Assembly (NCBI GenBank): GCA_049274945.1
Contig: JBASTP010000012.1
Coordinates: 1 to 41,608, forward strand
Reading direction: 5' to 3'
Length of the DNA stretch: 41,608 nucleotides
Origin: Patescibacteria group bacterium
Lineage (GTDB): Bacteria; Patescibacteriota; UBA1384; GWA2-35-9; JBASTP01
The translations under genes and the position numbers were made by a program. Numbering within the stretch: the first letter of the stretch is position 1; the number at the start of each line of letters is the position of its first letter. Shown in pieces: positions 1 to 41,608 of the stretch. The notes under the pieces are model-generated. The model saw nothing but the letters and a program-made list of their open reading frames with translations. It made no database searches and was not told where the DNA came from.

Positions 1-269
1 AAGTTGGGCTCAGGTGATCCGGCGCGCAGGAATCCCCACACACCAACCACCAAGGCCAGGATTCCGACCGCGCGAACGAGCTGTTTCTGAATGCCGGCAC
101 CGGTCCAGTAGCTGGCGCCCAGCGCGACAATACCGAGAATCGTGTGAAGCACGTTCTCGTAGACGTCGAACTTGAGCGTGTCACCCAAGAGGTTTGGGAA
201 GATGAACCCGACGATACCCAGAAGAAGAAGGATAATACCGCCAATGGTAAGGAATTGTTTTGAGTTCAT
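1..269 (-). CDS. DUF4383-like small membrane protein, 3' part (C-terminus runs off the window start)
   Basis: Reverse-strand translation from ATG (complement of 267-269) gives MNSKQFLTIGGIILLLLGIVGFIFPNLLGDTLKFDVYENVLHTILGIVALGASYWTGAG..., which is hydrophobic and DUF4383-like. GGAGG RBS sits upstream on the minus strand. Absent from the ORF track because it is partial. Confidence 0.5.
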   Translation of the reverse strand, partial: MNSKQFLTIGGIILLLLGIVGFIFPNLLGDTLKFDVYENVLHTILGIVALGASYWTGAGIQKQLVRAVGILALVVGVWGFLRAGSPEPN

Positions 270-406
270 ATGGCTCCTCGGAAAACGATTAGTGTTAACG
301 CTCGACCATTAATCGATCGTAGTCCCGCGAGCGATCACTGTCAACCCCTTCGACAGGCTCAGGGTTGATACTGAGCAAAGTCGAAGTATCAAGGCTCTCG
401 TTTTTT

Positions 407-415
407 TGCTATACT
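407..415 (+). promoter_or_regulatory. extended -10 promoter (TGcTATACT) for the 446..895 gene
   Basis: tTGcTATACT at 407-415, then AAGGAGG RBS at 431-437, then GTG at 446. Confidence 0.35.
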
Positions 416-445
416 GAAGCCATGCCACCAAGGAGGGGAAAAGCA

Positions 446-895
446 CGTGTCAGGCACTCGCGTTCGATTATTTGGGCGGTCATTATTGTGATTGCGGTTA
501 TCGTAGGCTTGGCACTCTTGTATGGCCCAAATCTGAGTGAAGGGATTGTAACCTGCGAAGGTAACGAGTGTCTCCAGGCTGGTCATTTCCACGCTAGGGT
601 TGCGATGACGATCTGTGGCGTGCCGTACCAGTTTCCGCTCGAGGGCGGGTTACTTTCGGGCCAGCACACCCACAAGGGGCAGAGGAGAATCCATTGGCAC
701 TCAACTGCTCCGGTTGGCGATAACAGTCAGGCTTTCACGATCGAACGCATGCTGAGTGATTTTTCGATTGTGTTGCCAAAGGAGTGCAACGGCGAGCCGA
801 TCGCTATCAAAGTGGTGGTGAACGGCCAATCGAAGCCAGAAGGGTTGCAGTATTCTTGGAACGACGGTGATAGCATAGTAATTAGTATTGAATAA
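446..895 (+). CDS. hypothetical membrane-anchored protein
   Basis: ORF-track frame 365..895. Strong AAGGAGG 8 nt upstream of in-frame GTG at 446, giving N-terminus (M)RHSRSIIWAVIIVIAVIVGLALL (signal anchor). The 365 start lacks an RBS. Confidence 0.5.
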   Translation, partial: RVRHSRSIIWAVIIVIAVIVGLALLYGPNLSEGIVTCEGNECLQAGHFHARVAMTICGVPYQFPLEGGLLSGQHTHKGQRRIHWHSTAPVGDNSQAFTIERMLSDFSIVLPKECNGEPIAIKVVVNGQSKPEGLQYSWNDGDSIVISIE

Positions 896-897
896 CT

Positions 898-996
898 ATG
901 GCCAAGAAGAAAAAGAAAATTAAGGTTAAGCGAAAGGTGACTAAGCGCCTCCACCGACGCGTCCACACGGGCGGCGAAGTGTGCGAGTTCTGCTGA
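898..996 (+). CDS. small Lys-rich basic peptide (32 aa) with C-terminal CxxC, unannotated
   Basis: ATG 898 to TGA 994-996: MAKKKKKIKVKRKVTKRLHRRVHTGGEVCEFC. No clear SD. Followed by a stable hairpin at 1003-1028. Confidence 0.25.
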   Translation: MAKKKKKIKVKRKVTKRLHRRVHTGGEVCEFC

Positions 997-1033
997 ACGC
1001 AGTGAAGTCCCGACTTCACGTCGGGATTGAGCT

Positions 1034-1723
1034 ATGACCGAAATAAATCTACCTTTAGTGGTCCTTGCCGCCATCGTTGATGGTATTAACCCCTGCGCCA
1101 TTGGCGTGCTGATTTTTATGCTGGCGTGGCTCCTGAAGCGCCGCCACCGCCACCACACCATTTTAGCGCATGGCCTTATTTATATTCTGGCGGTGTTCGC
1201 CACCTACCTGGCTGCCGGGTTGATTCTCCTGCCGATTCTCGAAAAGGTGCGCGGCGTTTCGGTAAACGTTTACTACGTTCTGGCGGGGGCGGTGTTTGTG
1301 GCGGGCCTCCTTGAGCTCAAAGATTTCTTTTTTTACGGCAAGGGGCCAACCCTCTCAATTCTCCCCGGGCCCGCCAAGAGAATTGAATACTACATCAAGC
1401 ACCTCTCGGATCGGCTTTCGACCACTTTTATGATTGGTGTGTTTGTTTCGCTCGTTGAGCTGCCGTGCACCGGCGCCATTTATGTGGCGGTGCTGGCGCT
1501 CATGGGCGTGGCTGGCGTTACCACCACCAATTTGCTACTGCTCCTTGTCTACAATTTGATTTTTGTCCTGCCGCTCCTTGCAATTCTGCTGCTTTTTTAC
1601 CAGGGCATTAGCCACCATACGTTCCAGAACTGGCACCAGCGCAACCGTAAGTACATGCGTCTGGCGGTTGGGTTTATGCTGATTATCATGGCCGCCTTGA
1701 TGGTGCTCCTCGTGAGTGGCTAG
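1034..1723 (+). CDS. CcdA/DsbD_2-like thiol:disulfide transmembrane protein (cytochrome c biogenesis transmembrane-region family)
   Basis: 229-aa polytopic membrane protein with two intramembrane Cys motifs (INPCAIG and ELPCTGA), as in CcdA/DsbD transmembrane domains. Confidence 0.45.
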   Translation: MTEINLPLVVLAAIVDGINPCAIGVLIFMLAWLLKRRHRHHTILAHGLIYILAVFATYLAAGLILLPILEKVRGVSVNVYYVLAGAVFVAGLLELKDFFFYGKGPTLSILPGPAKRIEYYIKHLSDRLSTTFMIGVFVSLVELPCTGAIYVAVLALMGVAGVTTTNLLLLLVYNLIFVLPLLAILLLFYQGISHHTFQNWHQRNRKYMRLAVGFMLIIMAALMVLLVSG

Positions 1724-1754
1724 GAGCGTTCTAAACTGGTAGAATCGTTCTCAG

Positions 1755-1827
1755 GCGCCTATAGCTCAAGGGATAGAGCGAAGGGTTTCTAACCCTTAGG
1801 TTGCAGGTTCGAATCCTGCTAGGCGCA
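1755..1827 (+). tRNA. tRNA-Arg (anticodon TCT)
   Basis: Cloverleaf: acceptor gcgccta/taggcgc, D arm gctcaagggatagagc, anticodon stem aaggg/ccctt with loop tttctaa, T arm gcagg-ttcgaat-cctgc. Confidence 0.8.
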
Positions 1828-1837
1828 CAAGCAACAA

Positions 1838-1990
1838 CGCAGGATTCGAACGCGAAAGGGGGTCGGGGAAAACAGAAATCTGTGTTTTCCCCGTGGGCGG
1901 AAGCCCACGAAACCGAGGGGTTTCGTGAAGCAAATCTGCCGTAGCGAAGGCCTCCAGTAGCTTAGGCAGATTTGCTTGTGAGATTCCCTG
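1838..1990 (+). ncRNA. copy 1 of a tRNA-adjacent structured repeat (core about 147 nt, 1842-1988)
   Basis: Near-identical to 6740-6886 and the reverse complement of 41414-41560. Contains hairpins GGGGAAAACA..TGTTTTCCCC, GTGGGC-GGAA-GCCCAC, CACGAAACC..GGTTTCGTG and GCAAATCTGCC..GGCAGATTTGC. The 3' end (gattccctgccgggctcac) resembles the tRNA-Arg 3' end (gaatcctgctaggcgcac). Confidence 0.55.
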
Positions 1991-2032
1991 CCGGGCTCAC
2001 CATATACCCAGCGTCTCAAATAGTTAGTCGAT

Positions 2033-2062
2033 CATAAAAAACCCTGTCCAATTCAGGACAGG
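2033..2062 (-). terminator. rho-independent terminator of the SPFH gene
   Basis: On the minus strand CCCTGTCC-tgaattg-GACAGGG followed by TTTTTTAT. Confidence 0.6.
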
Positions 2063-2081
2063 GTGGTGGAGCGATTGGCAA

Positions 2082-3278
2082 TTAAGTCGGTGCGCCGATT
2101 TTTACCTCTCCGTTGAAGCTTACGTCGCTTTCGGAGCTCGTTTCCGAGACCTTCACGCTTAATTGTTTCGCTTCACTTAAAGAAAGTGCAGTAATGGTTT
2201 TGTCAATCCGATCGGCTGGGATGCCAACCTGATGCAGGCGCTCTACGAGCTCGGCTCTCGCCAGTAATTGAGCCTGTTCTTTCAGCCCGATCACTTTAGC
2301 ATCAGCTCGACCAAATTCGAGCCGCTCTCTCACTTTGGCGTTAAGTCTTGCATCCAACTTTGACGCCTCGGCTTTGCCCTCTAGCCAGGCTAAGTCGATT
2401 GAGGCCTCGGCTTCAGTTTTCTTTAACTTTAGTTTGTGAACCAGTCTCTTTGATTGAGCAGAGGACTCGTAGTCAACAATCTTAACTTCTTCGATCGACT
2501 CCCGGATTCTTGCCGGTATGTTGACCTCAGTGATTTCAAGATAATCGACTCTGTAGCCAAACCCCGCCATTGCTTCGCTAAAATGCCATGATAATTGTCG
2601 GCCGAGCAGTTTATGTTGCAACTGCACCGTGTCGAACGATTGTTCGATCACGATGTTCCTCCAGGTGCTCGACAAACGGGTCTTTATATGTTCGGTCTCA
2701 TTCAGGCGACCGTAGGCTAATCTTTTCAGGTTTTCGGGATCGCGGTTGACTCGGTATGTCAAGGCAACCGATACCGTAACCGAGATACCATCAATCGTTG
2801 TTGCCTCCAACTTTTGAGATAACTGGCGGTATCGAAGGTCGACTGTCTTGTATCTATTAAGCCAGATCGTACTGAAAGGCATACGAAAAAAGTCTGCAAG
2901 GCTTGGTTCGATGACAACAGAAATGCATTTACCATTACTCTCGAATAAGAAGGCAGTATTCTGGACCCCCATTAGGCACGTGAGCCAACAGCCTAAAAAA
3001 TGTATGATATATATTAGCAAGGTTAGTAGCAAGGCCAGTGCTACAGCGTTGAAGACCAGTGCTTCCAACGCTGTCCAGGACCCTGGATTAATCAGAGCAA
3101 GGTCCTTTAGATATCCTTCTTGCGCGCACGCCAGGCAATTCCGTATGTCAAAAGATCGAGAATGCATCATTGTATGATGATAACCCCAATCCTCCAGGGA
3201 CTTGCGGACTGTCTGGCTATAAGCTGCATTGGTAAGTCCGACCAGTAGCACAACTACGACTACTTTCATTACCCTCAC
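2082..3278 (-). CDS. SPFH/band-7 (HflC/prohibitin-like) domain membrane protein
   Basis: 398 aa with an N-terminal hydrophobic segment, then an SPFH-like core and a C-terminal coiled-coil/Ala-Lys-Glu-rich region. AGGTGAGG RBS upstream of the 3278 start. Confidence 0.5.
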   Translation of the reverse strand: MRVMKVVVVVLLVGLTNAAYSQTVRKSLEDWGYHHTMMHSRSFDIRNCLACAQEGYLKDLALINPGSWTALEALVFNAVALALLLTLLIYIIHFLGCWLTCLMGVQNTAFLFESNGKCISVVIEPSLADFFRMPFSTIWLNRYKTVDLRYRQLSQKLEATTIDGISVTVSVALTYRVNRDPENLKRLAYGRLNETEHIKTRLSSTWRNIVIEQSFDTVQLQHKLLGRQLSWHFSEAMAGFGYRVDYLEITEVNIPARIRESIEEVKIVDYESSAQSKRLVHKLKLKKTEAEASIDLAWLEGKAEASKLDARLNAKVRERLEFGRADAKVIGLKEQAQLLARAELVERLHQVGIPADRIDKTITALSLSEAKQLSVKVSETSSESDVSFNGEVKIGAPT

Positions 3279-3530
3279 CTCGTGTTTTACCTGTTGTTCA
3301 GGTACAAAATATGGCCCCTTGAGGCCACTTGATTGCGTTCAACTACGATTTCTAAATACAATCAACTAACCTCAAGTATGCTGTTTGGGCTGTAACGGCT
3401 AATAAACGGGTTCTTGACTGCTGATGCCATGTTTGATTTAGTATACCTGTATTTAAAATATTGTCAAGGTGTGGCAATATTAGTAGACGGCGACTGTGGT
3501 GAAATGGTATCACGGCAGGATGTGGTAAGA

Positions 3531-3559
3531 ATTTTTCGATTGACATTTTTTGAATCCAA
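3531..3559 (+). promoter_or_regulatory. sigma70-like promoter TTGACA-17-GATAAT upstream of the HNH gene
   Basis: cgaTTGACAttttttgaatccaaggtGATAATtac. The ATG at 3577 follows with a very short leader. Confidence 0.4.
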
Positions 3560-3576
3560 GGTGATAATTACTATAA

Positions 3577-4059
3577 ATGCCTTGGTTGAACTGCCGTATT
3601 TGTCAAAAGGAATTTTATACAAAGCCTAGGCTTATCAACAGGGGCTGGGGTAAGTATTGCTCGGTGGTCTGTAAGGCAAAGTCACAGTTTAATGGAAGCC
3701 ACTTTAATTGCGAGTATTGTGGTAAGTGGGTATATAGGCCTCCAGGAGAAATTCGAAAATCCCAAAGTCAAAGGTTTTTTTGCTCTCGAGCTTGCCATTG
3801 TGGTTGGCAGAATAAGCACTCACGAGCGAGGGAGAATTCACCTAACTGGAAAGGTGGTGGAAGTGTTTACCGTTCCGTTCTTGAAAAATCGGAAGCTCTT
3901 AAGCAGTGTAATTGTTGTGGTACCAGTGATATGCGAGTGCTTATTGTCCATCACAAGGATAGAAATAGGCAAAACAGCGCACTGGAAAACCTATTGTGGT
4001 TATGCCATAATTGCCACCATCTAGTCCACCATTATGGTGGCTGTAGCTCAGTCAGTTAG
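3577..4059 (+). CDS. HNH endonuclease (N-terminal zinc-ribbon plus NWKGG plus HNH motif)
   Basis: 160 aa. Contains CRIC..C, NWKGGGSVYRS, and HHKDRNRQNSALENLLWLCHNCHHLVHH, the canonical HNH signature. The 3' end overlaps the first 24 nt of tRNA-His. Confidence 0.75.
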   Translation: MPWLNCRICQKEFYTKPRLINRGWGKYCSVVCKAKSQFNGSHFNCEYCGKWVYRPPGEIRKSQSQRFFCSRACHCGWQNKHSRARENSPNWKGGGSVYRSVLEKSEALKQCNCCGTSDMRVLIVHHKDRNRQNSALENLLWLCHNCHHLVHHYGGCSSVS

Positions 4060-4113
4060 AGCGCCAGGTTGTGGCCCTGGAGGTCGAGGGTGCAAATCCC
4101 TCCAGTCACCCCA
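4036..4113 (+). tRNA. tRNA-His (anticodon GTG) with encoded G-1 and CCA
   Basis: G-1 at 4036 and acceptor gtggctg/cagtcac. Anticodon stem ccagg/cctgg with loop ttgtggc. T arm gaggg-tgcaaat-ccctc. Discriminator C then CCA. Confidence 0.8.
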
Positions 4114-4153
4114 ATACAAGTAGTTAGTAGCTACGGGTTGCATCAAGTAACTA

Positions 4154-4182
4154 TTGACTTTTATGCGTACGCAGAGTATATT
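4154..4182 (+). promoter_or_regulatory. sigma70-like promoter TTGACT-17-TATATT. sppA appears leaderless.
   Basis: ctaTTGACTtttatgcgtacgcagagTATATTtttctgttATG. The -10 ends 8 nt before ATG 4191. Confidence 0.5.
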
Positions 4183-4190
4183 TTTCTGTT

Positions 4191-5231
4191 ATGGCAAAAA
4201 AGTTTGGCTTCCAGCTGATCGATAGAACTCTGCCGTACGAGCAGCGCCGCCGGAAATTCGCGTGGCTCGTGATTGGCATCGTAACTATTATTGGTCTCGT
4301 TGTCTCATCACTATCGACGGTTTTGCGCCCGAGCAACCGTGCGGCAAGCATTGAAGGCCTTATCGCCGAAGCGCCGGAGCAGTTTATTGAAAAAACCGTG
4401 GAAGGCAGCGGCAACGACAAAATTGTGCTCCTGCGTGCCGAAGGGGTTTTGGTGGATGGCATCAGCGATTTTGACCCGGAAGTAATCAACATTGAACGGC
4501 TGGCGCGCGAAATCGACCAAGCCAAAAACGATTCAAACGTTAAGGCGGTGGTATTACTGGTGAACTCGCCCGGCGGATCAATTACCGCGTCTGACACGAT
4601 TTACAAAAAAATTATCGAACTCAAGGCTGCCGGCAAAAAGGTGGTGGTGCTGATGCGCGAAGTGGCGGCCTCCGGCGGCTACTACATTAGCTCCCCGGCC
4701 GATAAAATCATCGCCAACCAAGGCACGCTCACTGGCTCGATCGGCGTGATTTTACAGTCGGTCAACGTGCAGGGCTTGTTCGATAAAGTGGGCTTGCAGC
4801 CGGTTACCTTCAAGGCCGGCAAGTTCAAAGATTTACTGAGCCCCACCCGAGCCATTACCGACGACGAGCGGCAGCTTATTCAAGCATTGATCGACGAAGC
4901 CCACGGCCAGTTTATTACCGCGGTGGCCGACGGCCGCAAGATTGATCGTTCAAAAATAGTAGCGTTGGCCGATGGCAGAGTTTTTTCGGGCACCCAGGCC
5001 AAGCAAGCCGGTCTGATCGACGACATTGGCAATCTGCCGGAGGCAATCAAAGCCGCTTCCGATTTGGCGGGAATCTCGCAGGCACACGTGGTTGAATATT
5101 CAAGCTTGCTGGGCGGCCTGGAATCGTTCTTTCCATTCCTTGGTTTCTCGGGCGGCGCCAACGCCGTGCTCGGTAAGATTAGTCCAGAACTAACGCTCAC
5201 GCCGGGGCTCTATTACCTATGGCTACCGTAA
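4191..5231 (+). CDS. sppA: signal peptide peptidase SppA (S49 family, 36K type)
   Basis: 346 aa with an N-terminal TM segment and the S49 core (VLLVNSPGGSITASD, AASGGYYIS). Confidence 0.85.
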   Translation: MAKKFGFQLIDRTLPYEQRRRKFAWLVIGIVTIIGLVVSSLSTVLRPSNRAASIEGLIAEAPEQFIEKTVEGSGNDKIVLLRAEGVLVDGISDFDPEVINIERLAREIDQAKNDSNVKAVVLLVNSPGGSITASDTIYKKIIELKAAGKKVVVLMREVAASGGYYISSPADKIIANQGTLTGSIGVILQSVNVQGLFDKVGLQPVTFKAGKFKDLLSPTRAITDDERQLIQALIDEAHGQFITAVADGRKIDRSKIVALADGRVFSGTQAKQAGLIDDIGNLPEAIKAASDLAGISQAHVVEYSSLLGGLESFFPFLGFSGGANAVLGKISPELTLTPGLYYLWLP

Positions 5232-5656
5232 ATCACCCACAAAGCTACGGCTCATTCGGTTACCGGCTGCTCGCAATGGCAGTTGACGCCTCGATTTTGG
5301 GTGTCCTAGCGCAGGTGGTTGCCTTTGTGAGCGGTCTTTCGAAGTTCGAGCCGATTACCAGTTTATATCCTTCGTTCAATTCCGTTGAAGCAGTATTGAG
5401 TGTGGCGGTATTGTGGCTCTATTTTGTACTGACCACTAAATATTTTGGCGCGACGTTTGGCAAAATGGCCTTTGGCATGGAGGTGCGACGGGTTGATGGC
5501 AAACCGCTCGATTGGACTACGGTCATCCTGCGCGAGGTAATCGGCAAAACGATCTCAACGATTACGGCCCTACTCGGATTTCTCTGGATTGCTTGGGACA
5601 GCCGCAAGCAAGGCTTCCACGACAAGATTGCCGATACGGTGGTGGTAAAGCTATAA
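5219..5656 (+). CDS. RDD-family membrane protein
   Basis: 145 aa with N-terminal FGYRLLAMAVDASILGV and the R..D..D pattern (RVDGKPLDW). Overlaps sppA by 13 nt. Confidence 0.7.
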   Translation: MATVNHPQSYGSFGYRLLAMAVDASILGVLAQVVAFVSGLSKFEPITSLYPSFNSVEAVLSVAVLWLYFVLTTKYFGATFGKMAFGMEVRRVDGKPLDWTTVILREVIGKTISTITALLGFLWIAWDSRKQGFHDKIADTVVVKL

Positions 5657-5665
5657 TAAGGTCTC

Positions 5666-5732
5666 TGCGCCCGTAGCCCCGACGCAAGGTCGGGATCCCG
5701 ACACCGAAGGTCGTCGGGACTCAGTGGAGCAG
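5666..5732. repeat. CCCGAC/GTCGGG double-hairpin repeat (family member b)
   Basis: gcgcccgtagCCCCGACgcaagGTCGGGAtCCCGACaccgaaggtcGTCGGGActcag. Shares its 5' motif gtagccccgac and 3' motif gtcgggactcag with 30668-30745, and gtagccccgac with 31116-31174. Confidence 0.6.
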
Positions 5733-5740
5733 TTATAGAT

Positions 5741-5813
5741 GCGCCCGTAGCTCAGTGGATAGAGCGGCTGGCTTCGAACCAGCAGGTCGGGGGTCCAATT
5801 CCCTCCGGGCGCG
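5741..5813 (+). tRNA. tRNA-Arg (anticodon TCG)
   Basis: Acceptor gcgcccg/cgggcgc. D arm gctcagtggatagagc. Anticodon stem gctgg/ccagc with loop cttcgaa. Confidence 0.7.
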
Positions 5814-5850
5814 CATTGCGTTCTTGAACTCGTTATGAAAGGAGGTCCTC

Positions 5851-6552
5851 ATGCCCAATAAATTGCGGCACCTTGCGGTGATCATGGACGGCAATCGCAG
5901 GTGGGCGAAATTGCATGATTTACCTGCATACGAAGGGCACCGAAAAGGCAGCGATGTCGCATATGGGAATGCCAAAGCCTGCATTGCCAGGGATATTACC
6001 CACTTAACCATGTGGGTTTTCTCGGCCGAAAACTGGAAACGGACTACCGATGAAGTTGGTTTCCTGATGAGTTTGATTGAAGCAACCATCAAGCAGCACC
6101 TCGAGGAGCTCATTGCGCTCGGGGCGCGCTTGAAGCACATCGGCAACCCCGAGGGTTTACCACCCTCACTGGTCTCCACTATTCGAGATGCCGAGTTGAG
6201 CAGTCGGGCCAATACTAAACTCTTCCTTAATATGGCGATTAACTATAGTGGCGAGGATGAGTTGCAGCGGGCCATGGCGAGATTGGTAAAGCATGCCGCA
6301 GTCGGGATGGTCGATCCGATTCCTCCGATCCTTAAAGGGCGACTAAAAAACTATCTCGATACCGCCGGTCAACCAGATGTTGATTTGATTATCCGCACCG
6401 GCGGCCAGCGCCGCCTCTCCGGATTCATGCCGCTCCAAACCATCTGGAGCGAGCTCTACTTTACCAATACCCTGTGGCCGGATTTTACCGAGCCGGAGCT
6501 CGATACGGCCATCGTCTGGTTTAACCAACAAGAACGCAACTTCGGTACATAG
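5851..6552 (+). CDS. uppS: undecaprenyl diphosphate synthase (isoprenyl transferase)
   Basis: 233 aa with HLAVIMDGNRRWA and IRTGGQRRLSGF motifs. AAAGGAGG RBS. Confidence 0.9.
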   Translation: MPNKLRHLAVIMDGNRRWAKLHDLPAYEGHRKGSDVAYGNAKACIARDITHLTMWVFSAENWKRTTDEVGFLMSLIEATIKQHLEELIALGARLKHIGNPEGLPPSLVSTIRDAELSSRANTKLFLNMAINYSGEDELQRAMARLVKHAAVGMVDPIPPILKGRLKNYLDTAGQPDVDLIIRTGGQRRLSGFMPLQTIWSELYFTNTLWPDFTEPELDTAIVWFNQQERNFGT

Positions 6553-6553
6553 T

Positions 6554-6582
6554 CCCCTCCTGAGGCGGGGGCTATTTTCTTG
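6554..6582 (+). terminator. rho-independent terminator after uppS
   Basis: CCCCTCC-tga-GGCGGGG (one G-U pair) followed by gctattttcttg. Confidence 0.55.
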
Positions 6583-6619
6583 ATTAAGAGGGTTTTTCGC
6601 GATAAAATTCATGACGAAT

Positions 6620-6691
6620 GGGCCTGTAGCTCAGGGGTAGAGCAGTTGCCTCTTAAGCAATTTGTCGCGGGTTCGAATCCCGCCAGGCCCT
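6620..6691 (+). tRNA. tRNA-Lys (anticodon CTT)
   Basis: Acceptor gggcctg/caggccc. D arm gctcaggggtagagc. Anticodon loop ctcttaa. T arm gcggg-ttcgaat-cccgc. Confidence 0.8.
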
Positions 6692-6692
6692 C

Positions 6693-6887
6693 GTACAAAA
6701 AGACTCGCCTTGCGCGAGTTCTTTTTGTACTGGTATATGGGATTCGAACGCGAAAGGGGGTCGGGGAAAACAGAAATCTGTGTTTTCCCCGTGCGCGGAA
6801 GCCCACGAAACCGAGGGGTTTCGTGAAGCAAATCTGCCGTAGCGAAGGCCTCCAGTAGCTTAGGCAGATTTGCTGGTGAGATTCCCG
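6693..6887 (+). ncRNA. copy 2 of the tRNA-adjacent structured repeat (leader hairpin 6693-6730 plus core 6740-6886)
   Basis: Hairpin caaaaagactcgcc-ttgc-gcgagttctttttg followed by the core. The element ends gagattcccgccaggccctc, a direct repeat of the tRNA-Lys 3' end gaatcccgccaggccctc at 6675-6692. Confidence 0.55.
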
Positions 6888-6897
6888 CCAGGCCCTC

Positions 6898-7644
6898 ATG
6901 GAGAATCAAAAAAATATCCAGCAATCTGCCGCTGAAAATATCGCCAAGGTAACAAAAGCCGGGGCACAGGCTGTTACTGTTTACGAAATATTCAAATCAA
7001 TAATTTGGATTGTTGTTTCTATACCGATTGCAATCTATCTAATCTCTTTCGGAGTTCCGTGGTATTTTATTATTCCGATTCCCATTATCGGGATAGTATT
7101 TGCTCTACTTAGTATGATTTCGATTCGCCGAATATCTGCAGTCAATTTGGAGCATAGCAATCTTACGGCTCCCCAGGTAAGTGTGCCCATTGAACCTAAT
7201 GAGAAGGTCGTCGATTACATTCCGGGGATAATAAAAACAGGTTTTGGCCTCCGTGGTTATGAGGTGCTGGGCGCTGGGAAAATTCTCGATTCGGAGAACC
7301 TGATGCTATTAACCAATGCGTCGGTGCTATTTGTCACGATTCCGCTGCCGGGCGGCGATAAAATTATTCAAGCTATCGATATACCGATGTGGCAATGGTT
7401 GGCAGCCAGTAAGGAAATTGATCAAAAAGCCAAGGATCTTATTTCATCATATTCACTCATGCAAATGCAGCAGCTGAATATGATTCGGGCAGGAGTTGCG
7501 TTGCAAACATTGGACAGGGTGAAGATAAATAATATTTTCGGGAGTATTACGTTCGTCACAAAGACCGGGGAAAAATACTCATACTCTATTAGAAATAAAG
7601 AAAATAGAGAAAAAGCAAAAAATTTGTTCGCCCAGTTTTTATAA
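6898..7644 (+). CDS. hypothetical membrane protein (AT-rich island)
   Basis: 248 aa with two or three TM helices near the N-terminus. Codon usage and GC differ from the flanking backbone. Confidence 0.5.
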   Translation: MENQKNIQQSAAENIAKVTKAGAQAVTVYEIFKSIIWIVVSIPIAIYLISFGVPWYFIIPIPIIGIVFALLSMISIRRISAVNLEHSNLTAPQVSVPIEPNEKVVDYIPGIIKTGFGLRGYEVLGAGKILDSENLMLLTNASVLFVTIPLPGGDKIIQAIDIPMWQWLAASKEIDQKAKDLISSYSLMQMQQLNMIRAGVALQTLDRVKINNIFGSITFVTKTGEKYSYSIRNKENREKAKNLFAQFL

Positions 7645-7893
7645 CATCAGCAGCGTACCGTTACCACCTTCCTCGTTCCACCACGATGGTGGAAGTACAG
7701 TTTGACCTGCGAGATTTCCATCAAGGCTCTCCACACTTCGCTAAAGTTTCGTCTAGTGAGCAATCGTTACTTTTATACTAGTTAGGTCTCATGAGAAAAG
7801 TGATAGTCTTAAGATAAGAACGCTGTGAAACTATAAAAAACAGAAAAATTAGGTTTCTTGATTTTTTCAATAAGGGAGACTAAAATTTAGACA

Positions 7894-8349
7894 ATGATTT
7901 TAGCACAAAAAAAACAACTCGAATCTTGGTACCACATTGCACGTGTGCTTACAATTTTTGCATTATTTTTTTCTGTGGGCGGGTTGTCTTTCTTCAAAAA
8001 TACTGAAGGTGCAATAATTTTTGTGGTAAGTCGGGTTGCTATTTTTTGGCCATTGTATCTAATTGGAACTCTTGAATTAAAAAATAGACTTGAACTTCTT
8101 CAGAACCAAAAAGAAATAAAAGAGAGATCGAAAAATTGGGCTGCGATCATCGGTTTTATTTTAGGGATCACTGCTGTTCTTTTCGGATTTGGTACTATAC
8201 CATCGGTTTTGATCAGTGCTTACGGCCTTACCAAACATAACCTCGGTAAAGGAGGTAAATGGTATGCCATAGCTGGTTTAATACTAAGCCTTTCGACATT
8301 GTTTATTGTTGGTGGAATTTTAGGAAAAACTCTGATCAACACAAAATAA
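7894..8349 (+). CDS. hypothetical small membrane protein (AT-rich island)
   Basis: 151 aa with four predicted TM segments. Confidence 0.45.
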   Translation: MILAQKKQLESWYHIARVLTIFALFFSVGGLSFFKNTEGAIIFVVSRVAIFWPLYLIGTLELKNRLELLQNQKEIKERSKNWAAIIGFILGITAVLFGFGTIPSVLISAYGLTKHNLGKGGKWYAIAGLILSLSTLFIVGGILGKTLINTK

Positions 8350-8350
8350 A

Positions 8351-8725
8351 TCAAGGGTCACGTAATATTCCTTTGAGACGATCAGTTACAGTCTTGAAGC
8401 ATATCGAAGTTTTATAATTTTTTTCCTCGACTGCTGCGTAGAGCAAACATGGGATATAATATCCAGAACTCGAAATAACAAACCATAATCGCCCCCCTTT
8501 TGATGGTGGAGTGATGGGAGTCGTTATTTTTATCCTGTCCTTACAAACTATATACCCCGGTCGGTTAGCTATCTGGCAAGATAAGCGTCCAAGTTCCCCG
8601 TATTGATTTGAGTGCGCGCCAAAATAAATTTCTAAATCCTTTATTAGTGATTTAAATCTTTTAAGTCGCCTAATATCATGTTCTATCAAGCTATTGCCGT
8701 AATGTTTTAGGTTTCGTCCTTCCAT
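8351..8725 (-). CDS. hypothetical basic protein, candidate toxin partner of the upstream Panacea-domain gene
   Basis: 124-aa ORF immediately downstream of the DUF4065 gene on the same strand, overlapping it by 35 nt. No recognisable domain. Confidence 0.3.
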   Translation of the reverse strand: MEGRNLKHYGNSLIEHDIRRLKRFKSLIKDLEIYFGAHSNQYGELGRLSCQIANRPGYIVCKDRIKITTPITPPSKGGRLWFVISSSGYYIPCLLYAAVEEKNYKTSICFKTVTDRLKGILRDP

Positions 8726-9308
8726 CCCGACTCAACTTTATATCAACTCGATTCATGAGTTCAGCGAATTGGTTTGAACCGAATAATTTAGTTGCTTCCG
8801 GATTCTCTAAATCCAAATCATCTTCCTGATCTTCGATATAATGAGCCAAATCATAATCAATTATCTCGCCCGTATTTTTAGTAGCCAGATAAGGGAAATC
8901 GGAATGCGATATTTCGCTGATCTCTCGAGGGTAAAGACCCTTGTAGGCTTCATTAATTGTATTAATAGTCAACAACTCTGATTCAGAAAAATGTTCACTA
9001 GGTTTTATGTCTGGATTAGCAATTGCAAAGTTTTTTTGGATGGCACCATAATAATTAGAACTAATTAAACAAGTAATTAAGCCTTCTCTTTCCATCTCTT
9101 TAAGAATTTTTGGTAACTCCATGATTGTTGGCCCATAATTGTTCTTACGATAGGTAAAGCCAGTAATAGCTTGATTAGTTTTTTGGAAGTATCGGAAATC
9201 GCAGAAATATAAAAGTTTCTGCAGTTTTGTTTCAGTTAATTTATCGTTATTATATTTCTGAAAAATATAGAGAATTAAGTTTCTGAGTTTATTTTTATTA
9301 ATCCTCAT
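8691..9308 (-). CDS. Panacea (DUF4065) domain protein, PanA/SocA-like antitoxin
   Basis: 205 aa. KLQKLLYFCDFRYFQKTNQAITGFTYRKNNYGPTIMELPKIL matches the Panacea core (LQKLLYF ... F.Y..YGP). Confidence 0.6.
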   Translation of the reverse strand: MRINKNKLRNLILYIFQKYNNDKLTETKLQKLLYFCDFRYFQKTNQAITGFTYRKNNYGPTIMELPKILKEMEREGLITCLISSNYYGAIQKNFAIANPDIKPSEHFSESELLTINTINEAYKGLYPREISEISHSDFPYLATKNTGEIIDYDLAHYIEDQEDDLDLENPEATKLFGSNQFAELMNRVDIKLSRDGRTKPKTLRQ

Positions 9309-9491
9309 TGTTAGTCCTCATTCCTTTCCCCAAGTATACAAGCAAATATCAAATTATAGCAAGCTTAGGCAGCAAACATATGAATATTTTCTATTCTAAG
9401 GTCATTTGTTGATAATTCCTGCAATTTGCCCGATCATTTACCTACTAAAAATTGAACCCACCCAACTCTATCCCTAAACGCCACCTTTAGT

Positions 9492-9520
9492 TTGACAAAC
9501 CGTCCATTTTGTGGTATACT
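9492..9520 (+). promoter_or_regulatory. consensus sigma70 promoter TTGACA-17-TATACT for the DEAD-box helicase (about 85-nt 5' UTR)
   Basis: tTTGACAaaccgtccattttgtggTATACTatagg. Confidence 0.6.
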
Positions 9521-9608
9521 ATAGGTTCGTATTGATAGATGAATGCCGAGCTCTGGTTTATTCTCGCTGTTCATCACGACACGAGTAGTAAACTGAGGTA
9601 TTCATTAT

Positions 9609-10835
9609 ATGCCTATTTCTTTTGGTGGATCTGGTAGATCCGGATCATTTAGGAGCCGGAGAGGCGGAAATACGTTCCGTGGTAGCCGGTCGTTCAATAA
9701 CCGCGCTCGCCGCTTCCAAGGCACCTTTATTCACCCCAGCCGGTTTATTAACAAAGCTCGTGATGTGGAGCAAAGGTCTGAGTTTGTCCCCCAGCACAAA
9801 TTTAGCGATTTTGCGATTTCCGATGCGCTCAAGCGCAATATTTCAGCGCGCGGCTACACTACCCCTACTCCTATCCAGGATAGTGTTATCCCGCTCGTTC
9901 TTGAGGGTAAAGATGTCATAGGGCTCGCCAACACCGGCACCGGCAAAACCGCCGCGTTTATTGTTCCGATTATCAACTGGTTGCAAACGAACCAAAAAAC
10001 CGAGGCCGTGCTGATTGTGGCGCCAACGCGCGAACTGGCCCAGCAGATTGACGAAGAGTTTCGGGTATTTTCAGGTGGATTACGGTTATTTTCCGCGCTT
10101 TGCATTGGCGGCGCCAGCATGCACCGGCAAATTATGGCGCTTGCCAGGCACCCGCACGTGGTGATCGGTACCCCGGGTAGATTGAAAGATTTAGTGGAAC
10201 AAAACCGCCTGCGGCTGGGTAATAGCCAGATATTGGTGCTCGATGAAGTCGATCGCATGATGGACATGGGGTTTATCAACGACATCCGATTCCTCATTGG
10301 CAAATTGCCGGGCGTCAAACAATCGCTGAGTTTTAGCGCCACGCTCACCCCTACCATCAGCCGGCTGGTCCAGGGTATTATGCGCAATCCGGTTACCATT
10401 TCCGTACGAACGTCTGAAACCGTTGATACCGTTGAACAGGATGTGCTTCGGGCAGGATCCAAAGAGCAAAAAATACGGATGCTAACTGATCTCCTGCGAC
10501 AGCAGGATTTTGAGAAAGTGCTGATTTTTGGCCAAACCAAGCATGGCGTTCAGCGCCTTGCCGAGGATCTCACCAAGTCCGGCCACCGGGCGGAAGCAAT
10601 TCATGGTAATAAGTCCCAGCCCCAACGCGAACGGGCCCTCCGGGCGTTCAAGGATAACCGGGTACGGGTACTCGTGGCCACCGATGTGGCGGCGCGCGGC
10701 CTGGATATTCCCGATGTGAGCCACGTGATTAACTTTGATCAACCCAACACCTACGAGGACTATATTCACCGCATTGGCCGCACGGGCCGGGCGGGGAAAA
10801 AGGGCCAAGCCCTCACGTTCGTGAACTCGTATTAA
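9609..10835 (+). CDS. DEAD-box ATP-dependent RNA helicase with an N-terminal RGG/RS-rich tail
   Basis: 408 aa. Q-motif TPTPIQ, Walker A ANTGTGKT, DEVD (DEAD-variant) box, SAT, HRIGRTGRAG. GAGG RBS. Confidence 0.9.
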   Translation: MPISFGGSGRSGSFRSRRGGNTFRGSRSFNNRARRFQGTFIHPSRFINKARDVEQRSEFVPQHKFSDFAISDALKRNISARGYTTPTPIQDSVIPLVLEGKDVIGLANTGTGKTAAFIVPIINWLQTNQKTEAVLIVAPTRELAQQIDEEFRVFSGGLRLFSALCIGGASMHRQIMALARHPHVVIGTPGRLKDLVEQNRLRLGNSQILVLDEVDRMMDMGFINDIRFLIGKLPGVKQSLSFSATLTPTISRLVQGIMRNPVTISVRTSETVDTVEQDVLRAGSKEQKIRMLTDLLRQQDFEKVLIFGQTKHGVQRLAEDLTKSGHRAEAIHGNKSQPQRERALRAFKDNRVRVLVATDVAARGLDIPDVSHVINFDQPNTYEDYIHRIGRTGRAGKKGQALTFVNSY

Positions 10836-10842
10836 CTTAAGG

Positions 10843-11040
10843 GGTGTGGCTCGGCCCGGTACCGTATGGTATGGGGCTCGGGTACCGCCTCAGGCGTGCG
10901 CTCTATCCTTCGGACCCTTCGCTTCGCTGCTTGGTAGCTCCTGCCCACTTCTGGTGGGTCCCGTCGTCCAGGCAGCTCAGCGGGGCAGGAGCACTTCGCT
11001 TCCTGTGGCGCTAGCAACCCGCCCTCAGCTGGTACCCTTC
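10843..11040 (+). ncRNA. GC-rich, highly structured non-coding region (candidate 6S-like or other sRNA)
   Basis: Nested helices: gggtaccg..(10878-10895) pairs with ..ggtaccc (11010-11028). A 10-bp apical helix gctcctgccc/gggcaggagc lies inside. Same-sense repeats cttcgcttc on both strands would stay unpaired as a bubble. Only spurious overlapping ORFs are present. Confidence 0.3.
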
Positions 11041-11094
11041 GCCACCTGTCAAATATTTTCATAAAGTATTTTTTCAGGTAGAATGAATCGTAAC

Positions 11095-11166
11095 GGCGCC
11101 ATCTTCTAGTGGTTAGGAAACCGGGTTTTCATCCCGGAAACGCGGGTTCGATTCCCGCTGGCGCTA
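11095..11166 (+). tRNA. tRNA-Glu (anticodon TTC)
   Basis: Acceptor ggcgcca/tggcgct (G1-U72). D loop tagtggttagg. Anticodon stem ccggg/cccgg with loop ttttcat. T arm gcggg-ttcgatt-cccgc. Confidence 0.7.
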
Positions 11167-11167
11167 C

Positions 11168-11884
11168 ATGATCAAGGGCGCGGTTATTCTATTGCTCGCG
11201 TATCTTGTATACACAGTAGTAAAATCAGCAATTCTGCTGCGCCAGGGTAGCCGGTTGATCATCGATAGTAATTTTAACAATAGCTATACCCTCGGCGACC
11301 CAAAAAATCCCGAACTCACCTATCTTGTGTTAGGCGACAGCACGGCGGTTGGAGTTGGGGCGTCTGATCTGCAACATAGCTACCCGTATGCCGTAGCCCA
11401 GTAGCTATCTGGGCAAGGCAGTTCTGTGCGAGTCGTTACGATTGCTAAAAGTGGCGCAACGGTGGCTGATGTCGTGGCCGAACAACTTCCCAAAATTGCC
11501 GAAATTAAACCCGATATTATTTCTATTTCAATTGGTGGCAACGATGCTACCCATATGACGGGTCTCGTGAGTTTTGAAAAAGATATGAGAACAATTATCG
11601 CCGCGCTCCAGCAATCCGGCGCTGGGCAAGTGCTCTTCGGTTCTACCCCCAACATGTTCGCCATTCCCGCGCTGCCGCGCTGGTTTTCTTGGCTGGCTGG
11701 CCGCCGGAGTATCGAGCAAAATGAACTAACCAAAAGCCTGCTGCCGGCATCGTTCCACTATGTTGATATTTTCAACAAGGCGCGACTCGAAGGGTTGCCC
11801 GATTATGCTCAAGATTGGTTCCACCCCAACGATAAAGGCTACGAGCGCTGGTCTAAGGCATTTAAGGGCTTGATTGCCAAATAG
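11168..11884 (+). pseudogene. SGNH/GDSL hydrolase interrupted by one in-frame TAG (11402-11404)
   Basis: ORFs 11168..11404 and 11426..11884 share one frame. Block I LVLGDSTAVGVGAS lies before the stop. Block II KSGATVADV, block III IGGNDA and block V DWFHPNDKGY lie after it. ATG is 2 nt after the tRNA-Glu 3' end. Confidence 0.55.
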
Positions 11885-11972
11885 TAATGTGGTAGACTAA
11901 GAAGTGTCAGGTTTCTATTTCTGGGAATAGGTCGCATGACAATATAAGTATTATCGAATTATAGGAAAATAT

Positions 11973-12230
11973 ATGGCAAAAAAATTGTATGTTGGCGGTT
12001 TGTCCTACGATACCACTGAGGAAGGCTTGAAAACCGCGTTCGCGCAGGCCGGAACCGTGGAATCAGCGGTTATCATCATGGACAAAATGTCTGGCAAGCC
12101 AAAAGGTTTTGGTTTTGTTGAGATGTCGTCCGATGAAGAAGCGACAAAAGCCATCGAAATGTGGAACGGCAAAGAGCTCGATGGTCGCACCATTGTGGTC
12201 AACGAAGCTCGCCCTCGCGAAGAACGGTAA
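11973..12230 (+). CDS. RRM-type RNA-binding protein
   Basis: 85 aa with RNP-2 (LYVGGL) and RNP-1 (KGFGFVEM). Confidence 0.85.
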   Translation: MAKKLYVGGLSYDTTEEGLKTAFAQAGTVESAVIIMDKMSGKPKGFGFVEMSSDEEATKAIEMWNGKELDGRTIVVNEARPREER

Positions 12231-12257
12231 TCGTCTGCCGTAGGATTCAAAAGCAAA

Positions 12258-12290
12258 ACAGTCCCGAGCGAAGTCGAGGGACTGTTTTGT
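12258..12290 (+). terminator. rho-independent terminator after the RRM gene
   Basis: ACAGTCCC-gagcgaagtcga-GGGACTGT followed by TTTTG. Confidence 0.65.
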
Positions 12291-12362
12291 GTGTGCGTGA
12301 TACAATACGGCTCAGTGTCAATCGCTTCGACAAGCTCACGATTGACACTGAACAAGGTTGAA

Positions 12363-14339
12363 GTGTCAAAAGTTTTTTCACTCAAATCTAATTACCAGCC
12401 TGCCGGTGACCAGCCGCAGGCAATCAAGAAGCTTATCGCTGGCCTCAAAAAAGGTGCTCAGTATCAAACGCTGCTGGGCGTAACCGGCAGTGGCAAAACA
12501 TTCACGGTTGCCAATATTATCGCGGCGCTCAACCGGCCAACTCTGGTGATTTCCCACAATAAAACGTTAGCCGCGCAGCTCACCCAAGAGTACCGCTCGT
12601 TCTTTCCGGAAAACGCCGTGGAGTATTTCGTGAGCTACTATGATTACTACCAGCCCGAAGCGTACGTGCCCCAGACCGACACGTACATTGAGAAAGAGGC
12701 GATGATCAACGAGGAAATTGACCGCTTGCGCCACGCTGCCACCCAATCGCTCCTTACCCGAGCTGATACCATTGTGGTGGCTTCGGTCTCCTGCATTTAT
12801 AATATCGGCGCGCCAGAGCTCTACGAATCGGTGGTATTGGAACTCTGGCCTGGCAAGGAAATTACCCGCGAGGTGCTGATCGCGCGGCTGGTGGAAATGC
12901 ACTTTATTCGCAATCAATCCGATCTCAAGCGAGGTACCTTTTCGGCGCGCGGCAACGTGGTGGATATCATGCCGGCAAACGAGGAGATGGTATACCGATT
13001 AGTTTTAGACGGTACTACGGTTTCGGGGTTGGCACTCCTTGATCCAGTCAGCAGGCGCATTAAACAAACACCCCAATACTTACGAATCTACCCGGCCCGT
13101 CACTACGTAACCGATAAATCACGCTACGACAGGGCAATCGCAGGCATTACCGCTGAGCTGCAGCAGCAGTTAAAGAAATTGCGTTCGCAAAATATGTTAC
13201 TAGAAGCAGAACGGCTTGAGCGCCGCACCAAGTACGATTTGGAAATGATTGCAGAAGTGGGATACTGCAACGGCATAGAAAACTACTCACGGTACTTTGA
13301 CGGCAGGCAGGCCGGCGATCCGCCGCATTCGCTACTGGAATACTTTCCAAAAGAATCGCTCGTCATTATTGATGAGTCGCATGTTACCGTGCCGCAGATT
13401 GGCGCCATGTACGAGGGCGATCGCTCGCGCAAGCAAACTTTGGTAGAACACGGCTTTCGGCTGCCCTCGGCGCTTGATAACCGGCCGCTCAAGTTCACCG
13501 AGTTTGAGCGGCAAATTAACCAAGTAGTTTTCACTACCGCGACCCCCGGCCCCTACGAGTTTGGCCATTCGTCGGAGATTGTTGAACAGATTGTTCGACC
13601 AACTGGGCTGATTGATCCGGAGGTACTGGTAGTGCCGATCGCCGGCCAAATTGACGATTTGACCAAACGGATCGACGAGCGAATTAAGAGGAATGAACGG
13701 GTGCTCATAACCACCCTCACCAAGCGCATGGCAGAAGATCTCTCGACATTTCTTAAAGATAAAAATTATAAAGTTCACTACCTTCACTCGGAAGTTGACA
13801 CCATCGATCGGATTGAAACGCTCACCAGTTTGCGCAAAGGCATCTACGATGTGTTGGTTGGCGTTAACCTGCTCCGTGAGGGTCTGGATTTGCCCGAGGT
13901 TTCTTTGGTGGCAATTCTCGATGCCGATAAAGAGGGTTTTCTCCGCTCGCAAACGTCGCTCGTTCAAACCATCGGCCGGGCGGCCCGTAATGTTTCCGGA
14001 CAAGTTATCCTCTATGCCGATACGGTTACCGGCTCAATGGAGCGGGCGATGCGAGAAACCAACCGGCGCCGGCGGCTGCAGCTTGAGTACAATACGAGCC
14101 GCGGCATCACCCCCCAATCGATCCAAAAGAACATCGAAGACATTACCGATCGGTTGATTGGCGTGAAAGAATCTAAAAGGGTTCGAGCGCTCATTGAACT
14201 GGAGAAACTCGACAAACTGAACATTCCTAATGTCGTCAAGCAAAAAGATAAAGAAATGCGGGTAGCTGCCAAGGAACTCGATTTCGAACTGGCCGCCCTG
14301 CTGCGCGATGAGATTATTGAACTCAAGAAGTTAGCGTGA
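12363..14339 (+). CDS. uvrB: excinuclease ABC subunit B
   Basis: ORF-track frame 12291..14339, but the 12291 start overlaps the terminator hairpin. In-frame GTG at 12363 after aagg gives [21 protein letters not shown], the canonical UvrB N-terminus. Walker A GVTGSGKT, helicase motifs, and the C-terminal UVR motif ([15 protein letters not shown]) are present. Confidence 0.85.
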
Positions 14340-14390
14340 TAAAGTGGCCTTACTAGGTAAGTAGTAGGCCCCGAAAGGGGAATTTTTGCT

Positions 14391-16892
14391 ATGTCGCAAG
14401 ATAAAATTATTATCAAGGGCGCCCGCGAGCACAACCTAAAAAATATCTCGCTGACGCTGCCGAAAAACAAGATGATCGTGTTCACCGGCGTGTCAGGATC
14501 GGGAAAATCGAGTCTGGCTTTTGATACTATTTTTGCCGAAGGTCAGCGGCGATACATCGAAAGTCTTTCGGCGTACGCACGGCAATTCCTTGGGCAAAAA
14601 GACAAGCCCGACGTTGATTCGATCGAGGGGCTCTCGCCGGCAATTTCGATTGATCAAAAAGGCGCTCACCACAACCCGCGCTCAACTGTGGCCACCATCA
14701 CCGAAATATATGATTACCTGCGGGTGCTGTATGCCCGCATCGGCAAACCCTATTGCCCCAATTGCGGCCGGCCGATCGAGAAAATGACCGTTGACGAAAT
14801 GATCGACGTCATTACCGAAAAATCAAAAGGCGTAAAACGAGTGTTGATTCTTGCGCCAGTCGTGAGAGGCAGAAAAGGGGAGTACCACCAACTGCTCTAC
14901 GATCTCTATATGGAGGGTTTTACCAAGGCACGGGTGAATGGCGAGATCAAACCACTGGGCGAACGGATTGTGCTGGCACGGTACAAAGCTCATACGATTG
15001 ACGCGGTAATTGATGAAATCGAAGTGGCAAATCCCCTACCCCAAGCCCGTATTACCGAATCGGTCGAACTGGCACTTACGAAAGCTGATGGCTTGGTTAC
15101 CGTAGTTTTTGAGCGTTCAGGCAAGCCCGAGGAAATTACCATTTCTTCACGGTTCACGTGCAGTTTTTGCAACCTCTCATTTGTCGAAATTGAGCCGCGG
15201 CTTTTTAGTTTTAATTCACCTTACGGCGCGTGTTCGGTATGCCATGGCTTAGGAACAGAATACTTTTGGACGGAAGACCCGTGCCCGGGCTGCGATGGCG
15301 CTCGGCTGCGCAAAGAAGCGCTTTCGGTTAGGCTCGGCGACAAAAATGTCGTTGAGGTAACTCGGCTTACGATCGAGACCGCTAAAAAGTTTTTTGAGAG
15401 CCTCAATCTTAGCGAACGGCAGCTTTTCATTGCCGAGCGCCTGCTTAACGAAATTGCTAACCGCCTGCAGTTTATGATGAACGTTGGCATTGGTTACCTT
15501 ACCCTGGAACGCAGAGCCGGTACCCTTTCGGGGGGCGAAGCCCAGCGCATTCGGCTTGCCTCGCAAGTCGGCTCGCGGCTCACCGGCGTGCTCTATGTGC
15601 TCGATGAGCCGACCATTGGTTTACACTCCCAGGACAACGAACGACTCGTTACCACCCTCCTTGCATTGCGCGATCTTGGCAACACGATGATTGTGGTTGA
15701 GCACGATGAGGATACTGTCCTCGCGGCGGATTACTTGGTAGACATCGGGCCGGGCGCCGGGCGGCTGGGTGGTGAGATAGTTGCCGATGGCACGGTAGCC
15801 GAGGTCATTAAGAAAACCGACACGTCGCTTACCGCGGCCTACCTATCTCACAAAAAACAGATTGCGTTGCCCGAGCATCGGCGCACTGCCCGTGAGCGCT
15901 CGATCGATATTATTGGGGCGACCGCCAATAATCTTAAAAACATTGATGTGGCAATTCCTCTGGGCATTCTGGTATGCATTACCGGCGTTTCGGGATCGGG
16001 CAAGTCATCGCTCATTGACGATATTTTGTACAAAGCGCTCGCCAACCGCCTGAATGGCGCGAGTTATAAAGTAGGTAAACACAGCCGGATCGAGGGGCTC
16101 GATGAAATTGACAAAATTATTATTATCGATCAATCGCCGATTGGCCGCACCCCCCGCTCTAACCCTGCCACGTACACCGGCACGTTCACGCCAATTCGTG
16201 ATTTATTTACCGCATTGCCAGAGGCCCGCGAGCGGGGCTACCGCCCCGGCCGGTTCAGTTTTAACGTACCGGGCGGCCGGTGCGAAGCCTGCGAGGGTGA
16301 CGGCTACCAAAAAATCGAAATGCACTTTTTGCCCGACGTCTACGTGCCGTGTGAAGTGTGCAAGGGTAAGCGGTTTTCGCGCGAAACATTGGAGGTAAAG
16401 TTCAAAAATAAATCAATTGCCGATGTGCTCGATCTCACGGTTGATGAAGCTGCCGAGCTTTTTTCAAACATTCCCCAAATTGGCGACAAGCTCAAAACCT
16501 TGCAAGATGTGGGCTTGGGTTACATTAAACTCGGCCAATCGGCCACTACCCTTTCCGGCGGCGAAGCCCAGCGCGTGAAACTTTCCACCGAACTTTCCAA
16601 GCGCGCCACCGGCCGCACCCTCTATATTTTGGATGAGCCAACGGTGGGTTTGCATTACGAAGATATTAAGCACTTGATCGCCGTGGTGCAGCGGCTCGTC
16701 ACCCACGGCAACAGCGTGATTGTGATTGAGCATAATCTTGAGGTAATTAAAAACGCTGATTGGGTGATTGATCTCGGGCCTTCGGGCGGCGTCGCCGGTG
16801 GTAAATTGGTAGCCCAAGGCACGCCGGAGCATATTGCCAAACAAAAAACCGCCACCGGGGAGTTTCTGCACAAAAAACTCAGCAGATCTTGA
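14391..16892 (+). CDS. uvrA: excinuclease ABC subunit A
   Basis: 833 aa with two ABC ATPase modules ([10 protein letters not shown] twice), zinc-finger Cys clusters, and LSGGEAQR signatures. Confidence 0.9.
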
Positions 16893-16956
16893 CTTTTCAA
16901 GCCAAACACAGTAATATAGTCCAGATTATAAATTCACAATCAGGAGGGGATGAAAA

Positions 16957-17325
16957 GTGAATAATCCGGAGTCATTACCAACCCTTGTGGTGACTGCTGA
17001 TCGAGAATCTCAAGTCATCACTCATTTGGCGATTGAGGTAGTAGGAGATGAACTAATTGGTTTGGGTAAGCTGAATAACAATTGGTATCGAAATCCTACT
17101 TTAACCACAAAAATTCTGTGGTATTTCCTAGAGCACCCGAATGTTAGAATTCGATCTTGTGATATTGCGGAAATCTTCAAGATCAATCCATTACGGGCTA
17201 GTTCCCTGGTTCAAGCGCTGACTAAGAAATTGCCCGGTCTGGTCCTCAAAGAAGGTGGACGGATCAACGAATACTGGTTAGAAATTAAGGAGATTAGGTG
17301 GAAGGATCCGAGTGGATACTTCTAG
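16957..17325 (+). CDS. hypothetical protein, possible winged-helix DNA-binding
   Basis: 122 aa. AGGAGG 8 nt upstream of the GTG start. Confidence 0.4.
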   Translation: MNNPESLPTLVVTADRESQVITHLAIEVVGDELIGLGKLNNNWYRNPTLTTKILWYFLEHPNVRIRSCDIAEIFKINPLRASSLVQALTKKLPGLVLKEGGRINEYWLEIKEIRWKDPSGYF

Positions 17326-17351
17326 GATTATTACCTAAAGGTGGATACATA

Positions 17352-17378
17352 GCCGACCAGGGTTGGTCGGTTTTTTTT
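17352..17378 (+). terminator. rho-independent terminator
   Basis: CCGACC-agggt-TGGTCGG followed by TTTTTTTT. Confidence 0.7.
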
Positions 17379-17400
17379 GCCTAAAATTACAATGCTATCT

Positions 17401-17448
17401 ATTCTTAAATTCTCGAGAATTTAAGAATAGTTTGGGAGGTGCTATAAT
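17401..17448 (+). promoter_or_regulatory. 28-bp perfect palindrome operator overlapping the -35 region, plus extended -10 (TGcTATAAT) for the ArsR-family gene
   Basis: ATTCTTAAATTCTC|GAGAATTTAAGAAT at 17401-17428. TGcTATAAT at 17440-17448. Confidence 0.5.
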
Positions 17449-17474
17449 AGGAACAATAAGAAAATAATATCACG

Positions 17475-17741
17475 GTGAATTATCGTAAAATTGAAAAAAT
17501 TACCAAGGCGGTCGCCAATCATCGGCGGATTCAGATTCTGGATGTACTCAATACCAATGCTCGTTTGTCGGTAGGTGAAATCAGCCGGAAAACTCGCGGT
17601 AATGTTAAAACCATCGATGCCCATGTTAACCGATTATTTGCGGTTGGCATGATTACCAAACACACCGCCGGCAACCGCGTGCACCACACCATCACAACGT
17701 ACGGCATATCTATTCTCGAATTCTTGAGAAAACAAGAATAG
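17475..17741 (+). CDS. ArsR/SmtB-family transcriptional regulator
   Basis: 88 aa with ANHRRIQILDVL and HTH LSVGEISRKTRGNVKTIDAHVNRL. Confidence 0.7.
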   Translation: MNYRKIEKITKAVANHRRIQILDVLNTNARLSVGEISRKTRGNVKTIDAHVNRLFAVGMITKHTAGNRVHHTITTYGISILEFLRKQE

Positions 17742-17746
17742 TTTGG
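17709..17746 (+). promoter_or_regulatory. second copy of the operator-like repeat (imperfect palindrome) at the arsR 3' end, just upstream of uvrC
   Basis: tctATTCTcgaattcttgagaaaacAAGAATagtttgg, compared with upstream tctATTCTtaaattctcgagaatttAAGAATagtttgg. Confidence 0.35.
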
Positions 17747-17749
17747 TTC

Positions 17750-18988
17750 ATGAAATATGAAGCAAGTATGAAGAAAAATGTAAAGATTTTTAAGGGTTTG
17801 CCAAACAAACCCGGCGTATATAAGTTCTACGACAGCGCCGGGGAGCTTTTGTATATTGGTAAAGCGATTGATTTAAAAAAGCGCGTAAAGCAGCACTTTG
17901 AGCGGCCCCACAGCAGCGGTATCGAGCAAATGCTTACGCAAGTTGCGAGAGTAGCTCATCAAAAAACCGCGAGTAACATTGAGGCGCTGATCCTTGAATC
18001 CGAGCTTGTGACCGCGCTCAAGCCAAAGTATAACGTCAAGCTGCAGGATGATAAGACGTTCCTAGGAGTTTATATTACGAGCGAGCCATTTCCCCGAATT
18101 TTTCCTGCGCGAATTACTAATAAAAAGTTGCCAAAAGGTACGTTCTATGGTCCGTTTACTTCGGCCAAAACACTGCGCCTGGCGCTCAAAATTATCCGCA
18201 GAATTTTCCCCTACTGCTCTAATCCATCTGGGGGTCGGCCGTGCCTTTATTACCACCTAAAGCAGTGCCCGGGGCCGTGCGCCGGCGCCATTAGCTCCGC
18301 TGATTACCGCAGAATTATCGGTAACCTTAAACTGTTTCTATCCGGCAAGCGGGTTGCCTTGATGAGGCAGCTCAAGCGAGATATTAAACAATTTGCGAAA
18401 TTGCACGAGTACGAGCAAGCGGCACGAGCGCGGGATTCTTTGCAGGCGCTCCAGCACATCCGCGACGTTAATCTGGCCTTCGAAGAGCCAACCTACGAGG
18501 TTGGCAACCTACGAGGTTCAAGGGTTGAGGCATACGACGTGTCGAATGTTTCCGGCAAGTTCGCAGTGGGGGTGATGGTGGTTGGTCTAATCCAAGGTAA
18601 GCGGCTAACCCTGCAGTCAGCCGAGTATCGTACCTTTACTATCAAAACCGTGGCAGGAATCGACGATGTGGCAATGATGCGTGAAACCGTGATGCGCCGC
18701 CTGTGCCACGACGAATGGCCCAGGCCCGAGCTCATTATCGTGGATGGCGGCAAGGGCCATTACCGAGCCGTGGTTCCGCTCATCGCCCAAACGCAGATTA
18801 AACTAATTGCGTGCGCCAAAGGGCCAACGCGCAAAAAAACCGATTTATATTTCGAGGAAACCCAGCTGGGTGATTGGGCCGGTATGCTGCCGGTTTTAAG
18901 GTTATTTTGTGGTAAACTTATAGCAGAGGCCCATCGGTTTGCCATTAACCGTTACCGGGCAGCTCATCGCAGGGCTCTCACCAAATAA
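17750..18988 (+). CDS. uvrC: excinuclease ABC subunit C, short form lacking the C-terminal (HhH)2 domain
   Basis: 412 aa. GIY-YIG (PGVYKFYDSAGELLYIGKA), Cys cluster, UVR domain (EYEQAARARDSLQAL), RNase H-like endonuclease region. Ends before the usual HhH region. Confidence 0.75.
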   Translation: MKYEASMKKNVKIFKGLPNKPGVYKFYDSAGELLYIGKAIDLKKRVKQHFERPHSSGIEQMLTQVARVAHQKTASNIEALILESELVTALKPKYNVKLQDDKTFLGVYITSEPFPRIFPARITNKKLPKGTFYGPFTSAKTLRLALKIIRRIFPYCSNPSGGRPCLYYHLKQCPGPCAGAISSADYRRIIGNLKLFLSGKRVALMRQLKRDIKQFAKLHEYEQAARARDSLQALQHIRDVNLAFEEPTYEVGNLRGSRVEAYDVSNVSGKFAVGVMVVGLIQGKRLTLQSAEYRTFTIKTVAGIDDVAMMRETVMRRLCHDEWPRPELIIVDGGKGHYRAVVPLIAQTQIKLIACAKGPTRKKTDLYFEETQLGDWAGMLPVLRLFCGKLIAEAHRFAINRYRAAHRRALTK

Positions 18989-18991
18989 GCC

Positions 18992-19786
18992 ATGGCTCAA
19001 TATTCTCAAAAACGGATTATTGGTATGTTACTACTCAGTGGCGTAGCACTCGTTATTATTTGGTACGGCATCAAACATAACTACGAGAAAACCGGCCGAT
19101 TCACCGCGTCATTTGATTATCTCGAGAAGCCCTTGATTATTCGTACCGAAACCGCCGAGCCTTCCAAGCCATCGCCAACCGTAGCGACGAGCGATTCGCT
19201 GGCGCCGCCCAAAACATTTTTGATTGCCGAGGTACCCTTCACCTCCCAGGCACCCCATGCCAACTGGGATACCGTCCACAAAGAAACCTGCGAGGAAGCA
19301 TCATCGCTGATGGCGGCACGCTACGCTAAAGGTGAGCGGTCTGGTTTAATTAATCCCGACGACGCTGAGGCCGAATTGCAGCGAATTATTGCCTGGGAGC
19401 GCGAAACGTTTGGCTATTTTGAAGATACCAATGCCGAGGAGACTGCTCGTATTCTGAAGGAGTTCTATAATCTTCCTAAGGTGTCGGTGCGCCATGGAAT
19501 TACGCTGGAAGACATTAAAAAAGAGGTCGGCCAAGGCAAGCTCGTGATCGTACCAGCCGCCGGCAGGCAACTTGGTAATCCATTCTTTACTGCTCCTGGA
19601 CCGCTCTACCACATGCCGTTGGTAGTTGGCTATACCAGAGATCAAATTATTACCAATGATCCCGGAACCAAACGCGGCTTGGGTTTCCGGTACGATAACG
19701 AGGTATTCTTTAAAGCAATCCATGATTGGACCGGTAACAAGGACACCATCGAGACCGGGGCAAAGGCCATGATTATTGTCGGTTAG
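18992..19786 (+). CDS. peptidase C39-like (C39_2/DUF3335-type) domain protein with N-terminal TM anchor
   Basis: 264 aa. FTSQAPHANW..TCEEASSLMA resembles the C39_2 family signature. Confidence 0.4.
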   Translation: MAQYSQKRIIGMLLLSGVALVIIWYGIKHNYEKTGRFTASFDYLEKPLIIRTETAEPSKPSPTVATSDSLAPPKTFLIAEVPFTSQAPHANWDTVHKETCEEASSLMAARYAKGERSGLINPDDAEAELQRIIAWERETFGYFEDTNAEETARILKEFYNLPKVSVRHGITLEDIKKEVGQGKLVIVPAAGRQLGNPFFTAPGPLYHMPLVVGYTRDQIITNDPGTKRGLGFRYDNEVFFKAIHDWTGNKDTIETGAKAMIIVG

Positions 19787-19854
19787 ATTTGACAAGGCGC
19801 CATTTTTGCGATAGGATCGCGTTGAACTAAGAAAAGAAACTATGAGAGGTTATT

Positions 19855-21357
19855 ATGTCAACACAACTGGTCTGGGCGCTTGCTACGGCTGTTGGAGGCC
19901 TGCTCATCGGCGGCGGGCTCGGCTGGGTTATAAAAACACGTCTCACGGGAAAGTTACTTCAGGAAGCGGAAACCAAGCAACGTGAACTGCTCCTAAAAGC
20001 TAAAGACGAAGCCCTCAAAATCAAGGAAGATGCAAAGGCTGACGAGGATCACAAGCGCAAGTACCTGCTGGAACTTGAGCAAACGTTGCGTAAGCGGGAA
20101 GACACCCTCGATAAGCAATTGAATGAGCTGACCCAGGAACGGAAAACGCTCGATACCAAAGCCACGGAGATTGAAAAGACTCGAGGGGAGCTCAAGGATG
20201 CTAAAAGCGCCCAAGACGCGGCGCTCGAAAAGGTAGCAAAACTTAAAAAAGACGAAGCCCGGGAACTGCTGCTTAAGGAAGTTGAAAAGGAGCATAAGCA
20301 AGATCTCATCACCCAGGTTAAAAAGATCAAAGCGGCAATTCAAGAAGATGTCGATATTTTCGCCCGTAAGGTAATTGCTACGGCGATCGGCCGGCTGGCC
20401 GGCGAACAGACTGCCGAGTCAACAACGTTTGCGGTTCACATTCCGTCCGAAGAAATGAAGGGCCGGATCATTGGTAAGGAAGGTCGCAATATCCAGCATT
20501 TCGAAAAATTGACCGGAGCTGATGTGGTGATCGATGAGTCGCCCGACACCGTGCTCATTTCATCGTTCGATCCGGTTCGCCGCTACACCGCTAAGATTGC
20601 CCTAGAGATGCTCATTGCAGACGGACGCATTCAACCCACGCGAATTGAGGAGATTGTGAAGAAAGCGGAAGCCGATGTTGGCAAGCAGGTTAAGGAAGCG
20701 GCTGAGCAAGCGGCGTATGAAGTAGGGGTGACTGGCTTGCACCCGGATCTTTTGAAAATTCTTGGCAGGCTGCAGTTCAGGACCTCGTACGGCCAAAACC
20801 AGCTCCGCCACGCGGTGGAGGTTGCTTCGATTGCCGGACTCCTCGCCCAGGAAATCGGCGCCGATACGCAGATTTCTAAAAAAGCCGGTTTACTCCACGA
20901 TTTGGGTAAAGCGGTAGACCATGATCTTCCGGGAGCCCACCACCATATTTCGATGGACATTGCCCGCAAGTATGGCCTTTCCGAAGTGGTGGTTAACGCC
21001 ATTGGCGCCCATCACGACGACATTGAGCCTAAAACGGTTGAGGCTATTTTAGTCCGTGCTGCTGATGCCATTTCTGGCTCGCGTCCTGGGGCCAGGCGCG
21101 AATCTCTGGAATCGTACGTTAAGCGGCTGCGAGAGCTTGAAAATGTGGCTAACACGTTTAAGGGAGTCGAGAAATCGTACGCCATTCAAGCAGGCCGCGA
21201 AGTGCGGATACTCGTTAAGCCGGAGGAAATTGATGACCTGGAGGCCTTGAAACTCTCCCGCGACATTGCGCGTAAGATTGAGCAAGATTTGCAGTACCCA
21301 GGGGTAATCAAGGTCAACGTAATCCGCGAAACACGAGCAGTTGAGTACGCAAAATAG
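19855..21357 (+). CDS. rny: ribonuclease Y
   Basis: 500 aa. N-terminal TM, long coiled-coil, KH domain (IIGKEGRNIQHFEKLTGADVVID), HD domain (HAVEVASIAGLLAQEIG, LLHDLGK). Confidence 0.9.
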   Translation: MSTQLVWALATAVGGLLIGGGLGWVIKTRLTGKLLQEAETKQRELLLKAKDEALKIKEDAKADEDHKRKYLLELEQTLRKREDTLDKQLNELTQERKTLDTKATEIEKTRGELKDAKSAQDAALEKVAKLKKDEARELLLKEVEKEHKQDLITQVKKIKAAIQEDVDIFARKVIATAIGRLAGEQTAESTTFAVHIPSEEMKGRIIGKEGRNIQHFEKLTGADVVIDESPDTVLISSFDPVRRYTAKIALEMLIADGRIQPTRIEEIVKKAEADVGKQVKEAAEQAAYEVGVTGLHPDLLKILGRLQFRTSYGQNQLRHAVEVASIAGLLAQEIGADTQISKKAGLLHDLGKAVDHDLPGAHHHISMDIARKYGLSEVVVNAIGAHHDDIEPKTVEAILVRAADAISGSRPGARRESLESYVKRLRELENVANTFKGVEKSYAIQAGREVRILVKPEEIDDLEALKLSRDIARKIEQDLQYPGVIKVNVIRETRAVEYAK

Positions 21358-21416
21358 CAACCCGCCCGTCCCCTCGCACCTCTCGCCGCCCAACCACATA
21401 AATAATAGGCTTAACA

Positions 21417-23252
21417 ATGGCATCTAACGCTCAACTTCAAAAACTTGCTAGGTTGATTCGTTACTATATTCTGATTTCTTCAACCGAAGCCGGTTCAGGC
21501 CACCCCAGCTCCTCACTTTCTGCCGTCGAGCTTATGACTGTCCTGATGTTTGGTGGTACCTACCGCTTCGACCTCGATAACCCCAGCCACCCCAATAACG
21601 ATCGGCTGATTTTTTCCAAGGGGCATGCCTCACCACTTTTCTATAGCCTCTACGCCGTAGCCGGAAAAGTTTCTAAGGAGGAATTACTCGATTACCGTAA
21701 GTTTAAAAGTCCTCTCGAAGGTCACCCTACTCCGGCATTTACCTATACCGAAGCCGCCACCGGCTCGCTTGGCCAAGGGCTTTCGATTGGTTTAGGCATG
21801 GCGCTTAATGCCAAATACCTCGACAAATTACCATATCGCACCTTCGTGTTGCTTGGCGATTCTGAAATGGCGGAAGGTTCACAGTGGGAAGCAATTCAGC
21901 TTGCCGCCCACTACAAACTCGATAATTTAATTGCGATCCTGGACGTCAATCGCTTGGGCCAGCGGGGTGAGACCATGTATGGCCATCGGATCGAAGAGTA
22001 TGCTAAGCGGGTTACATCATTTGGTTGGGAGGTTATTACCGTAGCCGATGGCCACTCAATACTAAAAATACAAAGTGCGTACGCAAAAGCTCTAAAAATC
22101 AAAGGCCGACCAGTGATAATCATCGCTCGTACCATAAAAGGTAAAGGTGTCAAATTGCTGGAAAATAAGGAAGGTTGGCACGGTAAGCCAATTCCCAAAG
22201 ACGAGCTCGAAAGTGCGCTCAAAGGGCTTGGTAAGGTGGAGACGGCTGCCCGAGGATCTATCACATTACCTGCTAATCAGTTACCTAAAAAATTACTCCC
22301 TCAACCGATTGAGCCGTTAGACTATGTAAAGGATAAACCGGTTGCCACGCGCAAGGCCTACGGTAATGCGCTGAAGCGAATCTATAAAAAATACCCGGAA
22401 ATTGTGGCTCTAGACGGTGAAGTATCCAATTCCACATTCTCTGAAATTTTTCAGAAGGCTCATCCGCAGCGTTTTTTTGAGATGTTTATAGCAGAACAGA
22501 ATATGGTAGGAGCGGCATTAGGTTTAAGCCGCCGCGGAAAGCTGCCGTTTGTTTCTACATTCGCCGCATTCTTTAGCCGCGCGTTCGATCAAATTAGAAT
22601 GAGCCGGTACTCGGAAGCCAACATCAAATTCGTTGGCTCGCACGCCGGCGTATCGATTGGCGAGGATGGCGCTTCACAAATGGGGCTCGAAGATATTGCC
22701 ATGTTTCGAACAATTCTGGACTCAGTGATACTCTATCCTGCTGATGCAATTGCCACCGAACAGTTGGTTGAGCAAGCTGCAGCACACAAGGGTATTGTTT
22801 ACGTGCGTACTACCAGAAAGGAGACTCCAATCATCTACCAAGCTTCCGAGCAATTCCTAATCGGGGGATCAAAAGTAATACACAGTTCAGTTAAAGATAT
22901 GGTAACCGTAGTGGCTGCCGGCATTACGCTTTTTGAGGCCCAAAACGCTTATAACGAGCTTATGAAAGAGGGGATTGCAATCAGGATTATTGATTGTTAC
23001 TCGATCAAACCGATTGATACTACTACACTAAAACAAGCTGCAACCGAAACGAAAGCAATCATTACCGTTGAAGACCACTATGCGGAAGGCGGGCTGGGCG
23101 AGGCGGTGACCGCCGCGCTCGCCCAGGTGGCTGTACCGGTAAAAATTCTTGCGGTACGGAAGCTGCCGCGAAGCGGCAAGCCAGAGGAGCTCGTCGATTA
23201 CGAGGATATTTCGGCCCGTGCTATCATAGAAGCGGTAAAGGACTTAGTATGA
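21417..23252 (+). CDS. tkt: transketolase
   Basis: 611 aa with TPP-binding N-terminus (GSGHPSSSLS, GDSEMAEGSQWEA) and the pyrimidine-binding and C-terminal domains. Confidence 0.85.
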   Translation: MASNAQLQKLARLIRYYILISSTEAGSGHPSSSLSAVELMTVLMFGGTYRFDLDNPSHPNNDRLIFSKGHASPLFYSLYAVAGKVSKEELLDYRKFKSPLEGHPTPAFTYTEAATGSLGQGLSIGLGMALNAKYLDKLPYRTFVLLGDSEMAEGSQWEAIQLAAHYKLDNLIAILDVNRLGQRGETMYGHRIEEYAKRVTSFGWEVITVADGHSILKIQSAYAKALKIKGRPVIIIARTIKGKGVKLLENKEGWHGKPIPKDELESALKGLGKVETAARGSITLPANQLPKKLLPQPIEPLDYVKDKPVATRKAYGNALKRIYKKYPEIVALDGEVSNSTFSEIFQKAHPQRFFEMFIAEQNMVGAALGLSRRGKLPFVSTFAAFFSRAFDQIRMSRYSEANIKFVGSHAGVSIGEDGASQMGLEDIAMFRTILDSVILYPADAIATEQLVEQAAAHKGIVYVRTTRKETPIIYQASEQFLIGGSKVIHSSVKDMVTVVAAGITLFEAQNAYNELMKEGIAIRIIDCYSIKPIDTTTLKQAATETKAIITVEDHYAEGGLGEAVTAALAQVAVPVKILAVRKLPRSGKPEELVDYEDISARAIIEAVKDLV

Positions 23253-24097
23253 AGCCTCAAGGACTTAAAGCCAAGATTTTCCTCGACAGCGGCGATCCTC
23301 AAGAAACAAGCGAGATGTTGTCTTTGCTAGGTTTTCTCGACGGACAAACGACAAATCCAACCTTAATCTCAAAAAATCCCCAGGCTGCCGGTAATAGCCC
23401 GAAAGATTTTTATCGGTCGGTCGTAGAAAAAATATCGGGTATGATACCGAACGGCTCAGTTTCGATCGAGGTTTATGCTGATCGGAACAGTACTGCCGAA
23501 GCAATGCTCATCCAGGCCCGTGAAATGTTTACCTGGATTCCCAATGCTCATATAAAGTTTCCCACCACTGCGGAAGGGCTTAAAGCGGCCCACCAGGCGG
23601 TAGCCGAGCGAATGAGGGTAAATATGACATTAGTGTTTTCGCAGGAACAAGCCGCAGCGGTCTATGCGGCAACCCAGGGTGCCAAACGGGGAGATGTTTT
23701 TCTTTCTCCGTTCATTGGGCGACTCGATGATCGCGGTGACAGCGGTATGGATTTGATCGCTAACATCATCAAAATGTACGCCGCCGGCGACGGTCACGTT
23801 GAGGTGCTAACCGCTAGTTGCAGGACTGTCGATCATTTGTTGGCAGCAATTGCCTTGGGGAGTGATAGTATCACCTGCCCAGCGGCAAAGGTTTTAAAAC
23901 CCTGGCATGAGCAAGGCATGTCAATGCCAGATGCTCAATTCCGTTATGAACGGCCGGACTTGAAACCAATCCCCTATCAAGAAATTGTGCTTACTAAACC
24001 ATGGTCTGAATATCAAATAACCCACGAACTGACCGATCAAGGGCTTGATAAGTTTGCCGCAGATTGGAATAGCCTTATGGGAAGAACCCAGTCATGA
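23249..24097 (+). CDS. tal: transaldolase / fructose-6-phosphate aldolase family protein
   Basis: 282 aa with FLDSGD and TTNPTLI motifs. Start overlaps the tkt stop. Confidence 0.8.
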   Translation: MKPQGLKAKIFLDSGDPQETSEMLSLLGFLDGQTTNPTLISKNPQAAGNSPKDFYRSVVEKISGMIPNGSVSIEVYADRNSTAEAMLIQAREMFTWIPNAHIKFPTTAEGLKAAHQAVAERMRVNMTLVFSQEQAAAVYAATQGAKRGDVFLSPFIGRLDDRGDSGMDLIANIIKMYAAGDGHVEVLTASCRTVDHLLAAIALGSDSITCPAAKVLKPWHEQGMSMPDAQFRYERPDLKPIPYQEIVLTKPWSEYQITHELTDQGLDKFAADWNSLMGRTQS

Positions 24098-25053
24098 TGT
24101 ACGATGCCATTGCTTCATTCAATGAACAGCTTGGATTTGAGCCGGTAGTTCATAACGGCGATAAATTAAAACCCGGCAGGAAATTTCTTGTCACCGGTAT
24201 GGGCGGCTCACACCTAGCGGCAGATCTGATCGGTTCGGTAGGGTTGCCGATTGAACTTACCGTCCATAAAAATTATGGCCTGCCAAAGGGCGATCTTTCC
24301 GATTACTTAGTGATTGCCAGTTCCTATTCTGGCAATACCGAAGAGGCGATTGACGGCTTACAAACTGCTCTTGATCAGAACTTGAAAGTAGCGGTCATGT
24401 CGGTTGGGGGCGCGCTGCTTGAAATCGCAAAAAAGCATGGCCTGCCGTATGTTCAAATGCCAGATACCGGCATACAGCCTCGGTCGGCTCTGGGTTACTC
24501 GCTGATGAGTATGCTCAAACTCATGGGTTTGAAAAAAGAGCTCAGCGAGCTTGCTGTCTTAGGTCCTAAGCTCACACCTAAAACACACGAGAAGCAAGGT
24601 AAAGAATTGGCTGCTCAGCTTGCCGGCAGTGTACCGCTAATCTATAGTTCCACCGAAAACCAAGCAGTCGCATACAATTGGAAAATCAAACTCAACGAAA
24701 CTGGTAAGATTCCCGCATTCTACAATGTGCTCCCCGAACTCAATCACAACGAAATGACCGGGTTCGATGTTGTAGCCGCAACCCAGAAACTTTCGGCAAA
24801 CATCCAATGTATCTTTCTGAGTGATAGTAACGATCACCCCCAAATCAAAAAGCGAATGGCGGTGCTCGAAAAGCTCTACCGCGCCAGGGGGTTAGCGGTG
24901 GTCAATATACCGCTCCAAGGTACTAGCCGCTGGGAACGAATACTCCGATCTATTATTCTGGCGGACTGGTTTTCCTATTACACTGCCGAGCACTATGGCG
25001 TTGAGGCCGAGCAGGTACCCATGGTCGAACAGTTCAAACAATTGATCTCATGA
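24094..25053 (+). CDS. bifunctional phosphoglucose/phosphomannose isomerase (SIS domain, archaeal-type PGI/PMI)
   Basis: 319 aa with SIS phosphosugar-binding motif VTGMGGSHLAADL and SYSGNTEE. Translationally coupled within the PPP operon. Confidence 0.65.
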   Translation: MMYDAIASFNEQLGFEPVVHNGDKLKPGRKFLVTGMGGSHLAADLIGSVGLPIELTVHKNYGLPKGDLSDYLVIASSYSGNTEEAIDGLQTALDQNLKVAVMSVGGALLEIAKKHGLPYVQMPDTGIQPRSALGYSLMSMLKLMGLKKELSELAVLGPKLTPKTHEKQGKELAAQLAGSVPLIYSSTENQAVAYNWKIKLNETGKIPAFYNVLPELNHNEMTGFDVVAATQKLSANIQCIFLSDSNDHPQIKKRMAVLEKLYRARGLAVVNIPLQGTSRWERILRSIILADWFSYYTAEHYGVEAEQVPMVEQFKQLIS

Positions 25054-27395
25054 AGCCAAGAGCAAATATCCCGACAATCCTGGTGGTGTTTGGCGCAACA
25101 GGCGATTTGATGGCACGCAAAATTGTGCCGTCACTCTTTCATCTTTACCAACACAACGAGCTCCCCTCGATGTTTATGGTGATTGGCGTATCACGGCAAA
25201 AACTTTCTGACAATGAGTTTCGTGAGCACGTAAGTGAGAACGTGGCTAAACATCACCACGGCTACCGCCCTCAAGCGGATTCCAAGTTTATCAAACTTTT
25301 TCACTACCACCGCGGCAGTTTTGAGAGCCTGCCCGACTACCGCGCCTTACATAAAAAGCTCGAACAGATTGATAACGAGTGGCGGGTTTGCTCAAACAAA
25401 CTGTTCTACCTTGCCGTGCCGCCAACCTACTACCGCACCATTTCAACTCATCTCGCCAAATCCGGCCTAACCGAGCCATGCAGCCCGGAGGAAGGTTGGA
25501 CAAGAGTGTTGGTTGAGAAACCGTTTGGCAAAGACTTAAAAACCGCTAAAGACCTCGACCAACTATTGGGCAAACTCTTTAAGGAAATCCAGATTTACCG
25601 GATCGATCACTACTTAGCCAAAGAGATGCTCCAGGGCATCATGAATTTTCGATTTTCCAACAACCTGCTTGAGCCTTCTTGGAATGCCAGTGCCATCGAA
25701 AAAATCGAAATCAGCTTACTCGAAAAAATCGGCGTTGAGCAGCGGGGAGCCTTTTACGATGGCGTAGGAGCGCTCAAGGATGTTGGGCAAAACCACTTGC
25801 TCCAGATGCTTGCGCTCATCACCATGGATCATCCCCTTACCTTGGATCCGGGGGCGATTCGCGATAAGCGGGCAGAAATCTTGCGTACGCTCGTGCCGCT
25901 TGCCCGCGGGGAAATGGCGGCCAGCACGTTCCGCGCGCAATACCAGGGTTATCGAGGTATTAAGGGAGTATCGGCTCACTCCCAAACAGAGACGTATTTT
26001 CGGGTGAAAGCCCACCTCGATTCACCCCGATGGCAAGGCGTACCGATTGTTCTGGAAGGCGGTAAGCGAATCAAAGATGTCCGGAAAGAGATTGTCGTAA
26101 CCTTCAAACACCCAACACCCTGCCTGTGTCCACCGGGTCAGCACTTTCGTAACCGAGTGATTTTTACCCTTGAGCCTACCGAAACGATCAAAATTCAATT
26201 TTGGGCAAAGAAGCCGGGGTTCGAATCAACCATCGAGGCGCGCGAGTTCAATTTTTTCCTCTACGAAAAAGAGCTGAAGGTTCAGTACGTTGAAGAATAC
26301 AGCAAGCTCTTACTCGATGCCTTCGCCGGCGATCAGACCCTTTTTATCAGCACCGAAGAAGTGCAGGCAATGTGGCGGTTTACTGATCCGATTATTGCGG
26401 CGTGGGATAAAAATATTGTAGCACTCAGGCAGTATAAGCCCGATACCAACGAGGCCGTTGACGAGGCATCCTTTATAGATGGCGAGCTGAAAACTGAAGT
26501 CAAAGAGCTAGGAATCGTGGGTCTTGGTAAAATGGGCGGTAGTCTTGCCCTTCAGCTCCTCGGAAAAGGTTACCGGGTAGTAGGTTTTAACCGTACTCCG
26601 GAGCCGGCTGCACTACTAGCCAAGCAGGGTATGATTGCCGTGGCATCGCTTGATGAGCTTCTAACAAAACTGAGTAAGCCTCGAATTATTTGGCTTATGG
26701 TTCCGGCCGGCAAGCCAGTAGATCAACTGATCGATGATTTAGCCGGGAGACTCAGCCGCGGTGATATTATCATTGATGGCGGTAATTCCTACTATGGCGA
26801 TTCAGCCCGCCGTGCTAAAGCTCTGCAAGTTAAAGGGATCCATTTTATCGATATCGGTGTTTCCGGCGGGCCCAAAGGCGCTCGGTACGGCGCGTCGCTC
26901 ATGGTAGGTGGAGATGCCAAGGTTTTCAAAAAAATAGTGCCGCTGCTTAACGATGTGGCAGTCCCCGGTGGTCTCGCATTTTTTGAGGGCGCCGGCGCCG
27001 GCCACTTTGTTAAAATGGTCCACAACGGTATTGAGTATGGCATGATGCAGGCAATCGCAGAGGGATTCACTATTCTTAAAAAATCTCGGTATAAACTTGA
27101 TTTGACCAAGGTCGCGCACGTGTATAACCAAGGCAGCGTAATTGAATCTCGATTGGTGGGCTGGCTCGCCGATGCCCTTGATCTCCACGGCAACGATTTT
27201 AACGGTGTTACGGGTTCAGTGGCTCATACTGGCGAAGGGCTCTGGGCCGTGGAAACCGCAAAAAAGCTTGGCATTAAAGCAAAAATAATAGAGGAAGCTC
27301 TCGAGTTTCGCAAACAATCGGCGAAAAACCCGAGCTTTACCGGCAAGATCCTTTCGGCTCTCCGTGAACAATTCGGCGGCCATGCTATAAAGTAG
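25050..27395 (+). CDS. zwf: fused glucose-6-phosphate dehydrogenase (N-terminal) :: 6-phosphogluconate dehydrogenase, decarboxylating short form (C-terminal)
   Basis: 781 aa in a single ORF. G6PD motifs VVFGATGDLMARK, RIDHYLAKE, EKPFG. From about residue 480, 6PGDH-like GIVGLGKMGGSLALQL and NGIEYGMMQAIAEGF. Confidence 0.8.
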   Translation: MKPRANIPTILVVFGATGDLMARKIVPSLFHLYQHNELPSMFMVIGVSRQKLSDNEFREHVSENVAKHHHGYRPQADSKFIKLFHYHRGSFESLPDYRALHKKLEQIDNEWRVCSNKLFYLAVPPTYYRTISTHLAKSGLTEPCSPEEGWTRVLVEKPFGKDLKTAKDLDQLLGKLFKEIQIYRIDHYLAKEMLQGIMNFRFSNNLLEPSWNASAIEKIEISLLEKIGVEQRGAFYDGVGALKDVGQNHLLQMLALITMDHPLTLDPGAIRDKRAEILRTLVPLARGEMAASTFRAQYQGYRGIKGVSAHSQTETYFRVKAHLDSPRWQGVPIVLEGGKRIKDVRKEIVVTFKHPTPCLCPPGQHFRNRVIFTLEPTETIKIQFWAKKPGFESTIEAREFNFFLYEKELKVQYVEEYSKLLLDAFAGDQTLFISTEEVQAMWRFTDPIIAAWDKNIVALRQYKPDTNEAVDEASFIDGELKTEVKELGIVGLGKMGGSLALQLLGKGYRVVGFNRTPEPAALLAKQGMIAVASLDELLTKLSKPRIIWLMVPAGKPVDQLIDDLAGRLSRGDIIIDGGNSYYGDSARRAKALQVKGIHFIDIGVSGGPKGARYGASLMVGGDAKVFKKIVPLLNDVAVPGGLAFFEGAGAGHFVKMVHNGIEYGMMQAIAEGFTILKKSRYKLDLTKVAHVYNQGSVIESRLVGWLADALDLHGNDFNGVTGSVAHTGEGLWAVETAKKLGIKAKIIEEALEFRKQSAKNPSFTGKILSALREQFGGHAIK

Positions 27396-27470
27396 TGGTC
27401 GGGGTGGAGGGAATTGAACCCTCTGCCTCTCGATCCCGAACCGAGCGTTCTACCGATGAACTACACCCCG
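27396..27470 (-). tRNA. tRNA-Pro (anticodon CGG), CCA encoded
   Basis: Reverse complement cggggtg-ta-gttcatcggtagaac-gctcggTTCGGGAtcgag-..agggttcaattccctc-caccccg-a-cca. Confidence 0.7.
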
Positions 27471-27473
27471 ATG

Positions 27474-27545
27474 TACCCCAGGAAGGAATCGAACCTTCAT
27501 CTCCACGTTAGGAGTGTGGAGCTCTGTCCATTGAGCTACTGGGGC
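27474..27545 (-). tRNA. tRNA-Arg (anticodon CCT), tentative
   Basis: Reverse complement gccccag-ta-gctcaatggacagagc-..ctCCTaa..-gaagg-ttcgatt-ccttc-ctggggt-a. Anticodon stem has an A31·C39 mismatch. 3 nt from tRNA-Pro. Confidence 0.5.
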
Positions 27546-27586
27546 ACTGCCCCCATTTTAAGCCAGTTTTCTGGTAAAATAAACGT

Positions 27587-28285
27587 ATGCTCAAAGCAAT
27601 ATTCCTAGTTGTGGGATTGATGGTTGGGATTCTCGTGATGCTGCAAGCCCGGGTACGTCCAACCCGCTCGGTTAATCCGATCGAGCCATATGCTGCATTA
27701 GTTGATTTGCGAACGCAACTTGAGTCTAAGCAACTAGATCTAAAAACAAGGCTCGAAGCGGCAACTGAAAAGCGTAACCAGATAGAGCAGCAACTCAAAC
27801 AGAGCAAAAGCGATGTCAAGTTACTGGAGCAGATTGAAAAACTAGAAACTACTGCCGGACAGCGGCCGGTAAGTGGTCAGGGAGTTATTATAACGCTCGA
27901 CGATTCCCATAAGGGCCAACCAACAATCGAAAACATTGTTCATGCCTCAGACCTCAGAGATGTGGTAAATGTTGGGTATCTATCTGGTGCCTCGGCAATT
28001 TCAGTGAACGGCCAGCGGCTTACGGCTAATAGTTCTATCGACAGTTCGGTTAATACCATTATGGTTAATAATCAACGAGTATTAAACCCGTTTACCGTAA
28101 AAATGCTTGGCGATTCCGGCACTATTTCCCGTGAGTTAACGAGCCACAGCAACCTATCGGAACTAAATAACCGATCCAAAACAGCCGGGTTGCTTTTTCA
28201 TGTAGAACAGTTAAACCGGGTTGAGCTCGAGGTATATCACGGTTCGCTCAAAACCGAATTTGCAAGGATTACCGATGATCACTAA
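27587..28285 (+). CDS. DUF881-domain protein (division/sporulation-associated family)
   Basis: 232 aa with N-terminal TM, coiled-coil, and GQGVIITLDD motif. Confidence 0.6.
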   Translation: MLKAIFLVVGLMVGILVMLQARVRPTRSVNPIEPYAALVDLRTQLESKQLDLKTRLEAATEKRNQIEQQLKQSKSDVKLLEQIEKLETTAGQRPVSGQGVIITLDDSHKGQPTIENIVHASDLRDVVNVGYLSGASAISVNGQRLTANSSIDSSVNTIMVNNQRVLNPFTVKMLGDSGTISRELTSHSNLSELNNRSKTAGLLFHVEQLNRVELEVYHGSLKTEFARITDDH

Positions 28286-28862
28286 ACCAGCCATTATTAT
28301 TGTTATCGCCGTTTTAGCGGTTCTTGTGACACTCCAGCTGCGTTCATCGGTTGGTGTTAGGCAGGCTCTTTCATCAGCCAATCAACAAAATCTGGCGGCC
28401 GAGGTTGCTCAAATTTTTGCTGATTCGAAAAAACTTGAACATCAGCTTACCAAGACTGAGGATGAGCTCACTAAGCTTGAATCAACGGCCACTTCATCTA
28501 AAGATCGCCGCGGGGCACTCGAGGCAAAGCTTAATGATCTCAAGGTTGTTACCGGTGCGGTAGCGGTAGTTGGCGAAGGAGTTGAAATAAGGTTTGATAA
28601 AGGGCTCACCGTAAGCCAGCTCACGGATCTCGTGAACACCTTGCGAAGTATCGGCGCGGAGGCAATAGCCATCAATAAAGAGCGTTTCCTTTGGAAAGAG
28701 GGTATTGATAACGGTCTTGCCGGTAAACCACTCAACCTCCAGATCATTGGCAAAAAATCGTTACTCACGGAATCGTTGCGTCGCCGTGGCGGAATCTTGG
28801 AACAAATTGGCCAACCCCAATCGCTGGAAAAAAAAGATAGCTTGAAAATTCCGAGTAATTGA
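28275..28862 (+). CDS. DUF881-domain protein, second paralog
   Basis: Frame of ORF 28221..28862. AAGGA RBS 6 nt before ATG 28275 (MITKPAIIIVIAVLAV...). GEGVEIRFD motif. Confidence 0.55.
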   Translation: MITKPAIIIVIAVLAVLVTLQLRSSVGVRQALSSANQQNLAAEVAQIFADSKKLEHQLTKTEDELTKLESTATSSKDRRGALEAKLNDLKVVTGAVAVVGEGVEIRFDKGLTVSQLTDLVNTLRSIGAEAIAINKERFLWKEGIDNGLAGKPLNLQIIGKKSLLTESLRRRGGILEQIGQPQSLEKKDSLKIPSN

Positions 28863-28879
28863 AGTAATCTTACCCTAGG

Positions 28880-29878
28880 GTGAAACAGACATTCGATATT
28901 TCGTGGGAAACCATCGCTAAGATTTTAACTGCGGTCTTAGGGATTTGGCTACTCTGGTTAATCAGAGATGTTCTTGCGCTATTTTTTATTATCGCGGTCG
29001 CGGTGGCGGCGCTCGCTCCAGTAGTAGATCGTTGGTCCGAAAGGATCCCGCGACTCCTCGCCGTAGTGCTTGTTTACCTTATAATTATTGCCATTCTTTC
29101 GATAGCAGGGCTCCTGATTGTGCCACCGCTCGTTCATGAAGTTAGTCAATTGAGCTTGAGTTTTCCGGACTATTTTGGAAAACTCGGTAGCGCATTCGGC
29201 GGGCTTGGCAGCGCGCTTGGATTCTCAGTCGAGCAACTCCAAACCGTAGCATCCGGCCTCGCTAATATCACCAGCAGAGTTTATTCAGGAGCGGTGGGCG
29301 TGATCGGCAGTATCATTGGTTTTTTTACCATCGCGGTAGTTACGTTTTATCTGCTCCTTGAAAAACGAGGTTTGCGCAATCTCATTGCCAGTTATCTGCC
29401 GGTAAAGCTCCGGGCCAAGTTCACGGCGCTGCTGCACGAAATCGGCCTCAAGATGGGCGGCTGGCTGCGCGGCCAGCTACTTTTAGCTTTAGTCGTGGGT
29501 ATTATTCAATTCATTGGCTTTGTGATAATTGGTGTGCCGTTCGCGCTCACTCTTGGCGTGTGGGCGGCGTTTACGGAAATTATTCCCTACATCGGACCGG
29601 TGCTCGGCGTAATTCCGGCGCTATTGGTTGCCTTTGCCGACGCGCCAATCAAAGCGCTGTTTGTCTTGATTTTGTTCGTGGTAGTTCAGCAGCTTGAAGC
29701 TAACTTCTTGGTGCCAAAAATTATGAGCAAGGCGGTAGGGCTTTCTCCAGTAGTGATTATTTTCGCAATTTTAGTGGGCGCCCGGTTGGGCGGTATCATT
29801 GGTGTTATCGTAGCGGTGCCCGCGGCCGCCGCCATCTCGGTACTCGTTAAGGAATACGAAAGACACCTCAAGGGCTAA
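28880..29878 (+). CDS. AI-2E family transporter (PerM/UPF0118)
   Basis: 332-aa polytopic membrane protein with conserved C-terminal GIIGVIVAVP. Confidence 0.65.
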   Translation: MKQTFDISWETIAKILTAVLGIWLLWLIRDVLALFFIIAVAVAALAPVVDRWSERIPRLLAVVLVYLIIIAILSIAGLLIVPPLVHEVSQLSLSFPDYFGKLGSAFGGLGSALGFSVEQLQTVASGLANITSRVYSGAVGVIGSIIGFFTIAVVTFYLLLEKRGLRNLIASYLPVKLRAKFTALLHEIGLKMGGWLRGQLLLALVVGIIQFIGFVIIGVPFALTLGVWAAFTEIIPYIGPVLGVIPALLVAFADAPIKALFVLILFVVVQQLEANFLVPKIMSKAVGLSPVVIIFAILVGARLGGIIGVIVAVPAAAAISVLVKEYERHLKG

Positions 29879-29922
29879 AAGTTAAGATACTTGGCGAAGC
29901 GGAGTTATGGCTAATCTAACTA

Positions 29923-29951
29923 TTGACATAATGTAAAGTTTGCTTTACAAT
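29923..29951 (+). promoter_or_regulatory. sigma70 promoter TTGACA-17-TACAAT with embedded palindrome TGTAAAG-n4-CTTTACA, directing a leaderless mRNA
   Basis: ctaTTGACAtaatgtaaagtttgctTTACAATacttgtgATG. The -10 ends 7 nt before the ATG at 29959. Confidence 0.55.
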
Positions 29952-29955
29952 ACTT

Positions 29956-30600
29956 GTGATGGAGATCGAAATTAAACCACAACTCAAAGAACTCCGGCAA
30001 ACGCGGCAAATCTCGCAAGAGGAGCTTGCCGAGCATTTGGGCGTTTCTCGACAAACCATTTTTGCCCTCGAACAGGGGCTAAGTGATCCCTCACTAACTT
30101 TAGCGTGTAAAATAGCCGAGTTTTTCGATCGGCAAGTTGAAGAAGTATTTTTTGGCGAGGCGCATGTGCAACTTGTTCCGTTTCGCGGTATTCGCGATCT
30201 CCACGAGGAGATCGATCGGTTCTTTGATGAAACGGTCCAAACGCTCCCTGCCGCTGCCAATCAAGTGAGTGCCCCGGCGGTCAATCTTCACCAAGACAAT
30301 AAGAACGTCTACGTTGAGTTTGCGGTACCTGGTTTTTCTACTGATGAGATTGATACTGAGATCACGGAGAAATATTTGACCGTCCGCGGCACCAAGCACG
30401 AGGAAAGTGAGGAAAAGGGTAAAATATGGCTGCGCCGAGAATTCGGTGCCACCAGTTTTGAGCGGTCAATCAGCCTGCCGCAAGGAGTCAAGGTGGATAA
30501 GGCGCAAGCGAACCTCAAGGACGGCAAACTCTCAATTATCCTGCCAAAGGCGGAGCCTACGAAGCCGAAAACCACAAAACTCAAGATCAAAGCGAGCTAA
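29956..30600 (+). CDS. XRE-family HTH (N-terminal) fused to Hsp20/alpha-crystallin domain (C-terminal)
   Basis: 214 aa. HTH LKELRQTRQISQEELAEHLGVSRQTIFALEQG. ACD AVNLHQDNKNVYVEFAVPGFSTDEIDTEI..LTVRG...FERSISLPQGVKVDKAQANLKDGKLSIILPK. Confidence 0.7.
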   Translation: MMEIEIKPQLKELRQTRQISQEELAEHLGVSRQTIFALEQGLSDPSLTLACKIAEFFDRQVEEVFFGEAHVQLVPFRGIRDLHEEIDRFFDETVQTLPAAANQVSAPAVNLHQDNKNVYVEFAVPGFSTDEIDTEITEKYLTVRGTKHEESEEKGKIWLRREFGATSFERSISLPQGVKVDKAQANLKDGKLSIILPKAEPTKPKTTKLKIKAS

Positions 30601-30602
30601 CC

Positions 30603-30632
30603 AAATATAGTAGCCAGTAGTCAGTAGCTAGT
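30603..30632. repeat. tandem heptamer repeat (TAGYYAG)x4
   Basis: agtagccagtagtcagtagctagtagtcag. Confidence 0.5.
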
Positions 30633-30667
30633 AGTCAGGGGTCTCTTTTGATATACTTTAGCAGGTT

Positions 30668-30745
30668 CAGGGCGCGCGTAGGGCCGACGCAAGGTCGGCC
30701 TCCCGACTCCCGACGAGAGGTCGGGACGTCGGGACTCAGGGGTAG
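30668..30745. repeat. CCCGAC/GTCGGG double-hairpin repeat (family member c)
   Basis: gcgcgcgtagGGCCGACgcaagGTCGGCCtCCCGACtCCCGACgagagGTCGGGAcGTCGGGActcag. Confidence 0.6.
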
Positions 30746-30786
30746 CCCTGCGCCTAGCAGATTAAGGCGTCGGAAAACATCGATCA

Positions 30787-31053
30787 ATGAAACCAAGTGT
30801 TTATATTTTGTATTCTAGAGCATCAAATAAATACTATATTGGAAGTACGGCAAATATCGAGAACAGGTTGAAACATCATTTGGGAGGTTATACTCCCTCC
30901 ACTCAAAAAATGGCTGGGGTAGCACTAAAATTCAATCAGGAATACGATAGCTTAAAACAAGCAAGAGATATTGAAAAGCGATTGAAAAAATTAAAAAGGC
31001 GAGATTACATTGAAAAAATAATTCGAGACGGTGCGATACATATGCATGTGTAG
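30787..31053 (+). CDS. GIY-YIG nuclease-domain protein (small, stand-alone)
   Basis: 88 aa. VYILYSRASNKYYIGSTANIENRLKHH matches the GIY-YIG core. The 3' end overlaps the tRNA-Val 5' end. Confidence 0.65.
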   Translation: MKPSVYILYSRASNKYYIGSTANIENRLKHHLGGYTPSTQKMAGVALKFNQEYDSLKQARDIEKRLKKLKRRDYIEKIIRDGAIHMHV

Positions 31054-31115
31054 CTCAGGGGTAGAGCGTCTCTTTGACGTAGAGAAGGCCAGTGGTTCGA
31101 TTCCACTCACATGCA
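31044..31115 (+). tRNA. tRNA-Val (anticodon GAC)
   Basis: Acceptor gcatgtg/cacatgc. D arm gctcaggggtagagc. Anticodon stem tctct/agaga with loop ttgacgt. T arm agtgg-ttcgatt-ccact. Confidence 0.75.
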
Positions 31116-31174
31116 CATTCGTGGTAGCCCCGACGTCCGACGAGTCGGGGTGCCGACTGAAACGTCGGCAAGCA
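31116..31174. repeat. CCCGAC/GTCGGG hairpin repeat (family member d), inserted between tRNA-Val and its duplicated 3' fragment
   Basis: gtagCCCCGACgtccgacgagtcgGGGTGCCGACtgaaacGTCGGCAagca. Confidence 0.5.
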
Positions 31175-31222
31175 GTCTCTTTGACGTAGAGAGGGTCAGA
31201 GGTTCGATTCCTCTCGCGCGCA
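31175..31222 (+). other. tRNA-Val 3' fragment (anticodon arm, T arm and acceptor 3' strand, no 5' half), att-like duplication
   Basis: gtctctttgacgtagagagggtcagaggttcgattcctctcgcgcgca parallels 31068-31115 with compensatory T-stem changes. No matching 5' acceptor strand (gcgcgcg) or D arm upstream. Confidence 0.55.
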
Positions 31223-31239
31223 CAAAATCGCCACTAATT

Positions 31240-33282
31240 TTAGATCTTTTGATTGCGCAGTAGTAGCGCGTTGAACGCCACAATCACAGTACTAGCGGAC
31301 ATCAACGCGGCGGCCAATGCCGGCCCAAGTATGATGCCCTTGAATGCCAGCACTCCCGCCGCAAGTGGTATGGCAACCACATTGTACCCAGTGGCCCAAA
31401 ATAGATTTTGCATCATTTTGCGGTAGGTGAGCCGCGACAAGTTAAATATTTTTGGAATATCCCGCGGGTCGTTTTTCACAAGAATAATTCCTGCTGATTC
31501 AATTGCCACATTGGTGCCTGCCCCAATTGCGATACCAAGATCAGCTTGCGTGAGCGCCGGGGCATCATTCACGCCATCACCAACCATGGCAACTTTGTTT
31601 CCGCGCGCTTGCAGATCTCGGACTTTTTTCACCTTTTGGTCCGGGAGCACTCGAGCAAAATACTCATCGAGGCCAAGTTCTTGGGCCACTTGCTTCGCCG
31701 CTTTTTCGCTGTCGCCGGTAATCATTGCCACCCTGATTCCGGCTTGCTTAAGGCGATTGATCGCTGTTTTCGACTCCGGACGCACCGCATCGGCAACTGA
31801 TAGCTTCCCAATTATTACTCCCTCCCGTTCAACGACAATATCGTCTCCACCTTTGGTACCAACAAAGATATGCGTGCTGCCAACAGTACCTTCGGCACCC
31901 CTGCCTGGCACCCGTTTGAAATCAGAGGCTTCTTGTAAGGGCAATGATCGTTTTGTTGCTTCGTCTACGATCGCTTTGGCAATAGGATGTTCGGAATGAG
32001 CGTTGACTGACGCCGCTAAGGCCAGTGCTTCGTCTGAACTCGATTGTGTTACGGTAAATTTCGCCTCAGTAAGTGTGCCGGTTTTGTCAAACAAAACCGT
32101 GTCAATATTACGGGCGGCTTCCAGGGCAACGCGCTGGCGCACCAAAAGTCCGTTACGCGCGGCCATCGTGGTTGAGATCGATGCCACTAACGGCACCGCG
32201 AGTCCCAGCGCGTGAGGGCAGGTAATTACGAGCACCGCCACCAAGCGTTCGGTGGCAACTGCAATGCCGGCGTTGGCCAAAAGCCATGCAATAAAGGTAA
32301 CGGGGCCGATAACAAGTGCGATGATGGTGAGGTAAAATGCCGCGCGATCCGAAATCATTTGGAGCCGAGACTTCGAGGCTTGAGCATCGGCAACCAACCG
32401 CATTACCCCGGCGAGGAAGGTTTCCTCGCCGATTTTTTCAATGGTCACTTTTAAGCTCCCGTCGCCGTTGATCGAGCCGGCAATCACCGTTGCGCCAATA
32501 GTTTTTTCAACTGGTCGTGATTCACCGGTAATAATCGACTCATTGAGATCAGACCGGCCCTCGATAATTTTTCCATCGGCCGGTACTTTTGCTCCGGGCT
32601 TGACCAATACGACATCGCCGATTTTGAGCTGGCTCAAGGGAATAATTTCTGTTGTGTTGCCCCGAATAACCTCTGCCGTATCGGGCAAAAGTTTTGCTAG
32701 TTCCTTGAGCGCACCTTGGGCGCTTTGGACTGATCGCATCTCGATCCAATGGCCTAGGAGCATCACGGTAATTAGCGAGGAAAGCTCAAAGAGCAAATCG
32801 TGGCCGGTTCCGGATAGGATCGAAAAGAAGCTGTAGAGATAGGCTGCCGTAATGGCAATGGCAATAAGCGTCATCATGCCCGGCAGCCGTGCTTTTAACT
32901 CGCGGTACGCGCTCGTGAGAAAAATCAACCCGCAATAAAAAAAGACTATGCTTCCCAGGCCAAGCAGCAGATATTGCACTCCGGTAAACCGCGGCGCCTG
33001 CAGTTTGAAAATTGTCACGGCTATTTCCGAATAGAAAAAGATCGGGATAGTGAGTGCCAGTGCAACCCAAAACTTTGTCAGAAACGAAGAGGTTTTGTGG
33101 CCGGCATGCTTGTCCGCCGTAGCCTTGGGGGAGGCGGATTTATCGTGTCCCGCGTGCTCAGCAGCCTTTTCTGTTTTTTTCTCTATGGGTACAAGATTCA
33201 TGCCGCACTCCGGGCACATCCCCGGTTTGTCTTGAACGATTTCCGGATGCATGGGGCAGGTATAGCTAGTGTCGTGATTCAT
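31240..33282 (-). CDS. heavy-metal (copper) translocating P1B-type ATPase, CopB-like, with His-rich N-terminus
   Basis: ORF-track frame 31240..33318, whose first codon is TTG. First ATG (33282) gives MNHDTSYTCPMHPEIVQDKPGMCPECGM (metal-binding) then His-rich HAGHDKSA..HAGH. CPH motif in TM6 (ITCPHALGLAVP), DKTGTLT, GDGVNDAPAL. Confidence 0.8.
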   Translation of the reverse strand: MNHDTSYTCPMHPEIVQDKPGMCPECGMNLVPIEKKTEKAAEHAGHDKSASPKATADKHAGHKTSSFLTKFWVALALTIPIFFYSEIAVTIFKLQAPRFTGVQYLLLGLGSIVFFYCGLIFLTSAYRELKARLPGMMTLIAIAITAAYLYSFFSILSGTGHDLLFELSSLITVMLLGHWIEMRSVQSAQGALKELAKLLPDTAEVIRGNTTEIIPLSQLKIGDVVLVKPGAKVPADGKIIEGRSDLNESIITGESRPVEKTIGATVIAGSINGDGSLKVTIEKIGEETFLAGVMRLVADAQASKSRLQMISDRAAFYLTIIALVIGPVTFIAWLLANAGIAVATERLVAVLVITCPHALGLAVPLVASISTTMAARNGLLVRQRVALEAARNIDTVLFDKTGTLTEAKFTVTQSSSDEALALAASVNAHSEHPIAKAIVDEATKRSLPLQEASDFKRVPGRGAEGTVGSTHIFVGTKGGDDIVVEREGVIIGKLSVADAVRPESKTAINRLKQAGIRVAMITGDSEKAAKQVAQELGLDEYFARVLPDQKVKKVRDLQARGNKVAMVGDGVNDAPALTQADLGIAIGAGTNVAIESAGIILVKNDPRDIPKIFNLSRLTYRKMMQNLFWATGYNVVAIPLAAGVLAFKGIILGPALAAALMSASTVIVAFNALLLRNQKI

Positions 33283-33301
33283 TAATGGCAGTGCCAATCG
33301 T

Positions 33302-33898
33302 TTAAAACGAACGGGCAATTGTTACTACGATAAATATTCCGGTGGCGTTGAGCAAAAATGAGAGCAGGATAAATTGCCAGTTCTTGAGTTTAGAGATGCC
33401 GAGTATCCCGACGCCTATTTCATCGGGAAACGGCGAGGCGATAATCGCGGCGCCAATGAGCGGTGTCAGCCATGCGAAGTAGGGCGTTTTAAAAATTGTC
33501 GAGATGTATGACCCTCCGAGGTGCTGCAATAACGGTTTGAGTTCAGTAAAGATTCTATCTTTCAAATATCGAAAAATCAGGTAATCCCCGCCGACGCCTC
33601 CAATTCCGGCCAGGACGGCGATTTCAAACGGGTTAAGGACTTCTGCCAAGTGGTAGAGCACAACTAGCGCAGGAGCAACGGTAAACGTAGAAACCAGGAA
33701 CATTCCTGTAAGCAGCGCTCCAACATACCCTAGTTCACCGACCAATTGAATGACGCTCTTAACCGTGTCGCTGCCGGCGAAGTACCAAAAAATCAGCAAA
33801 CTTACGACAAGTAACGTAGTATTTTTATAGGACCAGTTTTGATAAAACTCGAATGGCCTTTTGAGCTGGCCTGCAATGTAATTATCATCAATGGCCAC
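33302..33898 (-). CDS. hypothetical polytopic membrane protein (upstream of and abutting the P1B-ATPase gene)
   Basis: 198 aa, highly hydrophobic, about five TM segments. Confidence 0.45.
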   Translation of the reverse strand: MAIDDNYIAGQLKRPFEFYQNWSYKNTTLLVVSLLIFWYFAGSDTVKSVIQLVGELGYVGALLTGMFLVSTFTVAPALVVLYHLAEVLNPFEIAVLAGIGGVGGDYLIFRYLKDRIFTELKPLLQHLGGSYISTIFKTPYFAWLTPLIGAAIIASPFPDEIGVGILGISKLKNWQFILLSFLLNATGIFIVVTIARSF

Positions 33899-33937
33899 AA
33901 TTGCACCTTTCCCTCATGCGATTGACTTAAACCCAAG

Positions 33938-34102
33938 TTATTTACGCATCATGTCTGCGGCTACCGTGACCACAATGAGTGCAATACCCAGCCAAAGGAT
34001 GTTGAGGGTAGGAATTAGGTTAACCAATACAATGCCCGCGCCAACGCCTGAGACCACGTGCATGATGACATGCGGAGTAAAACATTCCTTCATATCCTTC
34101 AT
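33938..34102 (-). CDS. small hydrophobic protein (54 aa), unannotated
   Basis: GGGAGAA RBS 7 nt upstream of ATG. MKDMKECFTPHVIMHVVSGVGAGIVLVNLIPTLNILWLGIALIVVTVAADMMRK. First gene of the minus-strand metal-ATPase cluster. Confidence 0.35.
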   Translation of the reverse strand: MKDMKECFTPHVIMHVVSGVGAGIVLVNLIPTLNILWLGIALIVVTVAADMMRK

Positions 34103-34132
34103 GATGATTCTCCCATAATTATTACTTATTTT

Positions 34133-34681
34133 TTACAATTGCGCGTAGCTGAACAGTACCCCGAATGAGCGGCACCAGATCATCGCATTTTTGTATTTGC
34201 TAAGATCAGTGCCGGCCGGTATTACATAATTAACATTTCCCTCGGTTGCCCGAATCGGGCCGAGGTCGACAATATCATCGGCATTCAGCCCGGACGAAAG
34301 ATATATCCGTAAATCAGGACCGTTGATAGTTTTGAGGTTTTCAAAACGCAGAAAAGTTTCTTTACCGGACTTGACTAGTAAAGCGTTGCCTTCGACTCCA
34401 TGCGCTCGGGCAATCATATTGGCCCGGCCGATGATCGTTGATTGACCTGCGGGCATTGCATCACTTTTATTCATTATTTTATCCTTCATCTCGATAGTTT
34501 GCTTTTCAAAATCGGCTTTTGTATTCGCGTCCATGGCCGACAAGTTGTCCCTGATATTAGTATTAGTAACGCCAGGCAATTCCTCATTCAATGCCACATT
34601 CCTCCACAATGGCGATAGGAGCCAGTATGCCAGCGCCAAGATAATGAGCGCGCCGACACCAATCAATATTTTTTTATTCAT
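34133..34681 (-). CDS. DM13-domain protein with N-terminal signal anchor
   Basis: 182 aa. EGNALLVKSGKETFLRFENLKTINGPDLRIYLS is DM13-like. Confidence 0.5.
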   Translation of the reverse strand: MNKKILIGVGALIILALAYWLLSPLWRNVALNEELPGVTNTNIRDNLSAMDANTKADFEKQTIEMKDKIMNKSDAMPAGQSTIIGRANMIARAHGVEGNALLVKSGKETFLRFENLKTINGPDLRIYLSSGLNADDIVDLGPIRATEGNVNYVIPAGTDLSKYKNAMIWCRSFGVLFSYAQL

Positions 34682-34699
34682 AGTCTAAGACTACCCGAT

Positions 34700-35983
34700 T
34701 CAGAATACTTCCGCAATACCATTTGAAAGCGCATAGGTTACTGGGGTAGTTAATACTGATTGTAGGGCTGGACCAATCACAAAATGGCGCTTGTAGCTGA
34801 ATATTGTATCAAACTCGTTTCGCTTTGAAATGAGCCGCTGCGCGCCATAGCTGCCGAGGGCCGCCGCCCATGGCAAACCCGTTGCGGCGCCAATATACCA
34901 AACCCGCGGATTATTTTCATCCGGCCCCATCACCGGAAGCAAATCCTTGCTTATTCCAAGCATACCGGGCCAAAGATATTCCATTTCAATATCAAGCGAC
35001 GGAAACTTTTTGGTTATGTAATTTTGGAGTCGTTTCCCAAATCGAGCGGTATTGCTCGTAATCGTGCGTGCGTAGGTGTAAAAAAGATCGCCGCCGCCAA
35101 TGAGCAACCGCCGGTCGCCGGTTATTCGAAAATAGTTATAAACAAGATCAGTATCCCAAGCCATCATGGCGCCGGACGGGAACATCTGATGAATTTGATG
35201 CTCGGATAACGGTTTGGTAATGCCCAAAAATGTCTGAACGTGATAGATTTCTTTTTTGAGAGCGCCTAGATCTGGAATAAACCGGTCGGCGCAGACAATA
35301 ATATGTTCCGCCCTCACGCGGCCGGCGGGAGTAATAACGCAATCCTCATCAATCCCTAATGCCGGCGTTTGCTCATACACTGTAACGCTCGATTTTCTAA
35401 GCAGGTCGCGCATGCCTTGGCAGTATAGGTAGGAGTTAATGCCAAACGTGTCTGGGTACCTCACCGCGCCCGCATAGCCATTCGACCCTATGATTTGCTT
35501 TACCGCGCTGCCATCATATAACGTGCTGGCATATCCCAGCTTGACGCGCGTCTCGTGTTCACTCTTGATGTGCCGAAAGCCAGAAGCGTTGTTAGCGATG
35601 AATAATGAATCCTGCACTGCGTAATCACAGGTAATATTGTTTCGCCGTATGTTTTCTCGAATCAATGAGACGCCCGAGAGCACAAACTCCCAGATGTGCT
35701 TGGCTTTTTCCGGGCCGTAACTATTCAGTAACGCACTTAGCTCAATTTCGGAATCTGGCGTAATAAATCCAGAGGTCTTGCCGCTTGCCCCCGCGCCGCA
35801 AAAATCTTGTTCAATCAGCACAACCGGAATACCGGCATTATTGAGGGTTTGCGCGCAAGCAAGGCCAGCCATGCCGCCGCCGATTACGGCAACGCTGGTT
35901 TTTATTTCAGCCGAAAGGCGTTCGCCCGGCTCGGGATCTTTTAAGGAATACCAGTAGACGCTGGCAGGTATGGTATGTGACAT
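34700..35983 (-). CDS. FAD-dependent oxidoreductase (DAO-like)
   Basis: 427 aa with N-terminal Rossmann motif VAVIGGGMAGLACA..E. Confidence 0.65.
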   Translation of the reverse strand: MSHTIPASVYWYSLKDPEPGERLSAEIKTSVAVIGGGMAGLACAQTLNNAGIPVVLIEQDFCGAGASGKTSGFITPDSEIELSALLNSYGPEKAKHIWEFVLSGVSLIRENIRRNNITCDYAVQDSLFIANNASGFRHIKSEHETRVKLGYASTLYDGSAVKQIIGSNGYAGAVRYPDTFGINSYLYCQGMRDLLRKSSVTVYEQTPALGIDEDCVITPAGRVRAEHIIVCADRFIPDLGALKKEIYHVQTFLGITKPLSEHQIHQMFPSGAMMAWDTDLVYNYFRITGDRRLLIGGGDLFYTYARTITSNTARFGKRLQNYITKKFPSLDIEMEYLWPGMLGISKDLLPVMGPDENNPRVWYIGAATGLPWAAALGSYGAQRLISKRNEFDTIFSYKRHFVIGPALQSVLTTPVTYALSNGIAEVF

Positions 35984-36167
35984 GTTAATTGGAACCAGCT
36001 TATCGAGGAACTAAGGGTTTGGCAACATCTGAGGGTATCTTCAGTACCAGCTTTACGGGTTTGAATTGAACTACCATTTCATAAAGCCGACCAAGGGTAA
36101 ATTAAGACGCTAGGCCCTCAAAAGAGCGGCGCGATCGTGCTGCGGGATGACAAAAGCAAATCATAAC

Positions 36168-36196
36168 CTTGACAGCAACGCGCTATTGGTCTATAT
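36168..36196 (+). promoter_or_regulatory. sigma70 promoter TTGACA-17-TATATT for the methyltransferase gene
   Basis: aacctTGACAgcaacgcgctattggtcTATATTcag. Lies inside the 5' extension of ORF 36147, so ATG 36249 is more likely the true start. Confidence 0.5.
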
Positions 36197-36248
36197 TCAG
36201 CATGCTTTCTTTTACATTCTAGCTGTGCCAAAAGCGAGGGGTGTTCTG

Positions 36249-37352
36249 ATGCGACCCACAGTATCGGTTGACAAATTCTTCGATCTTCTTGGGCTCTCTC
36301 AGTTATCGTCCGAAGGTTTGAGCGATGTGATCGGCAGAAATGCCTCGAGTTCGAGCGTTCAACAGTTTCAACGCTCTGATCTAGATTACTGTAAGTACGC
36401 TGATGATGCCTCGGCAATCGAATTCTATCGTTGCTTTTACGGCAATACTGTTCCAGAACTCGATATTACTTGGTCCGAGCTCTACTGCCGTGTGTATAAC
36501 CGAGATCTCGACGCCAAAACGCTACCTGAGTTGGTTCATTTCTGTTTAGCCCACGAAACTCGCCGTCAAGTGCTTGACGCCGGCTGCGGTGATGGCATTG
36601 CACTCTGTTTTATGGCGATAAATTGTCCTGACAGCCGTTTTTGCGGTATAGATCGAGATCAAGACGCGCTAAACCTAGCAGAGCGACGCATCAAAAGACT
36701 CGGGCTGCAAAATGTCACGCTGCGAAAGGGAGACATATTTGCTCTGGATCAAGAGCTCAACGGCACTTTCGACTGCATAATTGCTAAGAACATTTTGGAC
36801 GACGCCCGCGAGCGTGGCAGTGTTTACATTGATGGACGATTCATGGCGCAAGAAAAACTTATGAGGTTAAGACGTTTAATCAAAACCAATGCTAGGGTTT
36901 GGGTCAGCTTGTCCCCATATCCACATAACACCGCAAACTTCACGAGCCGCCTAGAAGCTGACATGGTAACAGCGGGATTTACCGTACCACCGGCGCAAGT
37001 GATCCAATATCAAGTGTCTGATCACGCGGTGGAGTATTTGATCTGGACGCTGACACCCGCCGCCCCGCATCAAACCCAGGAAAGCCGACTTCAGCACCGA
37101 CCGGAATACGTAAGTTCCTACCACTTCCCTGTGGGCCACGCTATCCCCGTAGAGGACCTTGTCATGGCTGAGAGATGCTACATCAACCTGAATGCTCCTT
37201 CTACCTGCCCGAGGTGCAGTACACCTGGAGCGTGTGTAATTTACAACGGTGGCCCTGCCCGGACACTCGTTAACCACTTCAAGGTGTTTGCCTGTGTCTA
37301 CTCCTGCGGCGGGTGTAACAATGGATACTTGTATGCCGAGGTGATCGACTAA
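36249..37352 (+). CDS. class I SAM-dependent methyltransferase with a C-terminal Cys-rich (zinc-ribbon-like) extension
   Basis: GAGGGG RBS 7 nt before ATG 36249 (MRPTVSVDKFF...). Motif I VLDAGCGDGIALCFMA. C-terminal CPRCSTPGAC..CVYSCGGCNNGY. Confidence 0.6.
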   Translation: MRPTVSVDKFFDLLGLSQLSSEGLSDVIGRNASSSSVQQFQRSDLDYCKYADDASAIEFYRCFYGNTVPELDITWSELYCRVYNRDLDAKTLPELVHFCLAHETRRQVLDAGCGDGIALCFMAINCPDSRFCGIDRDQDALNLAERRIKRLGLQNVTLRKGDIFALDQELNGTFDCIIAKNILDDARERGSVYIDGRFMAQEKLMRLRRLIKTNARVWVSLSPYPHNTANFTSRLEADMVTAGFTVPPAQVIQYQVSDHAVEYLIWTLTPAAPHQTQESRLQHRPEYVSSYHFPVGHAIPVEDLVMAERCYINLNAPSTCPRCSTPGACVIYNGGPARTLVNHFKVFACVYSCGGCNNGYLYAEVID

Positions 37353-37642
37353 TGCCAGCCGACTATTGCCCGGGATATCATCGTCAGTTTGGGAGGACCT
37401 TCGACATAGCATCACTGGTCAACGCTGGATTTGGCTACATCAACCCACCCGATACCCATTGTCCAAAGTGCAAAAATCAGAAAACTTACCGACAGCCTGG
37501 TACCAGCACGAGAGCTCACCTGGTTGGCCAATGGGCAAACTACGATACTGTCGAGGGCTGGTTGCAGATTTGTGACCCATGTCAAGAAGGTTTTATCTGT
37601 ATCAAGATGGTCAAACACAGATCACAAAAATCAGCCACTTAG
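37352..37642 (+). CDS. Cys-rich small protein (96 aa), translationally coupled to the methyltransferase (TAATG overlap)
   Basis: CPGYH, HCPKCKNQ, CDPCQEGFIC, consistent with one or two zinc-ribbon-like knuckles. Followed by the terminator at 37661-37690. Confidence 0.5.
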   Translation: MPADYCPGYHRQFGRTFDIASLVNAGFGYINPPDTHCPKCKNQKTYRQPGTSTRAHLVGQWANYDTVEGWLQICDPCQEGFICIKMVKHRSQKSAT

Positions 37643-37660
37643 CTTTATTAGCTCATGCAA

Positions 37661-37690
37661 CCGACGGAAAATTCATTCGTCGGTTTTTTT
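37661..37690 (+). terminator. rho-independent terminator
   Basis: CCGACG-gaaaattcatt-CGTCGG followed by TTTTTTT. Confidence 0.7.
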
Positions 37691-37805
37691 GTCAAGAACT
37701 TGCGCACAAGGCTTCGCGGGGCACACTCCTTTTATGATCAGCGATGATTCAAAAAATTTCTGAGCAAGTGGTGGCTTGCCACGCGAAGCTCGAAGGGCGA
37801 AGCGT

Positions 37806-37870
37806 GGACCACCTTAAACTTAATTGGAGCCGGCTGGTTGAGGATTTGAAGGGGTGGCAGGTTTTGAAGG
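37806..37870. repeat. cassette-boundary repeat A (about 60 bp), at the 3' end of the vapBC cassette
   Basis: ggaccaccTTAAACTTAATTGGAGCCGGCTGGTTGAGGATTTGAAGGGGTGGCAGG. Internally an imperfect palindrome. About 80% identical to repeat B. Confidence 0.55.
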
Positions 37871-37884
37871 GAAATATACTAATA

Positions 37885-38256
37885 TTATATCTTTCTGAGT
37901 AACAAATGGGAGATCTTTTCAAAATCATCAACATTGCGAGTGAGTAAGTGAGAACCGGTAAAAATGGCAGTGGCTGCGATCACACTGTCAGCGAGTTCAA
38001 TTGTATGTTGTTGTCGTAAGTAGGCTGCAATTCTTGCAATCCTTGAGTCCAATGGGATGACCGAGACAATTGCTAAAAAATCGTTGATCTTATGTATTTC
38101 GCTGTCGGTCAAATTTTTGAATGATAACAGTTCTAGTTCTGTAATTGTGGACGCGTAAAAGGTAGTCTGGGTTCTAAAAAGCTCGTCAATTATTTTTGCT
38201 ACTGGTACCTCACCTTTTAGATAATAAATGATTGAATTGGTATCGAGCGTATACAC
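37885..38256 (-). CDS. vapC: PIN-domain toxin VapC
   Basis: 123 aa. N-terminal LDTN, then the conserved acidic residues of the PIN fold. Sits 15 nt after a small upstream ORF. Confidence 0.75.
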   Translation of the reverse strand: MYTLDTNSIIYYLKGEVPVAKIIDELFRTQTTFYASTITELELLSFKNLTDSEIHKINDFLAIVSVIPLDSRIARIAAYLRQQHTIELADSVIAATAIFTGSHLLTRNVDDFEKISHLLLRKI

Positions 38257-38271
38257 AGTTGTTTAATAGCT

Positions 38272-38448
38272 CTAAAGTGACGGCAGTTTTCTCAGCCAAC
38301 CTCGGCGCATCAATTCGAGCTCTTTGATCGGATCTGGCTTTCGATTTTTCCAAATCCCTTTAAGACGCTTCAAAATAACCAGTCGCCGCTTTGGATCAGC
38401 GGCATACATAAGGTCTAACGGTCGATTATTTCTGGTCTTTGTTCGCAT
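38272..38448 (-). CDS. vapB: VapB-like antitoxin candidate (58 aa), unannotated
   Basis: ATG complement of 38446-38448. MRTKTRNNRPLDLMYAADPKRRLVILKRLKGIWKNRKPDPIKELELMRRGWLRKLPSL. Immediately upstream of vapC on the same strand. Confidence 0.4.
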   Translation of the reverse strand: MRTKTRNNRPLDLMYAADPKRRLVILKRLKGIWKNRKPDPIKELELMRRGWLRKLPSL

Positions 38449-38515
38449 GTAATAATATTCTCATACTCCTGACTTTTTGTCAATTTCCGTGGTAAACAAG
38501 TATCAACTGTCGATT

Positions 38516-38582
38516 TGAACTACACTAGATTTAATCGGAACCGGTTGGTTGAGGAGTTGAGGGCGTGGCAGCAGGTTTACAA
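38516..38582. repeat. cassette-boundary repeat B
   Basis: gaactacacTAGATTTAATCGGAACCGGTTGGTTGAGGAGTTGAGGGCGTGGCAGCAGG. Confidence 0.55.
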
Positions 38583-38639
38583 GCTTGTTAGAGTGATCGA
38601 ACCAGTGTCACTGTGATAGATAAAAGGGATTACGGAACT

Positions 38640-39026
38640 CTATGGTTTTAAACCCTTAGCTTCTAAGCATAGCTTAAAATAACTCTCATAGTCTGGCCTG
38701 AGATACAAATCTTTCTTTGCAGCCTCTTTATACTCTGATGAGAGCTCTGCTTTAGTTTTTAGTAATTCTATGGCTCCCTTTTCTGCAACTTCCGCACATT
38801 TAATCCTAGTCTCCTGTTCTGATAATTTCGCGTGTGTTTCACTCGTTTCTGCATCGATCTTGCGTTGTTGCTCATTCTGTTTGATCGAAAGTTCTTGTTG
38901 CCTTATGTCTGACCATTTTCCTATGGCGTAGATACCAACAATAACAATAGCGAGGGCCACACTGATATAAGGTACAAGTTTCCGATTCTCCTTGAGCGTT
39001 TTTTCGATCAATTTATACCAATCCAT
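38640..39026 (-). CDS. hypothetical TM-anchored coiled-coil protein
   Basis: 128 aa, one TM helix, Glu/Lys-rich coiled-coil, AT-rich codon usage. Confidence 0.4.
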   Translation of the reverse strand: MDWYKLIEKTLKENRKLVPYISVALAIVIVGIYAIGKWSDIRQQELSIKQNEQQRKIDAETSETHAKLSEQETRIKCAEVAEKGAIELLKTKAELSSEYKEAAKKDLYLRPDYESYFKLCLEAKGLKP

Positions 39027-39135
39027 AACTTGTAATTATAACTCCAATAATTTAGATGTGGCATTTTTCTCCTTTATATTTGGTGAAACTTTAATATCCT
39101 CATAATTCTCTAAATCTATTTCCTTATCTAATATT

Positions 39136-39729
39136 TTAAGATTCTTCTTGTTTTTGTTTTTCTAATTCAAGGCTAAATAAATTTCCATCGTTTTGGTAAT
39201 AATATTTCCAGCCATCACCAATCCCATATTTAGCCGCCGTTTTTTTATCAGGTTTTTTCATTTTTTCTAGTCTCTCGAAATAATCTAGGGGGATTTTTTG
39301 CCAGTCTTTACCTAGCAAAGATTTGAATTTCTTTTCAACTTCTTCCTTCACAACTGAGGGCTCTTTGCTAATTTCAAAAGCATAGTCGTCCATATCAACA
39401 GCAAGCATTACTCTAGCGTGCTTGAGATCTCCTAGAGCCTTAGCATATCTATACCAATCCTTAGCTATCTCTAGCGCTTGATCAGGGACATGTGCAAACC
39501 TTTGTTTTAATCGAAGATAATTTATCTCCATAGCATCAAAGGCGTTCTGGACGTCAATGAAATGCGGAGAATCAAAATGATTAAGCGAAAAAATTATATT
39601 TTTTTGACGGTAAATGCCTTGCTCGATATCCTCCACAGTAGCGGGGCGATTAACGGCCGAGGAACTACTCGACTTGTATATCAAATAGATGATTACTGCG
39701 CCTATAAGTATCCAGAGAGGCATGTACAT
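39136..39729 (-). CDS. hypothetical TM-anchored protein
   Basis: 197 aa with N-terminal TM helix and no recognisable domain. Confidence 0.4.
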   Translation of the reverse strand: MYMPLWILIGAVIIYLIYKSSSSSAVNRPATVEDIEQGIYRQKNIIFSLNHFDSPHFIDVQNAFDAMEINYLRLKQRFAHVPDQALEIAKDWYRYAKALGDLKHARVMLAVDMDDYAFEISKEPSVVKEEVEKKFKSLLGKDWQKIPLDYFERLEKMKKPDKKTAAKYGIGDGWKYYYQNDGNLFSLELEKQKQEES

Positions 39730-39859
39730 AAAATTACTTTATGAAATAATTAATATCTTTGTTATAAAGTTTAGCAAATTTTTTCATCTCCAAAACGTCC
39801 AGTCGGTATTCACCAGATTCTACTCTTGAAATATATGACTGGGGTCGTCTGTGTTGCAT

Positions 39860-39915
39860 GGACTATCTTAGATTTAATTGGGAACGGCTGATCAGAAAAT
39901 TGACTGCCACCTCGA
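39860..39915. repeat. cassette-boundary repeat C (5' half matches A and B), at the 3' end of the HEPN-like gene
   Basis: ggactatctTAGATTTAATTGGGAACGGCTGatcagaaaattgactgccacc. Confidence 0.45.
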
Positions 39916-39924
39916 GTTAAGTAT

Positions 39925-41301
39925 CTAAACTAGGATAGGTTTAACTAACAACATTAATTTTCCTAATTGTAGATTGGCAGAATCGTCAATACAAGCGTAA
40001 TCTATTTGCTCTATAAAACTGTTCTTGTCTATCTTAAGAACTACCATTATTACTATCAATTTTCTTAAATATTCGAGGGTGTTTAATAAAAGATTCTTAA
40101 TATCACCATATCTTGAGTTCAACTTTCTAAATACATTTGGTTTCAACCGGCTGCCATGGGCAAATGTACTCCTTGCAACATAGGCATCATAGAGACACTT
40201 ACGAATCTGACGTGGATTCTCACCCAGAAAAGACATTATCTTCGACAACCTCATGCCTAATTTATATGACAACTCTTTCGTATCCTCGAGTATTAGTGCC
40301 TCTAATCCCATAACTGCACCTGCAATCCGTCCTTCTATAACGTTGTGACGCATGAGGGTATCGCTATAATGAGCGTAAGCAATACTAATATGGTCCACGT
40401 TTTGATCACTTGCCGATCCGTATAAATTGACCGGTAGTGTTAGATCCAACTTTTTCCAAAATTTTCTTAGTTTCTGTTCATCCATTCTATCTATTACACC
40501 TATTTCCGTTGCAACTTCTCGACTTCCAGATTTCATTGTCCCTCGGCTTAAAAAGTCGAGTATAGAATCAGAATACATTTGATAGGATACATATTTTACA
40601 CTGGCTACCTTAAAGAGCCTTAACATTACAATTAGCTTTTCCACTCGTTTTTGTATTTCGTTTGCTCGATCTGTTGGAAGCTCAACAGTAGCAATAGCCG
40701 AAATGTCACCCAGCATATAATTCTGTAGACTAAAGCGATAGTAAGGCACCTCTTTTTCCAAATCGTCGCTTTGTGTTTGACGAATTATAATGCCTTTTAC
40801 AGGCCTTATTTTTTTTGGCTTTAATACAATACCCTGTAACTCCACCTGGGCTCCAGATTTAAAACGTAAGTTTGACAATTCGCTAATAAACTGTACTACA
40901 AACTTAGCTGAAGCAGTTTTCGCCTTCCTTGGGTTGTCAAAATGATGTTTCACTACTACTCCTAGCAAACTATCAATATCTCGTTTTACTGTATCTTTTC
41001 TTCCTGGGTAAGCTACTAATAATTCATTAACGGAAATTTTGTATTCACTTACTTGATGAACTTCTCGTAAGGCTTGATTAGTAGCTCGAAACCAGACTTT
41101 TTTAGTAGTATACTCTCCGTCCGCAGAGGGATTTTCGACGCCGCGGTCTCCATAATTAAAATGCCTAAGTTTCCAGTGGAAGTAGGTTTCGAAGTCTGGG
41201 AGAAATTTTTTTTCCACTATACCGTTTTGAACAATAGTTCCAGCTCTGGTAACGAGTAGGTTCAATTTATCGGATAGCTGTTGATTTTTTCTAGTAATCA
41301 T
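39925..41301 (-). CDS. large hypothetical protein with C-terminal HEPN-like Rx4H motif (ApeA/Abi-like candidate defence nuclease)
   Basis: 458 aa. C-terminal ...YDAYVARSTFAHGS... gives R-x4-H. Overall architecture (novel N-terminal region plus C-terminal HEPN) matches ApeA-type proteins. AT-rich island. Confidence 0.35.
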   Translation of the reverse strand: MITRKNQQLSDKLNLLVTRAGTIVQNGIVEKKFLPDFETYFHWKLRHFNYGDRGVENPSADGEYTTKKVWFRATNQALREVHQVSEYKISVNELLVAYPGRKDTVKRDIDSLLGVVVKHHFDNPRKAKTASAKFVVQFISELSNLRFKSGAQVELQGIVLKPKKIRPVKGIIIRQTQSDDLEKEVPYYRFSLQNYMLGDISAIATVELPTDRANEIQKRVEKLIVMLRLFKVASVKYVSYQMYSDSILDFLSRGTMKSGSREVATEIGVIDRMDEQKLRKFWKKLDLTLPVNLYGSASDQNVDHISIAYAHYSDTLMRHNVIEGRIAGAVMGLEALILEDTKELSYKLGMRLSKIMSFLGENPRQIRKCLYDAYVARSTFAHGSRLKPNVFRKLNSRYGDIKNLLLNTLEYLRKLIVIMVVLKIDKNSFIEQIDYACIDDSANLQLGKLMLLVKPILV

Positions 41302-41413
41302 AAACGAGAGACTTTGTCCTCGTTTAGTCTGACATAAATTGTAGTTTCACTCAAGGATATATGTGGAGAGGGAATTATATTGGCTAATTGAGGTGTTAAG
41401 TGAAGAAGACCCA

Positions 41414-41608
41414 AGGGGAAGCGAACAAGTAAATCTGCCTAAGCTCTGGAGACCTCGCTACGGCAGATTTACTTCACGAAACTCTTCCGTTTCGTGGGCT
41501 TCCGCCTACGGGGAAAACACAGATTTCTGTTTTCCCCGACCCCCTTTCGCGTTCGATTCCCCTTGCCCTAATCACGAAAAGAACTCGCATAAAGCGAGTC
41601 TTTCGTGA
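41414..41608 (-). ncRNA. copy 3 of the tRNA-adjacent structured repeat (minus strand, diverged, with leader hairpin), running to the window end
   Basis: The reverse complement aligns with copies 1 and 2. Stem changes are compensatory: gcaaatctgcc/ggcagatttgc becomes gtaaatctgcc/ggcagatttac, and the leader hairpin caaaaag..ctttttg becomes cacgaaag..cttttcgtg. Confidence 0.5.

Follow-up and report, generated by a model that had tools for sequence, protein, structure and literature searches.

Integrase-borne tRNA islands and CIME-type elements are flanked by a direct repeat of the tRNA 3' end, keep a fixed orientation and restore the tRNA, with the enzyme supplied in trans. Terminal inverted repeats are the normal substrate of casposases and DDE transposases. 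In the attP(+) site of the CTX phage, two inverted dif-like sites pair on one strand, and the integron attC site is likewise folded; structure rather than sequence is conserved in such sites, on which a host or distant recombinase acts. Site-specific retroelements carry the target sequence at the ends of their RNA. Patescibacteria have very small genomes with few known transposable elements, and group I introns are frequent in their tRNA genes. Published introns of this type interrupt the anticodon loop, at position 35/36 or elsewhere in it (PMC13011429). The casposase of A. boonei generates a 15-bp duplication overlapping the 3' end of tRNA-Pro and needs the adjacent 18 bp that code for the T-loop (PMC5137440). 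Here we describe a repeat found next to tRNA genes in a Patescibacteria contig, of which a 41,608-nt stretch was analysed as a whole (the window). Its copies probably represent a family of insertion elements, non-coding and non-autonomous, that integrate at tRNA 3' ends in Patescibacteria.

Copies of the element and their parts

Three copies lie within these 41 kb, at the places given in the original prediction. Copies 1 and 2, which sit at different tRNAs, are near-identical over 148 structured columns (144/146, 98.6%), and copy 3 is 86–88% identical to both, which agrees with its earlier description as diverged. A 21-mer of the core matched the window three times, against 0.01 matches expected in shuffled sequence. 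Copies 1 and 2 were correctly placed immediately 3' of tRNA-Arg(TCT) and tRNA-Lys. Copy 3 lies on the minus strand and reaches the contig end, its tRNA being beyond the contig. As an assembly effect, the window contig breaks off inside this copy. The insert consists of five parts, namely a terminator-like hairpin (H), a short variable spacer, an antisense arm (X'), a core and a right end. The core is conserved and made of three hairpins around a junction, and the right end is a degenerate T-loop-like octamer. These parts are located as follows.

1755–1828, + strand: tRNA-Arg(TCT), target of copy 1; its positions ~53–65 (GTTCGAATCCTGC) and the arm at 1839–1851 are exactly complementary
1829–1838, + strand: short spacer of copy 1, in which the terminator hairpin is missing
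1839–1851, + strand: antisense arm X' of copy 1, GCAGGATTCGAAC, 13/13 complementary to the T-loop and T-stem 3' strand of tRNA-Arg
1852–1977, + strand: core of copy 1, with the junction GCGAAAGGGGGTC followed by P2, P3/P4 and P5
1865–1892, 1893–1927 and 1928–1977, + strand: hairpins P2, P3/P4 and the long hairpin P5 of copy 1
1978–2002, + strand: right end of copy 1, T-loop-like GTGAGATT and then the degenerate repeat C-CCTGC-CGGGCTCACCA
6620–6692, + strand: tRNA-Lys(CTT), target of copy 2, with the left copy of the 15-nt duplication at 6678–6692
6693–6730, + strand: terminator-like hairpin H of copy 2 (GTACAAAAAGACTCG...CGAGTTCTTTTTGTAC)
6731–6738, + strand: variable spacer of copy 2
6739–6749, + strand: antisense arm X' of copy 2, GGGATTCGAAC, 11/11 complementary to tRNA-Lys
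6750–6875, + strand: core of copy 2, junction and hairpins P2 to P5
6876–6897, + strand: right end of copy 2, T-loop-like GTGAGATT and then the right duplication copy TCCCGCCAGGCCCTC (6883–6897)
41404–41426, minus strand: right end of copy 3, GTTCGCTT and CCCCTTGGGTCTTC
41427–41550, minus strand: core of copy 3
41551–41565, minus strand: antisense arm of copy 3, CAAGGGGAATCGAAC
41551–41608, minus strand: arm, spacer and hairpin H of copy 3, with H cut by the contig end

Five further copies, one of them decayed, were found in other Patescibacteria contigs, giving n = 8 from five genomes, which are Berkelbacteria-like and Paceibacteria. Seven of the eight stand directly 3' of a tRNA gene and share its orientation; the adjacent tRNAs are Arg-TCT, Lys-CTT (twice), Ser-CGA, Phe-GAA, Asp-GTC and Gly-TCC, that is, six species. 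The same order of tRNA and tRNA element (tRNA, hairpin, antisense arm, core, 15–17 nt direct repeat) is repeated in independent genomes. The element is present at a minority of tRNAs, which differ between genomes, and the orthologous tRNA-Lys, tRNA-Arg(TCT) and tRNA-Asp genes of relatives carry no element downstream. The decayed copy is truncated and lies 3' of tRNA-Gly on contig L005. Exact-word scans of genomes and metagenomes returned four loci only, which underestimates the family because the junction is not invariant; the variants AGGAAG/AGGAAAG occur in L016 and L005.

When the whole window was searched against Rfam 15, only eight tRNAs passed the gathering threshold. For copy 2 and its flanks at an E-value limit of 10, the best non-tRNA matches scored 11–22 bits against thresholds of 47–80, and most sub-threshold matches in this region fell on the tRNA or on hairpin H. 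The earlier statement that no known non-coding RNA family matches is borne out by Rfam, and the element belongs to no described family. A tmRNA or permuted tmRNA was considered, as the arm GGATTCGAAC resembles the tmRNA 5' motif, but ARAGORN finds none, the Rfam match of 11 bits (threshold 47) falls on the tRNA and hairpin, and there is no tag reading frame. YrlA/Y RNA, HEARO/omega RNA and self-cleaving ribozymes gave no Rfam match. A group I intron was rejected, the tRNAs being uninterrupted (75 and 73 bits) and RF00028 giving no match.

Six-frame translation of the core gave no match in the protein collection. No recombinase, transposase, reverse transcriptase or Cas1 was detected among the 40 window ORFs scanned or among the scanned ORFs of L002–L004, and the Pfam lists of the other element-bearing or relative contigs contain no such enzyme except an IS200-type Y1 transposase in L005, whose flanking hairpins are unrelated to the element. 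A phage or plasmid origin found no BLAST match in 50,697 phage and 72,556 plasmid records, and six pattern scans of viral contigs did not detect the element. A shared cargo gene was also rejected: the ORFs following copies 2 and 3 are mutually unrelated, and they belong to no family in Pfam, NCBIfam, PHROGs or PDB.

Insert limits, target duplication and antisense arm

An empty site (contig L005) and a filled site (contig L016) were compared between two Berkelbacteria MAGs. Their tRNA-Lys genes are 73/73 identical and the downstream flanks 85/107 identical, and the L016 insert is 191 nt long and bounded by two perfect copies of CCCCGGGCGGTCCTC. This pair settles that the element is a discrete insertion. 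The insert measures 191 nt where the limits are exactly readable, and the copies range from about 160 to 210 nt. The proposal of a novel small mobile element is well supported by this insert with its 15-nt duplication and by the six tRNA species, together with the absence from relatives' orthologous tRNA loci and the one decayed copy.

Exact direct repeats of 15–17 nt were identified in window copy 2, L001, L004 and L016. They span the end of the T-loop, the T-stem 3' strand, the acceptor 3' strand and 1–3 bases past the tRNA; the duplicated stretch covers the tRNA 3' end, and the tRNA gene is therefore intact. The element had been said to end with a near-copy of the host tRNA 3' end. This holds for tRNA-Lys, whose repeat is exact over 15 nt (TCCCGCCAGGCCCTC, 6678–6692 / 6883–6897) and, as stated earlier, 17/18, but not for tRNA-Arg, with which only the 5-nt T-stem CCTGC is common. 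It had been proposed to check whether every copy abuts a tRNA 3' end with a duplication. Seven of the eight copies have this position; the right-hand repeat is degenerate in copy 1 and L002, with no tRNA match beyond the T-stem. Outside the T-stem part, the right end of copy 1 is built like the 3' end of a different, CCA-encoding tRNA.

No terminal inverted repeats are present at the insert limits set by the filled/empty pair. The left ends (AACGAAACAG..., GTACAAAAAG..., ATAACAGG...) are unlike the reverse complement of the right ends (...GTGAGATG, ...GTGAGATT, ...GTTCGATTG), and the sole inverted repeat in the element is the one involving the internal arm X'. On the element side, the bases that precede the right-hand repeat show no complementarity to the T-stem. 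For both tRNAs, no further copy of the 3' end that could bound a larger island was found downstream. As named beforehand, a match to a known IS or MITE bearing terminal inverted repeats and tRNA-unrelated duplications would speak against the prediction; the element is not of this kind.

The arm is exactly antisense to tRNA positions ~53–65, and its matches to the adjacent tRNA are 13/13, 11/11, 13/13, 13/13, 14/14 and 10/11. The reported complementarity of the 5' end to the T-loop is hence correct, and it extends to tRNA-specific T-stem bases. A disrupted or split second tRNA was rejected as the source of this arm, which is a perfect complement of the 3' T-stem strand. That it was not copied from the 5' T-stem strand is shown by two informative G·U positions (L002, L004), and it has one base more, as only an inverted copy should have. 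Fold-back duplication into a long perfect palindrome was also rejected, as every copy, copy 3 possibly excepted, is missing the acceptor-strand complement upstream of the arm.

In the reading that we prefer, integration would be performed by an enzyme supplied in trans, for which the nearest precedent is a Cas1-type casposase. The T-loop palindrome would serve as a landmark, the two strands would be cut ~15 bp apart, and gap repair of this staggered cut would yield the target duplication. The hairpin brought by the insert would serve as a terminator for the tRNA. Against this reading, no candidate enzyme was found in the window or in the contigs examined, the ends are not inverted repeats, unlike the normal substrates of casposases and DDE transposases, and two right-hand repeats (copy 1 and L002) match their tRNA no further than the T-stem. 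Simple cut-and-paste does not predict a target-matched internal arm, for which template switching may be an explanation. Such switching, within the quasi-palindrome that arm and T-arm form, would rewrite the arm to match the neighbouring tRNA; alternatively, the arm would be used in target pairing.

The 15–17-nt repeat can equally fit a Campbell-type identity block, and the filled/empty pair cannot separate the two. It is possible, though unlikely, that the insert is a miniature integrative element of barely more than an attachment site, on which a site-specific recombinase, of the tyrosine or another type and supplied by the host or from a gene elsewhere, acts in a Campbell-type manner. The repeat would then be the att identity block, and the present 3' end of the tRNA and its terminator would derive from the element, consistent with a terminator that arrives with the tRNA 3' end. 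The arm would pair with the element's own site copy in a single-stranded circle to form a duplex mimic of the T-arm region, as CTX phage does with its two inverted dif-like sites and integron cassettes do with attC; by our derivation, the order of direct repeat, internal inverted copy and direct repeat fits an exchange between a folded single strand and a duplex. However, nothing would supply single-stranded circles for an element of 200 nt that has no replication genes, and the closing stem of 13–15 bp is smaller than a normal recombinase core site. The asymmetric ends and fixed orientation agree with an attachment site, as do a right end (L*) like a diverged T-loop, resembling an attP that mimics attB over ~23 nt, and the strand-specific G·T fold described below with neither a promoter nor an element-encoded enzyme. 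Yet the tRNA-proximal junction has no inverted binding arms around a 6–8-bp overlap, and no integrase was seen in any contig examined. A distinct module would also be needed for each of the six tRNA species, although the cores at two tRNAs are 98.6% identical.

Conserved fold of the + strand

The antisense arm and the right end with its duplicated T-stem bases can pair, closing the fold. Paired cells amount to 92% in this model, compared with 32–54% when partners are slid by 1–3 columns, and six base pairs exhibit double changes. The compensatory change reported for copy 3, from GCAAATCTGCC/GGCAGATTTGC to GTAAATCTGCC/GGCAGATTTAC, was found, and the leader hairpin flanks indeed changed together in that copy; H of copy 2 is homologous to H of copy 3 and L016, with compensatory changes among them. 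The aligned pairs include four G·T cells but not one A·C cell, which points to the + strand, the tRNA-sense one. The covariation statistics, drawn from eight copies of five genomes, are weak, and the structure-aware alignment leans towards the model. P2 and P5 vary in length, and the junction is conserved and purine-rich, as are conserved the loops GGAA/GGAG and GGAAGA. As judged from the aligned copies, the covarying pairs and the strand bias of the G·T pairs show that a single-stranded + strand fold is under selection. The claim of selection on RNA structure is thereby partly supported. A consensus scan located a terminator-like hairpin between the tRNA and core, recognised no promoter-like site after it, and there is no consistent 3' terminator of the element. 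The conserved fold could act as single-stranded DNA rather than RNA, because the core lies behind this hairpin without a recognisable promoter. For a trans-supplied enzyme, the + strand fold would be a recognition feature in a single-stranded intermediate, which may be DNA or RNA.

The same fold raises the question of a structured non-coding RNA gene with a tRNA-tied cellular role, its spread being secondary, which appears quite doubtful. Such an RNA would be co-transcribed with the tRNA by polymerase passing its terminator; the 5' arm would pair with the T-arm and the 3' tail would repeat the acceptor 3' strand. It might act in quality control, as a decoy for tRNA-end enzymes or as a regulator of the downstream gene. 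Covariation, conserved loops and a purine-rich junction with peripheral stems of variable length are as in structured RNAs, and every G·T pair falls on the tRNA-sense strand. In addition, the arm pairs with the real tRNA better than with its own right-end partner, and when transcripts spanning tRNA and element are folded by prediction, both tRNA-derived arms are used. However, a strong terminator-like hairpin stands ahead of the core with no promoter-like site following, a consistent 3' terminator is missing, and the acceptor-like tail is unconserved in two copies. The distribution is also at odds with a cellular role: a minority of tRNAs is occupied, the tRNAs differ between genomes, close relatives do not have the element, and one copy is decaying.

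It seems improbable that the internal arm is a programmable guide, such that arm and sense repeat would pair with both DNA strands of the T-arm and direct a trans-acting integrase, with the arm re-templated for each target. If true, it would be a new guide-dependent insertion system in minimal-genome bacteria. Guided self-insertion, in which a transcript or single strand would direct a recombinase or reverse transcriptase to tRNA genes with the arm against one T-arm DNA strand and the sense repeat against the other, in the manner of IS110/IS1111 bridge/seek RNAs or site-specific retroelements, is very improbable: two target-matched segments for opposite strands of the same 13-bp site do flank a conserved scaffold, near-identical cores are retargeted, and a small RNA gene spreading on an IS110 transposase (PMC12288879) and bridge RNAs (PMC11208160) are known, but IS110 duplicates only a 2-nt core and has its guides in internal loops rather than at RNA ends, group II introns are reported absent from Patescibacteria (PMC13011429), neither a reverse transcriptase or DEDD recombinase nearby nor a promoter was found, and a guide already matching its target leaves its change between targets unexplained.

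Comparison with known systems

Integration at tRNA ends by a trans-supplied enzyme, our preferred reading, would mean that a compact non-coding element spreads among the tRNA genes of Patescibacteria without damaging them. The arm that tracks each target tRNA would either record template switching within a quasi-palindrome or point to targeting guided by a nucleic acid. For annotation, the element entails assembly breaks at tRNA genes, spurious ORFs and partial "tRNA" fragments.

MITEs and REP/REPIN are likewise short, non-coding, multi-copy, hairpin-rich and non-autonomous, and MITEs also have a target duplication. The present element has the direct target-site duplication of a MITE but not the terminal inverted repeats; its duplication is much longer (15–17 bp) and strictly at tRNA ends, and its junction and loops are conserved while the stems covary. 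An IS200/IS605 PATE or REP/RAYT element was rejected, as those insert without target duplication, beside a short tetra- or pentanucleotide and with subterminal hairpins that a Y1 transposase recognises, whereas 15–17 nt are duplicated here. The bridge/seek RNAs of IS110/IS1111 and the stand-alone ssr9 module of ISPpu9 resemble the element as structured RNAs of 100–200 nt on a mobile unit; they are complementary to both target strands, and an RNA-only module can spread on a trans transposase (PMC11208160; PMC12288879). The element does not match these RNAs, and its guide-like segments are terminal rather than in internal loops. A bridge/seek RNA was rejected, as no DEDD/serine recombinase gene was seen and the duplication is 15–17 nt, not 2 nt.

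In CTX attP(+) and attC, the recombination site exists only when two inverted segments of one strand pair, as would also be so for the element in the attachment-site reading. The element differs in having no dif- or attC-like consensus, in lying outside an integron array and in targeting the tRNA T-arm, and it is only ~200 nt long without a replication module. The tRNA islands and CIME-type elements share with it the direct repeat at both junctions, the intact tRNA at one end and the fixed orientation. They differ in their kilobase size and protein-binding arms, compared with a covarying hairpin fold, and they contain no internal inverted target copy and are normally specific to one tRNA.

Casposons are 8–20 kb long, encode Cas1 and a polymerase and have terminal inverted repeats, whereas the element is ~190 nt, non-coding and asymmetric at its ends; in the window and contigs examined, the tRNA-end duplication beside a T-loop palindrome was found, and terminal inverted repeats and Cas1 were not. 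The offset also differs, as the element's duplication starts directly after the T-loop and that of A. boonei shares no more than the final 5 bp with its tRNA. Once found, the element's enzyme could add a link to the casposon/CRISPR story or reveal a different integrase. The element provides a clean natural case of a 15–17-bp duplication measured from the T-loop, a target logic it shares with casposons and with CRISPR spacer integration. Like casposons and artificial mini-casposons, it inserts at tRNA 3' ends with a direct duplication (14–15 bp in those systems) that leaves the tRNA intact, and a T-loop-coding palindrome, such as the casposase requires upstream, also adjoins the element's target (PMC5137440; PMC4779613).

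Copies and anatomy of the tRNA-adjacent element

Three copies of a non-coding element of about 190 nt were located in the window where the original prediction had placed them (1838–1990 and 6693–6887 on the plus strand, 41414–41608 on the minus strand), and their MAFFT alignment spans approximately 165 columns. The window contains three matches to a 21-mer of the core, where shuffled sequences predict 0.01. Structure-aware alignment gave 144 of 146 identical positions between copies 1 and 2 (98.6% for the cores) and 86–88% identity of copy 3 to both. Eight tRNAs were detected in the window by ARAGORN and Rfam, two of which precede a copy:

1755–1828, plus strand, tRNA-Arg(TCT); copy 1 begins 11 nt beyond its end
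6620–6692, plus strand, tRNA-Lys(CTT); copy 2 begins directly at its end

The contig end (41608) falls within the leader hairpin of copy 3 and truncates it, and in L008, a relative with 79% UppS identity, the contig end at 1338 falls within the T-loop of tRNA-Lys. Short-read assemblies are probably broken by the element or by the tRNA ends that it duplicates.

By exact-word scans, the motif was also found in a Paceibacterota MAG contig (L001, to which the metagenome contig L003 is identical) as well as in two contigs from a single metagenome (L002 and L004). A covariance model constructed from five copies and run on 140 kb of sequence, the window plus 16 fetched loci, added two copies not picked up by the word scans, both on Berkelbacteria MAG contigs: L016 (123 bits) and a decayed, truncated copy in L005 (53 bits). 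Wherever the upstream sequence is visible, a copy is immediately preceded by a tRNA gene of the same orientation. The majority of tRNAs in the element-bearing contigs examined carry no copy.

Table. Adjoining tRNA, match of arm X' to that tRNA, and exact direct repeat of each copy
Window copy 1; Arg-TCT; 13/13; degenerate
Window copy 2; Lys-CTT; 11/11; 15 nt
L016; Lys-CTT; 10/11 (T-loop of this tRNA unusual); 15–17 nt
L001; Ser-CGA; 13/13; 16 nt
L002; Phe-GAA; 13/13; degenerate
L004; Asp-GTC; 14/14; 15 nt
L005 remnant; Gly-TCC

The tRNA preceding the element is intact. From 1–3 nt past it extends a long hairpin, H, with an A-tract/T-tract outer stem. The H hairpins of copy 2, copy 3, and L016 are homologous and show compensatory changes; copy 1 has none. 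A consensus scan called the window H a terminator on both strands, of which the T-run was consistently better on the tRNA strand as judged by eye. A non-conserved spacer of 8–15 nt leads to the arm X', the exact reverse complement of the adjoining tRNA from the G before the T-loop to the end of the T-stem 3' strand. The core begins with a purine-rich junction (GCGAAAGGGGGTC; AGGAA(A/G)GGGGG(G)TC in L016 and L005), followed by hairpin P2 (GGGGAAAAC.../...GTTTTCCCC) and a small P3, whose loop is GGAA/GGAG. Next come P4, whose loop is GGAAGA or CGAGGG, and P5. The P5 of the window copies and of L016 has 13 bp and a distal domain; that of L002 and L004 has just 4 bp and 22 nt. In the L001 core, P2 is longer and the middle is rearranged. 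The right end L* is a T-loop-like octamer (GTTCGATT, GTTCGCTT, GTGAGATT, or GTGAGATG) that is the element's own sequence and does not track the local tRNA. In predicted folds, a closing stem, P1, can arise between X' on one side and L* with the T-stem bases of the repeat on the other.

The direct repeat spans from the T-loop end to 1–3 nt beyond the tRNA discriminator. The proposal that the element ends in a near-copy of the host tRNA 3' end was correct for copy 2, where 15 nt are repeated exactly, and did not hold for copy 1, which is degenerate past the 5-nt T-stem part, as is L002. The right repeat of copy 1 resembles the end of a different, CCA-encoding tRNA. That of L002 (848–869) reads GATTCCGCCCC GATTCCGCCCG, with a tandem GATTCCGCCC in which the element-end/target junction is duplicated; this may be the trace of a further insertion or of an excision.

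Rfam gave nothing for the element, in agreement with the view that it belongs to no known ncRNA family, and a tmRNA was rejected as ARAGORN detected none. Group I introns are common in patescibacterial tRNAs and interrupt the anticodon loop (PMC13011429); this identity was also rejected, as the element lies 3' of an intact tRNA. No match was obtained in the phage collection, the plasmid collection, or the viral contigs, and no description was found in Rfam or the literature searched.

Filled and empty tRNA-Lys sites and neighboring features

The element is a real feature and a mobile one, as the original prediction had offered as one of two possibilities. The tRNA-Lys(CTT) genes of L005 and L016, from two related Berkelbacteria MAGs, are identical at 73 of 73 positions, and their downstream flanks, in which a DEAD-box helicase gene has its promoter and its beginning, at 85 of 107. 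In L005, the empty site, this flank directly adjoins the tRNA. The L016 site is filled: two perfect copies of CCCCGGGCGGTCCTC enclose 191 nt made up of H, spacer, X', core, and L*. Mobility is also supported by relatives free of the element: it is absent after tRNA-Lys in L007, after tRNA-Arg(TCT) in L005, and after tRNA-Asp in L010, L016, and L017. The decayed L005 copy, furthermore, has the appearance of a dead mobile element. The tRNA-Lys copies of the window and L016 each carry a perfect repeat of their own tRNA 3' end, and these ends differ at several positions, indicating separate insertions rather than one inherited event.

Neither an integrase, transposase, Cas1, nor reverse transcriptase was found among the 40 ORFs scanned in the window or adjoining the copies outside it, whose neighbors are ordinary housekeeping genes. 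Within the limits drawn by the filled/empty pair, the insert has no terminal inverted repeats.

Other features were observed near the tRNAs and the copies:

L004 2083–2159, L016 10547–10620, L017 3856–3929: tRNA-Asp between atpC and a PPIase gene, on opposite strands, the element-bearing one (L004) being inverted relative to the element-free ones (L016 and L017)
30670–30744: 5' part of an old tRNA-Val(GAC) split in two (30670–31228; acceptor GCGCGCG/CGCGCGC), GGGCGCGCGTAG...CTCAGGGGTAG, interrupted by a 52-nt double hairpin
30787–31053: small GIY-YIG endonuclease ORF between the fragments
31044–31116: intact, different tRNA-Val(GAC) between the fragments, alongside another double hairpin
about 31172–31228: 3' part of the split tRNA-Val(GAC), anticodon arm to end
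30682–30733 and 31126–31170: double hairpins inside and beside the tRNA-Val fragments
L002 546–600 and 886–940: double hairpins about 20 nt upstream of tRNA-Phe and tRNA-Val
3577–4059: HNH endonuclease ORF (PHROG HNH family, E = 1e-16), its 3' end overlapping the start of tRNA-His (4037–4113)
6898–9400: block after copy 2 with a 248-aa ORF without family, a TauE-like fragment, a 124-aa ORF, and a SocA/Panacea antitoxin-domain gene
37885–41301: toxin- or defense-like genes beside copy 3, namely a PIN-domain gene (37885–38256) and the ORF of the next entry
39925–41301: 458-aa ORF with an R-x4-H motif (RSTFAH) near the C-terminus
L005 6732–7385: IS200-type Y1 transposase gene with flanking GTAACACC...GGTGTTAC hairpins

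The tRNA-Val locus looks like a homing-endonuclease cassette that carried in its own tRNA. Free-standing endonuclease genes abut tRNAs twice in the window, at tRNA-Val and at tRNA-His. The double hairpins, each about 50 nt long and based on GCCCCGAC...GTCGGGG and CCGAC...GTCGG, represent a second small repeat family. Block 6898–9400 is missing from the syntenic Berkelbacteria contigs, in which tRNA-Lys is directly followed by the DEAD-box helicase, and may be an island adjoining the element. The 458-aa ORF gave no match in Pfam, NCBIfam, PHROGs, or PDB; the R-x4-H motif is a feature of HEPN domains. The Y1 transposase gene of L005 lies just upstream of tRNA-Arg(TCT), the same tRNA that bears copy 1 in the window, and its hairpins are unrelated to the element.

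Probable selection on the fold

In a six-copy structure-aware alignment, 92% of cells were paired, against 32–54% when the partners were slid by 1–3 columns. Both sides changed together in six pairs, of which P4 holds three, P5 two, and P1 one, and the covariation score was reached by none of 500 column shuffles; the MAFFT alignment behaved similarly. The alignment has four wobble cells, each of them G·T when read on the tRNA-sense strand, and no A·C cell, indicating that the fold belongs to the plus strand. With five genomes only and an alignment leaning towards the model, this evidence for a selected fold is suggestive rather than conclusive. Folding was strongly non-random under RNA as well as DNA energy models: copy 2 gave z = −7.1 as RNA and −7.2 as DNA on the plus strand and −7.0 as RNA on the minus strand, with weaker values (between −2.4 and −3.7) for L001, L002, and L004.

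The prediction of selection on RNA structure is partly supported: covariation and strand-specific G·T pairs speak for a single-stranded fold of the plus strand, and not for RNA over single-stranded DNA. The core is located behind the terminator-like H, and a σ70-type scan that found the tRNA-Lys promoter (6580–6608) detected no promoter-like site between H and the core; a consistent terminator 3' of the element was not found either. A single-stranded DNA intermediate would fit the fold equally well. In predicted minimum-energy folds of the read-through tRNA and element (window 6620–6907 and its equivalents in L001, L004, and L016), the cloverleaf is lost: the T-arm is invaded by X', and the downstream repeat captures the 5' acceptor strand of the tRNA. 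If read-through occurs, such folding would be harmful, and a terminator would then be useful.

The matching arm and the mode of integration

Although X' lies within the insert, it matches the local tRNA even between copies 1 and 2, with their 98.6% identical cores, and it tracks the GAAT or GATT loop variant of the tRNA, not its partner L*. Three explanations can be offered. X' and the tRNA T-arm make up a quasi-palindrome, within which X' may have been rewritten by template switching, an established mutational route; X' may be produced during insertion; or it may be a guide under selection, with the cores homogenized via gene conversion.

The element is a discrete, oriented insert with a 15–17-bp duplication that begins right after the T-loop and leaves the tRNA intact. 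An enzyme acting in trans would take the T-loop palindrome as its landmark and cut the strands approximately 15 bp apart. The main rival is site-specific recombination, in which the direct repeat is an att identity block and X', as an internal inverted copy, could pair with the element's own site in a single-stranded circle; a worked-through single-strand exchange yields exactly the observed order of repeat, inverted copy, and repeat. The filled/empty pair is compatible with both models and does not separate them.

For integration by a trans-acting enzyme, the closest documented case is the casposase of A. boonei: its 15-bp duplication overlaps the tRNA-Pro 3' end, and it requires the adjoining 18 bp encoding the T-loop (PMC5137440); 14-bp duplications are likewise reported for M. 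mazei casposons at tRNA-Leu (PMC4779613). Unlike casposons, the element lacks terminal inverted repeats, and Cas1 was not seen in the window or beside the other copies. Its kind, a small non-autonomous element targeting tRNA ends, is already known; what is new is the build, in which the ends are asymmetric, the core covaries, and the element carries a terminator of its own and an internal target-matching arm.

Follow-up and report, generated by a model that had tools for sequence, protein, structure and literature searches.

A structured multi-copy element with inverted and direct tRNA-derived arms at tRNA 3' flanks in Patescibacteria

Introduction

Genes for tRNAs are classic landing sites for mobile DNA, and to our knowledge this landing is always accomplished by a protein-coding element with its own recombinase. 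Tyrosine-integrase elements (prophages, ICEs and genomic islands) leave the tRNA intact and are bracketed by direct repeats of its 3' portion. In the contig considered here, a tRNA-Lys gene is followed a short distance downstream by a second copy of its own 3' end, and the question is what process put it there. The preliminary description offered two answers, namely that such repeats are scars of excised integrative elements, or that the structured element lying between them transposes using tRNA 3'-end homology. The window, by which we mean the whole 41.6 kb stretch of DNA analyzed, holds three copies of this element.

The Repeat at tRNA-Lys and the Three Copies in the Window

The last 18 nt of tRNA-Lys(ctt), gaatcccgccaggccctc (6675-6692), recur as the near-copy gattcccgccaggccctc at 6880-6897, in which TTCCCGCCAGGCCCTC occupies 6882-6897, and the 14 nt specific to tRNA-Lys, CCCGCCAGGCCCTC, stand without change at both 6679-6692 and 6884-6897. 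The gap is 187 bp between the two 18-mers and 191 bp between the 14-nt repeats, and there is no ORF between the repeats. The reported duplication of the tRNA-Lys 3' end is therefore real, with its second copy one base to the right of the position first given (6879-6896). The parts of this locus, which we call copy 2, are as follows.

6620..6692, plus strand: tRNA-Lys(ctt), intact (ARAGORN; Rfam tRNA, 73.3 bits; sequence)
6679-6692, plus strand: proximal repeat copy CCCGCCAGGCCCTC, comprising the T-stem 3' strand, acceptor 3' strand, N73 and C of tRNA-Lys
6693..6730, plus strand: A/T-extended long hairpin, bidirectional terminator-like, between tRNA-Lys and copy 2 (terminator scan; fold)
6737..6749, plus strand: left arm X of copy 2, ATGGGATTCGAAC, matching the reverse complement of tRNA-Lys G53, T-loop and T-stem 3' strand at 11/13 positions
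6750..6875, plus strand: structured core of copy 2, with GCGAAAGGGGGTCGGGGAAAA (the core portion of an invariant 27-mer) followed by four hairpins (folding, consensus structure, covariation)
6876..6883, plus strand: right terminus of the core, constant and T-loop-like (G-TGAGATT; GTTCGATT in other copies) (alignments)
6884..6897, plus strand: right arm of copy 2, an exact 14-nt direct copy of tRNA-Lys positions 61-74 (sequence)

The right arm of copy 2 abuts the ATG of an ORF at 6898-7644. Copy 1 lies 3' of a tRNA-Arg gene, and copy 3 is cut by the window end.

1755..1828, plus strand: tRNA-Arg(tct), intact, 5' of copy 1 (ARAGORN; Rfam)
1839..1851, plus strand: left arm X of copy 1, GCAGGATTCGAAC, an exact reverse complement (13/13) of tRNA-Arg(tct) positions 53-65
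1852..1985, plus strand: core of copy 1, including the T-loop-like terminus (G-TGAGATT, 1978-1985) (identity to copy 2; fold)
1986..2002, plus strand: right arm of copy 1, CCCTGCCGGGCTCACCA, repeating the tRNA-Arg 3' end in degenerate form and ending in CCA, with one extra base at the junction
41405..41608, minus strand: copy 3, cut by the window end (92% identity to copy 2, compensatory changes)
41608-41572, minus strand: hairpin of copy 3
41565-41551, minus strand: left arm of copy 3
41426-41419, minus strand: T-loop-like terminus of copy 3, GTTCGCTT
41418-41405, minus strand: right arm of copy 3, CCCCTTGGGTCTTC

The tRNA-Arg(tct) gene ends in ...GAATCCTGCTAGGCGCAC at 1811-1828 (final stretch ...CCTGCTAGGCGCAC), and the sequence after copy 1, GATTCCCTGCCGGGCTCACCA at 1982-2002, agrees with this end at 13 of 20 positions, 5 nt of them uninterrupted; copy 1 had been said to show the same pattern in more degenerate form, and indeed it does. 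Copy 1 has no hairpin, and only a 10-nt spacer (1829-1838) separates its tRNA from its left arm. Over 147 nt, copy 2 (6740-6886) and copy 1 (1842-1988) are 99% identical. Copy 3 (minus strand, ~41561-41405) shares ~92% identity with copy 2, and its changes are in part compensatory, as in AGCAAATCTGCC/GGCAGATTTGCT to AGTAAATCTGCC/GGCAGATTTACT. The host tRNA of copy 3 lies beyond the window end; its 3' end is predicted to read ...GTTCGATTCCCCTTGGGTCT.

The general plan is thus a tRNA, usually a terminator-like hairpin, a spacer of 7-14 nt, the left arm, the core, the T-loop-like terminus, the right arm and an unrelated flank.

Copies in Other Patescibacteria

To gather further copies, each large collection was scanned once with an exact core pattern, and the fetched loci were then compared by BLAST. 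Together with the three in the window, five copies on other Patescibacteria contigs bring the total to eight, on at least five contigs.

L002 (= L007): copy after tRNA-Ser(cga), in a Candidatus Paceibacterota MAG
L005: copy after tRNA-Phe, from the same metagenome as L008
L008: copy after tRNA-Asp, from the same metagenome as L005
L006: copy after tRNA-Arg(gcg)
L009: truncated and decayed relic after tRNA-Gly(tcc), on a Berkelbacteria contig syntenic with the window

All eight copies lie 3' of eight different tRNA genes, on the tRNA strand and ~10-55 nt from the tRNA 3' end, with a structured core of ~130-160 nt. Seven are full-length, and for six of these seven the host tRNA is on the contig. 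The eight host tRNAs all have the canonical GTTCGA[AT]T loop, as against nine of 16 element-free tRNAs of the same sequences, a bias with p ~0.03 in a hypergeometric calculation.

Orthologous tRNA-Lys(ctt) genes in L009, the syntenic relative, and in L011, as well as the orthologous tRNA-Arg(tct) in L009, carry neither the element nor the duplication. The preliminary description had held that relatives sharing the flanking sequence, but lacking element and duplication, would make the similarity a coincidence. Although the relatives do lack both, the flanks of their tRNAs are too diverged to act as exact empty sites, and that test is inapplicable as it was framed. Coincidence is instead excluded by the independent recurrences at other tRNAs described below. 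Among the fetched loci we found no transposition intermediate, no empty site with conserved flanks and no strain-level presence/absence polymorphism. The element had no BLAST match in phage and plasmid collections, pattern scans of viral contigs gave chance matches only (L003, L004, L013), and exact-protein look-ups for strain variants or for a contig extending past copy 3 were mostly empty.

Arms Derived from the Neighboring tRNA

The right arm repeats the host tRNA in direct orientation from position 61 onward, and comprises the T-stem 3' strand, the acceptor 3' strand, N73 and C or CA. It runs uninterrupted for 14, 15, 14 and 15 nt in copy 2, L002, L006 and L008, respectively, and is degraded in copy 1 and L005. 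The same right-flank rule holds independently for tRNA-Ser, tRNA-Asp, tRNA-Arg(gcg) and tRNA-Phe in the other genomes. As a control, the last 16 nt of 16 element-free tRNAs (window and fetched loci) were compared with their best match within 450 nt downstream. Twelve of these tRNAs gave 8-10/16, one gave 11/16 (tRNA-Arg(cct) of L002), and two GC-rich chance matches reached 12-13, whereas the element-bearing tRNAs gave 14-16/16 in four cases and 11/16 in the two decayed copies. The repeat therefore exceeds chance. The distal copy ends in CCA in copy 1 and L006, although the host tRNA genes do not encode CCA.

The left arm, which had previously gone unnoticed, reads as G53, the T-loop and the T-stem 3' strand of the host tRNA in reverse complement. 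It matches the host tRNA at 13/13 positions in copy 1, L002, L005 and L008 (14/14 in L008 if position 66 is counted), and at 11/13 in copy 2 and L006. At the variable T-loop position 59 (A59/T59) the left arm tracks the host tRNA, and the distal T-loop is constant. The proximal tRNA fits the left arm better than the distal copy does in five of the six copies, and equally well in L006. In a cross-matrix of arms against tRNAs, intact arms fit their own tRNA best; the exceptions are the degraded right arm of copy 1, which ties with other tRNAs, and the degraded left arm of copy 2, which fits another tRNA slightly better. The part of the left arm that matches the tRNA varies in length, extending ~1 to 7 nt past a shared GG. 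At the junction of the T-loop-like terminus with the right arm there is one extra base in copy 1 and L008, and a stutter, GATTCCGCCCC|GATTCCGCCC, in L005.

Core, Hairpin and Predicted Fold

An invariant 27-mer, TCGAACGCGAAAGGGGGTCGGGGAAAA (TCGAAC|GCGAAAGGGGGTCGGGGAAAA), runs from the end of the left arm into the core, and is conserved across distant genomes. It is followed by three or four covarying hairpins, with a middle region that occurs in two subtypes. The right terminus reads GTTCGATT, with the variants GTGAGATT in copies 1 and 2 and L005 and GTTCGCTT in copy 3, so the two core termini (ATTCGAAC ... GTTCGATT) are inverted T-loop mimics. They form terminal inverted repeats, A[T/A]TCGAAC on the left and GTTCGATT or GTGAGATT on the right, which extend to 11-13 bp together with the tRNA-specific part.

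The element folds more stably than shuffled sequence, with z = -7.3 for copy 2 and -6.4 for copy 1. In an RNAalifold consensus of the five type-A copies, the arms form a closing helix around four hairpins, and 94.5% of cells are paired, compared with 30-52% after the partners are shifted by one to three columns. At six pairs both sides have changed, and none of 500 shuffles reaches the observed covariation score; over five related sequences, this covariation is supportive of the core structure, not proof of it. Counts of G-U versus A-C pairs do not decide between the strands.

When tRNA and element are folded together, the predicted minimum free energy structure is a 'swapped' cloverleaf in copy 2, L002, L006 and L008. 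In this structure the acceptor stem is formed by its 5' strand and the distal copy, the left arm base-pairs with the tRNA's own T-loop and T-stem 3' strand, and the terminator hairpin caps the resulting long stem. The swapped fold is 9-14.5 kcal/mol below the tRNA and the rest folded separately.

A terminator-like hairpin stands between tRNA and element in six of the seven full copies. Those of copies 2 and 3 are homologous, since AAAGACTCGC..GCGAGTTCTTT occurs in the window only at 6699-6724 and 41603-41578, and this likeness suggests that the hairpin may travel with the element. In L006, an element-free tRNA-Gly has a hairpin of the same style downstream, and in at least this genome the hairpin looks native, that is, a tRNA terminator. 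No promoter for the element was evident. Rfam 15, whose families include tmRNA, the group I intron and Y RNA, recognized only tRNAs in the whole window at gathering score, Rfam E-value scans of copies 1 and 2 and L002 gave chance-level matches only (at most 21.6 bits), and ARAGORN found no tmRNA.

Gene Context

Thirty ORFs of the window scanned with Pfam are housekeeping genes and a few of unknown function, and include no integrase, recombinase, transposase, Cas1 or reverse transcriptase, which bears out for the window the earlier remark that no integrase is present. Y1_Tnp is likewise absent from the window; the L009 contig has a Y1_Tnp gene beside tRNA-Arg(tct), with no sequence link to the core. 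Compared with the syntenic relative, the gene content 3' of both tRNA-Lys and tRNA-Arg(tct) differs, and the window has ~2.7 kb of additional genes between tRNA-Lys and a DEAD-box helicase gene, a SocA/Panacea antitoxin-like gene among them. Among the loci examined, no protein gene is consistently linked to the element. ORF248, which abuts the repeat, has few homologues, and the one context that was retrieved has neither tRNA nor element.

Origin of the Repeat

We tentatively favor the reading that the repeat is part of a multi-copy, non-autonomous structured element specific to Patescibacteria (CPR), which colonizes tRNA 3' flanks by T-loop-guided copy-choice. The anatomy and distribution of the element can be read directly from the loci above, and from them we infer the copy-choice mechanism. 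The spreading unit would be the core, whose termini have near-palindromic microhomology to the T-loops of nearly all tRNA genes; owing to the TTCGAA palindrome, a strand ending in a core terminus could anneal to a T-loop from either end of the element. A new copy would arise beside a tRNA gene when DNA synthesis switches between the element and the neighboring tRNA gene at the T-loop, and synthesis running outward to the tRNA 3' end would leave the left copy inverted and the right copy direct, as observed. Copying of the right arm would stop at the end of the tRNA gene, where the stable terminator hairpin begins. If the hairpin is native, insertion would take place 3' of the terminator, and the end of the right arm at the hairpin base would be accounted for. 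The enzyme would be supplied in trans, and insertion would be tolerated because the tRNA stays intact. The direct repeat would thus be a by-product of settling beside a tRNA, and therefore not an attL/attR pair.

Several features look selfish, namely the multiple copies, their patchy presence, the decayed relic, the degraded arms and the 99% identity of copies 1 and 2 at different tRNAs. In addition, the junction details (extra base, stutter, left arm of variable length, right arm ending at the point where the stable hairpin starts) look like sloppy templated synthesis from T-loop microhomology. The earlier suggestion that the element transposes via tRNA 3'-end homology is therefore broadly supported as the best reading, but the homology that matters is the universal T-loop. 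Copy-choice nevertheless has its difficulties. Symmetric microhomology alone does not explain the same orientation in all eight copies, and the near-identity of copies 1 and 2 could reflect gene conversion between old copies instead of recent copying. The homology of the copy 2 and copy 3 hairpins is more easily reconciled with an integrative unit that carries the tRNA 3' end than with copy-choice, and the invariant 27-mer, the covariation and the preference for the swapped fold are equally compatible with a selected RNA function.

Such a function is the first alternative to be weighed, and we consider it somewhat improbable. The element would be a tRNA-coupled non-coding RNA, co-transcribed with or acting on the tRNA, with arms kept matched by selection. 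Its left arm would pair with the T-loop and T-stem 3' strand and its right arm would replace the tRNA 3' strand, yielding the swapped cloverleaf with a ~150-nt domain on the T-arm, and its role could lie in processing, or it could be a decoy or a spare 3' half. Helices that covary around a 27-mer invariant across distant genomes speak for this reading, as do the swapped minimum free energy fold of the whole transcript in copy 2, L002, L006 and L008, and the left arm's preference for the proximal over the distal copy (5/6, equal in the sixth). It also accommodates the location on the tRNA strand in 8/8 copies, and the distal CCA of copy 1 and L006 that is absent from the tRNA genes. However, a terminator-like hairpin intervenes in 6/7 full copies and the element has no evident promoter, tRNAs of any identity seem to be accepted, and the orthologous tRNAs of relatives do without the element. 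Moreover, the copies decay, as seen in the L009 relic, the right arms of copy 1 and L005 and the imperfect left arms of copy 2 and L006, and a single-stranded-DNA structure predicts the covariation equally well.

A more specific version, which we hold to be unlikely, is that of an RNA module re-wiring its tRNA. In read-through transcripts the left arm would strip away the T-loop and 3' strand, and the distal copy, with its CA or CCA, would substitute for them. The product would be a tRNA-shaped RNA in which a 150-nt domain replaces the T-loop, and it could be processed, CCA-tailed and even charged. Alternatively, the same arrangement could form a template/primer complex for self-copying beside new tRNAs, with both arms derived from the tRNA.

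It is also doubtful that the locus holds a miniature integrative element carrying a tRNA 3' end, inserted at the T-loop/T-stem boundary by a recombinase acting in trans. The enzyme would, with similarly low probability, be a tyrosine recombinase using a folded single-stranded att site, as in CTX-phi and integron attC, or a Cas1-like casposase making a 14-15 bp duplication. The proximal 3' end and the hairpin would then be element-borne and the distal copy the displaced original, an assignment that we likewise think improbable. A direct repeat of 14-15 bp that begins directly after the T-loop is in keeping with this scheme and parallels the casposase target of Aciduliprofundum boonei (PMC5137440). 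The hairpins of copies 2 and 3 are homologous, as if they lay within the unit, the left arm would give the folded strand a duplex copy of the target, and the extra junction base in copy 1 and L008 and the CA or CCA kept by distal copies fit as well. Against it, the boundaries that it requires (hairpin start versus end of the T-loop-like terminus) have no terminal inverted repeats, and the near-identical cores of copies 1 and 2 would need different tRNA-specific segments at two internal places. The left arm follows the chromosomal A59/T59 variant and not the element's own constant T-loop-like terminus, the hairpin may be native, given the similar one at the element-free tRNA of L006, and is lacking from copy 1, and the window contains no recombinase or Cas1.

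Finally, we reject as highly improbable the idea that the repeats are attL/attR scars of larger integrase-borne islands since excised or deleted. It draws on the direct repeats of the tRNA 3' end and on the gene content 3' of tRNA-Lys and tRNA-Arg(tct), which differs from that of the syntenic relative, but is largely refuted by the same conserved, covarying core of ~150 nt between repeats at eight tRNAs with constant architecture and spacing, by an inverted tRNA-derived left arm that attL/attR sites do not predict, by near-identical copy 1 and copy 2 cores with different arms, and by the lack of a nearby recombinase, the window being without an integrase. Nor does the repeat recur beyond the variable regions: a scan of the window for further tRNA-Lys, tRNA-Arg or copy 3 3' ends that might act as far-side att sites found none.

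Relation to Known Systems

Like the att sites of tyrosine integrases, the locus has a tRNA 3' direct repeat (14-15 nt) and an intact tRNA gene. It differs from them in that only ~190 bp of non-coding, structured DNA separate the repeats, with no integrase, in that its repeat excludes the T-loop and has no dyad-symmetric core, and in the presence of a further, inverted T-loop and T-stem 3' strand. Furthermore, a given integrase lineage would have one att core, whereas the 99% identical cores of copies 1 and 2 bear Arg- and Lys-specific arms, respectively.

In CTX-phi attP(+) and integron attC, an inverted repeat with AAC...GTT termini folds one strand into a duplex copy of the target. The element strand can likewise fold into a duplex that copies its target, and has AAC...GTT termini; in contrast to these sites, no IntI or Xer link is apparent, its core is larger and multi-branched, and its left arm matches the chromosomal tRNA instead of its own T-loop-like terminus.

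In A. boonei, the casposase target consists of the T-psi-C-loop segment of tRNA-Pro and a 15-bp duplicated segment (PMC5137440). The element resembles casposons in its position at the tRNA 3' end; its T-psi-C loop may likewise be involved in recognition, and the adjacent 14-15 bp repeat, which starts right behind that loop, may be a target duplication of the same kind (PMC5137440). However, its repeat-adjacent boundaries, by reading, have no terminal inverted repeats, neither Cas1 nor PolB was seen, a hairpin and spacer stand between the left repeat and the core, and the whole is ~0.2 kb and non-coding. We know of no casposons from CPR bacteria.

Among small repeats, IS1397 inserts in the palindrome loops of REP units. 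With MITEs and REP repeats the element shares its small size, multiple copies, structure, non-coding and intergenic nature, inverted termini, patchy distribution and decayed copies. Unlike in MITEs, the bases flanking its termini are inverted and not direct (e.g., GTGGG...CCCAC), with no short target duplication there, the left copy of the direct repeat lies 45-65 nt from the left terminus (10 nt in copy 1), and the element is strictly tRNA-associated and oriented. No parent autonomous IS with the same termini was seen in the window or the fetched loci. A derivation from REP/RAYT or IS200/IS605 was set aside, as the core ends without a GTAG-palindrome and the window is without Y1_Tnp.

MMBIR, synthesis-dependent MMEJ and quasi-palindrome correction are sporadic repair events with serial template switching. 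As in insertions of this kind, the interleaved direct and inverted copies start at microhomology, vary in length, stutter and carry extra bases; unlike them, the outcome recurs at eight tRNAs in a fixed orientation, and this recurrence implies a dedicated or strongly channeled process.

Other candidates were tried and discarded. A tmRNA or two-piece tmRNA was considered for the 5' GGAUUCGA(A)C and the 3' resemblance to T-loop, acceptor and CCA, but there is no acceptor 5' strand and no ARAGORN or Rfam match, and host tRNA and left arm covary. A hammerhead was also dropped, since its motif (CUGGUGAG...GAAA) is a degenerate T-loop present in some copies only. A group I intron gives no Rfam signal here, and the published tRNA introns of Patescibacteria are group I introns in the anticodon loop (PMC13011429). 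A retron would need a reverse transcriptase, and none was found in the window; peel-and-paste by IS200/IS605 would leave a split tRNA and no duplication; guides in the style of IS110 bridge RNA or TnpB omega-RNA would have to be set before insertion; and simple tandem tRNA duplication with decay would need at least seven independent repeats of the same history.

Novelty and Meaning

Rfam and the searchable literature yielded no description of such an element. Small repeat elements that target tRNA 3' ends with duplication are already known; inverted together with direct tRNA-derived arms, T-loop-mimic termini and the potential for a swapped fold are not. A 0.2-kb non-coding element thus appears to use the universal T-loop as a handle and to gain tRNA-specific sequence on both sides. 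If the element is mobile, it would represent an undescribed route of insertion in the reduced genomes of CPR bacteria, by T-loop copy-choice or by a trans-acting integrase with a 14-15 bp ruler, and would also account for stray tRNA fragments that clutter and confuse annotation. Should the element prove to be a functional RNA, it would be the first structured RNA built to swap strands with a neighboring tRNA, and were either form of the re-wiring module true, it would constitute a new kind of tRNA-dependent RNA element in bacteria. In either case, a T-arm reverse complement followed by GCGAAAGGGGGTC provides a signature that can be searched for in CPR genomes. A mirror-image family occurs on the 5' side of tRNA genes, at the D-arm, and suggests a general phenomenon.

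Genes and 3' ends of tRNAs in the window and its relatives

In most of the tRNA genes of these CPR sequences the acceptor stem is followed by N73-C-A, and not by CCA or an arbitrary trailer. The comparison of 3' ends took in the window, four other patescibacterial loci that carry the structured element (L002 from a Candidatus Paceibacterota MAG, L005, L006 and L008) and L009, a Berkelbacteria contig syntenic with the window; the tRNA-Lys of L011, a relative with the orthologous tRNA-Lys(ctt), was also considered. The full CCA is encoded only by some genes, namely tRNA-His and tRNA-Pro of the window, tRNA-Arg(cct) of L002, tRNA-Pro of L009 and tRNA-Lys of L011.

The surroundings of tRNA-Lys differ in gene content, as about 2.7 kb of window DNA lying between this tRNA and the DEAD-box helicase gene (6898–9600) is missing in L009 (compared interval 11483–11785). 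This additional DNA comprises ORF248, which has no Pfam match, a SocA/Panacea antitoxin-like gene and two further ORFs, one of them TauE-like and the other 124 aa long. In the relatives, the gene order near tRNA-Lys is also unlike that of the window, with a 218-aa gene placed between uppS and tRNA-Lys. Two ORFs adjoining tRNAs, this one and a 160-aa ORF of the window, are possibly homing-endonuclease-like.

Window 3577–4059: 160-aa ORF, weak HNH_3 match, overlapping the start of tRNA-His
L009 10734–11390 and L011 880–1536: 218-aa ORF, upstream of tRNA-Lys in both

For the 218-aa ORF of L009 and L011 no Pfam match is on record; its motifs resemble those of HTH and LAGLIDADG proteins, as judged by eye only.

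A transposase gene of the IS200/RAYT type is present in L009, flanked by an SfLAP gene and tRNA-Arg(tct).

L009 6732–7385, minus strand: Y1_Tnp gene (PF01797), 217 aa

In the window, copy 1 of the element lies just downstream of the same tRNA; the Y1_Tnp gene and the element core share no sequence similarity.

Repeats on the 5' side of tRNA genes

A second family, a mirror image of the 3' element, occupies the 5' side of tRNAs in the window and in L005.

Window 5667–5738: copy before tRNA-Arg(tcg) (5741–5814)
Window 31122–31167: further site
L005 ~538–606 and ~878–950: copies before tRNA-Phe and tRNA-Val(tac)

Its members begin with a copy of the first 11 nt of the tRNA, starting exactly at +1 (e.g., GCGCCCGTAGC), continue with a pair of REP-like hairpins (CCCGAC...GTCGGG) that have GTAG in front of them, and finish with the D-loop-like CTCAGTGG, the intact tRNA standing ~2–12 nt further on. 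The window also has, next to an intact tRNA-Val(gac), another gene of this type that is incomplete and only tRNA-Val(gac)-like.

Window 31168–31222: partial gene, 51 nt past the intact tRNA-Val(gac), behind the REP-like hairpins

It is missing its 5' part and retains the anticodon arm, the T-arm and the 3' strand of the acceptor stem, CGCGCGCA.

Follow-up and report, generated by a model that had tools for sequence, protein, structure and literature searches.

The window, i.e., the whole 41,608-nucleotide stretch of patescibacterial DNA that was analyzed, contains a locus in which a small nuclease gene, two hairpin pairs and an intact tRNA-Val(GAC) gene are nested between the pieces of another tRNA-Val(GAC) gene (Table 1). 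The intact gene was found by both ARAGORN and the Rfam tRNA model (69.1 bits; end at 31115 or 31116), and, in agreement with the sequence-only reading of this DNA, neither tool detected a second complete tRNA at 31116–31222. The last codons of the nuclease ORF and its TAG stop codon coincide with positions 1–10 of the intact tRNA, the stop codon being T8-A9-G10.

The product of the ORF scores 48.4 bits against the GIY-YIG profile (cutoff, 22.6), and the motifs, Arg, His/Tyr and metal-binding Glu that characterize the superfamily are all present. In an alignment of 33 sequences, Y6, Y17, G19, R27 and E63 are invariant, and H31 is nearly so. According to profile matches in the PDB, the nearest solved relatives are UPF0213 proteins BH0048 and EF2693, followed by SLX1 and I-TevI, with UvrC also among the matches. 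No DNA-recognition module was found in the 88-aa protein, as the catalytic domain alone covers residues 3–72 and there is no other significant domain. In total, 156 homologues of the ORF were found. A collection of viral contigs yielded no true relatives, only partial matches at 29–48% identity, and thus no evidence for a phage vector. Exact-sequence look-ups of the window GIY-YIG and Hsp20 proteins gave no match, probably due to start-codon differences. A weak second GIY-YIG match at 17807–17899 falls in a UvrC-like ORF of 412 aa and is unrelated.

The left hairpin pair consists of HP1 (GGCCGAC..GTCGGCC, 30682–30700) and HP2 (TCCCGAC..GTCGGGA, 30701–30734), the loop of which holds a nested hairpin; the predicted fold of the pair has an energy of −42.9 kcal/mol (z = −4.1). 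In a 98%-identical strain (L001), the pair is 43 nt long and has other stem pairs. The right pair is made up of HP1 (CCCCGAC..GTCGGGG, 31128–31150) and HP2 (stem TGCCGAC/GTCGGCA, loop TGAAAC, 31151–31170), and the 59 nt between the two tRNA-Val copies, noted previously as a hairpin repeat, fold into two hairpins (−26.8 kcal/mol; z = −2.6). Stem and loop of the right HP2 are near-identical to those of HP2 at a distant locus, L003. The window also carries a copy of the module that has no ORF, seen in the sequence and in a survey of tRNAs without an adjacent ORF, and the intact tRNA-Arg(TCG) gene (5741–5813) begins 12 nt past it. In the 41.6-kb window, hairpins of this type are limited to four tRNA-linked sites and one hairpin upstream of an ORF (1007–1026); two unrelated CCGAC hairpins also occur. 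An Rfam search of 30400–31500, at gathering score and at E ≤ 10, revealed no intron, ribozyme or riboswitch.

Table 1. Features of the tRNA-Val(GAC) locus and of the related module at tRNA-Arg(TCG)
Feature	Position	Strand	Basis or remark
ORF-less copy of the module: first 11 nt of tRNA-Arg(TCG), GCGCCCGTAGC; hairpin pair (5678–5719); CTCAGTGGA	5667–5728	+	
HTH(XRE)-Hsp20 fusion gene, conserved upstream neighbour and synteny anchor	29956–30600	+	ORF list
Piece 1 of resident tRNA-Val(GAC): acceptor 5' strand GCGCGCG and T8, A9, G10	30672–30681	+	Sequence
Left hairpin pair, 53 nt, between G10 and C11	30682–30734	+	Absent from empty sites
Piece 2 of resident tRNA-Val: CTCAGGGGTAG, positions 11–21	30735–30745	+	Sequence; matches positions 11–21 of L089 and L097
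Cassette leader, 41 nt	30746–30786	+	Without counterpart in empty sites; conserved in L001
Predicted GIY-YIG nuclease ORF, 88 aa	30787–31053	+	Pfam PF01541 at 1.2e-12
Inner complete tRNA-Val(GAC), acceptor GCATGTG/CACATGC, T stem AGTGG/CCACT	31044–31115	+	ARAGORN, Rfam
Spacer CATTCGTGGTAGC, then right hairpin pair	31116–31170	+	
Piece 3 of resident tRNA-Val: AGCA (positions 23–26), extra G at 31175, rest of tRNA	31171–31222	+	

The split tRNA-Val(GAC) gene and its uninterrupted relatives

A 50-nt direct repeat (31068–31117 versus 31175–31224; 86% identity in the repeat search; BLAST E-value within the window of about 1e-9) relates the intact gene to a 3' tRNA-Val piece of 48–52 nt that ends at 31222 and comprises an anticodon arm, variable loop, T arm and acceptor 3' strand. 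As had been pointed out earlier, the T stem of this second copy (AGAGG/CCTCT) is unlike that of the intact gene; the acceptor 3' strands also differ (CGCGCGC versus CACATGC), which indicates that the second copy comes from a different tRNA-Val gene. The preceding AGCA (31171–31174) corresponds to positions 23–26 of the old gene, and thus the 3' piece spans 31171–31222. The sequence-only reading regarded this partial copy as one without a 5' half. The 3' piece is real, but its own 5' part sits upstream of the nuclease gene, as GCGCGCGTAG (30672–30681) and CTCAGGGGTAG. When the window was searched for the 5' half as a single 25-mer with up to 3 mismatches, only the intact tRNA matched, because hairpins break this half up; recognition of the 5' pieces came first in strain L001 and then in the window.

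Piece 1 is complementary to CGCGCGC at 31215–31221, and is the same as positions 1–10 of the intact genes of L089 and L097. Piece 2 covers the remaining 5' strand of the D stem, the D loop and the first base of the D stem 3' strand, and piece 3 supplies, after its extra G, the anticodon arm, variable loop, T arm, acceptor 3' strand and discriminator. Joined together, the three pieces make a tRNA-Val(GAC) that, with the one extra G set aside, matches the L089 gene at 72/72 positions, and that is called a tRNA by ARAGORN. The 3' flank of piece 3 resembles that of L097. Judging from these sequences, the partial tRNA-Val at the right end of the locus is the 3' two-thirds of the original tRNA-Val(GAC) gene of the lineage, split twice: at G10^C11 by the 53-nt hairpin pair, and at G22^A23 by a cassette of about 425 nt.

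Homologues of the window Hsp20 protein with 90%, 79% and 54% identity are each encoded ahead of an uninterrupted tRNA-Val gene with the acceptor GCGCGCG. Behind the same Hsp20 gene, the site is empty in L089, L097 and L098, and in L099 as far as its contig reads; the same leader before tRNA-Val is found in L089, L097 and L098. As far as these four contigs read, of which only L089 and L097 extend past the tRNA, they contain neither the hairpins nor the ORF. The site is filled in the window and in L001, which amounts to a presence/absence polymorphism at a conserved site, as is observed for homing endonuclease genes. The occurrence of empty and filled sites at one locus indicates that the cassette is mobile. 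By eye, the window differs from L097 at about 20% of the leader positions and at 1/72 positions of the pieces, so the break is recent. For the right half of the window locus, support comes from this single assembly. Another metagenome match for the tRNA pattern, L090, lies in an unrelated context.

The island between the tRNA copies had been described as a palindromic repeat only. It proved to be the cassette of about 425 nt, with a leader, the GIY-YIG ORF, a complete foreign tRNA-Val(GAC) and the second hairpin pair, and there is in addition the 53-nt pair on its 5' side. The inner tRNA has another acceptor than the GCGCGCG shared by the four relatives here, and another T stem than the one read in L089 and L097. 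Inner and outer tRNAs differ only in the acceptor stem, position 26, variable loop and T stem; the D arm (GTAGCTCAGGGGTAGAGC) is identical to that of the disrupted outer gene. Since the pieces of the split gene match the uninterrupted tRNA-Val of the relatives, the inner gene is not the target but a replacement copy brought by the cassette, i.e., cargo, and this foreign tRNA-Val(GAC) would now do the job of the split gene. Nothing indicates the formerly suggested excision that left a repeat behind; the relatives show the uninterrupted ancestral site.

Relatives of the locus in Patescibacteria

Relatives of the GIY-YIG ORF were surveyed at 82 Patescibacteria loci, and the 80 loci retrieved come from 80 different genomes. 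In 73 of the 82 loci, the ORF is followed within 200 nt by a tRNA on the same strand, and in 65 the distance is −25 to +35 nt; the tRNAs of the 73 loci represent 19 anticodons. Four further loci have an intron-bearing tRNA-Asn, which ARAGORN missed. The stop codon of the ORF is T8A9G10 of the tRNA in 25 loci. In 39 of 73 loci, the first 11 nt of the tRNA are found again in the 180 nt upstream of the ORF, against a background of 0.0008 per 180 nt. A 3' match downstream (last 24 nt, at most 6 mismatches) was detected in 14 loci, some of them representing a separate att-like element. Att-like 3' duplicates of 15–22 nt were observed at other tRNAs, namely tRNA-Lys of the window, L054 and L085; Rfam gave no explanation for the 145-nt elements after tRNA-Lys. 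The same nesting as in the window is seen in L003 and L017, where outer acceptor strands pair across the ORF and inner tRNA.

Hairpins of the CCGAC/GTCGG type precede the ORF in 71 of the 82 loci and are enriched there more than 100-fold, with 7.7 per kb in the 250 nt upstream, 2.7 in the 250 nt downstream and approximately 0.05 elsewhere. Of the earlier suggestion that CCCGAC elements themselves target tRNA genes, one point is correct: the hairpins are tied to tRNA genes. They form no genome-wide family and are concentrated within 250 nt of GIY-YIG ORFs. Two classes of insertion point can be told apart, one behind tRNA position 10–12 (26 loci) and one behind position 15–16 (19 loci). GNRA-like loops, an RNA-type signature, occur 32 times in sense and 23 times in antisense orientation. 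The 3' ends of the 5' fragments scatter over positions 14–29, which speaks against a simple target duplication of fixed length, and in the ORF-less L067 the duplication also takes in 24 nt upstream of the tRNA. Fragment and inner tRNA share the acceptor in 34 loci; hence, target duplication rather than cargo may be the usual route.

The ORF tree mixes isotypes: the window Val ORF pairs with a Phe ORF as its sister, and Phe/Lys and Ile/Lys pairs are found as well. Each genome appears to contain about one copy, although further copies may be hidden by MAG fragmentation. Comparison of the loci shows the window locus to be one member of a widespread Patescibacteria family with a common layout, in which the predicted nuclease ORF directly precedes a tRNA and is enclosed by partial or complete copies of that tRNA, and the hairpin pairs are in the D loop of the apparently disabled copy. 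No description of this arrangement was found in the searchable literature.

Origin of the cassette and alternative explanations

It is probable that the locus harbors a mobile, homing-endonuclease-like cassette that lives in the D arms of tRNA genes and keeps the host alive by means of a spare tRNA. The nuclease would break the tRNA gene in the D arm, where it could recognize the conserved sequence of that arm or else DNA folded as a hairpin or cloverleaf. Repair of the break would then copy the cassette in, the tRNA segments on either side providing the homology. The host would survive because the whole tRNA is duplicated or carried along, which would make loss of the cassette costly, and hairpins would accumulate only in the copy freed from selection. 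Several observations fit this explanation poorly. The predicted nuclease has no recognizable DNA-binding domain; the inner tRNA retains the D-arm sequence of the target, so a purely D-arm-specific nuclease should cut its own locus; the number of copies, about one per genome, is small given some 40 tRNA genes that the element could target; and the scatter of 5' fragment ends leaves no simple duplication of fixed length.

A more far-reaching version is tentatively put forward as a possibility: the cassettes may constitute an unrecognized class of tRNA-gene-specific selfish elements, whose minimal GIY-YIG nuclease would recognize the tRNA gene (plausibly extruded hairpin/cloverleaf DNA or the universally conserved D-arm sequence), break it at fixed D-arm positions (10/11, 15/16 or about 22–26), and be copied in along with the hairpins and a spare or duplicated tRNA, the original being destroyed and the host becoming dependent. 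Such an addiction strategy would explain persistence in very small genomes, and, through collaborative homing, the nuclease might also mobilize the group I introns of tRNA-Asn, which have no ORF. If the homing-like explanation is correct, a widespread nuclease cassette parasitizes tRNA genes of Patescibacteria, in at least 80 species-level genomes and with 19 anticodons, splitting the resident tRNA gene and substituting a linked copy. It would account for stray tRNA halves, hairpin clusters and contig breaks beside tRNAs in CPR assemblies, and such fragments should then not be read as integrase att sites. The 88-aa predicted nuclease might have a target among the most conserved sequences or structures in biology, and the cassette would offer a testable example of a mobile element secured by replacing an essential gene. 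It may also bear on the spread of tRNA introns without homing endonucleases in Patescibacteria.

A rather unlikely alternative is a hairpin-centered element resembling REP/RAYT or IS200/IS605, in which the GIY-YIG protein acts on folded CCGAC/GTCGG hairpins rather than on tRNA sequence; the hairpin modules would be the mobile units, with a preference for the loops of tRNA-gene or hairpin DNA, and the ORF would be carried between them. Hairpins on both sides of the cassette in the window, L017, L072 and L003 are consistent with this, as are the ORF-less hairpin modules at other tRNAs, the nesting of hairpins in the loops of other hairpins, and their presence in the D, anticodon, variable and T loops of dead copies. 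Moreover, SLX1, the closest characterized relative, is a structure-specific nuclease, and 98%-identical strains differ in their hairpins through a double compensatory exchange as well as one nested insertion. Yet the hairpins are not dispersed, being virtually confined to the ORF and tRNA fragments, many loci have them on the upstream side only, and their loop sequences show no clear strand bias.

That the ORF is not selfish at all seems improbable. It would then be a resident gene co-transcribed with the tRNA, the 5' fragment and hairpins acting in cis as a leader (e.g., a decoy or processing signal). The presence of empty and filled sites at the same locus is at odds with this, as are the 19 anticodons with isotypes mixed in the ORF tree, the dead outer tRNA halves on the downstream side at some of the 14 loci where a 3' match exists, and the destruction of the resident tRNA gene at the window locus; on the other hand, a resident gene would fit the copy number of about one per genome, the strong conservation of the protein, the precise ORF-to-tRNA(+1) junction in 25 loci, and the co-variation of the 5' fragment with its own inner tRNA in the sister pairs L069/L085 and L043/L046. 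It is very improbable that the outer tRNA-Val is a functional interrupted gene from whose RNA the hairpin pair and the ORF insert are removed as intervening sequences. In its favor, the pieces still agree with a working gene at 72/72 positions and their acceptor strands are perfectly complementary, Patescibacteria are rich in introns (PMC13011429), and their rRNA genes have GIY-YIG ORFs in non-intron inserts (PMC11270868). However, Rfam yields neither an intron nor a ribozyme match at E ≤ 10, the 26/27 junction has an extra G, the inserts at 10/11 and 22/23 are in the D stem rather than a loop, a complete tRNA with the same anticodon is enclosed, and outer copies at other loci are visibly decayed or have no 3' half. 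We know of no bacterial splicing machinery for such sites. Integration into a tRNA gene had been offered as the origin of the partial copy; a relic of insertion into a tRNA gene it is, but one with neither an integrase nor an identical repeat of att type. A tyrosine-integrase island in the 3' end of tRNA-Val, later excised or decayed to an att-like 3' duplicate and a palindromic scar, is hardly credible, even though att sites are classically recognized by a partial 3' copy downstream from an intact tRNA and true att-like 3' duplicates of 15–22 nt exist at other tRNAs. The copy is only 86% identical, differs in acceptor and T stem and starts at position 23; its own 5' part is upstream of the ORF; no integrase ORF is nearby, GIY-YIG being the only family-supported ORF between the tRNA pieces; and the empty sites point to the outer gene as the original.

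Comparison with known systems

The homing-like cassette may be compared with the free-standing Seg GIY-YIG endonucleases of phage T4, particularly SegB, which is located in a tRNA gene cluster (PMC2330249). In both cases, a GIY-YIG gene of polymorphic presence lies between or next to tRNA genes, and for Seg/SegB genes, spread is believed or demonstrated to proceed through breakage of the ORF-less allele, into which the gene is then copied together with flanking markers (PMC2330249). Seg proteins, however, have DNA-binding domains, whereas the cassette protein is a bare catalytic domain of 88 aa for which we infer cleavage, and SegB, found in a phage rather than a cellular chromosome, leaves its target unsplit and has no tRNA fragments or hairpin modules. 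A split gene with a free-standing homing endonuclease ORF in the gap is also known from fractured genes and split inteins (PMC2677866); split intein halves rejoin by protein trans-splicing (PMC2677866), in contrast to the tRNA halves of the cassette, which appear to be abandoned while the spare inner tRNA serves.

As in integrative elements that target tRNA genes (tyrosine integrase, attL/attR), the insert is flanked by a complete and a partial tRNA, and function is preserved. The cassette differs in having no integrase, in a break that is in the D arm and not in the anticodon or T loop, and in repeats that are not identical; furthermore, the insert encloses its complete tRNA, and it is usually the 5' end that is duplicated. 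With REP/RAYT systems (REPtrons) and IS200/IS605, it shares short hairpins of conserved stem around a single-copy nuclease gene and co-varying stem pairs, but the nuclease is of the GIY-YIG rather than HUH/Y1 type, and the hairpins are undispersed and tied to tRNA fragments.

Structured-RNA genes of the same phylum are known to be interrupted in other ways: genes for tRNA-Asn and for tRNA-Asp of Patescibacteria have group I introns at position 35/36 (PMC13011429), and CPR rRNA genes contain non-intron inserts with GIY-YIG ORFs (PMC11270868). Neither report mentions tRNA-linked GIY-YIG genes. The cassette resembles the rRNA inserts in encoding a GIY-YIG protein and in not being an intron (PMC11270868), and is unlike the tRNA introns in that no ribozyme was found in it, and in that it occupies D-arm sites and is apparently compensated by a spare gene instead of splicing.

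Organization of the split tRNA-Val gene

ARAGORN and Rfam predict one complete tRNA-Val(GAC), at 31044–31115, and find no further tRNA from 31116 to 31222. A repeat search of the window revealed a 50-nt direct repeat (31068–31117 versus 31175–31224, 86% identity), which is also matched by BLAST within the window (E ~1e-9), and the second copy begins at the anticodon stem and reaches the discriminator. According to folding, the 59 nt separating the two copies form two hairpins with CCGAC/GTCGG stem cores. Thus, the intact tRNA-Val, the hairpin spacer and the partial 3′ copy described in the sequence-only reading are all real. The partial copy has AGAGG/CCTCT in the T stem and CGCGCGC as the acceptor 3′ strand, versus AGTGG/CCACT and CACATGC in the intact tRNA-Val, which indicates that it derives from a different tRNA-Val gene.

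The partial copy had been considered to lack a 5′ half, but its 5′ pieces were located upstream of the 88-aa ORF, and the inserted DNA, thought to be only a palindromic repeat, also holds a GIY-YIG ORF and a complete foreign tRNA-Val.

Features of the split tRNA-Val locus in the window
Feature	Position	Strand	Remarks
Resident tRNA piece GCGCGCGTAG	30672–30681	+	Resident positions 1–10; arrangement as in L001
Left hairpin pair, 53 nt	30682–30734	+	Inserted at G10^C11 of the resident gene
Resident tRNA piece CTCAGGGGTAG	30735–30745	+	Resident positions 11–22
Insert, 425 nt	between 30745 and 31171	+	At G22^A23 of the resident gene; in order: 41-nt leader, GIY-YIG ORF, complete foreign tRNA-Val(GAC), CATTCGTGGTAGC, right hairpin pair
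88-aa ORF	30787–31053	+	Directly upstream of the intact tRNA
Resident tRNA piece 3	31171–31222	+	Resident positions 23–76

When the three resident pieces are joined, ARAGORN recognizes a tRNA-Val(GAC); across both insertions, zero nucleotides were lost and one G was gained. GCGCGCG of the upstream piece is complementary at every position to the orphan acceptor strand (31215–31221), and the TAG stop of the ORF coincides with U8-A9-G10 of the inner tRNA-Val. The left half of the locus is independently confirmed by L001, a 557-bp contig from another sample with an ORF 98% identical to that of the window, preceded by GCGCGCGTAGC, two hairpins and CTCAGGGGTAG. The right half (31116–31222), in which exact repeats do not exceed 20 nt, is represented by one contig only. 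It is very probable that the locus is a split resident gene whose gaps are occupied by hairpins, a nuclease ORF and a spare tRNA.

Within the cassette leader, TGCGCCTAGCAG (30749–30760) matches the complement of the tRNA-Arg(TCT) 3′ end exactly over 12 nt (1816–1827; E = 0.16), which may be due to chance or be a trace of earlier residence at that gene.

Uninterrupted sites in relatives

A metagenome scan with the predicted uninterrupted tRNA-Val gene as the query led to L089, a locus with the same Hsp20 gene as in the window, a similar leader and then an intact tRNA-Val, to which the reassembled window pieces are identical at 72 of 72 positions, except for one extra G at 31175. Three further loci were reached via homologues of the window HTH-Hsp20 protein. 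In L097 (90% protein identity), the Hsp20 gene is directly followed by an uninterrupted tRNA-Val with the acceptor GCGCGCG, the 3′ flank of which resembles the window sequence beyond 31222. L098 (79%) is arranged as L089, and in L099 (54%) the tRNA-Val is uninterrupted up to the anticodon loop, where the contig ends. Thus, the order Hsp20–tRNA-Val(GCGCGCG) is ancestral, and by comparison with these four relatives the inserts are confined to the window/L001 lineage. The inner acceptor GCATGTG occurs at the Hsp20 locus in none of the four, and the inner T stem is unlike that read in L089 and L097; being foreign to the locus, the inner tRNA came with the insert. The split gene is therefore the resident outer one and the intact tRNA the incoming copy, the reverse of the integration remnant at an intact tRNA-Val proposed previously.

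Between the window and L097, compared by eye, about 20% of the leader positions differ, versus 1 of 72 in the gene pieces, so that the break is much younger than the divergence of these two loci; it predates the split between the window and L001. The neighboring gene (window 29956–30600) encodes an XRE-type HTH domain fused to an Hsp20 alpha-crystallin domain, an architecture kept in about 20 Patescibacteria homologues. The cassette also adjoins an Hsp20 gene in L002 and L003.

The GIY-YIG family and its hairpins

The 88-aa protein matches Pfam GIY-YIG (1.2e-12) and, weakly, T5orf172; domain searches found no DNA-binding domain in it. Among solved structures, it is closest to BH0048 and EF2693, UPF0213 proteins with a single domain; SLX1, the I-TevI catalytic domain and UvrC come next. 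Among 33 diverse members, residues Y6, Y17, G19, R27 and E63 do not vary and H31 hardly varies, which argues for a probably active nuclease under selection.

The window ORF has 156 detectable homologues, from Patescibacteria wherever named. A scan with each species represented by a single genome yielded 80 loci from 80 different genomes, making 82 with the window and L003, every one from a metagenome assembly. In 73 of the 82 loci, the ORF is followed on the same strand by a tRNA no more than 200 nt away (within −25 to +35 nt in 65), 19 anticodons are represented, and in 25 loci the ORF stop is the T8-A9-G10 of the tRNA itself. In 39 of 73 loci, the 180 nt preceding the ORF contain a repeat of the first 11 nt of the tRNA (at most one mismatch), against a background of 0.0008 per 180 nt, and in 34 loci the acceptor 7-mers of the upstream fragment and the inner tRNA are identical. 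A 3′ tRNA match follows the intact gene in 14 loci, in some of them due to a separate att-like element. L003 (tRNA-Phe) and L017 (tRNA-Ile) show the same nesting as the window: the acceptor strands of the outer tRNA pair with each other, enclosing the ORF and an inner tRNA that shares the isotype but differs from the outer one. In the neighbor-joining tree, the ORFs cluster partially by isotype, with isotypes mixed: the window Val ORF is sister to a Phe ORF, and Phe/Lys, Ile/Phe and Ile/Lys neighbors also occur. This mixing indicates probable target switches, in a tree that is noisy and built on a short protein.

Four apparently tRNA-less loci (L009, L025, L048 and L068) carry, directly downstream of the ORF, a tRNA-Asn interrupted after CTGT in the anticodon loop and missed by ARAGORN. 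The interruption point coincides with the 35/36 site of group I introns in Patescibacteria, most of which have no endonuclease of their own (PMC13011429); a free-standing nuclease might aid their spread. Approximately 20 of the 80 contigs (L009–L088) stop less than about 600 nt past the ORF, so that copies per genome are probably underestimated; these contig ends suggest that short-read assemblies of cassette loci are broken by the duplicated tRNA segments and hairpins.

The density of CCGAC..GTCGG hairpins is 7.7/kb over the 250 nt preceding the ORFs and 2.7/kb over the 250 nt following them, versus about 0.05/kb elsewhere in the same loci; 71 of 82 loci have hairpins upstream of the ORF. Of the earlier suggestions, the association of CCCGAC-type elements with tRNA genes is upheld by this clustering by ORFs and tRNA fragments, whereas an excision scar is contradicted by the uninterrupted empty sites. 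In the 5′ fragments, hairpins are inserted after tRNA position 10–12 (26 loci) or 15–16 (19 loci); decayed outer copies also have them in the anticodon, variable and T loops, and some are nested in loops of other hairpins. Between window 30682–30734 and L001 130–172, with flanks 96–98% identical, the outer pairs of the first hairpin changed from CC..GG to GG..CC in a compensatory manner, and the loop of the second was replaced by or gained a nested hairpin. Hairpin turnover is thus much faster than that of the surroundings, as if hairpins were rewritten from other copies.

At the window tRNA-Arg(TCG), a module consists of GCGCCCGTAGC, the first 11 nt of that tRNA, a hairpin pair and CTCAGTGGA, and ends 12 nt before the intact gene (5667–5813 for module and gene together); it represents the left module of the cassette, either in a version lacking the ORF or as a remnant. 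L067 at tRNA-Arg(CCT) and L028 at tRNA-Val are comparable. Three lone hairpins lie away from tRNA fragments (1007–1026, 17351–17372 and 37659–37685), the first (TCCCGACTTCACGTCGGGA) just upstream of an ORF start.

Possible mechanism and related systems

The D arm is the most conserved stretch common to tRNA genes, and its DNA is able to form hairpins. The nuclease would break tRNA-gene DNA in the D arm, and the break would be filled by a copied cassette, with the flanking tRNA segments serving as homology. If donor and recipient acceptor stems are alike, repair may end inside the tRNA, duplicating only the 5′ fragment, which is the common pattern in the family; if they are unlike, as in the window, the whole donor tRNA would be taken in and the resident 3′ part stranded downstream. 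Hairpins would gather in the disabled copy only, since insertion in the working copy would presumably be lethal, and the host, its resident gene destroyed, would depend on the cassette-linked tRNA. As a whole, this is probably the best explanation; nuclease-driven homing to the D arm specifically has a somewhat less than even chance of being correct, and does not account for how the inner tRNA would escape cutting by the linked nuclease.

A serious variant, to which we give a much lower probability, is a hairpin-centered, REPtron-like mechanism; the nesting of hairpins in one another, the modules without an ORF and the relation of the protein to SLX1 are in its favor. That the nuclease ORF is a resident gene with a cis-acting leader is highly improbable, as both empty and filled sites are known and isotypes are mixed in the ORF tree. 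The integrase scar at tRNA-Val initially suggested fails: the repeats are not identical, an integrase gene is absent, and the resident 5′ pieces sit upstream. Splicing of the outer tRNA-Val as an interrupted gene is unlikely, given inserts within the D stem, one extra G, an intact tRNA gene with the same anticodon inside, and no ribozyme found.

The cassette would be akin to selfish cassettes of the homing-endonuclease type. The closest functional analogue is SegB, a free-standing GIY-YIG endonuclease of the T4 tRNA cluster (PMC2330249). In layout, the cassette resembles "fractured genes", whose halves are separated by a nuclease ORF (PMC2677866); tRNA-targeting islands also leave partial tRNA copies, and REP/RAYT systems also couple hairpins with a nuclease. 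In none of these does a nuclease consisting of the catalytic domain alone occur together with D-arm breakage, hairpin modules and a spare tRNA. In a full-text literature search, no account of a linkage between GIY-YIG and tRNA genes in Patescibacteria was found; the nearest papers, on group I introns at 35/36 (PMC13011429) and on non-intron inserts with GIY-YIG ORFs in CPR rRNA genes (PMC11270868), do not mention such an arrangement.

A separate element was observed downstream of some tRNAs. Two ~141-nt copies (GGATTCGAACGCG...GTGAG), 99% identical and without a match in Rfam, are placed after tRNA-Arg(TCT) and tRNA-Lys(CTT) (window 1842–1999 and 6740–6897). The latter ends in ATTCCCGCCAGGCCCTC (6881–6897), a near-exact duplicate of the last 17 nt of tRNA-Lys, and is an att-like pattern around a tiny "island"; the former ends in the 3′ end of another tRNA (ATTCCCTGCCGGGCTCA). 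Six loci (L054, L085, L063, L065, L049 and L081) have a like arrangement 100–200 nt beyond the tRNA located after the GIY-YIG ORF. Their structured-looking inserts of 100–190 nt end in a near-exact copy of the last 15–22 nt of the preceding tRNA, usually after CGTGAC(C/T)GA. At least two sequence types occur among the att-like inserts, and that of L049 and L081 resembles the window elements.

What the first reader, a model, noticed from the sequence alone, without database searches (positions are those of the whole stretch)
37806..41301. AT-rich minus-strand cassette array in which every cassette ends with a related ~60-bp repeat, resembling an integron attC arrangement
Three gene cassettes lie in the same orientation, and each is followed at its 3' end by a member of one repeat family: HEPN-like gene + repeat C; 197-aa + 128-aa membrane proteins + repeat B; vapB-vapC + repeat A. 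A and B are about 80% identical, and C shares the 5' half. A is an imperfect palindrome. The region is strongly AT-rich relative to the backbone, with TA modules and small hypotheticals typical of integron cassettes. Structured-repeat copy 3 bounds it at 41414. No integrase is visible within the window. If an intI-like gene lies just beyond the window end, this would be an integron-like platform in a lineage where such elements are essentially undescribed. Alternatively these are serial insertions of a MITE-bounded element.
Basis: partly seen in the sequence, partly recalled or inferred. Interest (0 to 1): 0.75.

Follow-up and report, generated by a model that had tools for sequence, protein, structure and literature searches.

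The report
Repeat-bounded accessory gene array, not integron
A Patescibacteria contig carries four small blocks of accessory genes (toxin-antitoxin, defence-like and others), each bounded by a copy of one conserved ~45-70-bp sequence; the copies are not integron attC sites and look most like leftover attachment sites from repeated site-specific insertions.

Summary
The repeats are real. Copies A (37805-37874), B (38516-38590) and C (39859-39903) are direct repeats far beyond chance. A fourth, 5'-truncated copy Z lies at 35983-36032, outside the AT-rich region.

The integron reading fails. Neither strand of any copy folds better than shuffled sequence. There is no consensus hairpin and there are no R''/R' core-site pairs. 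No recombinase is found anywhere. The window is the whole 41.6-kb contig of a Patescibacteria MAG, so nothing lies "just beyond".

Best reading (confidence about 0.5): the copies are relic attachment sites from tandem accretion of integrase-less modules, similar to cis-mobilizable elements (CIMEs), at an insertion hot spot. A trans-mobilised cassette system that uses an unstructured site is not excluded. Interest is moderate.

The parts
35983..36032 (+). Repeat copy Z. It is 5'-truncated, lies in 50%-GC DNA and abuts the start codon of the minus-strand FAD-oxidoreductase (DAO) gene. It reads HVNWNQLIEELRVWQHLRV.
   Evidence: nhmmer E = 0.002 with a model built from A, B and C only. Peptide HMM E = 5.6e-12. 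87% identical to the L032 copy over the 30-nt core.
36147..37642 (+). Block 0 between Z and A: a rare class I SAM methyltransferase (401-aa ORF; NCBI aa) and a 96-aa Cys-rich ORF, followed by a terminator at 37659-37685.
   Evidence: Pfam Methyltransf_31 and related families. Only 6 homologues in the large protein collection. Terminator scan.
37744..37902 (+). 52-aa + strand ORF whose C-terminal half is repeat A (…VDHLKLNWSRLVEDLKGWQVLKG…). It is the only window copy with an upstream in-frame ATG.
   Evidence: ORF list. Homologous small ORFs P0041, P0042 and P0043.
37805..37874 (+). Repeat copy A. It marks the boundary between 50%-GC DNA and the AT-rich region.
   Evidence: GC values.
37885..38483 (-). 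Block 1: PIN/VapC toxin gene (37885-38256), 58-aa putative antitoxin gene (38272-38448) and a sigma-70-like promoter (38483-38454).
   Evidence: PF01850 E = 7.6e-14. NCBIfam VapC models below their cut-offs. Promoter scan 10/12 matches. The 58-aa protein has no family hit.
38516..38590 (+). Repeat copy B, with a sharp left edge at TGAAC.
38640..39859 (-). Block 2: 128-aa and 197-aa proteins, each with one N-terminal hydrophobic helix, preceded by a 41-aa remnant of an Xre-type HTH gene (39734-39859). The remnant lacks its first ~22 codons and ends exactly at the left edge of copy C.
   Evidence: ORFs. HTH_3 match covers only profile positions 23-55. An in-frame stop lies upstream.
39859..39903 (+). 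Repeat copy C. Only the left ~45 nt are homologous; the right part is replaced. Reads MDYLRFNWERLIRKL.
39925..41301 (-). Block 3: 458-aa protein of a rare uncharacterised family. Its all-helical C-terminal domain carries an invariant R377-x4-H382 motif, possibly HEPN-like.
   Evidence: 31 homologues, all unnamed. Invariant columns. AF2 model with pLDDT 89.5. No significant structural match. A homologue lies next to an AlwI-type R-M system.
41416..41608 (-). Right boundary: inverted copy of the 147-nt structured repeat plus the hairpin that follow tRNA-Arg and tRNA-Lys elsewhere in the contig. The contig ends 5 nt after the hairpin.
   Evidence: Inverted repeats I1, I2 and I4. Alignment A2.

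Best explanation
The repeats are copies of one conserved 45-70-bp sequence that serves, or once served, as an attachment or recombination site at an insertion hot spot of this Patescibacteria chromosome.

Proposed history: foreign segments were inserted one after another by a site-specific recombinase encoded elsewhere (on another contig, on a lost element, or since deleted). Each event left a further direct copy of the site. The result is Z-[methyltransferase block]-A-[vapBC]-B-[membrane pair + HTH remnant]-C-[458-aa defence-like gene]-(tRNA-linked repeat). Each unit is now an integrase-less, site-flanked module, comparable to a cis-mobilizable element (CIME) produced by tandem accretion.

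The site overlaps a tiny + strand reading frame and evolves under protein-like constraint. This is expected if incoming elements carry a replacement copy of the end of a small target ORF.

Shown:
- The repeat family exists and has homologues in other genomes.
- It has no hairpin structure.
- It has sharp edges and lies next to a truncated gene.
- It is associated with alternative flanking DNA elsewhere.
- No recombinase is present in the contig.

Inferred:
- The repeats arose by site-specific recombination.
- The order of events.
- A recombinase acting in trans exists.
For: 1. Four direct copies are spaced 1822, 711 and 1343 nt apart and separate unrelated gene blocks. Blocks 1-3 have a much lower GC than block 0 and the backbone (0.36-0.39 against 0.49).
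2. The family is real beyond this contig. A profile built only from the window copies retrieved two small ORFs from 1.84 billion proteins (E = 2.4e-5 and 6.2e-5). A third was found later. They lie on contigs L032, L033 and L034.
3. L033 and L034 are 99.4% identical over 682 nt (aaRS gene, 154-aa gene, block). They become unrelated about 20 nt after TGGCAAC, with 3 mismatches clustered in the last ~19 nt, as in a hybrid att site.
4. In the window, B and C start abruptly at TGRAC. The left edge of C cuts an HTH_3 gene at profile position 23.
7. The cargo is typical of integrated mobile DNA: a PIN toxin, and a rare 458-aa protein whose homologues lie beside an R-M system and in accessory regions.
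8. The array abuts a tRNA-linked repeat like those that precede another low-GC island in the contig.
9. Tandem accretion that leaves att-flanked elements without integrase genes (CIMEs) is a documented process (PMC5704250, read).
Against: - No recombinase is found in 41.6 kb, and none could be linked to the block in L032.
- The copies share no long identical core. The longest identical runs are 7-10 nt, so any recombination was ancient or involved diverged sites.
- No empty site, circular junction or close relative with a different cassette order could be examined. The only other instance of the region is a 100% identical 2.6-kb contig.
- Three consecutive units all lacking an integrase need either repeated deletions or mobilisation in trans.
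- The supposed target ORF has an unconserved N-terminal part and no consistent ribosome-binding site. Z and C are truncated.
- The L033/L034 divergence could be an assembly switch at a repeated sequence rather than a strain polymorphism.
Confidence: 0.5

Rival explanations
1. Integron or CALIN: the repeats are attC sites recombined as folded bottom strands by an IntI integrase encoded off-contig.
For: Co-oriented short gene blocks are each followed by a related 45-70-bp repeat. TA modules and small hypothetical genes are typical cassette content.
Against: - Single-stranded DNA folds of both strands of A, B and C give -1.8 to -4.5 kcal/mol, no better than shuffles.
- RNAalifold consensus energy is -0.4 to -1.0 kcal/mol, with no supported helix.
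- No RYYYAAC…GTTRRRY pair lies 40-150 nt apart on either strand of 35900-41450.
- The repeats are conserved in primary sequence with a 3-nt period. attC sites instead vary in sequence and are conserved in structure (PMC9024848).
- vapBC has its own promoter-like site.
- One unit is transcribed in the opposite direction.
- There is no IntI in the contig.
Confidence: 0.03
2. A new cassette platform that works like an integron but is not one. Small promoter-bearing cassettes, each ending in an unstructured double-stranded recombination site, are excised and inserted in trans by a dedicated recombinase encoded elsewhere in the genome.
For: - The units are very small (711, 1343 and ~1550 bp) and none has its own recombinase.
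- All edges are sharp at the same position, TGRAC.
- The same site borders alternative DNA in another Patescibacteria population.
- The site is highly conserved between distant hosts.
Against: - No recombinase has been identified.
- Only 4 + 3 copies are known. The two large DNA scans used a pattern too narrow to count the family, and viral contigs gave nothing.
- The copies are 63-83% identical with no shared core, which is more like decay than an active system.
- The truncated HTH gene and the truncated copies C and Z also look like decay.
Confidence: 0.12
3. The block is a small protein-coding gene (a micro-protein or its pseudogenes) that has been duplicated or is carried by several modules. 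The repeats are paralogous gene fragments, not recombination sites.
For: - Conservation has a three-base period, with the second codon position half as variable as the others (0.245 against 0.46 and 0.40).
- Arg and Leu codons show synonymous swaps, and every column is physico-chemically conserved.
- The frame is open in all copies.
- Gene callers have called small ORFs over it in other metagenomes.
- There is no RNA or DNA structure.
Against: - C keeps only 15 conserved codons and Z has no start codon.
- The N-terminal extensions are unrelated, and I saw no consistent ribosome-binding site (direct reading).
- The family is very rare among 1.84 billion representatives, with 2 clusters.
- Paralogy alone does not explain the sharp common left edge, the truncated neighbouring gene, or the L033/L034 divergence exactly at the block edge.
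Confidence: 0.15
4. Relic ends of an insertion sequence or MITE (solo terminal sequences that include the start of a transposase gene), left after serial transposition.
For: Repeats bound DNA segments. The coding-like block with NTG at its first codon in A, B, C and L032 could be a transposase N-terminus.
Against: - All copies are direct, with no terminal inverted repeats or target-site duplications.
- No transposase is present in the window or in the visible part of L032.
- No larger protein carries this N-terminus in 1.84 billion representatives.
- Independent decay would not truncate all copies at the same point.
Confidence: 0.05

Closest known systems
Tandem accretion of integrative elements and cis-mobilizable elements (CIMEs), for example ICESt1-related islands of Streptococcus (review PMC5704250)
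   Same: Direct repeats of an att sequence, which includes the end of a target gene, separate successive modules. The modules have lost their integration genes. The cargo is accessory. New elements insert into an att site of the resident one.
   Different: The units here are far smaller (0.7-1.8 kb), and all four lack an integrase. The att-like sequence is new and overlaps only a tiny ORF. The copies are diverged, with no identical core. The host is a Patescibacteria MAG. No cognate integrase is known.
Integron cassette arrays and CALINs (attC sites; IntegronFinder definition, PMC9024848)
   Same: Short gene units each end in a recombination-site-like repeat, with the junctions at a fixed position. 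TA modules are among the cargo. There is no integrase within the cluster, as in a CALIN.
   Different: There is no imperfect-palindrome structure, no R/L boxes, and no basis for extrahelical bases. The primary sequence is conserved rather than the structure. At least one unit has its own promoter. One unit has the opposite orientation.
Genomic islands integrated at tRNA/tmRNA genes or at the ends of protein genes (for example dusA- or ssrA-specific islands), which leave partial gene duplications as direct repeats
   Same: A partial copy of a gene end marks each island boundary. The partial copies start abruptly where the homology with attP begins. The array lies next to a tRNA-linked repeat.
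   Different: The repeated segment is not a tRNA or tmRNA piece. ARAGORN and Rfam are negative. The 'gene' is only a 20-64-aa ORF with no known function.

Membership tests
Integron attC site / CALIN | Imperfect palindrome whose bottom strand folds into a hairpin (R''-L''/L'-R' with extrahelical bases) | tested here: not met
   DNA folds of both strands of A, B and C give -1.8 to -4.5 kcal/mol, with z from -0.19 to +1.36. Consensus folds of 4-5 copies give about -0.4 to -1.0 kcal/mol with no supported helix.
Integron attC site / CALIN | Core sites RYYYAAC (R'') and GTTRRRY (R') at the two ends of the site | tested here: not met
   Regex scan of 35900-41450 on both strands with 40-150 nt spacing gave 0 pairs.
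Integron attC site / CALIN | Sequence variable, structure conserved | tested here: not met
Complete integron | IntI tyrosine recombinase with attI and Pc next to the array | tested here: not met
   No recombinase Pfam hit in any ORF of 120 aa or more in the contig. The contig ends at 41608, so a location off-contig cannot be tested.
CIME / tandem accretion array | Direct repeats of one att sequence flank each module | tested here: met
   Z, A, B and C are all in direct orientation at the module borders.
CIME / tandem accretion array | Modules lack integration and transfer genes | tested here: met
   Pfam, NCBIfam and PADLOC scans of all module genes.
CIME / tandem accretion array | The repeat contains the end of a target gene that incoming elements restore | tested here: inconclusive
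   The block is the C-terminal half of 47-64-aa ORFs in A, L032, L033 and L034 and evolves like coding DNA. The ORF is not a recognised gene, and its N-terminal part is not conserved.
CIME / tandem accretion array | The same site borders variable DNA in related genomes | tested here: met
   L033 and L034 are 99.4% identical for 682 nt and unrelated beyond the block edge. An assembly artefact is not excluded.
CIME / tandem accretion array | A cognate site-specific recombinase recombines the sites | not testable with these tools
   None is present in the contig.
MITE / IS remnant | Terminal inverted repeats and target-site duplications | tested here: not met
   All copies are direct and no inverted partner was found.
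tRNA / tmRNA gene fragment (classical att core) | The sequence matches the 3' part of a tRNA or tmRNA | tested here: not met
   ARAGORN and Rfam find nothing at the copies. Only in L032 does a weak tRNA-like domain lie 25 nt away (14.5 bits against a gathering score of 47).
Type II toxin-antitoxin VapBC | PIN-domain toxin preceded by a small antitoxin gene | tested here: inconclusive
   PIN domain E = 7.6e-14. NCBIfam VapC models are below their cut-offs. The 58-aa upstream ORF has no family hit.
HEPN-domain protein (458 aa) | R-x4-6-H motif in an all-alpha four-helix domain | tested here: inconclusive

The most novel reading that the evidence does not exclude
Patescibacteria possess a cassette-exchange system that is functionally analogous to integrons but evolutionarily unrelated. 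Very small, self-promoted gene cassettes would end in a conserved, unstructured ~70-bp site that doubles as a micro-ORF, and would be shuffled in trans by a recombinase not yet identified.
Probability: 0.12. Interest if true: 0.8.

Novelty: new member of a known kind. Interest (0 to 1): 0.4.

Why it matters
Mobile-element biology in Patescibacteria (CPR) is poorly charted, and these tiny genomes are thought to have little room for accessory DNA. A conserved sequence tag that marks where accessory toxin-antitoxin and defence-like genes accumulate would give a practical handle: a searchable profile for locating variable regions and their recombinases in CPR genomes.

If the modules prove to be mobilised in trans, this would be an independent invention of cassette capture. 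If not, the result is a useful negative. An integron-looking layout can arise from ordinary att-site accretion, so attC claims need a structure test.

Tried and rejected
- **attC structure.** Rejected.
- **Extending the contig.** Impossible. The window is the whole NCBI contig. The only other record is an identical 2.6-kb Logan contig that breaks in the structured repeat. Exact-protein look-ups of neighbouring genes found nothing.
- **DNA pattern scans.** A consensus of A, B and C was scanned against 185,579 species genomes and 241 M metagenome records. Only chance hits came back, inside conserved genes I read as RibB-like (Bacteroidota), AroD-like and GreA-like, plus an unrelated repeat. In hindsight the pattern was too narrow: it would not match the true homologues in L032-L034.
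- **Viral and phage searches.** A broader pattern against viral contigs gave 0 hits. The phage collection by blastn gave none.
- **Repeat C as the missing N-terminus of the truncated HTH gene.** Rejected. There is an in-frame TAG, the register is wrong, and the frame is not shared by A and B.
- **The block as a tRNA 3' end or a tmRNA segment.** I considered this because L032 has a T-arm/acceptor-like stretch nearby and its ORF ends …AKLALAA. ARAGORN was negative even at lowered thresholds. The Rfam tmRNA model aligned only a 67-nt tRNA-like domain outside the block, at 14.5 bits. Left unexplained.
- **A small RNA or 3'-UTR element.** No conserved structure and no Rfam hit.
- **A larger protein, such as an integrase N-terminus, carrying the motif.** None found among 1.84 billion representatives. 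The top hits were repetitive artefacts.
- **A conserved two-gene module of 458 aa + 197 aa.** Rejected, because the neighbour of the closest homologue is unrelated.
- **The methyltransferase homologue's locus (L035).** It contains no block.
- **Homology between L032's tRNA-like stretch and the window's 147-nt repeat.** Not supported.


Full report
**Source of the window.** The methyltransferase and the 458-aa protein of the window are recorded in NCBI as proteins of a 'MAG: Patescibacteria group bacterium' (locus tag WAP74_04545). Their longest contig is 41,608 nt, which is exactly the window length. The window is therefore the entire contig, and nothing beyond 41,608 can be read. The only other record of the region is a 2,613-nt Logan contig (SRR28002976). 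It is 100% identical to 38925-41537 and breaks inside the structured repeat. The backbone carries housekeeping genes: uvrA, uvrB and uvrC-like genes, RNase Y, transketolase, transaldolase, a G6PD-6PGD fusion and eight tRNAs.

**Check of the observation.** The three repeats exist.
- A (37805-37860) and B (38516-38571) are 79% identical over 56 nt. C (39859-39890) shares the first 32 nt at 72-75%.
- A 21-nt consensus with up to 3 mismatches hits exactly these three sites, against 0.03 expected.
- Each repeat lies just downstream, in minus-strand terms, of a gene block. The blocks are the 458-aa gene; the 197-aa and 128-aa genes, each with one N-terminal hydrophobic helix; and a 58-aa ORF plus a PIN/VapC toxin gene.
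- GC is 0.39, 0.36 and 0.37 in the three blocks, against 0.49 in the adjacent DNA.
- The claim that A is an imperfect palindrome does not hold.

**Extension of the observation.** A profile built from A, B and C finds a fourth copy, Z, at 35983-36032 (E = 0.002). Z lies in the 50%-GC spacer between the FAD-oxidoreductase (DAO) gene and the methyltransferase gene, and it lacks the first ~13 nt of the block. The array is therefore Z-[methyltransferase + 96-aa ORF]-A-[vapBC]-B-[128 aa, 197 aa, HTH remnant]-C-[458 aa]. The copies are spaced 1822, 711 and 1343 nt apart. The array is not limited to the AT-rich part.

**Test of the attC hypothesis.**
- Single-stranded DNA folds of both strands of A, B and C give only -1.8 to -4.5 kcal/mol, with z-scores from -0.19 to +1.36 against dinucleotide shuffles.
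- RNAalifold on four or five copies gives consensus energies of about -0.4 to -1.0 kcal/mol and no supported helix, in either orientation.
- No RYYYAAC…GTTRRRY pair exists on either strand of 35900-41450.
- Rfam finds nothing there.
- No ORF of 120 aa or more in the contig hits a recombinase or transposase family.
- attC sites are defined by conserved structure and variable sequence (PMC9024848). These repeats show the reverse.

The integron reading is rejected.

**What the repeat looks like.** In one + strand frame all copies are open and read as follows:

| Copy | Peptide |
|---|---|
| A | VDHLKLNWSRLVEDLKGWQVLK |
| B | LNYTRFNRNRLVEELRAWQQVY |
| C | MDYLRFNWERLIRKL… |

A profile of these four peptides was searched against 1.84 billion representative proteins. 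Apart from repetitive artefacts, it returned two small ORFs. P0041 (62 aa) reads …VDFVRVNWNQLIEELRLWQQLQ…, and P0042 (47 aa) reads …IDHLRFDWNQIIRELKEWQRLKD… (E = 2.4e-5 and 6.2e-5). A third, P0043, came from a later search.

Over the six distinct DNA copies (L034's copy is identical to L033's in the compared columns), the mean pairwise difference by codon position is 0.46, 0.245 and 0.40. There are synonymous Arg swaps (AGA/CGA/AGG) and Leu swaps (TTG/CTA/CTG/CTT), and the replacements are conservative. The block therefore evolves like coding sequence on the strand opposite to most of the cargo.

Several points argue against an ordinary gene. Only ORFs of 20-64 aa carry the block. Their N-terminal parts are unrelated. 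I saw no consistent ribosome-binding site (direct reading). C and Z are truncated. No larger protein with the motif was found.

**Evidence that the block marks recombination junctions.**
1. L033 and L034 come from two different metagenomes. They are 99.4% identical over 682 nt, covering a class I aaRS gene, a 154-aa gene and the block. They become completely unrelated about 20 nt after TGGCAAC. Three mismatches cluster in the last ~19 nt of homology, as expected for hybrid att sites. An assembly switch at a repeat cannot be excluded.
2. In the window, B and C begin abruptly at TGRAC.
3. The left edge of C abuts a 41-aa remnant of an Xre-type HTH gene. The remnant matches only positions 23-55 of the HTH_3 profile, and an in-frame stop lies upstream. 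This is a true breakpoint.
5. In L032 the block also sits inside a low-GC stretch that carries a truncated N6/N4 methylase gene, HNH, Schlafen/AlbA_2 and Prim-Pol genes.

**Mechanism proposed.** The block is an attachment sequence at an insertion hot spot. Successive site-specific integrations each added a unit and a further direct copy of the site. The integrase genes were lost, or always acted in trans. This is the pattern described as tandem accretion, which produces cis-mobilizable elements that keep attL and attR but lack integration genes (PMC5704250).

The protein-like constraint fits a target that is the end of a small ORF, with each incoming element bringing a replacement end. The right border of the array is the inverted 147-nt structured repeat and hairpin. 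Elsewhere in the contig these follow tRNA-Arg and tRNA-Lys, and there the repeat ends in a duplicate of the neighbouring tRNA's 3' end. The copy after tRNA-Lys precedes another low-GC island. The region thus lies between two kinds of recombination landmark. I put this explanation at about 0.5.

The steps not shown are these: that recombination, rather than duplication, created the copies; which recombinase acted; and whether the units are still mobile.

**Rival explanations.**
- Classical integron or CALIN: about 0.03.
- New trans-mobilised cassette platform using an unstructured site: about 0.12. This is the most novel reading not excluded. It is favoured by the very small, uniformly integrase-less units and by the shared sharp edge. 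It is disfavoured by the diverged, partly truncated copies.
- Paralogous micro-gene family without a recombination role: about 0.15.
- IS or MITE relics: about 0.05.

**Cargo.**
- VapC is a clear PIN-domain protein. The 58-aa partner has no family.
- A sigma-70-like promoter (TTGACA-18-AATATT) lies between B and the 58-aa gene.
- The 458-aa protein belongs to a rare family of 31 members, all unnamed. R377-x4-H382 is invariant, and further positions in the helical C-terminal region are also invariant.
- Homologues of the 458-aa protein lie next to an AlwI-type restriction-modification system and in an accessory region with a group II intron. The downstream neighbour is not conserved. The gene therefore travels alone.
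- The methyltransferase of block 0 is also rare, with 6 homologues. In another organism it lies beside a HicAB module.

**Comparison with known systems, and verdict.** The array has the layout of an integron cassette array but fails every defining test for attC and IntI. It fits the known phenomenon of att-site accretion and CIME formation. The differences are a new att-like sequence, unusually small units, and a host phylum in which I found no report of such arrays (searches found nothing relevant).

I rate it a new member of a known kind, of moderate interest (0.4). There is a 0.12 chance that it is a truly new cassette system. The main limits are the lack of the rest of the genome, of close relatives and of read-level data. 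In addition, my two large DNA scans used a pattern too narrow to census the family.

Noticed in passing
window 1842-1988, 6740-6886, 41416-41561 (inverted): A 147-nt, strongly hairpinned repeat (93-99% identical copies) follows tRNA-Arg(TCT) and tRNA-Lys(CTT), and also lies at the contig end. Each copy ends in a T-arm/acceptor-like stretch resembling the 3' end of the neighbouring tRNA (6872-6897 is 85% identical to 6667-6692). Low-GC DNA follows. It may be a tRNA-targeting mini-element or an att relic. Rfam has no match.
   Followed up: partly
window 31068-31117 and 31175-31224: The 3' half of tRNA-Val(GAC) is duplicated 107 nt downstream at 86% identity, like an attL/attR pair with almost nothing left between the two copies.
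   Followed up: no
window 6898-9500: A second low-GC island (GC 0.35-0.40) lies directly after tRNA-Lys and the structured repeat. It encodes a SocA/Panacea-domain antitoxin-like protein (8691-9308) and three proteins without a family. It contains no copy of the A/B/C block.
   Followed up: partly
window 5667-5705 and 30672-30710: A 39-nt G+C-rich repeat (85% identical) lies just upstream of tRNA-Arg(TCG) and tRNA-Val. It may be a shared promoter or processing element.
   Followed up: no
window 25050-27395: A single 781-aa ORF fuses glucose-6-phosphate dehydrogenase with the NAD-binding and C-terminal domains of 6-phosphogluconate dehydrogenase.
   Followed up: no
window 29956-30600: A 214-aa ORF combines an Xre-type HTH_3 domain with an HSP20/alpha-crystallin domain.
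   Followed up: no
window 37158-37188 and 37415-37445: The Cys-rich C-terminal segment of the methyltransferase is repeated in the following 96-aa ORF (CYINLNAPSTCPRCS against GYINPPDTHCPKCK). In a distant homologue (L035) the equivalent segment is called as a separate 49-aa ORF.
   Followed up: partly
window 17396-17435 and 17707-17746: Two 40-nt copies (85% identical) of a nearly perfect palindrome (TATCTATTCTTAAATTCTCGAGAATTTAAGAATAG) lie in a low-GC spacer upstream of the uvrC-like gene.
   Followed up: no
L032 9245-9436: A 67-nt tRNA-like/tmRNA-like domain lies on the minus strand, with a perfect T-arm and a G3:U70-type acceptor (Rfam tmRNA 14.5 bits, far below the gathering score). It lies 25 nt from the block. 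The + strand ORF over the block ends …ADAKLALAA*, which resembles a tmRNA tag. ARAGORN finds no tmRNA.
   Followed up: partly
L030 209-3532: The closest homologue of the 458-aa protein (46% identity) lies directly downstream of an AlwI-family restriction endonuclease gene and two N6/N4 DNA methyltransferase genes.
   Followed up: no
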